In this document: positions 1-37,904 of the stretch, piece after piece | Layout of the letters: every line of letters begins with the position of its first letter | Position numbering within the stretch: position 1 is the stretch's first letter | Notes under the pieces: generated by a model | The model's input: the letters and a program-made list of their open reading frames with translations, nothing else | What the model was told of the DNA's origin: nothing | Database searches by the model: none | Program-made: the position numbers and the translations under genes | NCBI GenBank assembly: GCA_000934665.2 | Contig: JYFJ02003767.1 | Location: 1-37,904 of the forward strand | Length of the DNA: 37,904 bases | From: Catajapyx aquilonaris | Lineage: Eukaryota | Direction: 5' to 3'

Positions 1-1822
1 CTCTCATTTTTTTTTTCTTTTCTATAAGTGGCGCGAAATTGCCGGAGCATTAATTATGCAGCAACGGAGACGGCGAATTTTATATATTCCGGACGGAATA
101 TTTTAGAAAAGCTGGACATGATCTGATGGAAAAATTCGAGGAGAGCCTGGCAATAAAGTGTTCGCTCTGGATGAGCTCCAGAAAAATTTTCTTCAGTCGC
201 ATTTGGAAGCGTCCTGGAAAACTTTGTCTGTTTTTTTTTTAAGTGTGGGTTTGTGAATAATGGACGAGGGATCGAATTGATGATTATCTTCGCTCGAGAA
301 AATCCTTAATTCGGACAGATCGTTGTTGCAGTTTGGGGGTGGGGAGGTTGAGTGATTAGCGGATTATTGGGTGGGGTGCTAAATGCATCTCATTACCCAA
401 AGCTCTACACATTTTTGCATTATAGCGAGCTGGGGAGCCCAGATGGAAGTAGCGTTACGTCTAAGTATCTCCAGCCTGGTTACTTGCCCGAAAAGGGCGG
501 GAAGGAGAAACTGCCGCCAATCAGCACTAACGATAAGTAAGCCAAGTGTTTTTTTCGCTGCTCTACATTATTACATGTGCTGCATGGAGAAGTATACCCT
601 TGACGAATGCGTTTATCGACCTGACCCAACTCAGGTGATATTAAACGGACACGCAAATGGGGGTGGTCTGTCCGCAGTAGTTAGACTGACAGTTATGGTG
701 GTTCCCAGGTTGGAAGGCTATAGAGAGAGAGAAAAAATCCCAAAAATAATTGAACCATTTCGGATATAGGAGTTGGCATTTGTCATCAAAGTTCTGGCCC
801 ACCTCCTTTTCCTGGGAGGGGAGGGCAAAGGAAAAAGGTCCCGGAGAAGGGTAATTCCAGTAATGGCGGAGGAAACGATCCTTGGGAGATGGGCCAATAA
901 CTCATAAGTTCCTGTGGTATTCGAGCCCAAGGTGAAACGTCTGCAGTGCTTGGCTGGGGAAGCAAGAATAAAAGCTGGGGGGGGAGGAAGAGCGGTGATC
1001 GGATTCTGTGCTTCGCAGTGTATAGGCCTTCCTCAATGTGTGACTAATGGAAAACGTCGCCCGATTGTGCAGGGAGAGGGCGCGCCAATTTGACCCAGTT
1101 GATCGGATAAGGTAAAAAAAGGACGGTTTCCTAGAATTAGCGGGCCCTTTTCAACAGGTCCGACGACGGTTACAAAAAGACCTGAAAATTTAAAGAGTAT
1201 TGCCTTGGAGGAGATATCAGCAATTTTATGAGGCGCTTTTGTCAGCTGTAACTGCTGAGGTTCAAAGCCAACTCTTGTGGCTTCTTGTGTGAATGAAAAT
1301 TAAGGAAAATCTGTGATTACGGAAAGTGCATAGATTTTTTGGTTAGATTTGAGTTGATACGTCCGGCCCTTAAACGCGGCTGTACGTATCAACACGTGTT
1401 AAGGGAACATTATAATATTATTATGGATGGATGTATGTTATGCAAACGCGTGGGAGATTTTTGTCTGAATTGGTGTTGATTGCACCTGTGATCGTCCGGA
1501 TTGTGCCGTTGTATAGGTATAGGTATAGGCCCTGGAGGTCGGCGATCTCACTTCAGTGATGCAACCCGATACGGATAAGCATTCTGCTGTATACAGAAAC
1601 CACTCCAATGTCAACTGTGGGAAATCTCAAGTAATTATTCTCTGTAACATCCAGTGAAACAAATATCAAAACTTTGTGGGAACCACCATGACTCGCCGTC
1701 TTGCACGAGAATTCAGTTTTTCGATAGAACATTGTGCACCATAATGTTCACCAAAAAAAAAAGTCTCTCTTGTAACTGGATTTGCCTCCTCCTCCTCCTC
1801 CACCACCTTTGCATTGATCCAG

Positions 1823-1961
1823 CATCACATATGTGGAGGTAAAAGAGGCTGGTGCTGCGAAGGAGGAGACGGCGAAAGAGGGTGAGGCGCAGGCGGCGAC
1901 GGAGGCACCGAACGAAGATAAAGGCACGACGGAAACGAAAGACGAAGGAACGGAAACGTGA
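1823..1961 (+). CDS. 3' coding exon of an unidentified gene entering from upstream; read-through isoform ending ...ITYVEVKEAGAAKEETAKEGEAQAATEAPNEDKGTTETKDEGTET*
   Basis: Polypyrimidine tract and CAG acceptor ending at 1822. Open frame with coding-like composition (E/K/A/T-rich, many G/C-ending codons) to TGA at 1959-1961. Internal donor GAG|GTAAAA at 1838/1839. Confidence 0.6.
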
Positions 1962-3816
1962 TGATCGAAGTGAATCAAAGTCCCTTTCTGCTCTGGATGG
2001 GGCCGGCCGACAATGTAAGTCTTGCGCGAGTATGCGTATTGCGAAATCACTCGTACGTTTGGCTGCTTCGTTGCACAGAGTCTCTCGCTCTCGAAATGAG
2101 TTTTTTAAGGGCTTCTTTCGTCGTATGTGTGTTTTTGAGTTGCTTGCAAGTTCATGTTGTGTTTTGGGCGAGTGTTATTTTGGTAATTGGAGAGAAAAGG
2201 GAATGCCCCCTATATGACACATGGCGTTGTTAAATTTCCACTGGAGCAAAAAATCTGTGGCTTTCCAGTGGGCTAAAAACTATTCATATAGATCAGGGTG
2301 GGGGCACTGCCTGAGTCCTTGTTCAAGAGGTGAGCTGGAGAGGAAGTTATGGATTGTCTACTCGAGAAACTTGTGTTCAGTGGGGGGGAAACACTTGTGA
2401 CAAGTGAATGTGGTCGTAATTTTGTTGCTCCCAGTGGGCTTATCTTTAAACTTGTTGCTGGAGTGGGCATCTACTTCGTTTACTCCAAACTTGGACTTGG
2501 AATTTGGGCTGCTCACTGCCGTATTATAATGAAGACCCTCTCTATATATGAAGAGCAGCAAATGGATGTCATCAGCAGTAAATAAGTATATATCGACGAC
2601 TATATTCTGCACGATTGCTAACTCAATTTGGACCTAAATCTGACTCTGATCTCAGGTCCTCATTAAATGTGTTTTTATCACGAACATATTACCACTGCAG
2701 TGAAATTTGTGCGTAATGGTGAAGTTTTCATTATAACCTTCGACATTTTACGGCTCATTTTGCTCCAGCGGAAATCGGGTCTGAGAAGAAAATTAATCTG
2801 TGTTTTCCTGTGCAAGGCCTGTCGTAATCAGGTATATAGTTACGGCGTTGTTTCCAGTTTAAAATAAATTATGTGCCCAACCATGATGTCCTCGGGGTAA
2901 TGAGAGAAAATCTGGATGTGTATCCTTATGCTTTCAAGTCGGTTTTACTAACTGCATGTTGCTTGTCATGATTTATTCTACGTAAGGCGCTGCTATATTA
3001 TATAAAAAAAGTGTTTTTGGATCGAAAAGAGACAGGAAATTGATGAATTCCTATAGGTGATGGTGCAACTGGTCAGTTGAACAAAATATTTTACGCTGCA
3101 CTCCGTGGTTTATTTTAGTGATAAATAGGCAAGTCGCCAGAAGCAGTGTAATCACAGGGAGTGGCCCTTCCAGGTATTGCCTGCCAGCTAATTTGAAGGG
3201 TTTATTTTTATTCCACGCAATTTGATCAGTGATTGGCGTAAGTGCGACACTGCGCACCCTCGAGTGTGTACGGAAATATGACCCCGGATCGATTACAGGA
3301 GAGGGGGGGTGTGTATGTAGGGAAGGGGGGGCAGCAAATCATTAATATTCCATTACGTCAGCACGACATACTGGGAACGTCCTCGCTTAAAACAACAAAC
3401 CAGCAGCAAAAGAGAGAGAGATGGGGCGAAGGGTGTGTAAAAAATTCACACATGCACGCGTCCGAAATAATGGACTTTCTATCAGCTGTTCATATTTTCC
3501 ACCTCATTGATCCTCAGCATGTGTTTTCGGATCTGATATGTCCACCCGAATGACTCCGCCCCATTGATTTTTTAGCCGTGTCAACTCGCATACCAGCACT
3601 AATAATCCCGTTGTTCTCGCAGCGACCTGTTCGCTTTAATTGTTATTGGCTTTATTACGTGTCTGTCGTTGCAGAACTAATAGCATGTTTTTGTAAGTAG
3701 GTCGCTCCTATTTAATATCCAAGTGTTGTGAACAGTATTTTTTTTTTAATGCTACACACCCGGTTGACTTACTTGTCCTGACCTTAGGATTCCATTTTTA
3801 AAAAACCCTTTGACAG

Positions 3817-3927
3817 AAACTAGAAGAGGACGAGGACAACACCCACCTCAACTCGGAGTGGGCCGACCCTGGAAGCCTGCAGCGCTCTTTCCAAGGCATC
3901 AAGAACATCAGCTGGAAGCCCAAGTAA
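3817..3927 (+). CDS. Alternative terminal coding exon KLEEDEDNTHLNSEWADPGSLQRSFQGIKNISWKPK* of the same unidentified gene
   Basis: ccctttgacag acceptor ending at 3816. 36 codons with strong third-position C/G bias, then TAA. Phase 0 matches the donor at 1838. Followed by about 2 kb of UTR-like sequence. Confidence 0.65.
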   Translation, partial: KLEEDEDNTHLNSEWADPGSLQRSFQGIKNISWKPK

Positions 3928-5857
3928 AACACACCCCCCAAAAAATGCGAACAAAAAAAAGGGAGGATGCTTAACGAAAACAGACGAAACAAGGTTGTGT
4001 CTCTTACAGTCAAGAGAGGAAAAAAAAAAAACTTCAAGAAAGACCGACTTCTGTGAGTGTTGCGAATTCTGCTTTTATGGATTACAAAATGAGTTTTCAA
4101 TCTCGGGCCAGAAGAATTTTTTCGACCTCTGCTGATTACAAGTTTTAATCTCTTCTTTTTTTTATCTTTTAAAAAATATATATTCAGTTGAGTTGTGTCG
4201 GCTCGTTCGTATGGGCCCTAAATAAGCCGTAATTTTCCCCGTCCCAGTGTGTGTTTTAACATGGAACAGTGTTAGAGTCAGTGTCACGTGATCATCGGAC
4301 ACAACACGCGCGCAAACACCAACACACACAAACACGTACAACACACTTTTGAAAGAAGAAGAAGAAGAAGAAGAAAAAAAAAATGGTAATACCACTACTT
4401 TAAAACTACTTGCACGGTATTTTTTAAGTTCCTTCTTATACCTTTCCCTCTTTTTGTATTTCAAACCGCCTGCACTTAGTGTGACGTCCACTAATTCCCT
4501 CCAGAATCTTTCTTCGTTTAAAAAAACCTTCGTTTTCTCTTCCGTCATGCTTTTTGTGTGCCAAACATCTTTAAGAAGAGCACCTTTTTTCCCTCCCCCC
4601 TCCTCTGAGCTTCTAGTCCAGAATTTTGGGCTTTTTCGTGCCTCCCATACTTTTTTGGGAGGCTCGTATGCTCCCACCTGCATCTTAGTCCCCCCCACCC
4701 CCCACCCATCCCCCCCCCCCAAAAAAAAACGCAGAAAAAAAGGAAGCTACATCCGGATATCGATTTGGAATGTTGGGGGGTGCAGAAGAAGACCCTGCCC
4801 TATATGCGATCCAGGAACACACTTGTTGGTTTCAATGTTTGCTGTGGGATGAATTGCAGTGGGTGTGTTTCATGGGAGGGTAATTGCAAACCAACGTCCC
4901 ACCCTTGTTTTTTTTTCCCTCTCCTCTCTCTCTATGACCCATCTCTATATATATCTCTCTCACGAACTCTTGTGTGCTTCGGCTCTTTTAAATCCCGAAT
5001 TTATTAGTCTCGATCGCTGAAACCAGGCTCAAAATAATAAAGAAAATAAATGCGCGGTGTTTGCATGGCCGCGTGTGTATATAATGATAGGACTATGTGT
5101 AACCCGCGCAGGAGGAAAACCGATGGAGTATGTAGATTTTGTACGTCTGTACTTTTTTTTTTTGGCATTGGATGCACCTTGTCCAAAAAGTAATTAATTA
5201 GCACTGCCCTTAGCATTGTTGCCATTTATATGCATTTTTTGGGCTTTGCTGAACGCACCCGGACAACAGTGGGGAATTTGCATAAAAATATCTTCTGGTG
5301 TGTCATATAGCCAAAAACTGGGAACGTGTGTTGTAAAAAATAAAGGTGGAGCTTGTTTTTATACCTAGTGTACAGTGTACACAATTGAAGATCGATAATT
5401 ATTGGTTCCCCCCTTTTTTTTGTCCAAAGTCAGATCGGGTTACGCAACTGATATCACGAGCTTTTTCCGTGGGATTCGATGCTTATACGTACAGTACGTT
5501 ATACGGCTTTGGCAACAGATTACCCGGAATGGGGGCTTTTTTTTTTTTTTGATGGCATGTTTGGATTACAGAAACGCTATAGTTATTAAACCCCCACAAT
5601 TTTTAGAGCATTTCAGGGTCGAAACCTAGCGTTTGTATAATGTATCGGCTTTTTTGCACACTGTTCCTAAAAAATCTAGCAAACGAATCTTTAGGCCACG
5701 CGACCGAACTGTATATAGGAATCCCCGCAGTTTTTTATGGCATACCGGCTGCACATGTTCAGCAGGTATATACACACAAACACACGCGGCTGTGCAAACC
5801 TCTCGCGAAAAACATAACCAGTTTCGCCTCCATGCCTGCCTCCCTTTAAACGAGGTA

Positions 5858-6057
5858 AATAAAATAAAAAAAGACTTTCTATACGCCATGTTGTCGTGGG
5901 CTCCTCCATTTTAAAAATAAAAATAAATAAAGAAGAAAATCCACCCACATCGCTATATTAATACAATAATAAAAATACACCATCCAAAATAAGTGCTGCA
6001 AATTTTAAAGAAGTGTAATCAAGCGCCATTTTACGTTGTTTTTTTTTCGTGGTTTTC
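5858..6057 (+). terminator. Polyadenylation signal cluster ending the long 3' UTR of the upstream + strand gene
   Basis: AATAAA at 5858, 5916 and 5968, followed by a GT/T-rich downstream element at about 6031-6057. Confidence 0.45.
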
Positions 6058-9000
6058 AATCAGATTTTTTGTGTGGAGAAAGGTGCAACTTATCACGTGG
6101 CTACGGGTACCGCACCACACATCACACAGTTAACATACATCATATTGCGTCTGGGTATATCATTCGTGTTATATGATCAGTAGTTTCACATGTAGTTTTT
6201 TTTGGCCCCCGCGTGCACACACTCGTTCATTTTTTTTTTTTCGGGTCCGGATAATCACCAATGCACTCTTTTATCCCGAATTTTAAACATTGCGGACACA
6301 TGAAAATGCGAATTTACCTGTACAGTACTGGGAATAACTGCGCAGCACAACGTGGTGTAGCAGCTTTATGTGAAACCATTTGTCTATTTTGGCTACAGCG
6401 AGTGTAGTTTTTGGTAGACTGCTAGTGATTCCGCTGTACAGTGAGCGACGCAGCAGAACCTGATTTTTTTGGCGAAAATCCACAGGAAAAATTTTGTTGC
6501 CTCCTGAATAATGCCCGTGAACCGAATCCATCCGATATCGAATTGCGAATTGGCGCCAAATGCTATATATCCACCACTGCTATACAGTATATAAAAGAAA
6601 ACGAAATACAGATTGCCTTTCGTCGAGTACACACAACGCAATCGACCGCGACAGAAAAAGCCTGCATGCAGTTTTTTTTTTTTCTCCTTAAAAAAAGTCA
6701 GTGTGGTCATCGTCGTGCTCGTCATTGTTGTTGGATCGTAGCAACGAATTTACACTTTTGGGTTGGGATTATAAGAACACACAAACACAGCAAAACAAAA
6801 ACCACAAAAACCACAAAAAAAAAGTTATGCTTCTTCCTCCGAGTTGCGGGGAAGATGACATCGTCGAATGATTTCCAAGCCATGCTGGGAATGACAATTT
6901 TTCTTCCAAAGAAAGTGTATTTGGAAATCACAGCTCAAAAAGTTTTAAGAAGTGTAGAGCAAGGCGGGAGGGTCGTGTTCTCTCTCAATGTGTCGTTTTT
7001 TGTGNCCCCCCATCCTTTTTTTTGTTGAGCAGACTGACGAGGTTATAAAAATCGCAGAGCCTTCCATCTGCATGGCTGAGACAAGTATGTCACTGTTTTA
7101 ATTCTAGTCAATGTCACCCGTTCAGTTTTTGTTTGTACAAAAAATGTATAGTTAGCGACGATAACCGTTATGTTCCCCCAATCTGGATATTATTATTTTT
7201 GAGTGTGTGAGTATGTGTATGGAATATATGGCATGTTGTTGGTAGGAGATCTGCGTTGAGTTCATGGAAACGACGCGTTTCGACGAGTCTAATAATAATA
7301 AAAAAACGAACGCACGTTTTTAAAAATAATAATGAGGGAACAGGAGCTGGTTAGATTACGTTTTACGAAATATTTGCACACCATACTTTTCAATGCAAGT
7401 TTCCTTTTTTTAAAAAAAAAAAAGTTTTGTTTACTAGAAACCGCACCGTAGGATAAGAGAATTTTCATGAAAATATTTGGGACGTGGATATCGGAATCGT
7501 GAAATGGAATTTGGGTCCAAAGGAGAAAAGAGCTTGAACGTTTATAATTTTATATCTCCCTGTGATGAGTTTAGCCAACGAAAAAGAAAGTGATGTAATG
7601 GCAACGGGGGAGGAAAAAGAGAGAAAAAAAGGGGGGAGGCGAAAGATTTCCTACCAACTTTTTTTTCTTGGGCCTGTATGTGCATATTTGGGAGCCTTTT
7701 TTTTTTCCTCAACTTCATCGTGGGTGCGCAGTGCTCGTCATCCGTTAGACCAGCTTGTATGTAGTGCGTCCATTACCAACCAGAAAAAAACAGAGAGAGA
7801 GAAATTATTTCACGTGCAGAGTAACCTGCACGCCATGTTACTTAGGCGGCTGCCACGTTGGAAAAATAAAGCGAGCCAGGTTTTAACCACTGGTTTTTTT
7901 TCCCCGGTAATGTCCTCATTTTTTAAAAAAAATATGGTTCTGAAGGGTTGCATATAACACATGCGAATGTTGCATGCCCCCCACACGTTAATAGGTCACC
8001 AGACTTGGGAATCGATGGCTTCCTTGTCGAAGAGGAGTCATTACGTATGACTAGGAAACCTTGAGGTTTCGATCCATCTACCTGAGCCCCCGTGCAACAA
8101 TGGCTGCCCCACTCGTTTTGCTCAATCTTTAATGGTCAGGAACCCCCTCATTTTAGAGGTCTAATTAGCGAGGGGTTTTGTATGCAGGGCTGGTCGTCTC
8201 CAAGTGCATTCAGGCCCTCTTGCCTCCTCTTCAACGGGGCTCACAATTAGTAATTATGGCGGATGTGGGACCGGAATGTGATCGGGTTGTTTGTGTAGAA
8301 AGTGCGAAAAGATCGATGCAATAATTGGCAGCTGTGTGGCGCTTAACGCCCCAGTTTGTGGCAGGTTGCAGTTTTTGGCACACATACTTGTCAACAGGAT
8401 GGAAATTAATAATTGAAGTGTTGGGCTTCAGGAGCGATTTTTTTTAAAAAGAGAAGCAACAATCATCCTGCATTGTTACCAGACATTCTGCCAGTTCGTG
8501 AAGTGACAGAGGCATCTGGCAAAAAGCAATTAGAGAAATGGGTGAGGACGGAATTTTTAAGATCAGGGTCTCATGTCCATGCCTGCCTGCCGTTGACAGA
8601 ATTTTGGGGGGGATTTTCAATGGAAGGAATTTTTATTGCAGCCTGGTTTGTCTAGCAGGATCTGAAGAAAAAAAAGAGAGAGAGGGAAGTATTTCGGTTA
8701 ATCTGGTTTGAGTGCATACTAACCGCTGCGGGTTGTTCTTATAGGCGATCGAAGGAGTTGGATGCCACGGACGGAAATGGCTTGGGATTCAGCAGGGCCC
8801 CGGTCCAGCACTCGATATCAATATTTTAGGAGGTCCGCCACTGCTGCTTGCTGCTCACGGGTAACCTTACATGGCTGTTCAAGGAAGGGGGGGTTAGAGT
8901 AATCATGCGGACATTTTTTATCCAACCGTTTTTTTTTTCTTCTTCCAGGAGGTGGGCTGCCTTTTGTGTACTAATGCAGAGTGCATGTGGAATGCTGAAG

Positions 9001-9167
9001 GCGCTTTATGAATATTTATGCCCAGGGAAAGTTGGAGTAATTTGTCAGCCTTGTTTCGGACCTCGAGTCGTGTTCTGCAGTGTCTTTAACTGGCTAGGTA
9101 AAGCCTGATGTTACGTGCTGTGATCAACAAGGACAGTGGGCCAGAAATTGAGTGATTGATTGGATAC

Positions 9168-9290
9168 TTTTGGCACAACATCAACTTTGGCTACACTGCA
9201 TCTTTGTAAAAAATAAATTCAATAAAATAAATACATTATTACAGTAATTTCAGCTAGGCCATAAGGCATTGGAAATAAGTGTGAAAGCAT
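9168..9290 (+). repeat. About 120-bp diverged direct repeat, copy 1 (copy 2 at about 11667-11780)
   Basis: ttttggcac(a)aca-tcaactttggctacactg...ctttgtaa...cagctagg...cattggaaataa is shared with 11667-11780. Confidence 0.7.
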
Positions 9291-10247
9291 CAATTCTTTC
9301 AGTGCATAATTTTGGAATGTGAACACTGTAAATTCATTGCAGTCTTGGCATGGACTTTACTGGTGATCATTAGTCATCATTTGAATAAATATATGCAATT
9401 GATTTTTTTCAAGCTCCTCTTTGACATTCTTGTCGCATGGATTTAAACCCCATTTACGCTGTGTCTCGCTGTGCCCACCACCAGTGTGTAATGAGCGCAG
9501 CTGATGCATTAGCATGTCGGGAACATCAGCTGCCACTTACAAATTGGCAAGCAAGTATCCCGGTGACAATTTGGAATGCATGATGTAGTGTGCAGGTTTA
9601 ATCTGCTCTATATTTTTAAAATTTAGCCACTCTCCTACTGTATGCCAGTGTCAACATGGTTCTTGACTTCCTTGCTCACACAACTTTCTCGATGTAAGCG
9701 GTCATGAATATTACTATTGATTGCTGCTGATATTAACACTGCACAAAGGTTGACTTTCCCTTAATTTTTAACCTGTCTGATAATTACTTGAATGTACTTC
9801 GCCTGAGATTTTCTACCCATATTTGCCATAATTATATGCTAAATGGAAATGTGTTGTTTTTATCATAATGGAAGGAGTGGGTCAGTAGCAAGTTTCACTA
9901 ATTTTTTTTTCACTAACTTTTATGGAGATTTTTACAATGAGTGTCAAAATTATTGCAGATGTTTCAAAGCCTTGGGAAAACGTTGAAATTGGGTGGAACA
10001 GCTTCCAGATTCTTGCTTTTGGATTACGCTGACCAAGAGAATCAGGCTGGGAGGGTTTCAAAATGACGGACCTGTTTTGAAGCCAGCAACTTTCAAGCCT
10101 GATGATCAGCAGTCCTCAGAAGTGCATTTTGTGATGTCACCTATTAACAACAGGCAAGTATTACTTCTCGTGGCCATTGACAGTTGGATCTGTGGCAGAT
10201 TTAATTTTCTGCTCTGTCTTTGGTCAATAAGGCGAATCCGTCTGTGA

Positions 10248-10400
10248 GGCTACGGAGCATGTTGGTTAGGCATTCAAGTTTGCATTCAGGAGGTGTCAAG
10301 TTTAATTCCATTCCCAACAATCCTGACTCAGGACTTTATGTGTGTTTATCCTGGTTGATGCCCTTACTGTGTTAGTGCTTCTTCCAAGAGACTAAATAAC
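10248..10400 (+). mobile_element. Possible degenerate tRNA-derived SINE head
   Basis: A-box-like (ggagcatgttggttag) and B-box-like (agtttaattcc) elements at tRNA-like spacing. Too degenerate to fold as a tRNA. Confidence 0.3.
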
Positions 10401-11041
10401 TGCAATATGGCTGTGGGACTAGGGTATAAGAGTAAGCATTTGGGTAGGACGACTCTGGAGGATTGACATATTATGAAACCTGCCCTTTAGATTGCAACAG
10501 GTGCTGCTAGCAGCTGATGGCATGTATGGTCGCATTTATACGCCCACATAGGCAATGCCAAGCATTTAGCCCTTGCTTCACTACTTGTACGTGTAATTAA
10601 AAGTAAATCATAACTATAGGAAAGCCAGTGGTGTTTTGTACTAGTGGAAATATTTTCCAAAATCGAATGAAAATATTGGGTCTATGGCCAAAAAAAAAAA
10701 ATTTGAGTGGATGTAGACAGAGCTCTTATTTGTCAAATATCCATAACTTTTTTTGTGAAGACCTAAAAAAGAGATATCGGCAGAATTGTACTGCAAATTA
10801 TCCCATTTCAAGGCATAAAATTATTACAAAATTTTCCAATCGGATTTGGACTAATTATCCTCATTTCAATAATATTTCTTACAGGGATGTGTATTATTTC
10901 AAATACACTGGGCCTTGATTGCGTTGGGTATTTCAACAGCAATGGGCTGCATACATAAGTTAACTGTAGGACATATTACTCAATTACTCATATTACTTCA
11001 ATTACTCGTTAGTTTGCTTTAAATTCAATTTGTTTTCAATG

Positions 11042-11630
11042 GTATCAGTTACTGATTGGTAGCTTACTGCAAGTTATGAAGTGCTGCAAGTAAAATGTGT
11101 GCTCCCTAATACCTCATTGGCAATTTTCCAAGTCAACTCTCTCCATGACAAAAAGTGTACTGACCTCTTGACATGCGCTGATGGGGAGGGTGGAGCATCC
11201 AGGCCATTTTGACCTCTGCTCACGTAAGCGCCTAGGATGATGGTGGGGATCTCTGGGCCAAAAACCACCTGCAGGTGATTACCCCTCCCTCTTGGACAAC
11301 CCAGGCTTCATCCACTGCATTGGTGGGGTTGGTTCCCTGCAGCTTACACCTGATCTTGTCAGATATATTTAACATATTATGGAGGTGGTGTTTCCGCCTA
11401 ACAATGTCCAATGTAACATACTGGGTCAACAATCCAATTTTTGTGTCAGCCACAAACATGATTTTTCCATCCAGATTTTCCAGATCCATCTTTTCCATCT
11501 CTGAGAGGTCTTCCTTCAGAAAATTCAGACCTCGATTGAATTTCATTATGAAACGTTTGGATAGTTCCTGCCCAGAGCTAAAGGCATCAATTCGGGGGAG
11601 ATTACGTACGAAAGCCCTGTAAGGCATCCG
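11042..11630 (-). pseudogene. Argonaute-like pseudogene fragment (copy D): MID exon only, with a frameshift and a deletion of most of PIWI
   Basis: Acceptor ccttacag at 11617, then ...FVADTKIGLLTQYV...SDKIRCKLQGTN.... A net insertion of about 11 nt near 11270 shifts the frame before VFGPEIPTIILGAYV. At about 11177, PSPS joins directly to HVKR|gtcagtacac, deleting about 900 bp relative to copy A. Intron homology to copy A continues to about 11042. Confidence 0.85.
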
Positions 11631-11666
11631 TGCCACATACCCCAAGAGGGTCAGGCACAAGGTTTC

Positions 11667-11780
11667 TTTTGGCGCAAATCAACTTTGGCTACACTGAACC
11701 TTTGTAAGAGAAAAATTAAATATAATACAGTATTTGCAGCTAGGCTGTAACATTGGAAATAAAATATTATATTGAGCATT
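11667..11780 (+). repeat. About 120-bp diverged direct repeat, copy 2, close to the truncated 5' end of pseudogene D
   Basis: Matches 9168-9290. Confidence 0.7.
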
Positions 11781-12492
11781 AGTAATCGAAAAATATCTGC
11801 CAGTGTGAAAATTGATAAAAATATGTAGCTAACTCCGCCATACACATTTATTGGCAACTATGGCAATTTCACAACGTTACAGGCTCTTCAAAAATGGGTC
11901 TTTGGTTTTTCATTGAAATAAAAAGGTGAAACCGATTAAAAAGTACTCGCTCTGAATATGGGGGGGGGGGAAAAAAGTATAAGCATGTGGTGCAGGAAAA
12001 AACCACCTGAAAACCCATGTTGTAATAACAAAACTTAGCTTGAAATCACACAGGACATGATTGAAATTTTAGTGCATAAAACATAAACCAAAGTGAAATG
12101 TCTTGTTATCTGTTCACTGACAAGTAAAAAAACTCCTTAAATGCAATGAGATGTTGGTTAGAAACAAAAACCACAGCAAAAATATAGGACTTACTGGTAC
12201 CCTGAAGTTACTGAAGATATGTAAGTTCATTTTAGGTTAAGAAGGAGAACCTAATACCCCATCACAAAAAAAAAAACTAAAAAAAAAGTTTCCTGTCTAC
12301 ATAATTATCACAACCAAACACAAGCACAAATTAATGTTACTAGACTTTCACTGGGAAGGAAAAATCCACTACAAGCTGAGACAAGGCAGGTTTTGTCGCA
12401 TGATCCAAACTAAAAGAAATGTTAGCCTAAACTGGTTGGAAATGGCTCTGCTAGTAACAATCCGAACCGAACGATCATGACATATTTTCATC

Positions 12493-15400
12493 CTACGCAA
12501 AATACATAGGGAAGTTTTTGGATAGGCGCTCATGGGTGGCAGTTGCAGATTCCAGGGGCCCCATGTTGTCTGCATCGTATGGCACACCGTCAGCTATGGC
12601 TCTGGAAGTAAATGCATTTTGATTTAGAACCTTCGTCAGAGGAATAATGTCACATGCAATCAGCGTGGTATTTATTTCCCTTGCTGAACTTGTAGAACTT
12701 ACTTGTTTACAAAAGTATCAAGTACAGATTGGTAGCGTACTGCAAATTTTTGAAGTCAGGAAGTGGATGCTGTTCTACACGATCATATTGACAGTTGTCC
12801 AGTGCAACTACTTCTCCAAGATAAAAGTGTACTGACCTATTTACATGCTTCTGTCTCCTACTGGCAACCTTCCTTGCAAAGTGAGTAGGGGTTGTGGTGC
12901 GCACAGTGGCAGTATTTTTCATTGCATTTTTGAAGGACTGGTGGCAACACATTTGTGTGATGTCAGAAACTGAGAGGTCGCTGTCATCCCACAAAAGGTG
13001 GTATCTGGTTGGCCTCAATTTGCCCTGTGGATGTGTGTGCAGAGCATGTTACCCAGCACTTTATATCTATCCTGCACGGTGAATTTCAGGTGAATTTTAG
13101 TAATGAAAATGGGTCAACGTAATTTTCTGATGAAGCTTTCTCATATCAGATGGATTGGACTAAGAGGCAGGGTTGAGTTCTAGTAAGGTAATGTTGAACA
13201 AGGTACTGACCCGTCTTGGATTGTAGCAGATGTTGAATCCAGTCTCCTTTGAAGGGGTAATGGTGTGATTCACTATCACCTTACGGACCATGGTTGAATC
13301 TTCATACTCATCATTTGAGCCCACAGGAGGTATGGTTTTCAACACCCCCACCACTATGAAAGTAATAGCTGGCTTGTAGTCTTGGTGAAGTGATGTGCAG
13401 GCACCACGGATGGCAAGCAACTCCGGCTGCAGCATCTTAAATTCACCATCACTTACTCCTTCCGTGAAAAAAATTATCCGACATGGCTGCTTCTTAGTGC
13501 TCCTGAAATTCAGTGTATGTAACATTTTTGTTATTGCTTCAGGAACAGGTTTTAAAACATTATTTAGGTTAGCATTATCAGTTGGGATCATCAACTGATG
13601 CAGTCTTTGGTTTACCTGAAAAACTGCAGCAGCATGTCCTGTACAACTTCCTGAAGGTCTTGAACAACTGGATCCTGACCTGGCTGCAGCCGAGGGGTCA
13701 CAGTGAAGCGAGTGGCCATCAGGTTGGTGGAGGCACAGATGCCTGCCACTGATGGGGAGGGTGAAGCCCCCTTGTCATTTTCCCCTCTGGTCACATAAGC
13801 GCCTAGAATGATGGTGGGGATCTTCGGGCCAAAAACCAACAAACCTTCCTCTCTGACAACCCAGGTGTCATCCACTGCATTGGTGGTGTTGGTTCCCTCC
13901 ATCTTACATCTGATATCGTCGCACATGCTTGACAGATAACACTGGCGATGCTGGCTGACAGTGTCCAATGTGACACACTTGGTCAACAAACCCATTTTTG
14001 TGTCACCCACATACTTGATGTTTTCAAGATTCGTTGGGTTCTTTCCATCCATAATTATCAAGACCATCTGTAGGTCACGCATCTCGGCGAGGTCATCCTT
14101 CAGTAAATTCAAACCTCTACTGTGTTTTATCATGGATGGTTCAGGTAGGTCTAGCCCAGAACCATGGCTGATCTGGCAGAGAGCATTAATGTAGTCCCTG
14201 TAAGACAAAGTGTAAAGATGCAATACTAATACGCCAACAGGCCCTTAACCTGAATATAGACATGCAATTTGCCCTATAATCACAAGGGAATAATAGAAAA
14301 GAAAGGACCTTTGATTCCTATTACTCTGGTGACATTCATAAACCATGACTCACATTATTTCCTCGTCATTGATGCTGGTCTCTGGTGCCATGATGTATAG
14401 GCCCCAGCTGTGGATTACCATTGGTTCTGCCCACTTTAGAAGATCATGTGTGTACAATACATCAACTCTTGGTGTCTCCTCATCTACATCGGCCTCATAA
14501 GATACTATCAGAGTGTTTGATAACCACTGCATTATTGTCACTCCAACACTTGTTTCTGGAAAGGCCTCATCGATTGTGAAATTAGTGGCTCCCATTCTGG
14601 CCTGACATTGGTCATAAGAGCCAAAAATGCCTGTGATGATAATGCTTGGTTCCTTCTGTTCATCCGGTGACATCTCTCCCTGCCCTCTCTTGATGTGACA
14701 TAGTTCAAGAGGGATATGTTTGGCAATTCCTTCGTGATCTGTCGTAAGGGTTGGAAGCCCTGGGTATCGGATGTGTTTCCCGTAGTGTTCATTATAGTAC
14801 ACCACCAATGACGTAGGGACTCCATCTCGTGAATACTGGCACTCAGAGGCTGGCTCAGACCCAACATCCAACACACGTCTAATGAAAACTTGATGCCGAT
14901 GTTTCCAGATAACCGATAAGCCTGAAGAGCATAAATATGTACTATTACATGCAATGATCAAAGATAATCTTGATGTAATGCTGAGGCCTTAATGCTATTA
15001 GAGTAAATAGCTGTATCAGTTGTCGGAAAAATTCAAACTGGAACTACAAAAAGTGAAATAAAATCTTTAGATGTAAAATTAAAATATGTTCCCAACCCAA
15101 AACTGAAATTGTTCAATTTCGGGCACTCTTGGGACACTCTCATTATTATTTGAATTGGGCGTTGAAACACCCCAGGAATATTTAAAGTCAACATCAAAAG
15201 CAGCAATGTGGGCAGACTACTTCTGAAAAGCAAATTACAACGTATATATAGGTTTACCTTTGATGTGTTTCTTCAGCTCCTCTCTTTGTTGATCGTTTAG
15301 CATGGTGGGTACTTCATTAAGCCCCAGCAGTTTGCACATGTAGTCCAGTGCCTTCTCAACCTTCTTCTTCTTCTCTGTCACTGCAATATGGTTATAATAA

Positions 15401-15693
15401 TATCCAAAATGTAATCAGTATTTTCCAACAATATAGAGAGTATACCAACCAAGAAGTTGCTTCCATCCTATCTGCTGGCTGAGAAAGTCATCTGGCCAAA
15501 TATCTTCCTCTTTCATCTCTTCTCCGAGGTCAGCTGGATCTTCCTCGGATGGGGATGACATGTGAGAGGGTAACACTACTCGTCGTGAGATCTTCACCAT
15601 CTCTTCACCAGCAGTGTTCTGCTGTGGAGTGATCTTTTCCATGGAGTGGTCAGCCTGCTCGGACTCTGGGAGAGCTGTAGATGACACTTCCAT
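12493..15693 (-). CDS. Divergent Argonaute-like protein, copy A (about 701 aa; 7 exons: 15693-15450, 15380-15258, 14921-14354, 14197-13616, 13502-13211, 13024-12837, 12601-12493). Short acidic N-terminus, degenerate L1, then PAZ-L2-MID-PIWI; slicer-dead
   Basis: PAZ: YYNEHYGKHIRYPGLPTL...HIPLELCHIKRGQ. MID: IKYVGDTKMGLLTKCV. PIWI: PTIILGAYVT, PSVAGICAS, STKKQPCRIIFFTEGVSDGEF, AIRGACTSLHQDYKPAITFIVV, GKLRPTRYHLLWDD. C-terminus is MYFA*. All introns are GT-AG with consistent phases (2106 nt CDS). Confidence 0.88.
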
Positions 15694-16204
15694 GTTTGCG
15701 GATGGGAGCTGTCCAGTGATCACACCCGCAGCACCATCAACCTTCAACAGTGCTGGTGAGTGTCTCTCTTGGAAAACAAAATGGCGTCGGCCACTAAATT
15801 AACGGTTTTTTTTGGACCAATCACACCCCCTCACTCTGATCTGGCCAATCCCTGGCCGTCTTATATCTCTTCGTTTCCTCAACTGGCCGCTAGAGAGTGC
15901 TGCAGTGCATTTAGTGTATAATAGTTATCAGTTTGAGCCAGTAGCTGTTTCACAAAAAAAAACAGCGACATATCAGAATAACTGTTACATCAAAAACTGT
16001 TGGCGAAAGGAGAAATCCATCAGGAATAGTAGCTATTTAAATATTTTATTCTTTAAACTGAACAAGGTATTGCGTATCTCACAAAGTCATACGCCAAAAC
16101 CATACAAATGTTTTGTAATGAGCACGTTCCTTCACTATACAGAAGACAGATTTTTCTGCAAAATTATAAACGTACGCTCATTATGAGTACGAAGATGAAA
16201 TAAA

Positions 16205-16500
16205 TTACCTGTAATTGAAGCCCTGCTCTGATTTTATTGACAGCCATGACACACATATGACAAGCAGTATGATTACAATAAAGAGGAGGGTTGAATATTT
16301 CACTGAAAAATAAAACTACCGGAAAATACCCCATCTTAGAGAGATAAAAAAAGAAGAAAATCCTTTGACCAAAAATGACATATGCGAGTAACCAGTTCCT
16401 TCCTTTTTTTAAAAAATCACTTGATAGCCCATGAAAATAATTATTTCGGTAATGCACCGTAATAAAAATTCAGGTTCATGACAGTTTGAAACTGTAAGTA
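16205..16500 (-). repeat. Orphan copy of the Argonaute-B/C 3' UTR, including AATAAA (16233-16238), with no adjacent Argonaute coding exon
   Basis: Colinear blocks shared with 17268-17585: ttttattga, ttcactgaaaaataaaact, tagcccatgaaa, tttg(g)aaactgtaag. Confidence 0.65.
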
Positions 16501-17317
16501 AATGTGTGTGAACTACACCTGTCTGTCAGTTAATTACTTGAATGTAGGGCACATATAAGCTGTCGTATATTGGGGGAGGCATGTACGGAAATCCAGAATA
16601 TGACTTACTAGCAGGATACCCGGCGTTGCTCGGGTTATGAAATACTTTTCCATAGGAGTGACTCATTGATGTGGTAGTTACCTTTGCAATAATTATGGCT
16701 ATACAATGTTGGCACATGGAGCATAATATATTATTGCTTGTGCATGAAGTCCAAGCACCAAGGTGCAGATGTCAGATTGTAAGAAAATACACGATACACC
16801 TTAAAAATCCAGCAAAAGTATGTAATGAAAAATTGAAGGTTGTGCAGTAAATGTAGAATAGCATTGAAAGACCGGCACCTCTCTTAGTCATTCTCCAACC
16901 CCAAAATGGCCAACCTGGCCAGGGTGACTGTGCCAGCAGGCAGCTATGGGGTCGCTGGAGAACTCAAGGCCCACTACCATGTCAAGGTAATCAATGAGCT
17001 TTTTTAAAAAAAATTAATGTGAATAAAATGGCTTGGTGCTAATCTGTAGTGGTGTGATGAATTAGGATGTAAGGAAGTGAGCGTGAAAGAGTGTCAGGAA
17101 GAGCAAGAGAATAGTAGACAGTGTAGTAGAGAGTGTAGTAGCCAAGGTATCATGAAGTAATGATCAGCCCAGGCGGTAATTGGCGCAGGATTCCCTACCA
17201 ACACGTTTACTGTATAAATATACCTACACATGATGAGTACAAAGGTGACGCAATATGATGGTACTGGTACCTGAAATGTGAATAATGGTTTCAGGTAGTC
17301 ATGCCTTGATAATAAGT

Positions 17318-17323
17318 TTTATT
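17318..17323 (-). terminator. Polyadenylation signal of Argonaute-like copy B
   Basis: AATAAA on the - strand about 310 nt after the stop, in the same context as copy C (atgccttgataa...ttttattga). Confidence 0.55.
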
Positions 17324-17634
17324 GAGAAACACGAAGAAAAAAAAATTGTAATTTTCATTATAAAGGCAGGTCTGATTAGTTCACTGAAAAATAAAACTTG
17401 ATACCAGTACTTGACTTGAAAATCCAATCCTACAAAAAAAAAACAGAAAAAATCCATCTGACATATACTTGCTCTTGTAACACATTCCTCACTTAAAAAA
17501 ATAAATAAATCACCAGCTAGCCCATGAAAGCAATATTTCAAGATCATAATAGAAATTGTCACCCAAAATCTTTGGAAACTGTAAGAATAATTATGTAAAA
17601 AAAATAATCAAAGGACAAGTCTTGCTGTTTCATA

Positions 17635-20600
17635 CTAAAGAAAATACATGGGGAAGTTTTTAGACAGGCGTTCATGGAGAGCTGTTGCAGATTCCAGAGG
17701 TTTCAGATCCTCTCTGTTGTAGGGCACTCCAAGAGCCATCACACTGGAAAGGACAAGTCTGAATTTAGTCCACATATAATTGCACACGGCACAACACACA
17801 GTCTAATTTTTGAATCATTTCCACAATCGATGCTGAGAGAAGGGCAGAAGGTATGAAGAAGGGAAAATATTTTTAGCATTTTACAAACACCCTGTAACTC
17901 CTCTAAAAATAAGAGCGTGGAAATTTCGCATTGTAGTGCAGCCCAGAGGCGAATATGTAAAGGGGGCGAAAATTACAGGGACGACAACTCTGGGGGCGAA
18001 AGCTCCAGGAGGCATAAAAAGTATGGGCCACGACTCCTGTTCCAACCCTTGTATGAGCACAATTCAAAAAAAAAAAAAAAATGCATGCTGAGTTTAAATT
18101 TTAAAATTGATCAGGTCTGCAAAAGAGAGTGCGGTGAGGGAATAAAAAAGGCATTTCAATTTTAATTCTAAAAGTTCAGAGATAGGGACGTTTTGGAGAT
18201 ATTACAGTATCGGAAACAGACCATCAGAATGGTAATCTCTGAAAACATGTTCACTGGGTTACACTGTAGAAACACCGTAACTCAAAAACTGGGTGAGGGT
18301 GAAAGTCATATGCATGCCCGCACTAACCCCTACTGAGTCAGGTGGGATTAGGGCCGGGTAGTTACCAAGAAAGTAAAATGTAAATAACTGACCACTTGAT
18401 GAACCGAAACCTCCTTTTGGTAGCCTTCACTGCATAGTAGTAAGGGGCAGTGTTGGCTTGCACATAACCTCCTCTTTTAGCGAAATTGTCAGGAAAGCAC
18501 AAGTGGATGCCTATTTGTACAATGTCATCCACTGAGAAGTCACTGTCGTCCCAAAGAATAAAATAATCCACTGGCTTCAATAAGCCCTGGAAGGATAAAA
18601 TCAGGAATTAGCATACCAGGTTATATCATTATCATTCTACATTGACCATGGTAGAAATGACATAGACTGACTTTCAGGGAACACATATACATTCGCATGA
18701 AGAAAGTTCATGAAACAGTGATTGTCGTGGTGTGAATGGATAAGTATTTACATTTCCTGGCCGGTAGCACACATTGAATGGAGTCGTACTTGTGGGGGTC
18801 AAAGTGCAATTCACTACTGTTCCTGAAAATCCATGGTTTATGAGCTGCGTCTCATTTTTCCTGCATTGTTGCCAGGAATGGACATCAGTGTTAGCAACCA
18901 TGCAAGTGATGGCTGGCTTGTAGTCAGGGTGGAGGGATGTGCAGGCACCGCGTACTGCTAGAAGCCAGTTGTGCAATGCATCATAGGAATGATTGCTAGT
19001 CAGTTCTTCCATCAAGATTATTACTCGGCATGGCTGCTTTGTGGTGCTCCTGAAAAGCAGTTCATTAAAATACATCTTTATTCTTCATTTAAGCACAGCT
19101 TTATTTAGGAACAGTTATTAATTTTATTATGATACTTGTTTGGTTCATGCTGGGCATCTTAAGCTTACTTAGACCATACCTGAAAAACATAAGAAGCATG
19201 TTCTTCGCAATTTCCTGAAGGTCTCTGATATTTTCTTCCCCACTAGGCTGCAGCCTAGTAGTTGTAGTGAATCTGGTGGCTATCAAGTCTGTGGAGGCGC
19301 ATACGGCTGCCACTGACGGGCAGTTTGGCGACCCCAGCATATTAATATACGCACTCAGAATGATGGTTGGCAACTCCGGGTTAAATATCACACGATCTAC
19401 AGCAAACTGGGCACCATATGACAGGTTTGTCATACTGGATCCTGCCATCATGGCACTCATATCGTCAGACAGCTGAGACAGAAACTGTGCACGCCTTGCC
19501 ATGAAATTCTTTTTGCTCACACACTTGGTCAGCACTCCCACTTTTGTGTCGGCTACAAGCTTGACAGCGGATACCATGCCCTTGACGCACATAACTACCA
19601 GCACAATTTGCAGATCACACATATTTGCCAGGTCATTCTCCAGGTTTTGGAAGAATCGTATTGTGGAAGGTTGCGGTAGTTCCAGCCCATGGCCAATGGA
19701 ACTGATTGCACGCAGCGGTGTGACAAATCTCCTGGGGAAGTTATGAAATATGAGTAGTTGATCTCTTAATAATTCATTCACAAAGTATAATTGACTCTGA
19801 CAAGTGAGTGGAAAGTAAGGATGGGTTCAATTGTGACAAGTACAAAAATGACTATTACTCACTCTATGTCACTGAGGCTGATCTCTCCCACGACATATAT
19901 ACCCCAGCTCTTCACAATCAGCTTATGGCCAGTTGACATGTCCAAGTAGTTAAGTCCACCTGCAGTCATATCAGAGCCCTGCACGCATTCAGTGGCATGC
20001 TTCGCACCTTGCTTAACAATCTGTAAGCCTGGAAAAAAATGAAATGTGCATGAACATTATGTAATGTAATGGTACACAACTATCAAAATTTTCATTGGTA
20101 AGCATAATTCTCACCTACCTGAAGTACAGGGTCATTGGTACTAAAATAAGTCCTTGTTTTGGTGTCCAACATAAAAGGAGCATCAAAAGTTAGACAAGTC
20201 AAAAGAAGTAGTAGTGTGAATGGACCTTTTAATAATTGGTACGGATTGATCGCGTTATTTGTGTTACAATCATATTCTAGTTGTAGTACCTTTTATGCAC
20301 TTCGTCAGCTGTTGCTTTTGCTGGTAATTCAGCTGCATGAAGACATCGTTAAGCCCCAGCACTTTGCACATAAAGTACTTCAGAACTGGAAGTGCCTCTT
20401 CAACCGTCTTCTCTGTCACTGCAATGGTTATATCCAAAATGTAATCAGTATTTCCCAACATGACAATAAGAGGACCAACCCTTAATAATCCCCTTCCATC
20501 CTATCTGTTGCTTCAATAAGAAGTCATCTGGCCAAATATCTTCCTCTTTGCTTTCTTCTCCTAGCTCAGCTGGGTCTTCCTTGGATTGAGATGACACGTC

Positions 20601-21248
20601 TGAGATGACATTTAGGCTCCCAGGCTCTGAACTTATCACCTGGAGCACTACTGGTGCTTCCTCTGGATTAGTCGAAGCACAGGCAATGATTTCTTGGTTG
20701 GAGGGAGTTATCGCAACCAGCTTTGTGCCACGCTGAAGGTATAACATATATTGAGATGTCAGCTGTACATCTCCCTTGCGATTAACCTTCACCTCATACT
20801 TATTGATACATAGAAAGTTATGTTGCATTTCATTTTCAAGCAAACGAATGTAATACACATGTTTTTTCTTATTTTCAGGATTAAGAAATAAAGTGTGTCA
20901 GACACTTACTTCGCTCACAGCATCATCAGACTTGGTAGCCACTTCACGCTTGTTCCTTCCAACAATAGGGAGGTCATCATCCTGGGTGCCTGTGGTGGAA
21001 TCCCCTGCTGACAATCTCGTCTGTGAGACTTTCTCTTCACCAGATTCATTTTGTGGTGGAATTATCTTTCCCATGGAGTGATCAGTGATCTCCTGTGCAT
21101 GACCTTCCTGCCCTTGCCCTTTCTCATCTCCAGCAAGGGACTGACGGAAGCCAGGATCACCTGAAGCTTTGGAGTCAACCGAGGATCCGTGTGTGTGAGA
21201 TGTCGTGGCAGGCTCAGAAGATGAGAGAGTGGGAAATATCGCACCCAT
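17635..21248 (-). CDS. Divergent Argonaute-like protein, copy B (about 679 aa; 8 exons: 21248-20910, 20732-20480, 20418-20290, 20028-19863, 19731-19180, 19049-18752, 18586-18393, 17743-17635). PAZ core deleted in frame; MID-PIWI retained; slicer-dead
   Basis: Motifs VKLVADTKVGVLTKCV, PTIILSAYIN, PSVAAVCAS, AVRGACTSLHPDYKPAIT, LKPVDYFILWDDSDFS, APYYYA; C-terminus MYFL*. Exon 4 is 166 nt versus 577 nt in copy C. All splice sites are canonical and the frame is intact (2040 nt). Confidence 0.85.
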
Positions 21249-21818
21249 TTTGGACGGACGGTCCGCACCAAAAGGGATGGCCTTGAAGCGATGATGGCTG
21301 GATTTCACTGCTCTTTCCAATCCCTGCTGTAGTAGTCTCCATGTGCTTGGGCACCTCTATCTAACCTAACCAAGGTTGCCAGTAACCAGCCTAATTCCCC
21401 CCACCAGCCACCAGAGGATGCATCCAGGGGTTTAAAATAATATCAGTTAGTATCATAAGTTATATAGTTTGAGATATTAGTTATTTGCTGGACTTAGCAG
21501 CCTTAAAATAACTGTTAGACATTTTTTTTTAACATACAGTACATTACCTGCACAGAGATTTGCATCGATCTAGCCTGTCATCTGCACCTGTAATTGTCAT
21601 TATTGCTTTCGTTAAAGTGTATCACCTTACGTCAAAGGTTACCTTCAAATTACATCGGTACAATAATTTAACTCTGCACAAACGTAACGCTGGCAACAAA
21701 ATGTCAATGTGTAGGATTCACTACAGAAGGTTTGACTGCATGAGTAATGTACACACACACACAATTACCTGAAATGTGAAAATGATTTAAAAGCGTTATG
21801 CCTTGATAACAATCAGGT

Positions 21819-21824
21819 TTTATT
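21819..21824 (-). terminator. Polyadenylation signal of Argonaute-like copy C
   Basis: AATAAA on the - strand about 155 nt after the stop, homologous to the copy B signal. Confidence 0.5.
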
Positions 21825-21979
21825 GACACACAAAATAAGAAGTAAAAAGAGTTGTTTTCCAATTACAAAAAGGAGGGCTGATTATTTCACTACTATGGTA
21901 ATACAAATGATCATTTTAAACTAAGAGAATTAAAAAATAATAATTCAAACCACAAGTGCAAAAGTTTTGCTATTTCCTC

Positions 21980-24900
21980 CTACATAAAATACTTGGGGAA
22001 GTTTGTGGACAGACGCTCATGGATAGCTGTTGCAGATTCCAGAAGTTTTAGATCCTCTTTGTTGTAGGACACTCCAAGTTCCATGGCGCTGGAAAGTAGG
22101 AGTCTCAATTTACAACACGTAATTGCACAGGTATTAACAGAGAGTGTGATTTTCGCATTGCCACAGTTGATGCTGAAGTAAATATTTTTCTACGTAATTG
22201 TCTTTAGTGGAACTAACTCACACTACTACCTACAGGGAAATAATGGGGCACTGGCATGTTTTCACGATTCTAAAAAGGTTCAATTCAATTTTTCAAAGTT
22301 ATGGTATGTGTTTAGAGATACTCTTTTCTTCCGGAGGTGGAGAAAGGTCATTCACAAGCACTGTGACTATCCTAAATCTTTGAAACCCCTAAGGTGGTGT
22401 ACATAACAGACCAGTTTACGAGCCGCTGCCTCCTCTTGGCAGCCATCGATGCATAGTAGTAAGGGGCAGTGTTGGCGGGCATATTACTGGATCCTCTTCT
22501 AGCAGAATCCACAGAAAAGCACAAGTGACTGGCTATTTGTACGATGTCATCCACTGAGAAGTTACTGTCGTCCCAGGGGAGAAAATACTTCACTGGTTTC
22601 AATAGGCCCTGGAAGAGGAAAATCAGGAATTATTATTTTATCATTGTGATCTTACATGGTAGGAATGACATAGAATCACTTTCCGGTCACTTGGTTTTTC
22701 TCTGTGCCCATCCAGTAACTTAATGCATATTCTACCAACTCCCAAGGTGTGGGCTGGAATGCGATTAGGGTGAGGGGATGGTTATACAAGTCGGCAGGTT
22801 GGGAAAAGGTTGCAATGAAAAAAAGCTGTAAGTAAATGAATAAGTACTTAACTTTCCTGGTTGGTAGGGTAGATTGAATGGTGTCTTCTTTGCAGGGGTC
22901 ACACCGTGATTCACTACTGTTCCTGATAATCCGTAGGTTGTAAGACTGACCTCATTTTTCCAGAACTGTCGCCAGGAATGGACATCAGTGTTGACAACAA
23001 TGAAAGTGATGGCTGGCTTGTAGTCAGGGTGGAGGGATGTGCAGGCACCACGTATTGCTAGAAGCCAGTCGTGCAATACGTCATGGGACTCATTGTCAGA
23101 CAGTTCTTCCATCAAGAATATGATTCGGCATGGCTGCTTCTTAGTGCTCCTGAAAAGTGGTTATCATTACATCACCTATTCTTTATGGGAGCAGTCACCA
23201 AACTCAGGACAATGTTTGCAAAGTCTTATTTAGACCATACCTGAAAAACATTTGAAGCATGCCCTTCACCATTTCCTGAAAAGCTCTGCTGACATGTTCT
23301 TCTCCAATAGGTAGTAGCCGAGTGGTTGTGTTGAAGTTGGTGGCCATCAAGTCTGTGGAGGCGCATACTGCTGCCACTGATGGGACGGCTAGCGACTCCT
23401 TGGCGAGCTCCTTGGTCACATGTGCACTCAGGATGATGGTTGGCATTTCCGAGGTAAATATCACATGCTCTACAGCAACCTGGGTGCCATACCCCAGATG
23501 TGTGACACTGCTGGAGCCTTCCATCATGGCATTAATATTGTCGGACAGCTGAGACAGAAACTCTGCACTCCTTGCCATGAATTTATCTTGCGTGATGCAC
23601 TTGGTCAGCACTCCCACTATTGTGTCAGCTACAAACTTGACACGGGGAAGCAAGACCTTGTCAGACAGAACTACCACCACCAACTGGAGGTCACGCATCT
23701 CTGATAGGTCCTCCTGCAGGAGGAGTACATCTTGGGAAATTTTTATTATGGAAGGCAGGGGCAGTTCCAATCCATGGCCAATAGAACTGATTGCACGGAA
23801 CTGCTTCACAAATCCCCTGGGGAAGTAATGAAATATTAACAGACCTTTTAATGATCACTTATAAGTTAGTGGAAAGGAAGGGTTGGTTCAATCTTGACAA
23901 GTAGTACAGAAAGGACCCATAACTCACTCTATGGCACCATTGGTAAGCTCTGCGATGACATATATACCCCAGCTCTTGAGAATCGTCTTACGGTCTGCCA
24001 GCACATAATTATTGATTCCCCTTTCAGTCATCTCACCATCTTCCTCATGTGCCCCGCTTGTCTGTCCTCCCTGGGTCTTTGGTGCCATCTCCTGTGCCTG
24101 TTCGTCACAGCCAGCACATGCATTTTGCAACGTGACCTGCTGGCAGGCCTTATCAACCTCCATTAAGTCCATGGGTCTGTCTGGATTCTGCTTCTGACAG
24201 TGGTTGGCTTCCAATGTCCCTCTGCTTGGGGTCTCATCCTTGGTCACCCTCTTTATTATTTGCCCTTCTTTTATCCAACCAATTTCCATGGGGATTCGTT
24301 TCATGTAATGTACTACCCCACATTCCAGAATAGGGAGCCCTGGATAGCGGAGATAGGTCTCATAGCGTTGAGCAAAGTAATCTGCCACTGTAATTTGCCT
24401 GACTCCTTTCCAAAAAAATTCAGACTCAGAAGCTGACTTGGATCCAACATCCTCCACGCGTTCAGTGGTAAGCACATGACCACGTTTATATTCAATCTGT
24501 AATCCTGGAAATAATGACATGTGTATGAGCATTATTGTATACATAGTAACTATATGTAACCATCGAAATTAGATTTGTGCACTATTATCTTCTTTGTTGC
24601 ACAATAAATCACAACGTAGAGCTCTGTACCTTTTATGTACTTCATCAGCTGTTCCCTTTGCAAGTCGTCCAGCATGGTGGGTACTTCAGTAAGCCCCAGC
24701 ACTTTGCAAAGAAAGTCCAGAACTGGAAGTCCCTTCTCAACCTTCATCTCTGTCACTGCAATGGTTATATCCAAATTGTAATCATTATTTCCCAACATGA
24801 CAGTAAGAGGAACCAACCCTTGATGCTCTTCCATTCTATCTGCTGGCTGAGAAAGTCATTTGGCCAAATATCCACCTCTTTCCTCTCTTCTCCTAGGTCA

Positions 24901-26524
24901 GCTGGACCTTCCTTGGATGGGGATGACATGTGAGAGGGTAACACTTGGTCATTTGAGATGGCAGGGACATCTGGACTCATTCCCTGGACCACTACCGGTA
25001 ATTCCTCTGGATGAGTCGAAGCACAATCAATGACTTCTTGGATGGAGGGAGTTTTCGCAGCTGGCTTTGTCTCACCCTGAAGGTACAGTTGAGAAGTCAA
25101 AACCTTCACATGCTCCTTGTGATTAACCTACACCTCACACTGAATGCATTGATTCCTTTTCAACCAAACACATCCATTTTTCATGGCACCTCTATGGCAC
25201 CCTGACACATTTGAACATACAGTACATTTCCGTAGCCGTCTCTTACATACATTATGGAATGTCAATTTCTCATCATTTAAATTACTCAAGTTCAACTAGC
25301 CCATTATTGTGATTTTATCTGTTACAGACTCACCTCGTCATTTACAGCTCCATCGCCATCAGACTTGGCAGCCACTTCATGCTTGATCCTCCAGATGAGG
25401 AGGCCATCATCCTGGGCTCCTTGAAAGTTTGTGGTTGAATCTGCTGGCGGTGACAAACTCTTCTGTGTGGTCCCCATCATCTCGTCACCAGGATCAACCT
25501 CACAGTGAGTATTATTCTGTGGTGGAGTTGTCATCATTCCCATGGAGGGATCAGTGATCTCCTGGACCTGACCTTCATCCTGCCCTTGTCCTTTCTCGTC
25601 TGCAGCAAGGGACTGATGAAAGCTAGTGTCGCCTATAGCTCCATACATCTCTCCATCATCAGCCATCAGGTCATCCTTGGTTTCTTGCTGGAATGTTGTG
25701 GCCGAATCTGCTTCTGACAAACTCTTCTGCGAGATCTTCAGCATCTCAGCATCAGAGTCAACCACATGGTCAGTATTATGTGAAAGAGCTATCTCTACCG
25801 AGGAGCGATCAGTGATCTCCTCCCCTTGTCCTTTCTCTTCACCAGTAAGGGGCTGATGACTGTCTGTGTCACCTGAAGCTTCATTCATCTCTCCGTCATC
25901 AGCCATCAGGTCATCCTTGGTTTCTTGCTGGAATGTTGTGGCCGAATCTGCTTCTGACAAACTCTTCTGCGAGATCGTCAGCATCTCAGCATCAGAGTCA
26001 ACCACATGGCAAGAGCTAATAAGCTCTTGCACATGGTCAGTATTATGTGAAAGAGTTATTATCTCTACCGAGGAGCGATCAGTGATCTCCTGCACTTGAC
26101 CTTCCTCCCCTTGTCCTTTCTCGTCACCAGTAAGGGGCTGATGACTGTCTGTGTCACCTGAAGCTCCATACATCTCTCCATCATCAGTCATCAGGTTATC
26201 CTTTGTTTCTTGCAAGTTTGTAGTTGAATCGGTTTCCATATTGTTCACTGAGAGCTTAATCATCCTTTCGACAAGGTCAACCATGTGATCAGTGTCCTGT
26301 GACGGATTCATCTTGTCCTTGGGGGGAAGGGTGATTTCCTGAATCTGATCATCCTGATTTTCATCTTTCTCATCTCCAGCAACGGAGTGACGGGACGAGC
26401 CAGCATCACCAGATGCTTTGTCGTCAACCAAGGACAGGGAACAGTGAGGATCGACATGAGATGACTGGGACGGAGCAGGCTCAGCAGGCTCAGATGCTGG
26501 GAGAGTAGCAGATGTCACATCCAT
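21980..26524 (-). CDS. Divergent Argonaute-like protein, copy C (about 1110 aa if intron 6 is spliced at the homologous site; exons 26524-25334, 25076-24818, 24755-24630, 24504-23928, 23816-23241, 23149-22852, 22608-22412, 22088-21980). Long acidic repeat N-terminus, then PAZ-MID-PIWI; slicer-dead
   Basis: PAZ: TVADYFAQRYETYLRYPGLPILECG...IPMEIGWIKEGQ. MID: VKFVADTIVGVLTKCI. PIWI: PTIILSAHVT, PSVAAVCAS, AIRGACTSLHPDYKPAITFIVV, KYFLPWDDSNFS, APYYYAS. Ends KYFM*. The intron-6 donor reads AAG|TTAAGT, which is non-canonical. Confidence 0.8.
25410..26420 (-). repeat. Coding tandem repeat in exon 1 of copy C: about 4 units of about 80-95 aa (ASGD..HQ.L.GDEKGQG..QEITD..S...DS.T..Q..KDD)
   Basis: Sequence at 25681 and 25921 is identical over more than 50 nt (240-nt period). 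The repeated peptide is visible in ORF 25322..26569. Confidence 0.9.
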
Positions 26525-26799
26525 ATTGGAGGTCCGGTGAATGCCACACCTGAAGCGGCACAATTCCAACGGTGAGTGGACAACATATCATATGTGCTAG
26601 CTTGAGCAACGCCATTCTGGTTTATGACCAGCTGCCCATTCATGCTTTACGTGAACTAAACCTATGTGACATTGAACTATTGAAGATAGCGCAATGATTG
26701 CGTCAAAAGCATGGGACCGTATCCCGTACGCCAACTAAGCGCCATGCAAGTACCAGTATTACACGCAGCCCTGGGCATACCCTCACTTATTCTTCTTTT

Positions 26800-27570
26800 G
26801 CGACCAAGTCACTTTCCAAGGGTCCTGTTGAAGCCAAGACAATGGGGCACACACCGTAACTCTGGCTACTCCCTTTGACCAGGCCACCTTCTGGCCACTG
26901 GCCAGAGACCCTCTATAATTTGGACCACAGAACTTAACAACTGCCCACCAGATGGCACAAAATAATAGGCTATTTATTTTTGTAGCAGTTAACTTTGCAT
27001 TAATGGTTATCAAAAAGCAATAGCTGTGGATATTAGGTTGCTTTCCATGATGGAAGGATGGCGGGTTTCTGGGTTTTCTTCGTCTGTCTGAGTGTCTGTT
27101 TGTGTTTGGCTCCAGTCTGCTGACCGGGAAGGAGCTTGGGTGCTGTGTAGTGGTAGGAATATGGAAGGAAGAGAAGGACCTTTCTGTAGGGACCATATTA
27201 CGTGCAGTTGTAGTGGACTGTGGCCGTCGTCTCAGAGGGTCAAGTTCTCCACTCTTCCTTTGTTCTTATTTTCCAGCATTATTCCAGTGGGTTGTCTCCT
27301 GTCCTGTGTGCTGGCCATGGATCAGGTGGTGGACGAGGAGGAGAAAGAACACTTGTTACAGGAGGAGATGTGAGCATCAGAAATGAAAGACTCTTGCTTA
27401 AAGGAAGAGAGGAAGGGAGGAGCTAAATGTTACTGGACCTGCTGGACACTGGACAACTGGAAAGAGAAGCCTCGCCTGGCTGATGTGGCCCGATCTGGAC
27501 TCCCCAGGGCAACATAAGGGACCTCACACAACAGTATCTGTCACCAACAATCAGGAGTTGGGATTGGCTC
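26800..27570 (+). mobile_element. Possible LTR-retrotransposon remnant with a degenerate tRNA-Leu-type primer-binding site
   Basis: Compositionally distinct non-coding block ending in tcaggagttgggat (27551-27564), which resembles the TGGTGTCAG(A/G)AGTGGGAT PBS of some Gypsy elements. No TG..CA pair or pol ORF was recognised. Confidence 0.2.
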
Positions 27571-28567
27571 AGGGAAGTGAGGGACAATAAGCTGTTCCTT
27601 CTAGCCAGAGGATGACGAGGGGAAAGCCACTCGGGAGGTAGGTAAGTTAATTCTCGACATACCCGTTCAGAGACATCGAGCGCAGTTTCATGGTGTCTTT
27701 AGATGTGTGCAGCTGTTCACGGCCATATATGCCACGTGAGGTTTAGGAAGTGTTTAGCTTGCCAGGGCTAGTTGCTTCTGAATTGTTTATGACCAAGGGG
27801 GATAGAGACAAGTTGGCGGCACTACAGCCGAAAACCAGACTGCCTTTTTTTGTCGAAATAACGGCTATTCTGGTGGCGGCGGCACAGCTACCCACTTTCG
27901 CACCTAAAATAAATGTCTGGAAACATGACTTCAAGCAATTGATTGTGCTATTTGAATTACATTACGGGAAGTACTCGTTATATGCCGGTAATTGATTCCA
28001 GCAACATGGCAGCGTAAAGGGAATCGGCGTAAAATGAGACAAAATGATAATGTAAGTAAATGTAAGTAGGTTCCAAAATTCCCAAAATTTCCCCATAGAC
28101 AGTACTAATATTACTGTTTATAATGCTGAATATTTAAAACATTTATTACACACATTTAATGAGAGGTCCCAAGTTGAGGGTTATCCAGTTCTGATGGCTC
28201 CTATCCCCCACGTAGTGTACTGTAACAAGGGTTCGAGTACTTCTGGGAGTGCCGAGCGATACCATGCCGAGTACGGCCGAGGAGTCTTAGAACTTAACAT
28301 TGCTGTAATCTCCATCAACAAATCTTGAGCAGCACATTGAATGTAAAAGATATCATGTGTCATGACTGAAGCCTTCTGAACTATCCACCTGGGAGGACTA
28401 ACCTTTTGAATAAGCAACCATATACCTACAGTAGTCCTACAATGAAAAAAATGAGGTCGATTGGATCACAATAAAGTACGTTACTAATTTTATGCCATGG
28501 CCAGGAGAGTACAGCTGAACACCACCTTGGCGTCCTCAGACAGGAAGAAAAGTGCGAGATACTCGAA

Positions 28568-29573
28568 TTAATCTTCAGGGTATTCCATTTCCTCTGCCCA
28601 CTTGTAGAATGCATGTAAGCCATTTGCGAGTATCTCTTTGTGCCCATTGCAGCTCAATGGCAATGCATCGCGGTCCAAGGCCACTACTGTAGGGATTGAT
28701 GTGATCTCGTAGTGCTTAATCAGCGAGCTGCCAAGAAAAGGTTGCATAAATTATTATTTTGCATAACATGTAACAAGCTAAGAAGCTAACACACTCATAT
28801 TTATATCCGCAGGCATATAGTTGCAATATATGATGCTCAAAATAATGGAGGACCATAATATACTGACTTATTGAAGGTGTCTGAAAAGGGAATTCCAAGC
28901 CAGTCCCCATGGAATTCCAGCATCTGTTCATTCATATCAGCTTGTGACAGGTCGCGGCTCACATACACGATTTCAACCATTGGTCGCAGGCACTGTGGAA
29001 AAAAAGGCCTTCCTTTACTGTTCGCCTGTTCAGTACCCTGTAGTACGGTATGTAATGCATGCAGAGAAATTTTTCACCGGAACTCACTTTATAGAATTTG
29101 ACCAGACGTGGTAGAAAAGCGCTGCATGGCACGCTCCATCCTGCTCCAAAGTAGAGGGCAAGGATACTCTTTGGATTTAGGGCCTCTTCGGCTGCCACTG
29201 ACAGCAGCTTCTTCTCATACTTGCGGATGAGCCTCTTTCCTGCAAACAGGCGTGAGTACCACTCAGGTAGTGACTCGCTTGAGGTAAATGTGCAGTCAAT
29301 AGAGGGAGAGGAGGTAGAGGCTAAGTCAGGAGAAACATCCGATCCGCCAAGAGAATCGTCATTGCTGTGATCTTTCTTGGTGCTAAGAGAATTCGCACTG
29401 CCAAGAGAATCCTCACTCCCCAGGTATTCTTCTGGGTCTTCGCTCTTCCTCTGCGGGATCATTGATGACATGTCTGTTAATCTCTGGTTCCTGCCACCAG
29501 ATTGATTACCAAAATATGAGTCACTCGTGTTGATCTCTGTTGCTGTGGAAACAATACCGTAATTGTTACTGAC
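28568..29573 (-). CDS. Nucleoredoxin-like/tryparedoxin-like thioredoxin-fold protein with an SxxC site and a Ser/Asp-rich N-terminal extension (exons 29573-29088, 28992-28868, 28727-28568; 5' exons unresolved)
   Basis: Motifs ALYFGAGWSVPCSAFLPRLVKFY, VEIVYVSRD...EFHGDWLGIPFSD, YEITSIPTVV...NGLHAFYKW. Canonical splice sites with consistent phases. TAA at 28570-28568; AATAAA at 28142-28147. Confidence 0.85.
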
Positions 29574-29946
29574 CTGCACGTAAAGGCATGCAAAGTGTGA
29601 CTTTAATTAGCCTGAAGGGCATTATCACAGGATGTGCTGGTGCACAAGCTAATGGGACCAAAACGTGAATAACAACAACAAATGCATGATACCAACAGAA
29701 AATTACTTTGCTTAGTCGGACAGCCTAATTGGACCACTTTTTTGAGCGCATGGAGATGCATGCGCGGTACAGCCAACAGCGACAATGAATCCTTGTCAGT
29801 ACTGCAATATGTGACCAATTACTCAAAGGCTGCAGCCACTGTGATGACGCTATGCAATGCCACAATGAAAGTGATGATTTGAGGAGAAAATTGTTGGACA
29901 AATGGGAGCAAAATGTCTGAAGACAAAGAAACTGAGGGATGTGATG

Positions 29947-30205
29947 AAATTGAATGGGTTAGTGCCATAACGTGCTAAGCCACAAAACCTTCATTCTGAG
30001 ATATGGGCTTTCAAAAGTTTGGCTTAATATGGCAAATCATACAAAACAAGGAACATTATTCGTGATTTTCTCGTGATCTATGAGGAATTTTTCTAACTAC
30101 GTGATGCCCACTTGTGAAGCACGATGGTGGGACTTTCAGACACGTGCAAGCTCAAAAAACACAAAAGTGTGGCTTAGCACGTTATGGCACTAACCCCTTC
30201 AATTT
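29947..30205. mobile_element. About 259-bp MITE with about 38-bp terminal inverted repeats
   Basis: aaattgaatgggttagtgccataacgtgctaagccaca ... tgtggcttagcacgttatggcactaaccccttcaattt (1 mismatch). No coding capacity. Confidence 0.8.
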
Positions 30206-31036
30206 ATTGACACATCTGAGCCTGAGCAAGTGACCAATCTCAGGATGCCAGTAATTTGTTTATAGAATAAGACGATACTTCATGCAGGAAGTTAGCGAAG
30301 CCAATCCTTCACCTGCCCTAGCTATCTGCGCCGATTTTAGCAACATTGAAGTCTGTTGTAAGTTGCATTGTACCAAATACACATGTGACATATGATTAAC
30401 CTGTCATACAAATTACAGTATTTACACATAGGGAATGCAGTAGCTATTTTAGGGGCAACAGCTCCTAAGACTGAATATGCCATTGCTTTTAGTGTGGGTT
30501 GGGAAGGTTGCACAATGGCAAACAAAGTTGGAGTGAGATGAAGGTGAAAACACTTTAACGAATATTTAACTAACACAAAGAAAGGCAGAATGCCCACTTG
30601 TCTCAAGCAGGAGACAAGTTTAGTGGCAACTTGTCAGTGTAACGTCATAAGATATTTGTTTGTACATGTGACCAGAGTGTATTACAAGGGTCGACTTTGG
30701 ATGAGTCTTGCCTGCTGCATTGGTGGAGTTAGGCCTGATCATGACAGCTGGAAGGACTAGCTGGAGAAGATCTGTGCGGAGAGGGCTACAGAAAAGTGGG
30801 GAAGTAGGAGGAAAAGAATAATGATCCAGACAACTTTAATCTCCAAGAAGTGCCTTGTTCATGAAGAAGAGTGGTACCTTATGTCGAACCTAGGCAGTAA
30901 GTACAAAACACTGCTAATAATTAATCAGATCATAAGTAACAGTTACAAAAATTGTTTTTAAAATATGGATTCGAAACACTTCTTCAAAAACGTTCCTTGG
31001 AAATGGTATTCATACTTGACGAAGAAGAGAATTAGG

Positions 31037-31525
31037 CTATGAACGCTTCAGGACCCTGCCTATAGGATATGTGGATGACCTCGTGTCTCTCAAGTTTGCT
31101 GTTGCATTCAAAGCGTTTTTATCAATACGTAGGCTCCTACGCTTGAATGACCTGTTGACCTTCAGCTTCCGATGCATCGCTGGCCCCTGTAGTTTTTTCC
31201 CATGGGCATCGGGGCAGTCAGTCTTGGCTGCAACTGGCTTTGTCCCATTGTCCACACTATGATCCTCACCTGATGGAGCAAGTTTTTGGTTCACCAGTTG
31301 AGTTGGTGCATCATTGCCTTTATAATCTGAAGCTGATTGAGAATCGCCATTGTCCAATGCAGCACTTTCTACCTTCTTATCAGGGTGGGCCAACTCAACA
31401 TGAATTTCCATGAGAAAACCTGCGTCAAAATGTTTCTCGCAGAATCGGCACCTTTCTGGTCTAAAGGCATCGTCGAGGGTTGCAAGCATGGCATCAAAGG
31501 AAAGTTCCAGCTCCATTGTTTTCAT
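31037..31525 (-). CDS. Exon or ORF encoding a single C2H2 zinc finger plus a basic NLS-like stretch; possibly the 5' part of the nucleoredoxin-like gene
   Basis: CRFCEKHFDAGFLMEIHVELAH fits C-x2-C-x12-H-x4-H. Basic stretch RKLKVNRSFKRRSLR. ATG at 31525 follows a cattaacgcag acceptor. The 3' boundary is uncertain. Confidence 0.55.
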   Translation of the reverse strand: MKTMELELSFDAMLATLDDAFRPERCRFCEKHFDAGFLMEIHVELAHPDKKVESAALDNGDSQSASDYKGNDAPTQLVNQKLAPSGEDHSVDNGTKPVAAKTDCPDAHGKKLQGPAMHRKLKVNRSFKRRSLRIDKNALNATANLRDTRSSTYPIGRVLKRS

Positions 31526-31831
31526 TGTAGTAATTGAGGCGTAACCTGCGTTAATGGTGAACAATATTGCTATTGGGTAGGCCAAAAGGTACTGGTACAT
31601 TTCCAACCCAGGTTCTGTTGCACCTGGCCAGGTACATATCTGGAGGGGCTTACCTTTATTTTAGGCAAGACAGTTATCAATCCATGTGCAATAAAACTGA
31701 CGGGTTTGGGGAACTGCCCTGCCAACCGCTGCAAGTCAAAAGCTCTACATGCCAGTGTTGACTGTCAACAAGGTTGACCTGAATAGTTACCAAGGGAAAT
31801 GGCAACAATTTAATTTTTAGACTTTTCCGAA

Positions 31832-31914
31832 GAAAAAAGTCTTATAGAACGGCTCTGTCTGTCCGTGGACAGGTATCAGACAGACAGACAGAGCATTGCT
31901 ATAAGACTTTTTTC
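31832..31914. repeat. About 83-bp imperfect inverted repeat (hairpin) between divergently oriented genes
   Basis: gaaaaaagtcttatag..gctctgtctgtc pairs with gacagacagagc..ctataagacttttttc. Confidence 0.75.
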
Positions 31915-32450
31915 GAGCCCCCAGGCTGCCCCCTCAATCAAGCTGCCTTATTGTCATAAATGCACTGATATTTCAAATGTACGTAGACGTGCTGTCAATA
32001 TCTTTCTGCCTAATGTTGACTGCATCAGGCAGAAGTGAATACAGCAAGAATCCTGTTTAATAAATTTTACTTTTCTTTTCATTGAATTTCCGGACAATTC
32101 TGACGATATTATTTGTAAAGTTTTGCTTTTGACATTTTATTTTTCCTGGTATCAAGAGTTAAGTGAGTGCACGGTACAACTAGATAAAGAGATACCTGAT
32201 GTTTTTATGCTGCACTTCCTCAAGATAGTAATAAAATTGAAGTGGTCTGAAATCGCCCACTACGTACTTCTGGATTTGACTCTGTAACTAGCCTACGTTA
32301 CATTATTTGAAAAATGAAAGAAATGTTTATTCATTAGTAGCCTAAATGGTGTGCATTTTACAGTGATTTTAAATGAAGTTCATACTGTTTGAACAATTTA
32401 CATGTCAGGTATAATGTAAGACTTCACTGTCAAACTTGTTACTAGTAATC

Positions 32451-32526
32451 ATGCCCAATTTGTCACAGCTAATGACATGTAATGATGCCCAATTTGTCAC
32501 AGCTAATGACATGTAATGATGCCCAA
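32451..32526. repeat. Perfect 34-bp tandem duplication (2.2 copies) upstream of the CLCA-like gene
   Basis: atgcccaatttgtcacagctaatgacatgtaatg twice, followed by atgcccaa. Confidence 0.9.
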
Positions 32527-32762
32527 ATATCAATAATCTGTTGGCGGGGTTAGCCTCCCAAAAAGGAAGTGCACATTTTTTTGTAGATACCATCAAGAGA
32601 CTCTGAATATTATTTTAGAAATGGGGTATCTATAGCGAGTAATCAATCTTTAGATTAATATAAGCCCTCAAAGAAATGCGACTAATGATAAGTACCAAGA
32701 CAACCACTGCTGCGTCATAAGCAGGAGGAAAAGTATAAAATGGACAAACCCACAGTAATATC

Positions 32763-35700
32763 ATGCGTTTCAAGTTCATGAAAATGAAAGTGAAGCAAGT
32801 TACTTGGTGCGTTCTGATATGCTTCATTGGACTTGTATCATCCAAGGTGGTAGTCAGAGGTGGAGGCTATGAGGGCATAGTTGTCGCCATTAGTAGTGAT
32901 GTTGAACAAGACTGTGCCATTGTCATGAACATTGAGGTCAGTGATTTTTCATTGGTAAACAATTTTTTTTAAACAGTTTACAACTATGACAGGACATGCA
33001 AGAATCATGTTCACTAGAAATATTTTGCATCCATCTCACCTGCTAAAGAGGTTGCATTTTAACTGTTTATGCAGCTAACTGCAACATACAGTAGAATTCC
33101 ACAGCCTCTTCATTTCAGGCCTCCTTCATATTGGGGTCCAGGTACTTTCATAAAGTGTCTGGAGGAAGATATTTTCGCCATGTGAAGATTATAGTTCCAC
33201 ATACATTTGACATATCTCTATGTGGAAAGCGCACGTCGGGAGCTGCTCCAGCTGGAATCTGGTCTGATGTGTCTCTCTTGATTGGCCAAACTCATCCTCT
33301 ATTTGGGGACAATCCATGGACGCAACAGACTGGGGGATGTGGGAAGCAAGGAGAATACATGTACTTCAGTGAAGGATACATGCACAATCCTTCAAAAGCT
33401 GTTCCTGGTGTGATGCAAGGTATCAAGTCTTAATTACATTTTTATAACATAGTTATACAACATGGTTGTTTTATTCTAGGTCGCATGCTTGTCAAGGAGT
33501 GGACAAAGTATAGGTATGGAGTATTTGATGAAACTGGATTTGTTGGGGATGAAATTTATCCACCACAGTACTTGAATGAGACACATGCATTACCAAATTT
33601 GTGCTCCAATGCAGACACTTGGTAAGTTGAACTTTATATTATGACGACTTGTGTGTGAAGTGTGAGAATATAACAAAACATTGTATTTAACAGGGCTTGC
33701 AATGAGACGCTGGATATAAATTGCATGATCGTCCCGCCACCTGATGTTCCAAATCATGCCTCAACATCTGTCATGGCCCTGCCATACTTGCCAGAGGTAA
33801 GGAGTACTTCATTTGTGGCAATATTTACACTTCCCTTACAGGGTATTCTGAGCAAATACTTGTTTGCAGGTGGATGCTTATTGTGATGACACAAACCACA
33901 AAGCCTTCATTCCAACCAAGCACAATGCAATGTGTATGGGACAGAGTGTTTCAAAGATTGTAAATGAACATGCAGATTTTCAAGGGTAAGTTTTGAATGA
34001 AACACTTATATTTAATGGTCTAACTTAACTTCACAGCATAAACAGTCATGTAATATGCAATTTTTCTTTTCAGTCCTGATGGTCAGCCTGCAACTTATGC
34101 TGATCCTACATTCACGTATGTGAAATCACAAATGCCAAGACTATTTGTCTTGTATGAAAGTAGTCAAGCCATGAACCAAAGAGTAAGCTACCCAACGATT
34201 TCAGTGACTGCCCATGTTTTTTTTTGCATAATTTGATTGCTATATCTCATATCATAATTTCAGAGTGTCTGGAAATATTTGTACAAAGCATTGTCCATGA
34301 TGATCTTGTATGAACTGCCAGATGAAATGGAGTTTGGGATGATCTCTTTCAATACGGGCACCACTACTGTACAGCCTCTCATTACTCTGGACTCAACCAA
34401 CAGAATGGATGTTGTCAATAAGTTCTTTAATAGAAATTATCCAAACGCGTCAATACCTAGCTCAGATGTCATGTTATACACAGCTGTGCATGGTGCTGAT
34501 CAGGTAATAGACCATATTTTCATGTATAGTACAGGGGAAAATGCAATCTAAAAGAAAACTTTCCACTACAAATTATTATGCACAGTATGAGCAATAATTG
34601 TGCAAGAGTGAACTGTCAGGAATGACAATAAGTCACACATATTTGTCATAAATGCCTCCTATTTTCCTCCAAACACAATATGTTAAAAGAAACCCAAACC
34701 CAAAGTACACACATCTAAACTCTTGATAATCATAACAATAGAGATTCTTGTGTCAGAATTTCATTTCTTTAGCCTTCCCATTAAAGTGCTCTTTTATTGA
34801 AAATGTCTTTGCATTCCCTTCATGTCACTAACTCTTATTAGTGAAATGGATGACTCTGGCACCAAATGATCAGGCGGTGAATGTAAGATTTTATTTTTTA
34901 AAGGTGTAAGCAATGTAATCCTCGATTTTAATCATCTGCAAACTTGATAAAGAATCAACATTAGTAAGGCCAGTCTTAATATTGTGTTTCACGTATTCTC
35001 GTGCATTTTTTTGCCATGTAGGTCTATGTAACTTAGCTTTTGCATTCAACAGATATACAATATTTAAAGATGACTGTGTGTACCATGCAAATCCACTTTT
35101 GAATGGTACAGACTATACTAGGGACTTAATTGTTATGATAGATGATTCTGACCATGTGATACATCACTAATGTTTACTCTATTTTTGCAGGAGTTTGGCT
35201 TGATGGAGGGAGATGCAGTAATCCTGATTACCGCAGTTATGGCTACATCAGCTCGCGGTGCTGATGTGAATGACACCATTGCCCTGTTGTTGAGTAGGAA
35301 GACTTCACTGGCAGTCATAGAGTATCCAATTGCCACTGGGTTGTCTCAAGCTTTATTACCTGTTACACATGGAATGGGCTTCTCTGTTCCTGAGACTGAA
35401 ATAGATAACAAATCCACCTTAAAGACCCTGATGGGATTGAATGATGCTCTGATTCAAATTCAGGATTATTTTATTCCTCCAGGAATAGGAGGACAACCAG
35501 TGGTGGTGAGTAGGCTAATATACAGGGTGGTCGGTAAATGGCGGAAAAGCTTCAGGTAGCGAGATTCCTTGTGGAAAACCAGTATATGGAAGTGAAGGTC
35601 ATATTGCTCTACGAGGCCTGGTTAGGGCTCACGAGGTCTCCAAAGTTTGGGCCCAATCATGACGTCACATCCGCCTGCGAAATTCAAACACTACCGTATC

Positions 35701-37744
35701 GCTACCGTACGCGGTGCATTGCCAGGGGTTGCCAAGTTGACATCCCCCTCATTTCCACACAACAATGGAACCGTATGAACTGGCTGGGACGTTGCCAGGC
35801 ATTGCCATACCGTCGTCGCTGCGTGCCTGGCAACGTCAGAGGGAGTTTATACGGTTCCATTGTTTGGTGAAAATGTGGGGGATGTCAACGTGGCAGCAAA
35901 CTGTGTACTGTAGCGATACGGTATTGTTTAAATTTTGCGGGCCGATGTGACGTCATGATTTGGTCCAAACTTTGGAGACCTCGTGAGCCCTAACCAGGCC
36001 TCGTAGAGCAATATGACCTTCACTTTCATATACTGGTTTTTCACAAGGAATCTCGCTACCTGAAGCTTGTCCGCCATTTACCGACCACCCTGTATAGAGG
36101 AATCTTTCCTAATGATATTATGTGAACTGAATACAGTAATCTAGACCTTTTAACATACACCACATTGCAGATACACAGCAAATTGTATGATGGTAATGCT
36201 GAAACTGTTGGAGACACATTCAGAGCAGAGTTGGATTTGGCAACAAACATCCGTTTCTTCCTATTTGTCTGGGATATTGATAATCCCTGTCTGTCTGCAG
36301 AATCCCTCACTAGTCCATCAGGCAAAAAATATCCAGAAGCCCCTCCTGACATCATCGTCAATGCATTACTCATCCCAGAAGTGTTGAATGAGGTAAATAG
36401 TAACAGATATGGATTGGCATAATATTTATCCTGCATGGCAGGTAGACTTTGTTAAGATGTTCATATTTAAGTAAAATAATGATCATTAAGTAGTTGTGCT
36501 AGTATGGGATGGCTGATATTTAGACACACGATATATATTTGAATCATCAGCATTCAATTATGGTAATAATGATGCATGGTTTTTTGCACTTTCTCAACCA
36601 ATGTCACATAATTTCTCATTACACTGCAGTATTTTATATGGTGTCCTTCCTTCTGAGGTTGCAGCACATTATTTGACCAATTTAGGATGGAGGAATTTAG
36701 CAAGGATTTTGCAAGGGTATAAAGGTTGAGAAACGCTGGATTATGCCATACTATACACTACTACATGTACTAGAAGATAGACCAGAGGAACAAGACTGTC
36801 ATTGTATCCATTTCCATTTGTTTGATTGGTCTCTCTCTCTTTTTGCATTTCAATTGCTAATGTGATGTCCTTGTCATCTGGAATCTGGAGTAAATGTATG
36901 GTATTGTGAGACTGAAGCTTAAAATGGCATAAAATATTAATAATTGCCTCCTTTGGAAACTACCAACATAATAGTCATAGTCATGTAACTTACCAGTATT
37001 TGTATGTTGCAATGGATTTGATGACAAATAGATTGTGGTGTGCAATATTGTGACACTTTAGGCCTATTCATAGTTGCAGTAACGTACTAATGCAGCAATG
37101 TATTTTTTTTCTCCTCTTAAAATGTTCAGACTGGTCCATGGAGATACAGCTTTCATCAGCTACAATGTGACCAGCAGCGCTACGTCAGAGTCATTGGAAG
37201 AGGAAACCAAAAAAAAACACCAAAAACCTCTATAAAGCTCACAACAAGTGCTCAAGGTGATAAAGCAGATGTGAGCGAAAGACCTCTGGCTGTTTATGTA
37301 CAGGTAACTCTCACTTACGTGTTTCTTTTGTTAATTTTTGCAGATGCATGTATTATAATTATGCTTCAATGGACACTTTCATTTATGTGTAGGTGACAAG
37401 TGGCAACTTGCCAGTGTTGAATGCTACAGTCAGTGTGTCAGGAACTCCTCCATCAAAGTCTCTGAAAGGCACTGTTTCACTTACTTTATTAGACAATGGA
37501 AATGGAGGTAAGAGGCATTTACTTATTTTACTATAATAATTCTTATTGTATGTGCTGTGTAAGTCAAAAGGACTGTTTAACAATATTTACTACTTTACAG
37601 ATCCAGATGTAACTGGGGGAGATGGCGTCTATTCTGGATACCTGCTGGCTACGTCTGAGTCTGGACCATACGCCTTGAGAGCAGTTGTCACAGCAAATTA
37701 TGACACTTATACCATATACACCATATCTGAAAGACTTCCTGCAT
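32763..37744 (+). CDS. CLCA: Calcium-activated chloride channel regulator (CLCA)-like secreted protein, 3'-incomplete (exons 32763-32936, 33119-33419, 33480-33621, 33694-33796, 33870-33985, 34074-34182, 34264-34503, 35191-35505, 36171-36392, 37130-37303, 37393-37507, 37601-37744)
   Basis: Signal peptide followed by GGYEGIVVAIS. Motifs RYFRHVKIIVP, PWTQQTGGCGKQGEYMYF, VKEWTKYRYGVFDE, CDDTNH..PTKHN.MC, a vWA-like region, LTSPSG, GPWRY, PVLNATV, LLDNGNGDPDVTGGDGVYSGY. All introns are GT-AG with consistent phases. Confidence 0.9.
35523..36092. mobile_element. 570-bp foldback MITE (Tc1/mariner-type ends) in CLCA intron 8
   Basis: TA|CAGGGTGGTCGG...CCGACCACCCTG|TA with a TA target-site duplication. 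Arms are complementary for about 279 bp around a loop of about 22 nt (35802-35823). Confidence 0.92.
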
Positions 37745-37904
37745 GTAAGCTATTCTGTCATATCAAGAGTTTGGAAGCTTCTCATTGCCCCAAGTTATTA
37801 ATTACTGGTGCATTTTGAGTTTCACTAGGCAGGGGCTGGCATTAATAAGATAAGGAAGAGGGTAGAAATTCACTTAAAAGGCTAATGCACCCTACCGATA
37901 CTAG

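Follow-up and report, generated by a model that had tools for sequence, protein, structure and literature searches.

The minus strand of the window (the whole 37,904-nt stretch of Catajapyx aquilonaris DNA that was analyzed) carries a head-to-tail array of Argonaute-like genes, with three spliced genes and one truncated remnant between approximately positions 11030 and 26524. These look like fast-evolving, non-cutting Argonaute offshoots rather than plain dead genes. Tentatively, and with slightly less than even confidence, we read the array as a tandem birth-and-death cluster of degenerate, non-slicing AGO-clade paralogues. As judged from sequence comparison, the copies are shown to have arisen through tandem duplication. 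Exon models were built by hand from the sequence alone and then script-checked, giving the following layout.

11030-11648, minus strand: copy 1 remnant, part of a MID/PIWI exon, frameshifted near 11275 and internally deleted
12493-15693, minus strand: copy 2, 7 exons, 701 aa, all introns GT-AG, ends MYFA; modelled exons 15693-15450, 15380-15258, 14921-14354, 14197-13616, 13502-13211, 13024-12837, 12601-12493
17635-21248, minus strand: copy 3, 8 exons, 679 aa, all introns GT-AG, ends MYFL; modelled exons 21248-20910, 20732-20480, 20418-20290, 20028-19863, 19731-19180, 19049-18752, 18586-18393, 17743-17635
21980-26524, minus strand: copy 4, 8 exons, 1110 aa, ends KYFM; modelled exons 26524-25334, 25076-24818, 24755-24630, 24504-23928, 23816-23241, 23149-22852, 22608-22412, 22088-21980
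25334-26524, minus strand: copy 4 exon 1, a 397 aa acidic, low-complexity N-terminal extension
22850-22851, minus strand: copy 4 intron-6 donor, TT (GGAAAG|ttaagt) versus gtcagt in copy 2 and gtaaat in copy 3

An earlier note on this DNA had described three spliced head-to-tail copies with homologous exon structures, and the models confirm them: 19 of the 20 modelled introns have GT-AG ends, with phases that are conserved from copy to copy. The C-termini it gave (MYFA, MYFL, KYFM) belong to copies 2, 3, and 4, respectively, and its open frames of about 2-3.3 kb correspond to coding sequences of 2106, 2040, and 3333 nt, all open in the models. However, it counted two decayed remnants where we found only one locus (11030-11648), as tblastn at E ≤ 0.01 returned no second remnant. 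The cluster is flanked by a CLCA-like protein gene and a thioredoxin-fold protein gene.

A Pfam search over 16 ORF translations found PAZ in two and Piwi in seven, with four of the seven Piwi matches above the gathering score. Piwi is recognizable in exons of all three copies, with a custom Argonaute profile scoring up to 112 bits, and PAZ is found in copies 2 and 4. The missing N domain that the earlier note had described is borne out. Neither ArgoN nor ArgoL1 gave a Pfam match at E ≤ 10, positions 1-203 of the Argonaute profile are unmatched anywhere in the window, and all six near-invariant N and L1 columns are gaps in the copies. The N domain and most of L1 are replaced by an acidic low-complexity extension, followed by an L1 remnant of about 40 aa, for which human AGO1 residues 215-262 give a weak alignment. 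Within this extension, conservation is highest in an acidic stretch that carries two tryptophans retained in all three copies (pN 0.12-0.19).

Copy 2 is the best-preserved member of the cluster. It is ordered as an 81-aa acidic extension (the only residues upstream of its L1 remnant, all low-complexity), L1 remnant, PAZ, L2, MID, and PIWI, and it matches Pfam PAZ at E 8.9e-10 and Piwi at E 2.2e-14. Its top solved match is human AGO2, at a low similarity (E 8.6e-19, 71 bits over ~190 aa of the MID/PIWI exon). In copy 3, a net in-frame 411-nt deletion in exon 4 has removed PAZ and L2; this exon measures 166 nt versus 568 and 577 nt in the other two copies. What remains is the extension, L1 remnant, MID, and PIWI, and neither Pfam nor the custom Argonaute profile finds a PAZ match. 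Copy 4 has an acidic repeat extension, L1 remnant, PAZ, L2, MID, and PIWI, with Pfam PAZ at E 1.3e-10 plus Piwi matches, and the custom profile also matches. Within its exon 1 lies a tandem repeat of 240 nt (25578-26009; 1.8 copies, 91% matches), and the D+E fraction of the 483-aa N-terminal part is 0.21. A domain search of this extension gave only a borderline PEST-like match and no ArgoN. The copy 4 frame is open only with intron 6 spliced at the TT donor, and inspection of the frame by eye found no alternative in-phase donor before the next stop; a splicing defect or a sequence error is therefore probable. The remnant is without PAZ, 5' exons, and last exon. Its 11030-11176 segment resembles the end of copy 2 exon 6 plus the start of intron 6, joined directly to the MID/PIWI fragment. 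It is nearest to copy 2, at dS 0.41.

The residues needed for slicing and guide binding were read from the following exons, numbered by human AGO2.

13616-14197, minus strand: copy 2 exon 4 (MID and first part of PIWI), with an altered 5'-phosphate pocket and D597 changed to Y
19180-19731 (copy 3) and 23241-23816 (copy 4), minus strand: exon-4 homologues, from the alignment to human AGO2 and the 80-reference table
13211-13502, minus strand: copy 2 exon 5 (central PIWI), with T in place of R668, E in place of D669, and other residues instead of the QKRHHTR block
18752-19049 (copy 3) and 22852-23149 (copy 4), minus strand: exon-5 homologues
12837-13024, minus strand: copy 2 exon 6 (C-terminal PIWI), with H807 changed to R and R812 kept
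18393-18586 (copy 3) and 22412-22608 (copy 4), minus strand: exon-6 homologues

In this alignment and table, the DEDH tetrad (D597, E637, D669, H807) is disrupted in all three copies, reading Y-P-E-R in copy 2, Y-E-E-V in copy 3, and H-E-E-S in copy 4, in agreement with the dead slicer site reported earlier. Three of the four residues are replaced in each copy: D597 by Y, Y, and H (copies 2, 3, and 4, an order kept below), D669 by E throughout, and H807 by R, V, and S. Copy 2 has additionally lost E637. R668, an R in 80/80 references, is T, M, and M. No copy retains the QKRHHTR block beside the active site, which argues against canonical guide handling. The guide pocket, which the same note had called rewired, is indeed altered. 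Among the five 5'-phosphate-pocket residues (Y529, K533, Q545, K566, K570), three are changed in copy 2 and four in copies 3 and 4. Y529 is L, V, and L; Q545 is K in all three; K566, a K in 80/80 references, is D, D, and N; and K570 is kept in copy 2 alone, with M in the others. K533 and R812 are kept in all copies. More than two pocket changes were found in none of the 150 nearest library proteins, and the same combination of losses in 0/150.

We extended this comparison to 61 near-invariant columns, defined as at least 90% conserved in the 80 references. In MID the copies keep 6-8 of 13 such columns, in PIWI 16-21 of 33, and in L2 1 of 6, and copies 2 and 4 keep 3/3 in PAZ. Overall, roughly half of these Argonaute positions have been lost, many in a single copy only, and among the 46 columns in MID and PIWI just 11 are altered in all three. 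Since so many changes are not common to all copies, this looks like continuing decay.

The copies are nearer, on sequence comparison, to AGO-type (miRNA/siRNA) than to PIWI-type proteins. For every exon tested, human AGO1-4 lead the solved matches, followed by plant AGO10/AGO1, yeast KpAGO, and QDE-2. A MID/PIWI-exon profile matched 40 AGO-clade sequences in the PDB and no PIWI-clade chains at E ≤ 10. In a tree with 80 references, the three copies group as a single clade with support 1.0, on a stem of 1.34 substitutions per site, with no close sister among those references. Searches for relatives gave no match; two flanking control genes were equally blank, so this result carries little weight.

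Purifying selection on the reading frames is real but weak. Copy 2 differs from copies 3 and 4 by a dS of ~1.2, and copy 3 from copy 4 by 0.37. From L1 to the end, dN/dS is 0.45 [0.34-0.58], 0.42 [0.32-0.52], and 0.65 [0.52-0.84], with all bootstrap upper bounds below 1. Between copies 3 and 4, exons are 79.4% identical (1526 nt) and introns 62.5% (995 nt). Among the 10 exon gaps, eight have lengths divisible by 3, and the remaining two lie side by side and sum to 12; of the 25 intron gaps, 8 have lengths divisible by 3. On both the copy 3 and copy 4 branches, pN/pS is 0.61-0.67. In neutral simulations, 0/20000 runs per copy stayed stop-free, with 10-23 stops expected. However, dN/dS values of 0.4-0.65 are very high by Argonaute standards and no lower than that of the obviously dead remnant against copy 2 (0.66 [0.40-1.04]). 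The earlier idea of one subfamily kept in frame therefore stands in part: the frames are under selection and the canonical features are lost, but the copies are not equivalent, as copy 3 is without PAZ and the copy 4 donor is broken. Unequal copies, high dN/dS, and residues lost independently in each copy favor birth and death with relaxed constraint over one stable new subfamily.

The sequence comparison gives the cluster the following history. In the common ancestor, an acidic low-complexity extension already stood in place of the N domain and most of L1, and the residues for slicing had already gone, along with part of the 5'-phosphate pocket. Weak purifying selection has since held the frames open, and the copies have diverged: copy 2 retains both PAZ-L2-MID-PIWI and clean splice sites; in copy 3, PAZ and L2 dropped out in frame; the acidic repeats of copy 4 grew, and its intron-6 donor is now broken; and copy 1 has been reduced to a fragment. 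The proteins would be unable to cleave RNA. At least copy 2 is most likely, going by its residues, still a non-catalytic Argonaute scaffold whose hold on RNA would be altered. Copy 2 has kept the near-invariant residues of PAZ, as well as K533, K570, R812, and the YF-type C-terminal end; it carries Q545 to K and K566 to D, and has no Y529 stacking residue. Such a protein would bind or sequester partners rather than slice, and without an N-domain wedge, canonical duplex unwinding is not expected of it. The sensor, decoy, or unusual small-RNA-binder roles offered earlier are speculation.

A different gene model is a very unlikely alternative. In it, the acidic exons are non-coding, a mini-intron in copies 3 and 4 is retained or coding, and an internal ATG starts a shorter L1(part)-PAZ-MID-PIWI protein. 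In all three copies, the predicted join of the acidic N-terminal exon to the L1 exon needs a weak GTTGGT donor and a 61-69-nt intron.

24756-24817 (copy 4), 20419-20479 (copy 3), and 15381-15449 (copy 2), minus strand: mini-intron with weak GTTGGT donor

In copies 3 and 4, this mini-intron is 61-62 nt long, 58/61 identical (far above the flanking exons), and open in the L1 frame with an ATG there, and it reads, by a weak match, like an Argonaute L1 strand. In copy 2, however, an 8-nt insertion closes the L1 frame and the ATG is lost, whereas the spliced model fits the reading frame in every copy. All three share a nearly invariant 31-nt core; it could equally represent splicing signals for the weak donor, and an examination for RNA folding gave no fold signal. 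The acidic exons also stay open across 81-483 codons, with dN/dS at 0.32-0.54 when copies 3 and 4 are compared, and all three copies conserve the region of the start codon. The weak donor also bears on a second alternative, in which an Argonaute copy that was already crippled was duplicated and the entire cluster is now decaying, with no copy making a useful protein today. The remnant, the PAZ deletion, and the TT donor all lie in this cluster, and the scattered residue losses and remnant-like dN/dS point the same way. Even so, we consider such relics unlikely, as coding sequences of 679-1110 codons have stayed without stop or frameshift despite a dS of 0.37-1.2, against the expectation of the simulations; exon indels keep the frame and intron indels do not; exons are 17 points more identical than introns; and the dN/dS bounds stay below 1. 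Any inactivation could only be very recent, as may hold for copy 4. Equally doubtful, in our estimate, is a guide-free "pseudo-Argonaute" that loads no small RNA and acts as an adaptor or decoy through PIWI-fold surfaces and the tryptophan-containing acidic motif; it might act by competition, either for GW-type partners or for factors of viruses or selfish elements that are aimed at Argonautes. The altered pocket, in which K566 is now acidic or neutral, the poor retention of L2 residues, the lost QKRHHTR block, a copy 3 that stayed in frame without any PAZ, the conserved two-tryptophan stretch, and a dN/dS high enough for an arms-race gene all fit this idea. It is harder to square with the PAZ residues kept in copies 2 and 4 and with K533, R812, and the C-terminal end, which help to hold the guide 5' end and are kept in all copies. 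The shared change of Q545 to K could compensate for the loss of K566, and the likeness of the tryptophan motif to an Argonaute hook is our own reading only.

The copies resemble the animal AGO clade (human AGO1-4; structures such as 4OLA) in PAZ-L2-MID-PIWI order, the MYFA-type C-terminus, K533, R812, C546, and many core PIWI residues, but differ in having no N domain, an L1 of ~40 aa, an altered tetrad, pocket, and QKRHHTR block, and a long branch. Human AGO1/AGO4 and nematode WAGOs are naturally non-slicing, are under selection, and act through partners, and non-slicing Argonautes belong to expanded, fast-evolving gene families in which pseudogenes are frequent. Like the cluster, they have lost catalytic residues; unlike it, they retain the N domain and a working 5'-end pocket. 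In Drosophila Ago2, the N-terminal extension is disordered and includes a variable-number tandem repeat. This protein shares N-terminal repeats, recurrent duplication, and fast evolution with the cluster, but its repeats are glutamine-rich rather than acidic, and the N domain and slicer activity are kept. Published accounts describe recurrent tandem duplicates and rapid evolution for Drosophila Ago2 (PMC4824172, PMC12697358) and birth and death for Caenorhabditis Argonautes (PMC12152482).

Short prokaryotic Argonautes of the SPARTA/SPARSA type are described as MID-PIWI only and catalytically inactive (PMC9097488; 10.1101/2021.12.14.472599). Copy 3 is similarly reduced to MID-PIWI and catalytically dead, whereas the short proteins are prokaryotic, paired with APAZ-effector partners, and still guide-binding. 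Our copies are spliced eukaryotic genes with GT-AG introns, nearest to animal AGOs, and not short prokaryotic Argonautes; the resemblance of copy 3 is at most convergent. It is a bold proposal, and one we hold to be improbable, that the cluster represents a eukaryotic Argonaute lineage under selection without the N-domain wedge, slicing, or canonical 5'-monophosphate anchoring. Its members would be either non-canonical 5'-end RNA binders, through a pocket rewired by Q545 to K plus K566 to D/N, or guide-free adaptors or decoys whose acidic tryptophan motif mimics an Argonaute-binding hook. If this were true, copy 3 would be a eukaryotic counterpart of the prokaryotic short MID-PIWI Argonautes.

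The window carries spliced eukaryotic genes in DNA of about 0.42 GC, and comparison of the window with itself revealed tandem units along the minus strand from about 11030 to 26600. Among 16 stop-to-stop open reading frame translations of this region, Pfam found two with PAZ and seven with Piwi, four of the seven Piwi matches exceeding the gathering score; one borderline PEST-like match was also returned, and six translations had no match at all. No Rfam family was matched in the window. The exon models of three Argonaute-like genes, called copies 2, 3, and 4, were built by base-by-base reading of the units and then checked with a script. The units are as follows.

Predicted gene models and remnant of the tandem series

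11030–11648, minus strand: copy 1, a remnant consisting of a frameshifted, internally deleted piece of the MID/PIWI exon
12493–15693, minus strand: copy 2, predicted model with 7 exons, CDS of 2106 nt, 701 aa, C-terminus MYFA
17635–21248, minus strand: copy 3, predicted model with 8 exons, CDS of 2040 nt, 679 aa, C-terminus MYFL
21980–26524, minus strand: copy 4, predicted model with 8 exons, CDS of 3333 nt, 1110 aa, C-terminus KYFM

Copies 2–4 agree in intron positions and phases. All 20 acceptors are AG, each preceded by a pyrimidine tract, and 19 of the 20 donors are GT. These models reproduce the CDS lengths and outer coordinates of the earlier note, which was made from the sequence alone, and its three C-termini were recovered in copies 2, 3, and 4. 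The same note counted two decayed remnants. With the three proteins as queries, tblastn at E ≤ 0.01 detected no further Argonaute fragment elsewhere in the window, and we therefore count one remnant locus (copy 1), not two. Its MID/PIWI piece abuts sequence resembling the end of copy 2 exon 6 and intron 6. One half of a 112-nt direct repeat of 75.9% identity (9167–9278 versus 11666–11762) sits close upstream of the remnant and the other half 2.4 kb beyond; the repeat may be the trace of another duplication unit.

The best solved relatives of every exon are human AGO2, AGO1, AGO3, and AGO4, followed by plant AGO10, yeast KpAGO, and QDE-2, with the copy 2 MID/PIWI exon reaching E 8.6e-19 against its best solved relative. 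A profile of the MID/PIWI exon searched against the PDB matched 40 AGO-clade sequences and no PIWI-clade chains at E ≤ 10. Both the solved matches and the profile search favor the AGO clade, from which the genes therefore derive. An Argonaute tree was also computed with FastTree from an hmmalign alignment.

We then placed the exons on an Argonaute profile of 848 model positions, made from full-length (800–1050 aa) HMMER matches. The exons map to positions 204–816, and neither strand of the window had any match to positions 1–203. Pfam, which the earlier note had proposed running on the proteins, found PAZ and Piwi, with no match to ArgoN or ArgoL1 at E ≤ 10. Ahead of the L1 linker remnant stand 81 (copy 2), 197 (copy 3), and 483 (copy 4) residues, forming extensions that are acidic (D+E 0.17–0.22) and poor in hydrophobic residues; that of copy 4 includes a 240-nt tandem repeat. 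The L1 exon aligns weakly with human AGO1 residues 215–262 (E 1.3), so 81 low-complexity residues in copy 2 stand for N and L1 sequence of about 215 residues. Judged by profiles and length, the N domain is absent, as had been claimed.

Functional positions were numbered through alignments to human AGO2, and states were counted in 80 reference Argonautes.

Residues at functional positions, in the order copy 2/copy 3/copy 4

D597: Y/Y/H; D in 75 of 80 references
E637: P/E/E; E in 75 of 80
R668: T/M/M; R in 80 of 80
D669: E/E/E; D in 78 of 80
H807: R/V/S; H in 57 and D in 11 of 80
Y529: L/V/L, copy 2 being N by phmmer alignment; Y in 75 of 80
K533: retained in copies 2–4; K in 79 of 80
Q545: K/K/K; Q in 77 of 80
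K566: D/D/N; K in 80 of 80
K570: K/M/M; K in 77 of 80
R812: retained in copies 2–4; R in 70 of 80

The slicer site has lost D597, D669, and H807 in every copy, as well as E637 in copy 2, and slicing would be excluded for copies 2–4. In the MID pocket, Y529, Q545, and K566 are changed in all copies and K570 in copies 3 and 4, and the 5′-phosphate pocket is remodelled, not simply erased. The dead slicer site and altered pocket of the earlier note thus both hold. The QKRHHTR block following the ITFIVV strand is replaced in copies 2–4. Of the 61 columns with conservation of 90% or more across the 80 references, those retained amount to 3/3 in PAZ (copies 2 and 4), 1/6 in L2, 6–8/13 in MID, and 16–21/33 in PIWI. 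Within MID and PIWI, all three copies are altered at just 11 of 46 columns; many losses are therefore not common to all copies.

When 1.84 billion representatives were searched with a HMMER profile, 892 matches reached E ≤ 1e-3 and 86 reached E ≤ 1e-10, but none reached E ≤ 1e-30; the best library match scored 87 bits. In the 150 nearest library proteins, pocket changes never exceeded two, and two pocket changes together with a dead tetrad occurred in one protein only. No close relatives of the copy 2 MID/PIWI exon appeared in a word index of longer proteins. Control searches of the same index with a flanking nucleoredoxin-like exon and a CLCA exon likewise gave no match, and for this reason we do not read the empty searches as lineage restriction; the protein libraries seem to be without near relatives of the source organism. 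Family-specific peptide patterns matched 358 stretches of JGI metagenome contigs, including two Argonaute relatives (29% and 32% identity), and the translated metagenome relative L001 has a canonical pocket and GADVTH. Literature searches, which were not directed to a taxon and are thus weak evidence, returned no published account of an animal Argonaute that lacks the N domain and has an altered pocket, nor do passages of the review-type article PMC12477606 describe such a subfamily.

The flanking genes are a CLCA-like gene (calcium-activated chloride channel regulator; 32700–37904, plus strand), which runs past the window end, and a nucleoredoxin/tryparedoxin-like thioredoxin-fold gene (28837–29606, minus strand). 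The former has a CLCA N-terminal domain at 33095–33433 (Pfam E 1.2e-7) and divergent-looking exons. The latter has its best solved matches at E of about 4e-5 and a long serine/aspartate-rich stretch ahead of the fold; its active-site motif is WSVPC, against WCPPC in the matched thioredoxin, so the first of the redox cysteines seems to have been substituted. Between the two genes lies a 207-aa open frame (31037–31660, minus strand) with one C2H2-like zinc-finger motif and no Pfam match. Long open frames on both strands at 1700–4850 are low-complexity and charge-rich (R/K/E, poly-S, poly-E) and are probably simple-repeat DNA, not genes. A single N falls within the ORF at 6429–7028.

The copies differ in their lesions. 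Copy 3 has an exon 4 of 166 nt, whereas its counterparts elsewhere measure 568 and 577 nt; a net 411 nt has been lost in frame, and with it PAZ and the L2 linker. Neither the custom Argonaute profile nor Pfam finds any PAZ signal left in this copy. In copy 4, intron 6 starts with TT at 22851–22850, where the homologous donor is GTCAGT in copy 2 and GTAAAT in copy 3. Splicing at the neighbouring GT, one base upstream, would put the sequence out of frame and straight into a stop, and reading of the sequence found no alternative in-phase donor ahead of the next stop. Unless the TT reflects a base-call error, copy 4 has thus probably been disabled only recently. The three open-frame copies previously described do have open frames, but one lacks PAZ and L2 and another has a broken donor.

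Next, we asked how the frames have been kept. From L1 to the C-terminus, amino-acid identity is 44% (copies 2 and 3), 43% (2 and 4), and 62% (3 and 4). Nei-Gojobori estimates over the same span, with bootstrap 95% ranges, are listed here.

Pairwise dN/dS of the predicted copies

Copies 2 and 3: dN/dS 0.45 (0.34–0.58), dS 1.18
Copies 2 and 4: dN/dS 0.42 (0.32–0.52), dS 1.24
Copies 3 and 4: dN/dS 0.65 (0.52–0.84), dS 0.37

Copies 3 and 4 share 79.4% identity in exons (1526 nt, without exon 1 and the deleted exon 4) and 62.5% in introns (995 nt). Eight of the 10 exon gaps are multiples of 3, the remaining two being adjacent and summing to 12, versus 8 of 25 intron gaps. Neutral substitution simulated from each CDS at half the observed dS produced a mean of 10–23 stop codons and left 0 of 20000 sequences open. 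Selection has therefore held the frames open for most of their history, in keeping with the earlier note and with dN/dS upper bounds of 0.52–0.84. We reject young pseudogenes: the copies are old duplicates. Constraint on them is weak, however: with copy 2 as outgroup, pN/pS by branch is 0.61 for copy 3 and 0.67 for copy 4, and comparison of copy 2 with the dead remnant yields 0.66 (0.40–1.04), which is no higher.

A mini-intron of 61–69 nt with a weak GTTGGT donor is predicted to link the acidic N-terminal exon to the L1 exon in copies 2–4.

24756–24817, minus strand: mini-intron of copy 4
20419–20479, minus strand: mini-intron of copy 3
15381–15449, minus strand: mini-intron of copy 2

Its splicing keeps the frame in all three copies, with the copy 2 intron absorbing an 8-nt insertion. 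Copies 3 and 4 are identical here at 58 of 61 positions, versus about 78% in the flanking exons and 53–78% in other introns, and a 31-nt core is nearly invariant in copies 2–4 despite the dS above 1 that separates copy 2 from the other two. Structured RNA was rejected (fold z-scores 0.0–0.6). The conservation may reflect splicing signals needed by the weak donor. In copies 3 and 4, though not in copy 2, the L1 frame stays open across the mini-intron, which may therefore also be left over from the L1 strand or encode it in an alternative form. Copy 2 (15232–15577) and copy 4 (24606–24945) share 78.8% identity over a stretch made up of the acidic exon's end, the mini-intron, and the L1 exon. For the acidic-exon tail, pS is 0.15 between these copies and 0.42 for the other pairs, against the overall tree, and this far greater likeness than the tree predicts suggests gene conversion.

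Taken together, the locus is a birth-and-death cluster. An ancestral AGO-clade gene had already lost its N domain, slicing, and part of the guide anchor before several tandem duplications, and its descendants span every stage: copy 2 is clean, copy 3 carries a domain deletion, copy 4 a splice-site lesion, and copy 1 is a fragment. For the proteins, we favor a non-catalytic Argonaute scaffold that would hold RNA in an altered way. Retention of the PAZ invariants, K533, R812, and the C-terminal end would let the scaffold still hold RNA, and the change of Q545 to K in all copies could offset the loss of K566. The main rival is a guide-free adaptor or decoy. This would fit the badly eroded L2 and nucleic-acid channel, the persistence of copy 3 without PAZ, and the acidic motif, with its two tryptophans, that is the most conserved within the extension; the retained residues just listed speak for the RNA-holding scaffold instead. 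The open frames and the exon/intron contrast speak against a second rival, a cluster of relics, except for the very latest period.

Catalytically dead Argonautes are common. If the copies are silent relics, the finding is ordinary, and it becomes striking only if expression and binding of RNA or a partner are demonstrated. If true, an N-domain-less, pocket-remodelled Argonaute whose frame was kept through substantial divergence would be unlike ordinary dead Argonautes and would indicate the extent to which the fold can be pared yet stay useful. It would offer a natural test case for the needs served by the N domain and the MID pocket. The locus is also a compact example of birth and death in an RNA-silencing family, with intact, domain-deleted, and splice-broken copies and a fragment side by side.

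Follow-up and report, generated by a model that had tools for sequence, protein, structure and literature searches.

The described proteins closest to those reported here are the canonical metazoan Argonautes of the AGO clade (human AGO1-4), which share with them the order PAZ, L2, MID and PIWI. The residues YKQK have been described as the 5'-phosphate anchoring motif (PMC12908457, PMC4390867); they are highly conserved, and when two of them are mutated, human and fly Argonautes no longer load small RNAs (PMC12908457). Nematode WAGOs are a lineage-specific Argonaute expansion in which the 5'-end pocket has diverged to HKQK and the guides are 5'-triphosphate 22G-RNAs. In this pocket Tyr to His is the sole change, K, Q and K being kept, and an HK-to-AA mutation abolishes loading (PMC12908457). 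Disordered N-terminal regions are likewise found in WAGOs (PMC12908457; 10.64898/2025.12.19.695459). In Med13, an Argonaute-like fold is combined with a nucleic-acid channel that has diverged strongly (10.1101/2024.10.10.617571), which offers a precedent for a guide-less scaffold. In Diptera the AGO-clade gene Ago2 has duplicated repeatedly and evolved fast (PMC4824172), as have the genes reported here. When the literature was searched for Argonautes that are lineage-specific, in tandem and altered in the pocket, only plant gene-family surveys came up.

The window analyzed here, a 37,904-nucleotide stretch of DNA from Catajapyx aquilonaris (contig JYFJ02003767.1), holds a minus-strand tandem array of three AGO-clade Argonaute genes, A, B and C, and a broken fragment, D (Table 1). 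Human AGO1-4 match the three genes best in sequence and, for A, also in fold, and A keeps their K533, C546, R761 and R812 as well as a C-terminal end of the ...MYFA type; however, the array copies lack the N domain, most of L1, YKQK and K566, and A lacks the slicer residues. The likeness to WAGOs, which does not imply a relation of the array to nematodes, ends at the residues themselves: the array has an aliphatic residue or Asn for Tyr, Lys for Gln, an acidic or amide residue at 566, and no K570 in two copies, so that HKQK is absent from A, B and C (LKKK, VKKM and LKKM). Med13 differs in being ancient, conserved across eukaryotes and not detectably AGO-clade, whereas the array copies are young, fast-evolving and plainly AGO-derived.

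Gene models of the tandem array

Table 1. Positions of the array features in the window (residue numbers of human AGO2)
Feature	Position	Strand	Details
Fragment D	11140..11648	-	lone broken MID-exon copy (tblastn, frames, DNA alignment)
D pocket codons	Q545 CAG 11421-11423; K566 11355-11357; K570 11343-11345	-	LTQYV; SDKIRCK
Gene A	12493-15693	-	7 exons, 701 codons (junction enumeration, assembled ORF, Pfam PAZ + Piwi)
A exons	15693-15450, 15380-15258, 14921-14354, 14197-13616, 13502-13211, 13024-12837, 12601-12493	-	every intron GT-AG
A MID exon	13616..14197	-	equivalent of human AGO2 468-655
A pocket codons	L 14026-14028 (Y529), K 14014-14016 (K533), K 13978-13980 AAG (Q545), D 13915-13917 GAT (K566), K 13903-13905 (K570)	-	
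A pocket strings	LENIK 14014-14028; LTKCV; CDDIRCK	-	
A Y replacing catalytic D597	13795-13797	-	
A very short intron	15381..15449	-	69 nt, GTTGGT...TTGCAG
A acidic Trp motif	15450..15575	-	...PADLGEE.KE.DIWP.DF...; most conserved stretch of the genes; dN/dS 0.28-0.60
Gene B	17635-21248	-	8 exons, 679 codons
B exons	21248-20910, 20732-20480, 20418-20290, 20028-19863, 19731-19180, 19049-18752, 18586-18393, 17743-17635	-	
B pocket codons, 19449..19574	V 19572-19574, K 19560-19562, K 19524-19526, D 19461-19463, M 19449-19451	-	VSAVK 19560-19574
B short intron	20419-20479	-	61 nt
B acidic Trp motif	~20480-20605	-	
Gene C	21980-26524	-	8 exons, 1110 codons
C exons	26524-25334, 25076-24818, 24755-24630, 24504-23928, 23816-23241, 23149-22852, 22608-22412, 22088-21980	-	
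C donor after exon 6	22850..22851	-	TT (TTAAGT); A = GTCAGT, B = GTAAAT
C pocket codons, 23525..23650	L 23648-23650, K 23636-23638, K 23600-23602, N 23537-23539, M 23525-23527	-	LPRVK 23636-23650
C short intron	24756-24817	-	62 nt
C acidic Trp motif	~24818-24943	-	

The gene models were built from the comparison of the three paralogues alone. All three ORFs are complete, running from an ATG common to A, B and C to the ends ...YFA, ...YFL and ...YFM, and the models of A and B have GT-AG introns throughout, with no stop, frameshift or broken splice site. Gene A comprises an acidic N-terminal tail, an L1 remnant, PAZ, L2, MID and PIWI, in this order, and closes on ...MYFA. The N-terminal exon of gene C is long and acidic and bears repeats, and C retains PAZ; B, compared with C, has lost a net 411 nt in frame, which takes out the core of PAZ and the greater part of L2. 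The donor after exon 6 of C reads TT, and splicing at the closest GT that keeps the frame (last exon base 22903) would cost 17 PIWI codons.

The lengths of the short introns of A, B and C are unequal modulo 3, and the frame downstream nevertheless fits in each copy. A programmed frameshift joining the x and y frames near 15450, 20480 and 24818 was rejected, because the required shift would vary by copy (0, +1 and +2), whereas one short GT-AG intron suits all three. An 8-nt insertion in A sits wholly within this intron, where it is harmless. An Rfam scan of the window gave no family at or above its gathering score.

Fragment D has a 27-nt deletion across the Y529-K533 stretch, its K533 position being now M, and an 11-nt insertion that shifts the frame; homology stops past PSPSA. 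With this frameshift and deletion it is a pseudogene. It retains Q545, K566 and K570, and the TQ and SDKIRCK that the preliminary description had ascribed to it are indeed present.

Family identity, pocket residues and loss of invariants

The MID exons of A, B and C matched 32, 32 and 30 PDB chains, respectively, namely human AGO1-4, AtAGO10, KpAGO and the unnamed chain 5the, with best E-values of 8.6e-19, 2.4e-11 and 1.1e-07; none of these sequence matches was named Piwi, Siwi, Aub or Miwi, and the three proteins are nearer to the AGO clade than to the PIWI clade. Pfam PAZ was found in A (39.0 bits) and C (41.7 bits), with no match in B, and Pfam Piwi scored above the cutoff in A and C, while the two matches in B (25.5 and 23.5) lie below the cutoff of 28.9. 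In addition, the PIWI exons of A align by phmmer to human AGO2 656-708 and, on AGO3, to the equivalent of 758-816. The AF2 model of the A MID exon, the one copy folded, has a pLDDT of 87.6, and its top Foldseek matches are human AGO2 (TMq 0.76-0.78); identity of the MID exon to human AGO2 is about 28-30% in the structure-based alignment.

Residues were numbered by phmmer alignments to human AGO2 chains, the strings being read from minus-strand translations. The YKQK of human AGO2 (Y529/K533/Q545/K570) becomes L (or N)KKK in A, VKKM in B and LKKM in C. K566, which like R812 we take to belong to the 5'-phosphate pocket, is replaced by D in A and B and by N in C. The sole residue among Y529, K533, Q545, K566 and K570 that A, B and C alike retain is K533, and K570 is retained in A only. 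At Y529 the residue depends on the aligner (N or L in A, a gap or V in B, L in C) and is never aromatic. A thus combines K533, C546, K570, R761 and R812 with a gained K545. The pocket strings quoted in the preliminary description for the three copies were all located and their codons mapped, and its account of them was borne out: K533 kept and Q545 changed to Lys in all three, the Tyr lost, and Lys replaced in A at 566 alone and in B and C at both 566 and 570.

These pocket states depart from the Argonaute family beyond chance and are very rare. Among 150 diverse Argonaute representatives, the human residue was found in 139 at Y529, 147 at K533, 142 at Q545, 149 at K566 and 146 at K570 (with R in a further 4), and K at 545 in 0/150.

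The pocket changes are no special case beside the rest of these proteins, in which about half of the invariants are lost overall. In 71 invariant columns, defined by a conservation of 85% or more across 45 full-length Argonautes taken from the 150 representatives, A retains 36, B 31 and C 36, and the MID-exon invariants retained are 11, 8 and 9 out of 19, respectively. The slicer tetrad D597/E637/D669/H807 reads Y/P/E/R in A, Y/E/E/V in B and H/E (or H, by aligner)/E/S in C, so that DEDH is intact in none and A has all four residues changed. The KRHHTR stretch past residue 708 is not recognisable, and guide-backbone invariants are also gone (the K709/H712/R714 columns, T759 and S798). Moreover, N/L1 invariant columns are gaps in all copies, tblastn with three full-length Argonautes gave no match to an N domain, and an acidic tail replaces this domain and most of L1.

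A search of 1.84 billion protein cluster representatives gave 155 matches at E <=0.001, none above 38% identity (at most 35% for the top-scoring ones) and no orthologue; five top representatives are, by name, all Argonautes of distant animals, e.g., argonaute 1 of a monogenean flatworm and an argonaute-3-like protein of a mantis shrimp. ESM Atlas returned generic Piwi-domain clusters only, and no longer protein scored in a homologous-protein search with the A MID exon.

Selection on the reading frames and on the pocket

Pairwise dN/dS was 0.46 for A-B, 0.46 for A-C and 0.63 for B-C, values that neither locate the selected part of the protein nor tell what the selection is for. No stop-creating change was seen, against 11.5, 12 and 45 expected per lineage under neutrality (P(0) <=1e-05). 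Between B and C, every indel in exons 3 and 5-8 has a length divisible by 3 and those of exons 2 and 4 add up to an in-frame change, whereas intron indels have lengths of any kind; identity amounts to 78-84% in exons (61% in exon 4, which spans the PAZ deletion) and to 53-78% in introns except the short one. The reading frames of A, B and C are under selection. A is the slowest copy (end branch 0.12, compared with 0.32-0.66 in the others).

Another possibility is that the whole array is dying or dead, its copies being now unexpressed or non-functional pseudogenes in which the pocket changes are part of the decay; frames would then still be open because the copies were functional through most of their history. 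Such decay would fit with D being plainly a pseudogene fragment, with the TT donor of C, the PAZ missing from B, a B-C dN/dS that is up to 0.63 overall and near 1 in many windows, the loss of half of the family invariants, and the lack of a close relative among the 1.84 billion representatives. Nevertheless, it sits poorly with the intact A and B models, the absent stop-creating changes, the frame-preserving exonic indels, the clear constraint on some segments (dN/dS 0.25-0.48) and the confinement of A's 8-nt insertion to the short intron, and we consider it unlikely.

In 40-codon windows between B and C, which are noisy and in which values of about 1 may also reflect mixed positive and purifying selection, dN/dS was 0.79-1.42 at the pocket versus 0.25-0.48 in better constrained parts; the pocket region has evolved near-neutrally between these copies. 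The preliminary description had proposed that guide 5'-end specificity changed or guide binding was lost. As an either/or this is compatible with our data, but a maintained new specificity is not what they favor: they point rather to loss or relaxation, because the pocket changes sit within a general loss of invariants and because of the pocket dN/dS.

Regarding the shared Lys, the best tree places D outside A+B+C (support 90/71), and therefore a single Q-to-K change on the common stem suffices; an A+D sister topology, neither favored nor rejected (p-AU 0.46), would imply parallel changes. The codon at 545 is AAG in A, B and C alike, and the copies are identical anyway at 143/376 ungapped MID+PIWI columns (38%). 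Most simply, then, the shared Lys would stem from one change in their common ancestor, with no evidence of repeated selection, and the earlier impression that it looks selected was not supported.

Proposed nature of the array proteins

The reading that we favor, at a probability of roughly 0.5, is that A, B and C are selected Argonaute-derived proteins without canonical 5'-phosphate guide anchoring, acting, if at all, as scaffolds. The locus would be a birth-and-death tandem array of lineage-specific AGO-clade genes, with three full-length copies and one dead fragment. Its products have retained the folds of PAZ (A and C), L2, MID and PIWI and put an acidic disordered tail in place of the N domain. 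Residues on which a canonical Argonaute depends are gone, namely the slicer tetrad, the larger share of the motif that anchors the 5'-phosphate and some of the contacts to the guide backbone. The frames are kept open by selection, but the pocket is free of constraint, at least in B and C. Two features of A weigh against this reading, its slow evolution and a pocket that still carries basic side chains and could take up a phosphate. As frames are selected and the pocket is unconstrained, canonical 5'-monophosphate guide anchoring is most likely gone, and the proteins are probably catalytically dead Argonaute-derived scaffolds, if active at all, whose most conserved part is the acidic Trp motif preceding the truncated L1.

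Rather doubtful, in our view, is that at least A still binds guides through a pocket rebuilt for another 5' end (triphosphate, hydroxyl, cap-like or metal-bridged phosphate) by losing the stacking Tyr, moving Lys from 566 to 545 and adding Asp, in parallel to nematode WAGOs. A retains PAZ and its hydrophobic ...MYFA end, and the basic-residue count of its pocket is unchanged (K566 lost, K545 gained); with four basic side chains there (K533, K570, R761, R812, K545 gained), phosphate binding is possible. The identity of K545 and its G.LTKC strand across the copies also points this way, and the HKQK of WAGOs is a precedent for pocket divergence with guide 5' chemistry (PMC12908457; Seroussi et al. 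preprint). However, 3-4 of the five positions are altered compared with one in WAGOs, B and C have lost K570 as well and B its PAZ, the guide-backbone invariants are gone too, pocket dN/dS is about 0.8-1.4 between B and C, K545 is explicable by one ancestral change, and an acidic 566 should repel phosphate unless a metal intervenes.

It is improbable that A, and perhaps also the ancestor from which the array arose, is a working Argonaute-derived protein whose Lys545/Asp566 charge-swapped pocket either takes a non-monophosphate 5' end or is closed by the Asp; in the latter variant, a phosphate mimic could shut the pocket of a guide-free Argonaute signalling via the conserved acidic Trp motif, for which the Trp-binding pockets of canonical Argonautes, or deadenylase factors, are conceivable partners.

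Few features of Argonautes are as invariant as the YKQK pocket. If the array is merely decaying, it represents ordinary gene birth and death. Should A still bind RNA, it would provide a natural experiment on how 5' ends are recognised, one that goes further than the still-unexplained case of nematode WAGOs, and either variant of the charge-swapped pocket, if true, would be a new eukaryotic Argonaute subtype. On the favored reading, a fold under selection without pocket, slicer site or N domain would show other uses of the Argonaute scaffold.

Organization of the Argonaute-derived array

The window is eukaryotic sequence whose introns are short and of the GT-AG type; tblastn of the copies against it, together with Pfam, located four Argonaute-like units in tandem on the minus strand: genes A, B and C, and D, a broken MID-exon fragment. 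Pfam detected PAZ at 39.0 bits in A and at 41.7 bits in C, and none in B; Piwi exceeded the cutoff in exons of both A and C, and two B matches (25.5 and 23.5 bits) fell under the 28.9 cutoff. The plus-strand neighbour is CLCA-like, as a CLCA N-terminal domain (Pfam, E 1.2e-07, 31.9 bits, above cutoff) begins at 33095; further open reading frames beside it, up to about 37800, had no Pfam match. Of the two open frames separating it from the array, one has a weak thioredoxin-like match under the Pfam cutoff (20.1 bits against 27), and the other a C2H2-like CxxC...HxxxxH string recognized by eye, with no Pfam match. Positions 1-11000 hold few genes, low-complexity sequence, many open frames derived from poly-purine/pyrimidine tracts, and one N at 7005; neither an Argonaute-like match nor an Rfam family was found there.

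Gene models were predicted by enumerating in-frame GT...AG pairs between adjacent open frames and retaining those co-located in all copies. The complete predicted reading frames (A, 701 codons; B, 679; C, 1110) share their start (M-E/D/G...TLP/S.SEP) and their end (...HERLS.NFP.YF, then A, L or M). Predicted donors are GT throughout except after exon 6 of C, where the sequence is TTAAGT as compared to GTCAGT in A and GTAAAT in B; using the closest in-frame GT instead would cost 17 PIWI codons. In exon 4 of B, an in-frame deletion (net 411 nt compared with C) has taken out the PAZ core and the greater part of L2, with the frame and the conserved L2 end (..KSWGIYV..) kept thereafter. The tandem repeat of C (240 bp, 1.8 copies, 91% matches) sits within its first exon, which is N-terminal, acidic and open over 421 codons, and supplies much of the added length of this copy.

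All three gene models contain a very short intron (GTTGGT...TTGCAG), whose lengths cover all three residues modulo 3 with a fitting downstream frame in each copy; an intron is therefore supported, and a shared or programmed frameshift is ruled out. An 8-nt insertion in A falls within it, and B and C are 95% identical here, as compared to 78-79% in the flanking exons. A branch-point-like TACTGAT lies about 26 nt upstream of the AG, and one frame still resembles the Argonaute L1 strand (MLGN.DY.LDI.IAV). The stretch looks as if coding sequence had been converted to intron. Directly before the truncated L1, an acidic tryptophan motif (...S.S.E.PA.LGEE.KE.DIWP.DF...), rather than an RNA-binding site, is the best-conserved part of A-C, with a three-way nucleotide identity of 0.7-0.83 (30-nt windows) against pairwise values of 0.60-0.78 in the MID exon; it may represent a short linear interaction motif.

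Coordinates of the array units, their internal features and neighbouring frames
Feature	Position	Strand	Source or length
Fragment D	11140-11648	-	tblastn, Pfam
Gene A	12493-15693	-	tblastn, Pfam
Gene B	17635-21248	-	tblastn, Pfam
Gene C	21980-26524	-	tblastn, Pfam
Short intron, A	15381-15449	-	69 nt
Short intron, B	20419-20479	-	61 nt
Short intron, C	24756-24817	-	62 nt
Acidic Trp motif, A	15450-15575	-
Acidic Trp motif, B	about 20480-20605	-
Acidic Trp motif, C	about 24818-24943	-
W-motif/L1 segment, A	15258-15575
W-motif/L1 segment, C	24630-24943
Exon 4, B	19863-20028
Tandem repeat, C	25578-26009
Open frame	28959-29606	-
Open frame	31037-31660	-
CLCA N-terminal domain	33095-33433	+	Pfam

The guide 5'-end pocket

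The MID exons of A, B and C match human AGO2 in a phmmer search of PDB chains (E 8.6e-19, 2.4e-11 and 1.1e-07), and AGO2 numbering was reproduced by counting along the alignment of the A exon. All sequence strings quoted in the preliminary description, which had proposed a rewired 5'-phosphate pocket, were found in the window. Altered positions among the five pocket sites number three in A, four in B and four in C; in D, a 27-nt deletion took sequence around Y529-K533 and an 11-nt insertion shifts the frame.

Pocket residues in the four units and in 150 Argonaute representatives
AGO2 site	A	B	C	D	Representatives
Y529	N or L	gap or V	L	lost in deletion	Y 139
K533	K	K	K	M	K 147
Q545	K (AAG)	K (AAG)	K (AAG)	Q (CAG)	Q 142, K 0
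K566	D (GAT)	D (GAT)	N (AAT)	K (AAG)	K 149
K570	K	M	M	K (AAG)	K 146, R 4

For the family comparison, A-C were aligned with the MID regions of 150 representatives, the best Argonaute homologues from a protein cluster search. At least one pocket position deviates in 21 of them, three carry two substituted positions, another two have two pocket columns missing as gaps, and none of the 150 deviates at three. Judged on sequence, the pocket states of A-C thus exceed chance relative to the Argonaute family. The same changes do not go beyond expectation relative to the remainder of these proteins: including R812, kept in all three, the pocket retains 3/6 sites in A and 2/6 in both B and C, which matches the proportion retained in other parts. 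Columns conserved at 85% or more are kept at 11/19 (A), 8/19 (B) and 9/19 (C) in the MID exon, and at 36/71, 31/71 and 36/71 over the full length (45 representatives), those remaining being chiefly G, P, S, A, C and W. No copy retains the slicer tetrad, with D597 replaced by Y, Y and H in A, B and C, D669 by E and, in A, E637 by P and H807 by R; AGO2 similarity ends past residue 708, at the place of KRHHTR in canonical Argonautes. Among family features, the N domain and YKQK (Y529/K533/Q545/K570) failed, as did PAZ in B.

Structure prediction, proposed earlier as a check, was run on the MID exon of A (AF2; 193 residues, 60-row alignment) and gave a model with a mean pLDDT of 87.6, a pTM of 0.67 and a low-confidence loop at 101-120. 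Human AGO2 was the top PDB match in Foldseek (E 7e-11, TMq 0.76-0.78, 28% identity). The model leans on aligned homologues, and indicates that the A sequence is compatible with the fold, and nothing beyond.

Origin of the shared lysine and constraint on the copies

Units A-D form one clade (support 100/99) in a tree of 140 columns with 40 of 78 eligible outgroup rows, and the best tree places D outside A+B+C (90/71), so that K545 is explained by a single change on the common stem. Its persistence in three copies is unremarkable, because A, B and C are identical at 143 of 376 ungapped MID+PIWI columns (38%) anyway; the earlier view that the shared Gln-to-Lys looks selected is not supported. Were A and D sisters, the Q-to-K change and the loss of K566 would each have occurred twice, which would be striking. 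Forcing this pairing lowers the log-likelihood by 1.25 units, which does not reject it (p-AU 0.46), and the character counts conflict mildly: two derived residues (568R and 600R) are common to A and D only, and four columns (545, 562, 566 and 571) are ancestral in D and derived in A, B and C. Gene conversion between the non-adjacent copies A and C probably affected the 5' W-motif/L1 segment, where A-C dS is 0.36, as compared to 1.05-1.4 elsewhere in the gene, and C is nearer to A (74% at the amino acid level) than to B (63%). Near codon 545, by contrast, A resembles D rather than B or C.

From the W-motif to the stop, dN/dS (Nei-Gojobori) was 0.46 for A-B (513 codons), 0.46 for A-C (640) and 0.63 for B-C (521), with dS values of 1.10, 1.08 and 0.38, respectively. 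Neutral drift would be expected to create 11.5 stops in B, 12 in C and 45 in A, and none was seen (P ≤ 1e-05). Between B and C, indels are multiples of three in exons 3 and 5-8 and net in frame in exons 2 and 4, as compared to any length in introns; identity is 78-84% in exons (61% in exon 4, spanning the PAZ deletion) and 53-78% in introns, excluding the short one. As dN/dS is below 1, stops are absent and exon indels are in frame or net in frame, we infer that selection has kept the A-C frames open over the greater part of their history and that the constraint is weak. In 40-codon windows, which are small and noisy, B-C dN/dS reaches 0.79-1.42 in the pocket stretch and 0.25-0.48 in the W-motif, MID start, PIWI around WDD and C-terminus.

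Possible fates of guide anchoring

According to two reports (PMC12908457; PMC4390867), the 5' phosphate is held by YKQK, which also stacks on the first guide base, and human and fly Argonautes can no longer be loaded once two residues of the motif are changed. Three to four changes among five pocket sites, a dead slicer, a missing N domain, B without PAZ and a near-neutral pocket together suggest that loss of canonical 5'-monophosphate anchoring is the most likely state of A, B and C, with a probability of roughly 0.5. The preliminary description had offered either changed 5'-end specificity or lost guide binding; the evidence leans towards loss of anchoring over the former. In human AGO2, K566 and R812 have roles in phosphate binding; an Asp at 566, as in A and B, would repel the phosphate or may pair with K545.

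A pocket rebuilt for another 5'-end specificity and outright decay of the array are about equally unlikely. Rebuilding is conceivable mainly for A; this copy retains PAZ along with four basic side chains, and evolves slowest (end branch 0.12).

By sequence and fold, A-C are derived AGO-clade members, and no protein above 38% identity was found among 1.84 billion cluster representatives (including NCBI and UniRef), the top-scoring matches reaching at most 35%. Nematode WAGOs, with 5'-triphosphate guides, carry one pocket change (HKQK) according to PMC12908457 and the Seroussi et al. preprint, whereas A carries three, and B and C four, in five positions. Med13, whose Argonaute-like fold has a divergent channel (10.1101/2024.10.10.617571), is likewise a comparable case, and a literature search for such cases returned none apart from these two. 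Overall, the pocket finding is real and unusual, with loss of anchoring as the favoured reading and decay as a live alternative.

Follow-up and report, generated by a model that had tools for sequence, protein, structure and literature searches.

Eukaryotic Argonautes are normally regarded as obligate six-part proteins built of N, L1, PAZ, L2, MID and PIWI, in which the PAZ domain normally holds the 3' end of the small guide RNA. Contig JYFJ02003767.1 of Catajapyx aquilonaris, analysed here over a stretch of 37,904 nt (the window), carries on its minus strand three tandem Argonaute-like genes (A, B and C) and a broken fragment (D), and it raises the question of how copy B came to be without the core of its PAZ domain and what sort of protein it could still encode. 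A sequence-only reading had taken B for a PAZ-less, MID-PIWI-type Argonaute that arose by in-frame deletion and thereby converged on the short Argonautes of prokaryotes. In our analysis the loss of PAZ looks like further erosion in a family already removed from canonical guide binding, not like convergence on the prokaryotic proteins. Our best explanation as a whole, i.e., a diverged tandem family, a tolerated PAZ deletion and a predicted guide-independent role through protein contacts, is one in which we place about even confidence.

Gene models of the tandem array

Modelled by sequence logic, copy B has a 679-codon frame without internal stop, GT-AG borders in all seven introns, and its own homologous ATG and first exons (Table 1). 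Copy C, which runs on the same strand, has its end about 730 nt upstream of B; its exons are homologous to those of B with matching intron phases, and its intron 6 has TT where the GT donor is expected. Elsewhere in the window the ORFs had Pfam matches to thioredoxin-like and CLCA N-terminal families only. As one part of the explanation given above, and covered by the same joint confidence, copy B would be a genuine paralogue and the array a tandem, birth-and-death series of highly diverged AGO-clade Argonaute-like genes.

Each copy contains a mini-intron, 61 nt long in B, 62 nt in C and 69 nt in A, which exactly offsets a different frame shift in each and restores the frame. Read as coding sequence, the 61/62-nt segment is in frame in B and C but fails in A, where it gives an in-frame stop and a net shift of +8; the mini-intron model was therefore kept for A, B and C alike. 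RNA structure in the mini-intron found no support (consensus fold of -3.95 kcal/mol, 0 of 19 pairs covarying). Skipping of exon 4 as a means of keeping the frame of B was ruled out: between the phase-1 end of exon 3 and the phase-2 start of exon 5 a length of 1 mod 3, as in the 166-nt exon, is required.

Table 1. Positions in the window of the Argonaute-like genes and of the features of copy B
Feature	Position	Strand	Remarks
Copy C, gene span	21980..26524	-	8 exons; reading through the TT donor of intron 6 gives 1110 codons
Copy C, exon 4	23928..24504	-	577 nt; PAZ core and PAZ-MID linker, undeleted state; Pfam PAZ 41.7 bits
Copy B, exon 1	20910..21248	-	ATG at 21248-21246; N-terminus acidic, low-complexity
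Copy B, exon 2	20480..20732	-	remainder of N-terminal region; end ...EEDIWPDDFLLKQQIGWKGIIK
Copy B, mini-intron 2	20419..20479	-	61 nt, GT..AG
Copy B, exon 3	20290..20418	-	start of PAZ-homologous region (PVLKYFMCKVL...CIKG)
Copy B, exon 4	19863..20028	-	166 nt; end of PAZ stub, deletion scar, start of MID lead-in (KSWGIY)
Copy B, 8-nt remnant CAGGGCTC	19974..19981	-	between the two gaps; matches the P-G-L codons of the RYPGLP motif of C
Copy B, exon 5	19180..19731	-	MID and first part of PIWI; Pfam Piwi 25.5 bits; hAGO2 504-654
Copy B, exon 6	18752..19049	-	middle of PIWI; hAGO2 657-754
Copy B, exon 7	18393..18586	-	C-terminal part of PIWI
Copy B, exon 8	17635..17743	-	includes stop codon; end ...HERLSKNFPMYFL*
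Copy A, gene span	12493..15693	-	7 exons; 701 codons
Copy A, exon homologous to exon 4	14354..14921	-	568 nt; PAZ core; Pfam PAZ 39.0 bits
Fragment D	11131..11648	-	single A-like MID/PIWI exon with frameshift; pseudogene piece

The deletion in exon 4 and its support in reads

The bounds and lengths of exon 4 are as the earlier reading gave them (166 nt in B, 577 nt in C, 568 nt in A), and B shows a net loss of 411 nt, or 137 codons (577-166), relative to C. In B the exon lies between the acceptor TTTTTTTCCAG and the donor GTGAGT, and its translation runs GLQIVKQGAKHATECVQGSDMTAGGLNYLDMSTGHKLIVKSWGIY...; alignment and translation bear out an in-frame loss of the PAZ core and most of the PAZ-MID linker with the splice sites and the frame kept. 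The segment missing from B is, on comparison of the sequences, a deletion, because A, C and all reference Argonautes carry it. In the global DNA alignment of B with C it appears as two gaps in B, of 112 and 299 nt, accompanied by small indels (-3 and +3) that cancel each other, and the 8 nt between the gaps would be either a remnant or filler. A single event is our assumption; the two gaps would each alone shift the frame. An in-frame net length by itself has a chance of 1 in 3, and the non-trivial part is the survival of the whole 679-codon frame.

The deleted part comprises the Pfam PAZ match and the stretch from PAZ to MID, roughly residues 286-425 of human AGO2 (hAGO2). Pfam PAZ (PF02170, cut-off 28.8 bits) was detected in this exon of C and A with the scores given in Table 1, and exon 4 of B had no match to PAZ or any other Pfam family at E<=0.1. 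Residues 36-110 of exon 4 in copy C correspond to hAGO2 305-376, and the PAZ domains of A and C also match the AGO1 PAZ structure 1r4k. The second half of the deleted part may be labelled L2 from its position between PAZ and MID; ArgoL2 was undetected by Pfam in A or C. What is left of PAZ in B is about 60 residues homologous to its start, followed by about 23 linker residues before MID. The description of B as PAZ-less is thus right for the PAZ core, and as MID-PIWI-type it goes too far, since an N-terminus of about 175 residues and the PAZ stub remain. A hidden PAZ exon in B, named by the earlier reading as a possible refutation, was sought and rejected: tblastn of the C exon-4 residues matched the two flanks only within the B gene, with no displaced PAZ piece, and the ORF inside intron 3 had no Pfam match.

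The reads came from three DNA runs of one sample in one study, possibly the source of the assembly itself. A k-mer contig of 224 nt spans 19758-19981 in three of three runs and a second spans 20002 with at least 35 letters on either side; the read k-mers therefore contain both junctions. It is improbable, in our judgement, that the short exon is something other than the fixed state, i.e., a misassembly, or a structural polymorphism of which it is one haplotype while another allele has more or all of the exon. Such a reading could draw on the 224-nt contig, which stops exactly at 19981/19982 in all three runs (no variant is listed at 19982) and so points to a branch of the read graph at the upstream edge of the remnant, as well as on the common origin of all the supporting runs. 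It is opposed by the presence of the remnant and both flanks in read-derived contigs, by the depth of the contig with the downstream junction (45.9, 28 and 23.2 by run, at the upper end of the values nearby), and by the finding that no joint, loose end or insertion was reported at the deletion site in the three runs.

Divergence common to the three copies

PIWI (Pfam PF02171) was recognised in exons 5, 6 and 7 of B at consecutive profile positions (14-139, 141-243 and 240-299 of 302), with scores of 25.5, 14.8 and 23.5 bits that each fall below the cut-off of 28.9 because introns split the domain; the exon of A alone scored 53.9 bits. Alignments with the MID/PIWI exons of A and B cover hAGO2 residues 468-655, 504-654, 657-754 and 759-815, and the best matches of B among solved structures are human AGO2, AGO1, AGO3 and AGO4. 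Structure prediction covered exon 5 of B: the AF2 model (pLDDT 88.3) superposes on hAGO2 (E 6e-10, TM 0.61), and the fold matches listed for it (about 45 chains, ranks to 50) are all eukaryotic Argonautes, and human AGO1-4 account for every one except two. The assignment of B to the eukaryotic AGO clade made by the earlier reading is supported by these matches. Beyond the locus the family is isolated. An exhaustive search of 1.84 billion representatives gave 155 matches at E<=1e-3, the best at 35% identity, and the homologous-protein search returned no close homologues of exon 5 of B at E<=1e-3 or of the MID/PIWI exon of A at E<=1e-8.

The 5'-phosphate pocket, which we take to be formed by hAGO2 Y529, K533, Q545, K566 and K570, appears degenerate in the three copies. 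All 38 of the 38 reference representatives have Y529, K566 and K570; the corresponding residues are V, D and M in B, L, N and M in C, and L, D and K in A, and K533 is the sole pocket residue kept in B. The tetrad D597-E637-D669-H807, which defines slicing members only, reads Y, E, E and a gap in B in the alignment with hAGO2. At the position of D597 there is H in C and Y in A, and at that of E637 there is E in C and P in A; the position of D669 is E in both, and that of H807 is S in C and R in A, these last two positions having been taken for A and C from the A/B/C alignment through the mapping of B and not from an hAGO2 alignment of their own. Two full-length reference Argonautes used as tblastn queries against the whole window at E<=1 gave no HSP before residue 304 of 958 (P0001) or 264 of 855 (P0003), where the N domain and L1 lie, although very diverged remnants of N and L1 may persist in A, B and C. 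The upstream exons are acidic and of low complexity, as are the roughly 175 residues that precede the PAZ stub in B, and the C-terminal end of the copies, MYF(L/A/M), resembles that of the references.

Compared with human AGO1-4, then, the family retains MID/PIWI exons alignable to hAGO2 in A and B and a PAZ domain in A and C, whereas all three copies have an acidic, low-complexity N-terminus in place of a detectable N domain and most of L1, the DEDH tetrad is not kept, and Y529, K566 and K570 are replaced (K570 is still K in A); B additionally has neither the PAZ core nor the greater part of the PAZ-MID linker. Since the losses of the slicer tetrad, the 5'-phosphate pocket and the N domain are common to A, B and C, they predate the deletion in B.

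Constraint on copy B and alternative explanations

We propose that the family departed from the canonical design first, with its N domain undetectable, its slicer tetrad dead and its 5'-phosphate pocket altered at otherwise invariant residues, and that one complex deletion in exon 4 of B (net 411 nt, with 8 nt of remnant or filler) would then have stripped away the PAZ core that binds the RNA 3' end, together with most of the PAZ-MID linker. The resulting layout would be an N-terminal region, a PAZ stub, about 23 linker residues, MID and PIWI. PAZ may have been dispensable by that time, because canonical guide anchoring was presumably already compromised in the family, and the deletion would have been tolerated. 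If made, B is predicted to be a non-slicing protein unable to hold the 3' end of a guide, which would most likely act through contacts that its MID-PIWI lobe or N-terminal region makes with other proteins, e.g., as a competitor of A or C for partners; it would be neither a guide-loaded effector nor a sensor in the manner of short prokaryotic Argonautes.

The frame of B has long been kept open. Compared with C, its exons differ in length by a multiple of 3 in eight of eight cases (six of them non-zero) and its introns in two of seven; compared with A, this is so for six of six exons and three of six introns. In a neutral-decay simulation (2000 replicates) the frame stayed open in 0.15% of replicates at 0.10 substitutions per site, which is about half of the B-C intron divergence. 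Over most of its history copy B has been maintained as a coding gene, because the 679-codon frame is intact and all seven introns are GT-AG. At 0.02 substitutions per site the frame stayed open in 24.5% of replicates, and a recent, post-deletion loss of function would therefore look identical. Between B and C, dN/dS comes to 0.60 for the whole sequence and to 0.63 for MID-PIWI. With changes polarised by A, the B branch has 170 against 108 on the C branch (1.6x, P=0.0002), and its tally of 121:49 (nonsynonymous:synonymous) is near the expectation for little constraint and not different from the 75:33 of C (Fisher P=0.79). Read variants on B number 18 inside exons and 7 outside; of the exonic ones, 9 are nonsynonymous and 9 are synonymous (P=0.025 in a binomial test against a neutral nonsynonymous share of 74% that is assumed rather than computed from the codons of B), and they could stem from a close paralogue instead of alleles.

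A serious contender, to which we give somewhat less than an even chance, is that B is a dying paralogue, whose function was recently ended by the deletion (in frame by the 1-in-3 chance) or by an earlier change and whose frame is still unhit. Gene death within the array, as seen in the frameshift of D and the TT that C has at its intron-6 donor instead of GT, agrees with this, as do the accelerated B branch with its near-neutral count, the lost MID pocket residues, the quarter or so of neutral replicates (24.5%) still open at the lower divergence, and the search of 1.84 billion representatives, in which no relative above 35% identity gave a sign of conservation beyond the locus. It has to contend with seven canonical splice-site pairs out of seven, with 679 codons free of stops in a frame clearly preserved since the B/C split, and with the 9:9 split of read variants, which suggests ongoing constraint if they are alleles. 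Very improbable, by comparison, is the view closest to the sequence-only reading, namely that B is a convergently minimised sensor like short prokaryotic Argonautes, working with a separate effector protein. Like those proteins B is without the PAZ core and its PIWI is inactive by its residues, and a eukaryotic MID-PIWI lobe can reportedly stand as a stable unit, as in the crystal structure of the QDE-2 lobe. Against this convergence stand the slicer and N-domain losses, which A and C have in common with B and which are older than the deletion, the N-terminal region and PAZ stub retained in B, and fold and sequence neighbours that are eukaryotic AGO1-4. None of four exons (three of B, one of A) matched any of 5027 PADLOC models at E<=0.1, and Pfam searches of the window ORFs placed no APAZ-like or effector gene beside B, whose neighbours are its paralogues, a thioredoxin-like ORF and a CLCA-like gene. 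The pocket by which short prokaryotic Argonautes hold their guide is moreover degenerate in B. Least probable of all, and hardly to be credited, is that the MID-PIWI exons of B obtain a PAZ domain from C by read-through transcription, with exon 4 of C spliced in frame to exon 5 of B: the short distance on the same strand and the matching phases of homologous exons would permit it, but a homologous ATG and first exons of its own precede the other exons of B, and the C-to-B chimera is a pure possibility.

Returning to the tolerated deletion in a diverged family, the stronger proposition that B is expressed and kept under selection in an animal, as a protein with N domain and PAZ core missing and L2 nearly so, in a lineage-specific family without slicing or canonical 5'-phosphate anchoring, is possible and rather doubtful. 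If true, it would mean that a MID-PIWI lobe on a disordered tail has been reused in a metazoan for a guide-free or unconventional-guide role. A metazoan gene with an open frame after the loss of PAZ and L2 would be a ready-made test of the MID-PIWI lobe alone in an animal cell, and B would also show the decay or repurposing of Argonaute paralogues that follows tandem duplication. If B is silent or polymorphic, the locus would simply capture one moment of the birth-and-death evolution of a rapidly changing Argonaute cluster.

In the open-access literature we found no description of a metazoan PAZ-less Argonaute, the PAZ-lacking Argonautes found there being prokaryotic, and no match for lineage-specific tandem Argonautes resembling the A/B/C family. 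Short prokaryotic Argonautes are described as MID-PIWI proteins paired with APAZ-effector partners (PMC6299218, PMC10954474). B is like them in the missing PAZ core and the predicted catalytic inactivity of PIWI, and unlike them in that it goes back to a long eukaryotic AGO and recently lost an internal segment, keeps its N-terminal region and PAZ stub, has no partner gene in the window and has a degenerate pocket for the guide 5' end. The Argonaute-like Mediator subunit Med13 (PMC12477606, PMC3702460) has all six domains including PAZ and a long disordered insert, is ancient and conserved, and has a nucleic-acid interface so diverged that the authors propose Argonaute-like guide binding to be precluded (PMC12477606). 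By that description Med13 and the present family are alike in combining a eukaryotic Argonaute fold with a diverged nucleic-acid interface, whereas A, B and C are lineage-restricted, tandem and fast evolving, and B is without the PAZ core that Med13 keeps (PMC12477606). For the Argonaute of Giardia lamblia, a single-copy protist gene reported to be essential for growth, domain analysis found PIWI and no PAZ while alignment still identified PAZ (PMC2583053); PAZ is thus diverged in that protein, whereas in B the segment is physically absent.

Deletion in exon 4 of copy B

Six-frame ORFs, Pfam and tblastn searches using two full-length Argonautes as references revealed three tandem Argonaute-like genes, copies A, B and C, on the minus strand. 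Exon 4 of copy B is 166 nt long; its counterparts in C and A measure 577 and 568 nt, and the gene models reproduced exactly these lengths from the sequence-only reading. In a global alignment with C, copy B has two gaps (112 nt and 299 nt) on either side of an 8-nt remnant, CAGGGCTC (19981-19974), that falls on the P-G-L codons within the RYPGLP motif in C; minor flanking indels cancel, and the net loss of 411 nt (137 codons) counted earlier was confirmed. Pfam PAZ scores 41.7 bits on this exon of C and 39.0 bits on that of A and gave no match on exon 4 of B. Since A, C and all references have the segment, the change is a deletion in B. Residues 36-110 of C exon 4 align with residues 305-376 of human AGO2 (hAGO2), and the segment absent from B corresponds to approximately hAGO2 286-425, as extrapolated from the PAZ alignment on one side and the MID alignment on the other. 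In hAGO2, PAZ occupies residues 229-347 and L2 residues 348-445; B has thus presumably lost that half of PAZ which binds nucleic acid, together with some three quarters of L2. The PAZ core is gone, as had been claimed, while the claimed loss of most of L2 holds by position only, because Pfam ArgoL2 is unmatched in A and C. A search within the B gene for a displaced PAZ piece or an extra PAZ exon found none.

Of the B-gene words sampled, 82-86% are present in four DNA runs from one sample. A contig over 19758-19981 (downstream junction and remnant) occurs in all three of these runs that were compared as k-mer contigs, and position 20002 lies within a second read contig, at least 35 letters from either end, so the read k-mers include both junctions; no joint, insertion or loose end was reported there in the three runs. 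The assembly itself may have been built from these runs, so the suspected assembly artefact is excluded in the form of a scaffolding error, and the deletion may still be polymorphic. The contig over 19758-19981 ends precisely at 19981/19982, the upstream edge of the remnant, in all three runs, with no variant listed at 19982; a second haplotype could conceivably differ structurally at this point.

Coding status of copy B

From the sequence we give about even chances to the deletion being real and the gene still coding, or coding until very recently; that copy B is already dead is a serious though rather doubtful alternative. Against a dead gene, the frame of B is open across 679 codons with canonical sites at all seven introns, and length differences are multiples of three in 8/8 exons (six non-zero) and 2/7 introns relative to C, and in 6/6 exons and 3/6 introns relative to A. 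Under simulated neutral decay at 0.10 substitutions per site, about half of the B-C intron divergence of 22%, a frame of B length was still open in only 0.15% of 2000 replicates, but at 0.02 substitutions per site it survived in 24.5%, so a recent loss of function would be indistinguishable. For B against C, dN/dS is 0.60, and the 18 read-contig variants within B exons divide into 9 nonsynonymous and 9 synonymous (binomial P = 0.025 against a 74% nonsynonymous share, a neutral value assumed and not derived from B codons); a near-identical paralogue, rather than alleles, could be the source of these variants. Favoring a dead gene, the B branch polarized with A is longer than that of C (170 versus 108 changes, P = 0.0002), and its 121 nonsynonymous to 49 synonymous changes lie near the weak-constraint expectation, a ratio no different from the 75:33 of C.

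Also against a dead B is a mini-intron that all three copies have at one shared site, where its length compensates in each for a different frame relation between the flanking ORFs (+1 in B, +2 in C, 0 with an internal stop in A). It is identical at 58/61 positions between B and C, against 73-81% for the remaining six introns. In a different frame, its translation resembles the canonical "MLNIDVS" strand of the L1/PAZ border, which is missing from the spliced proteins, and it may therefore be intronized coding sequence. Its retention is predicted to terminate the protein just past the N-terminal region. No RNA-structure signal was detected in it.

Affiliation of the family and proposed explanation

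Among solved structures, human AGO2, AGO1, AGO3 and AGO4 match best. For an AlphaFold model of B exon 5 (41-row alignment, pLDDT 88.3) the best structural match has E 6e-10 and TM 0.61, and the approximately 45 chains listed (ranks to 50) are all eukaryotic Argonautes, all but two being human AGO1-4. On these matches by sequence and modeled fold, the A/B/C family is assigned to the AGO clade, and the PIWI clade and prokaryotic Argonautes were rejected as its identity. PADLOC models matched 0/4 exons. No protein above 35% identity was found among 1.84 billion cluster representatives, and word-based protein searches with B exon 5 and the A MID/PIWI exon gave no match.

Several canonical features are degenerate. 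The two reference Argonautes gave no tblastn match for the N domain or L1 across the window; the N-terminus is instead acidic and of low complexity (61 residues in A, 175 in B and 463 in C), expanded in C by a 240-nt tandem repeat. Additional, more diverged repeat units are visible in the C N-terminal protein. At hAGO2 D597/E637/D669/H807, B has Y/E/E/gap, and at D597 C has H and A has Y. Among the 5'-phosphate contacts of hAGO2, K533 and C546 are retained; at Y529, K566 and K570, which are invariant in 38/38 representatives, B has V/D/M, C has L/N/M and A has L/D/K.

We propose that the array is most likely a cluster of non-slicing Argonaute derivatives, confined to one lineage, evolving fast and subject to birth-and-death turnover. 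Canonical guide anchoring would have been compromised in the family before the deletion, so that PAZ was likely dispensable and its loss in B tolerated. If expressed, B would consist of a disordered tail, a PAZ stub and a MID-PIWI lobe, predicted to be unable to slice or to hold the guide 3' end; the most economical guess is that it acts through protein contacts, for instance by competing with A or C. The sequence-only reading had instead seen a MID-PIWI-type protein convergent on short prokaryotic Argonautes. We consider this very improbable, because the features in common are older than the deletion, B has more than MID-PIWI (it retains the acidic N-terminal region and the PAZ stub) and no partner gene was seen in the window.

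Loss of the nucleic-acid interface from a eukaryotic Argonaute fold has a precedent in Med13, which, unlike B, retains every domain (PMC12477606). The Giardia Argonaute has PIWI and no PAZ by domain analysis, yet its PAZ was recovered by alignments (PMC2583053), whereas in B the segment is deleted. Eukaryotic PAZ-lacking or "PAZ-less" Argonautes were not found in open-access full text, which returned prokaryotic work only. Copy B would thus be a new variant among Argonautes if functional, and ordinary gene decay if not.

Composition of the array and its surroundings

The DNA is animal-type nuclear in character: its introns are GT-AG, and the plus strand carries a gene with a CLCA N-terminal domain. 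For the gene models, all in-frame GT..AG combinations were enumerated per intron and the site homologous across the three copies was retained.

Coordinates of the array and neighboring features (forward numbering)
Feature	Positions	Strand	Remarks
Copy A exons	15693-15450, 15380-15258, 14921-14354, 14197-13616, 13502-13211, 13024-12837, 12601-12493	minus	701 codons; 7 exons
Copy B exons	21248-20910, 20732-20480, 20418-20290, 20028-19863, 19731-19180, 19049-18752, 18586-18393, 17743-17635	minus	679 codons; 7/7 introns GT-AG
Copy C exons	26524-25334, 25076-24818, 24755-24630, 24504-23928, 23816-23241, 23149-22852, 22608-22412, 22088-21980	minus	1110 codons, reading through TT at the intron-6 donor (TTAAGT)
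Mini-intron	B 20419-20479 (61 nt), C 24756-24817 (62 nt), A 15381-15449 (69 nt)	minus	same place in all three
Tandem repeat, C exon 1	25578-26009	minus	1.8 copies, 91% matches
Fragment D, lone A-like MID/PIWI exon	11648-11131	minus	frameshift-split; 46-57% identity to A
Thioredoxin-like match, weak	28959-29606	minus	PF13905, E 8e-4
CLCA-like multi-exon gene	32739-37818	plus	CLCA N-terminal E 1e-7 at 33095-33433
Inverted pair of near-identical ORFs, ~130 aa	35538-35870 (+), 35702-36077 (-)		within CLCA-like gene
Single N	7005		sole ambiguous base; distant from the array

No further exons were found in the vicinity of fragment D, which by its sequence is a pseudogene fragment. At the intron-6 donor (22846-22852, minus), copy C has AAG/TTAAGT against AAT/GTAAAT in B and CGG/GTCAGT in A. 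The homologous acceptor has no in-frame GT or GC donor to pair with, and the closest GT, 1 base upstream, would shift the frame into an immediate stop, so that copy C, which retains PAZ, may be defective or spliced in another way. In the N-terminal exons (A 15450-15693), A is nearer to C, with a nucleotide identity of 0.78 and dS of 0.29, than to B, with an identity of 0.63, and outside this region it is equidistant from both (0.58-0.59); the A-C closeness suggests gene conversion or a mosaic history within the array.
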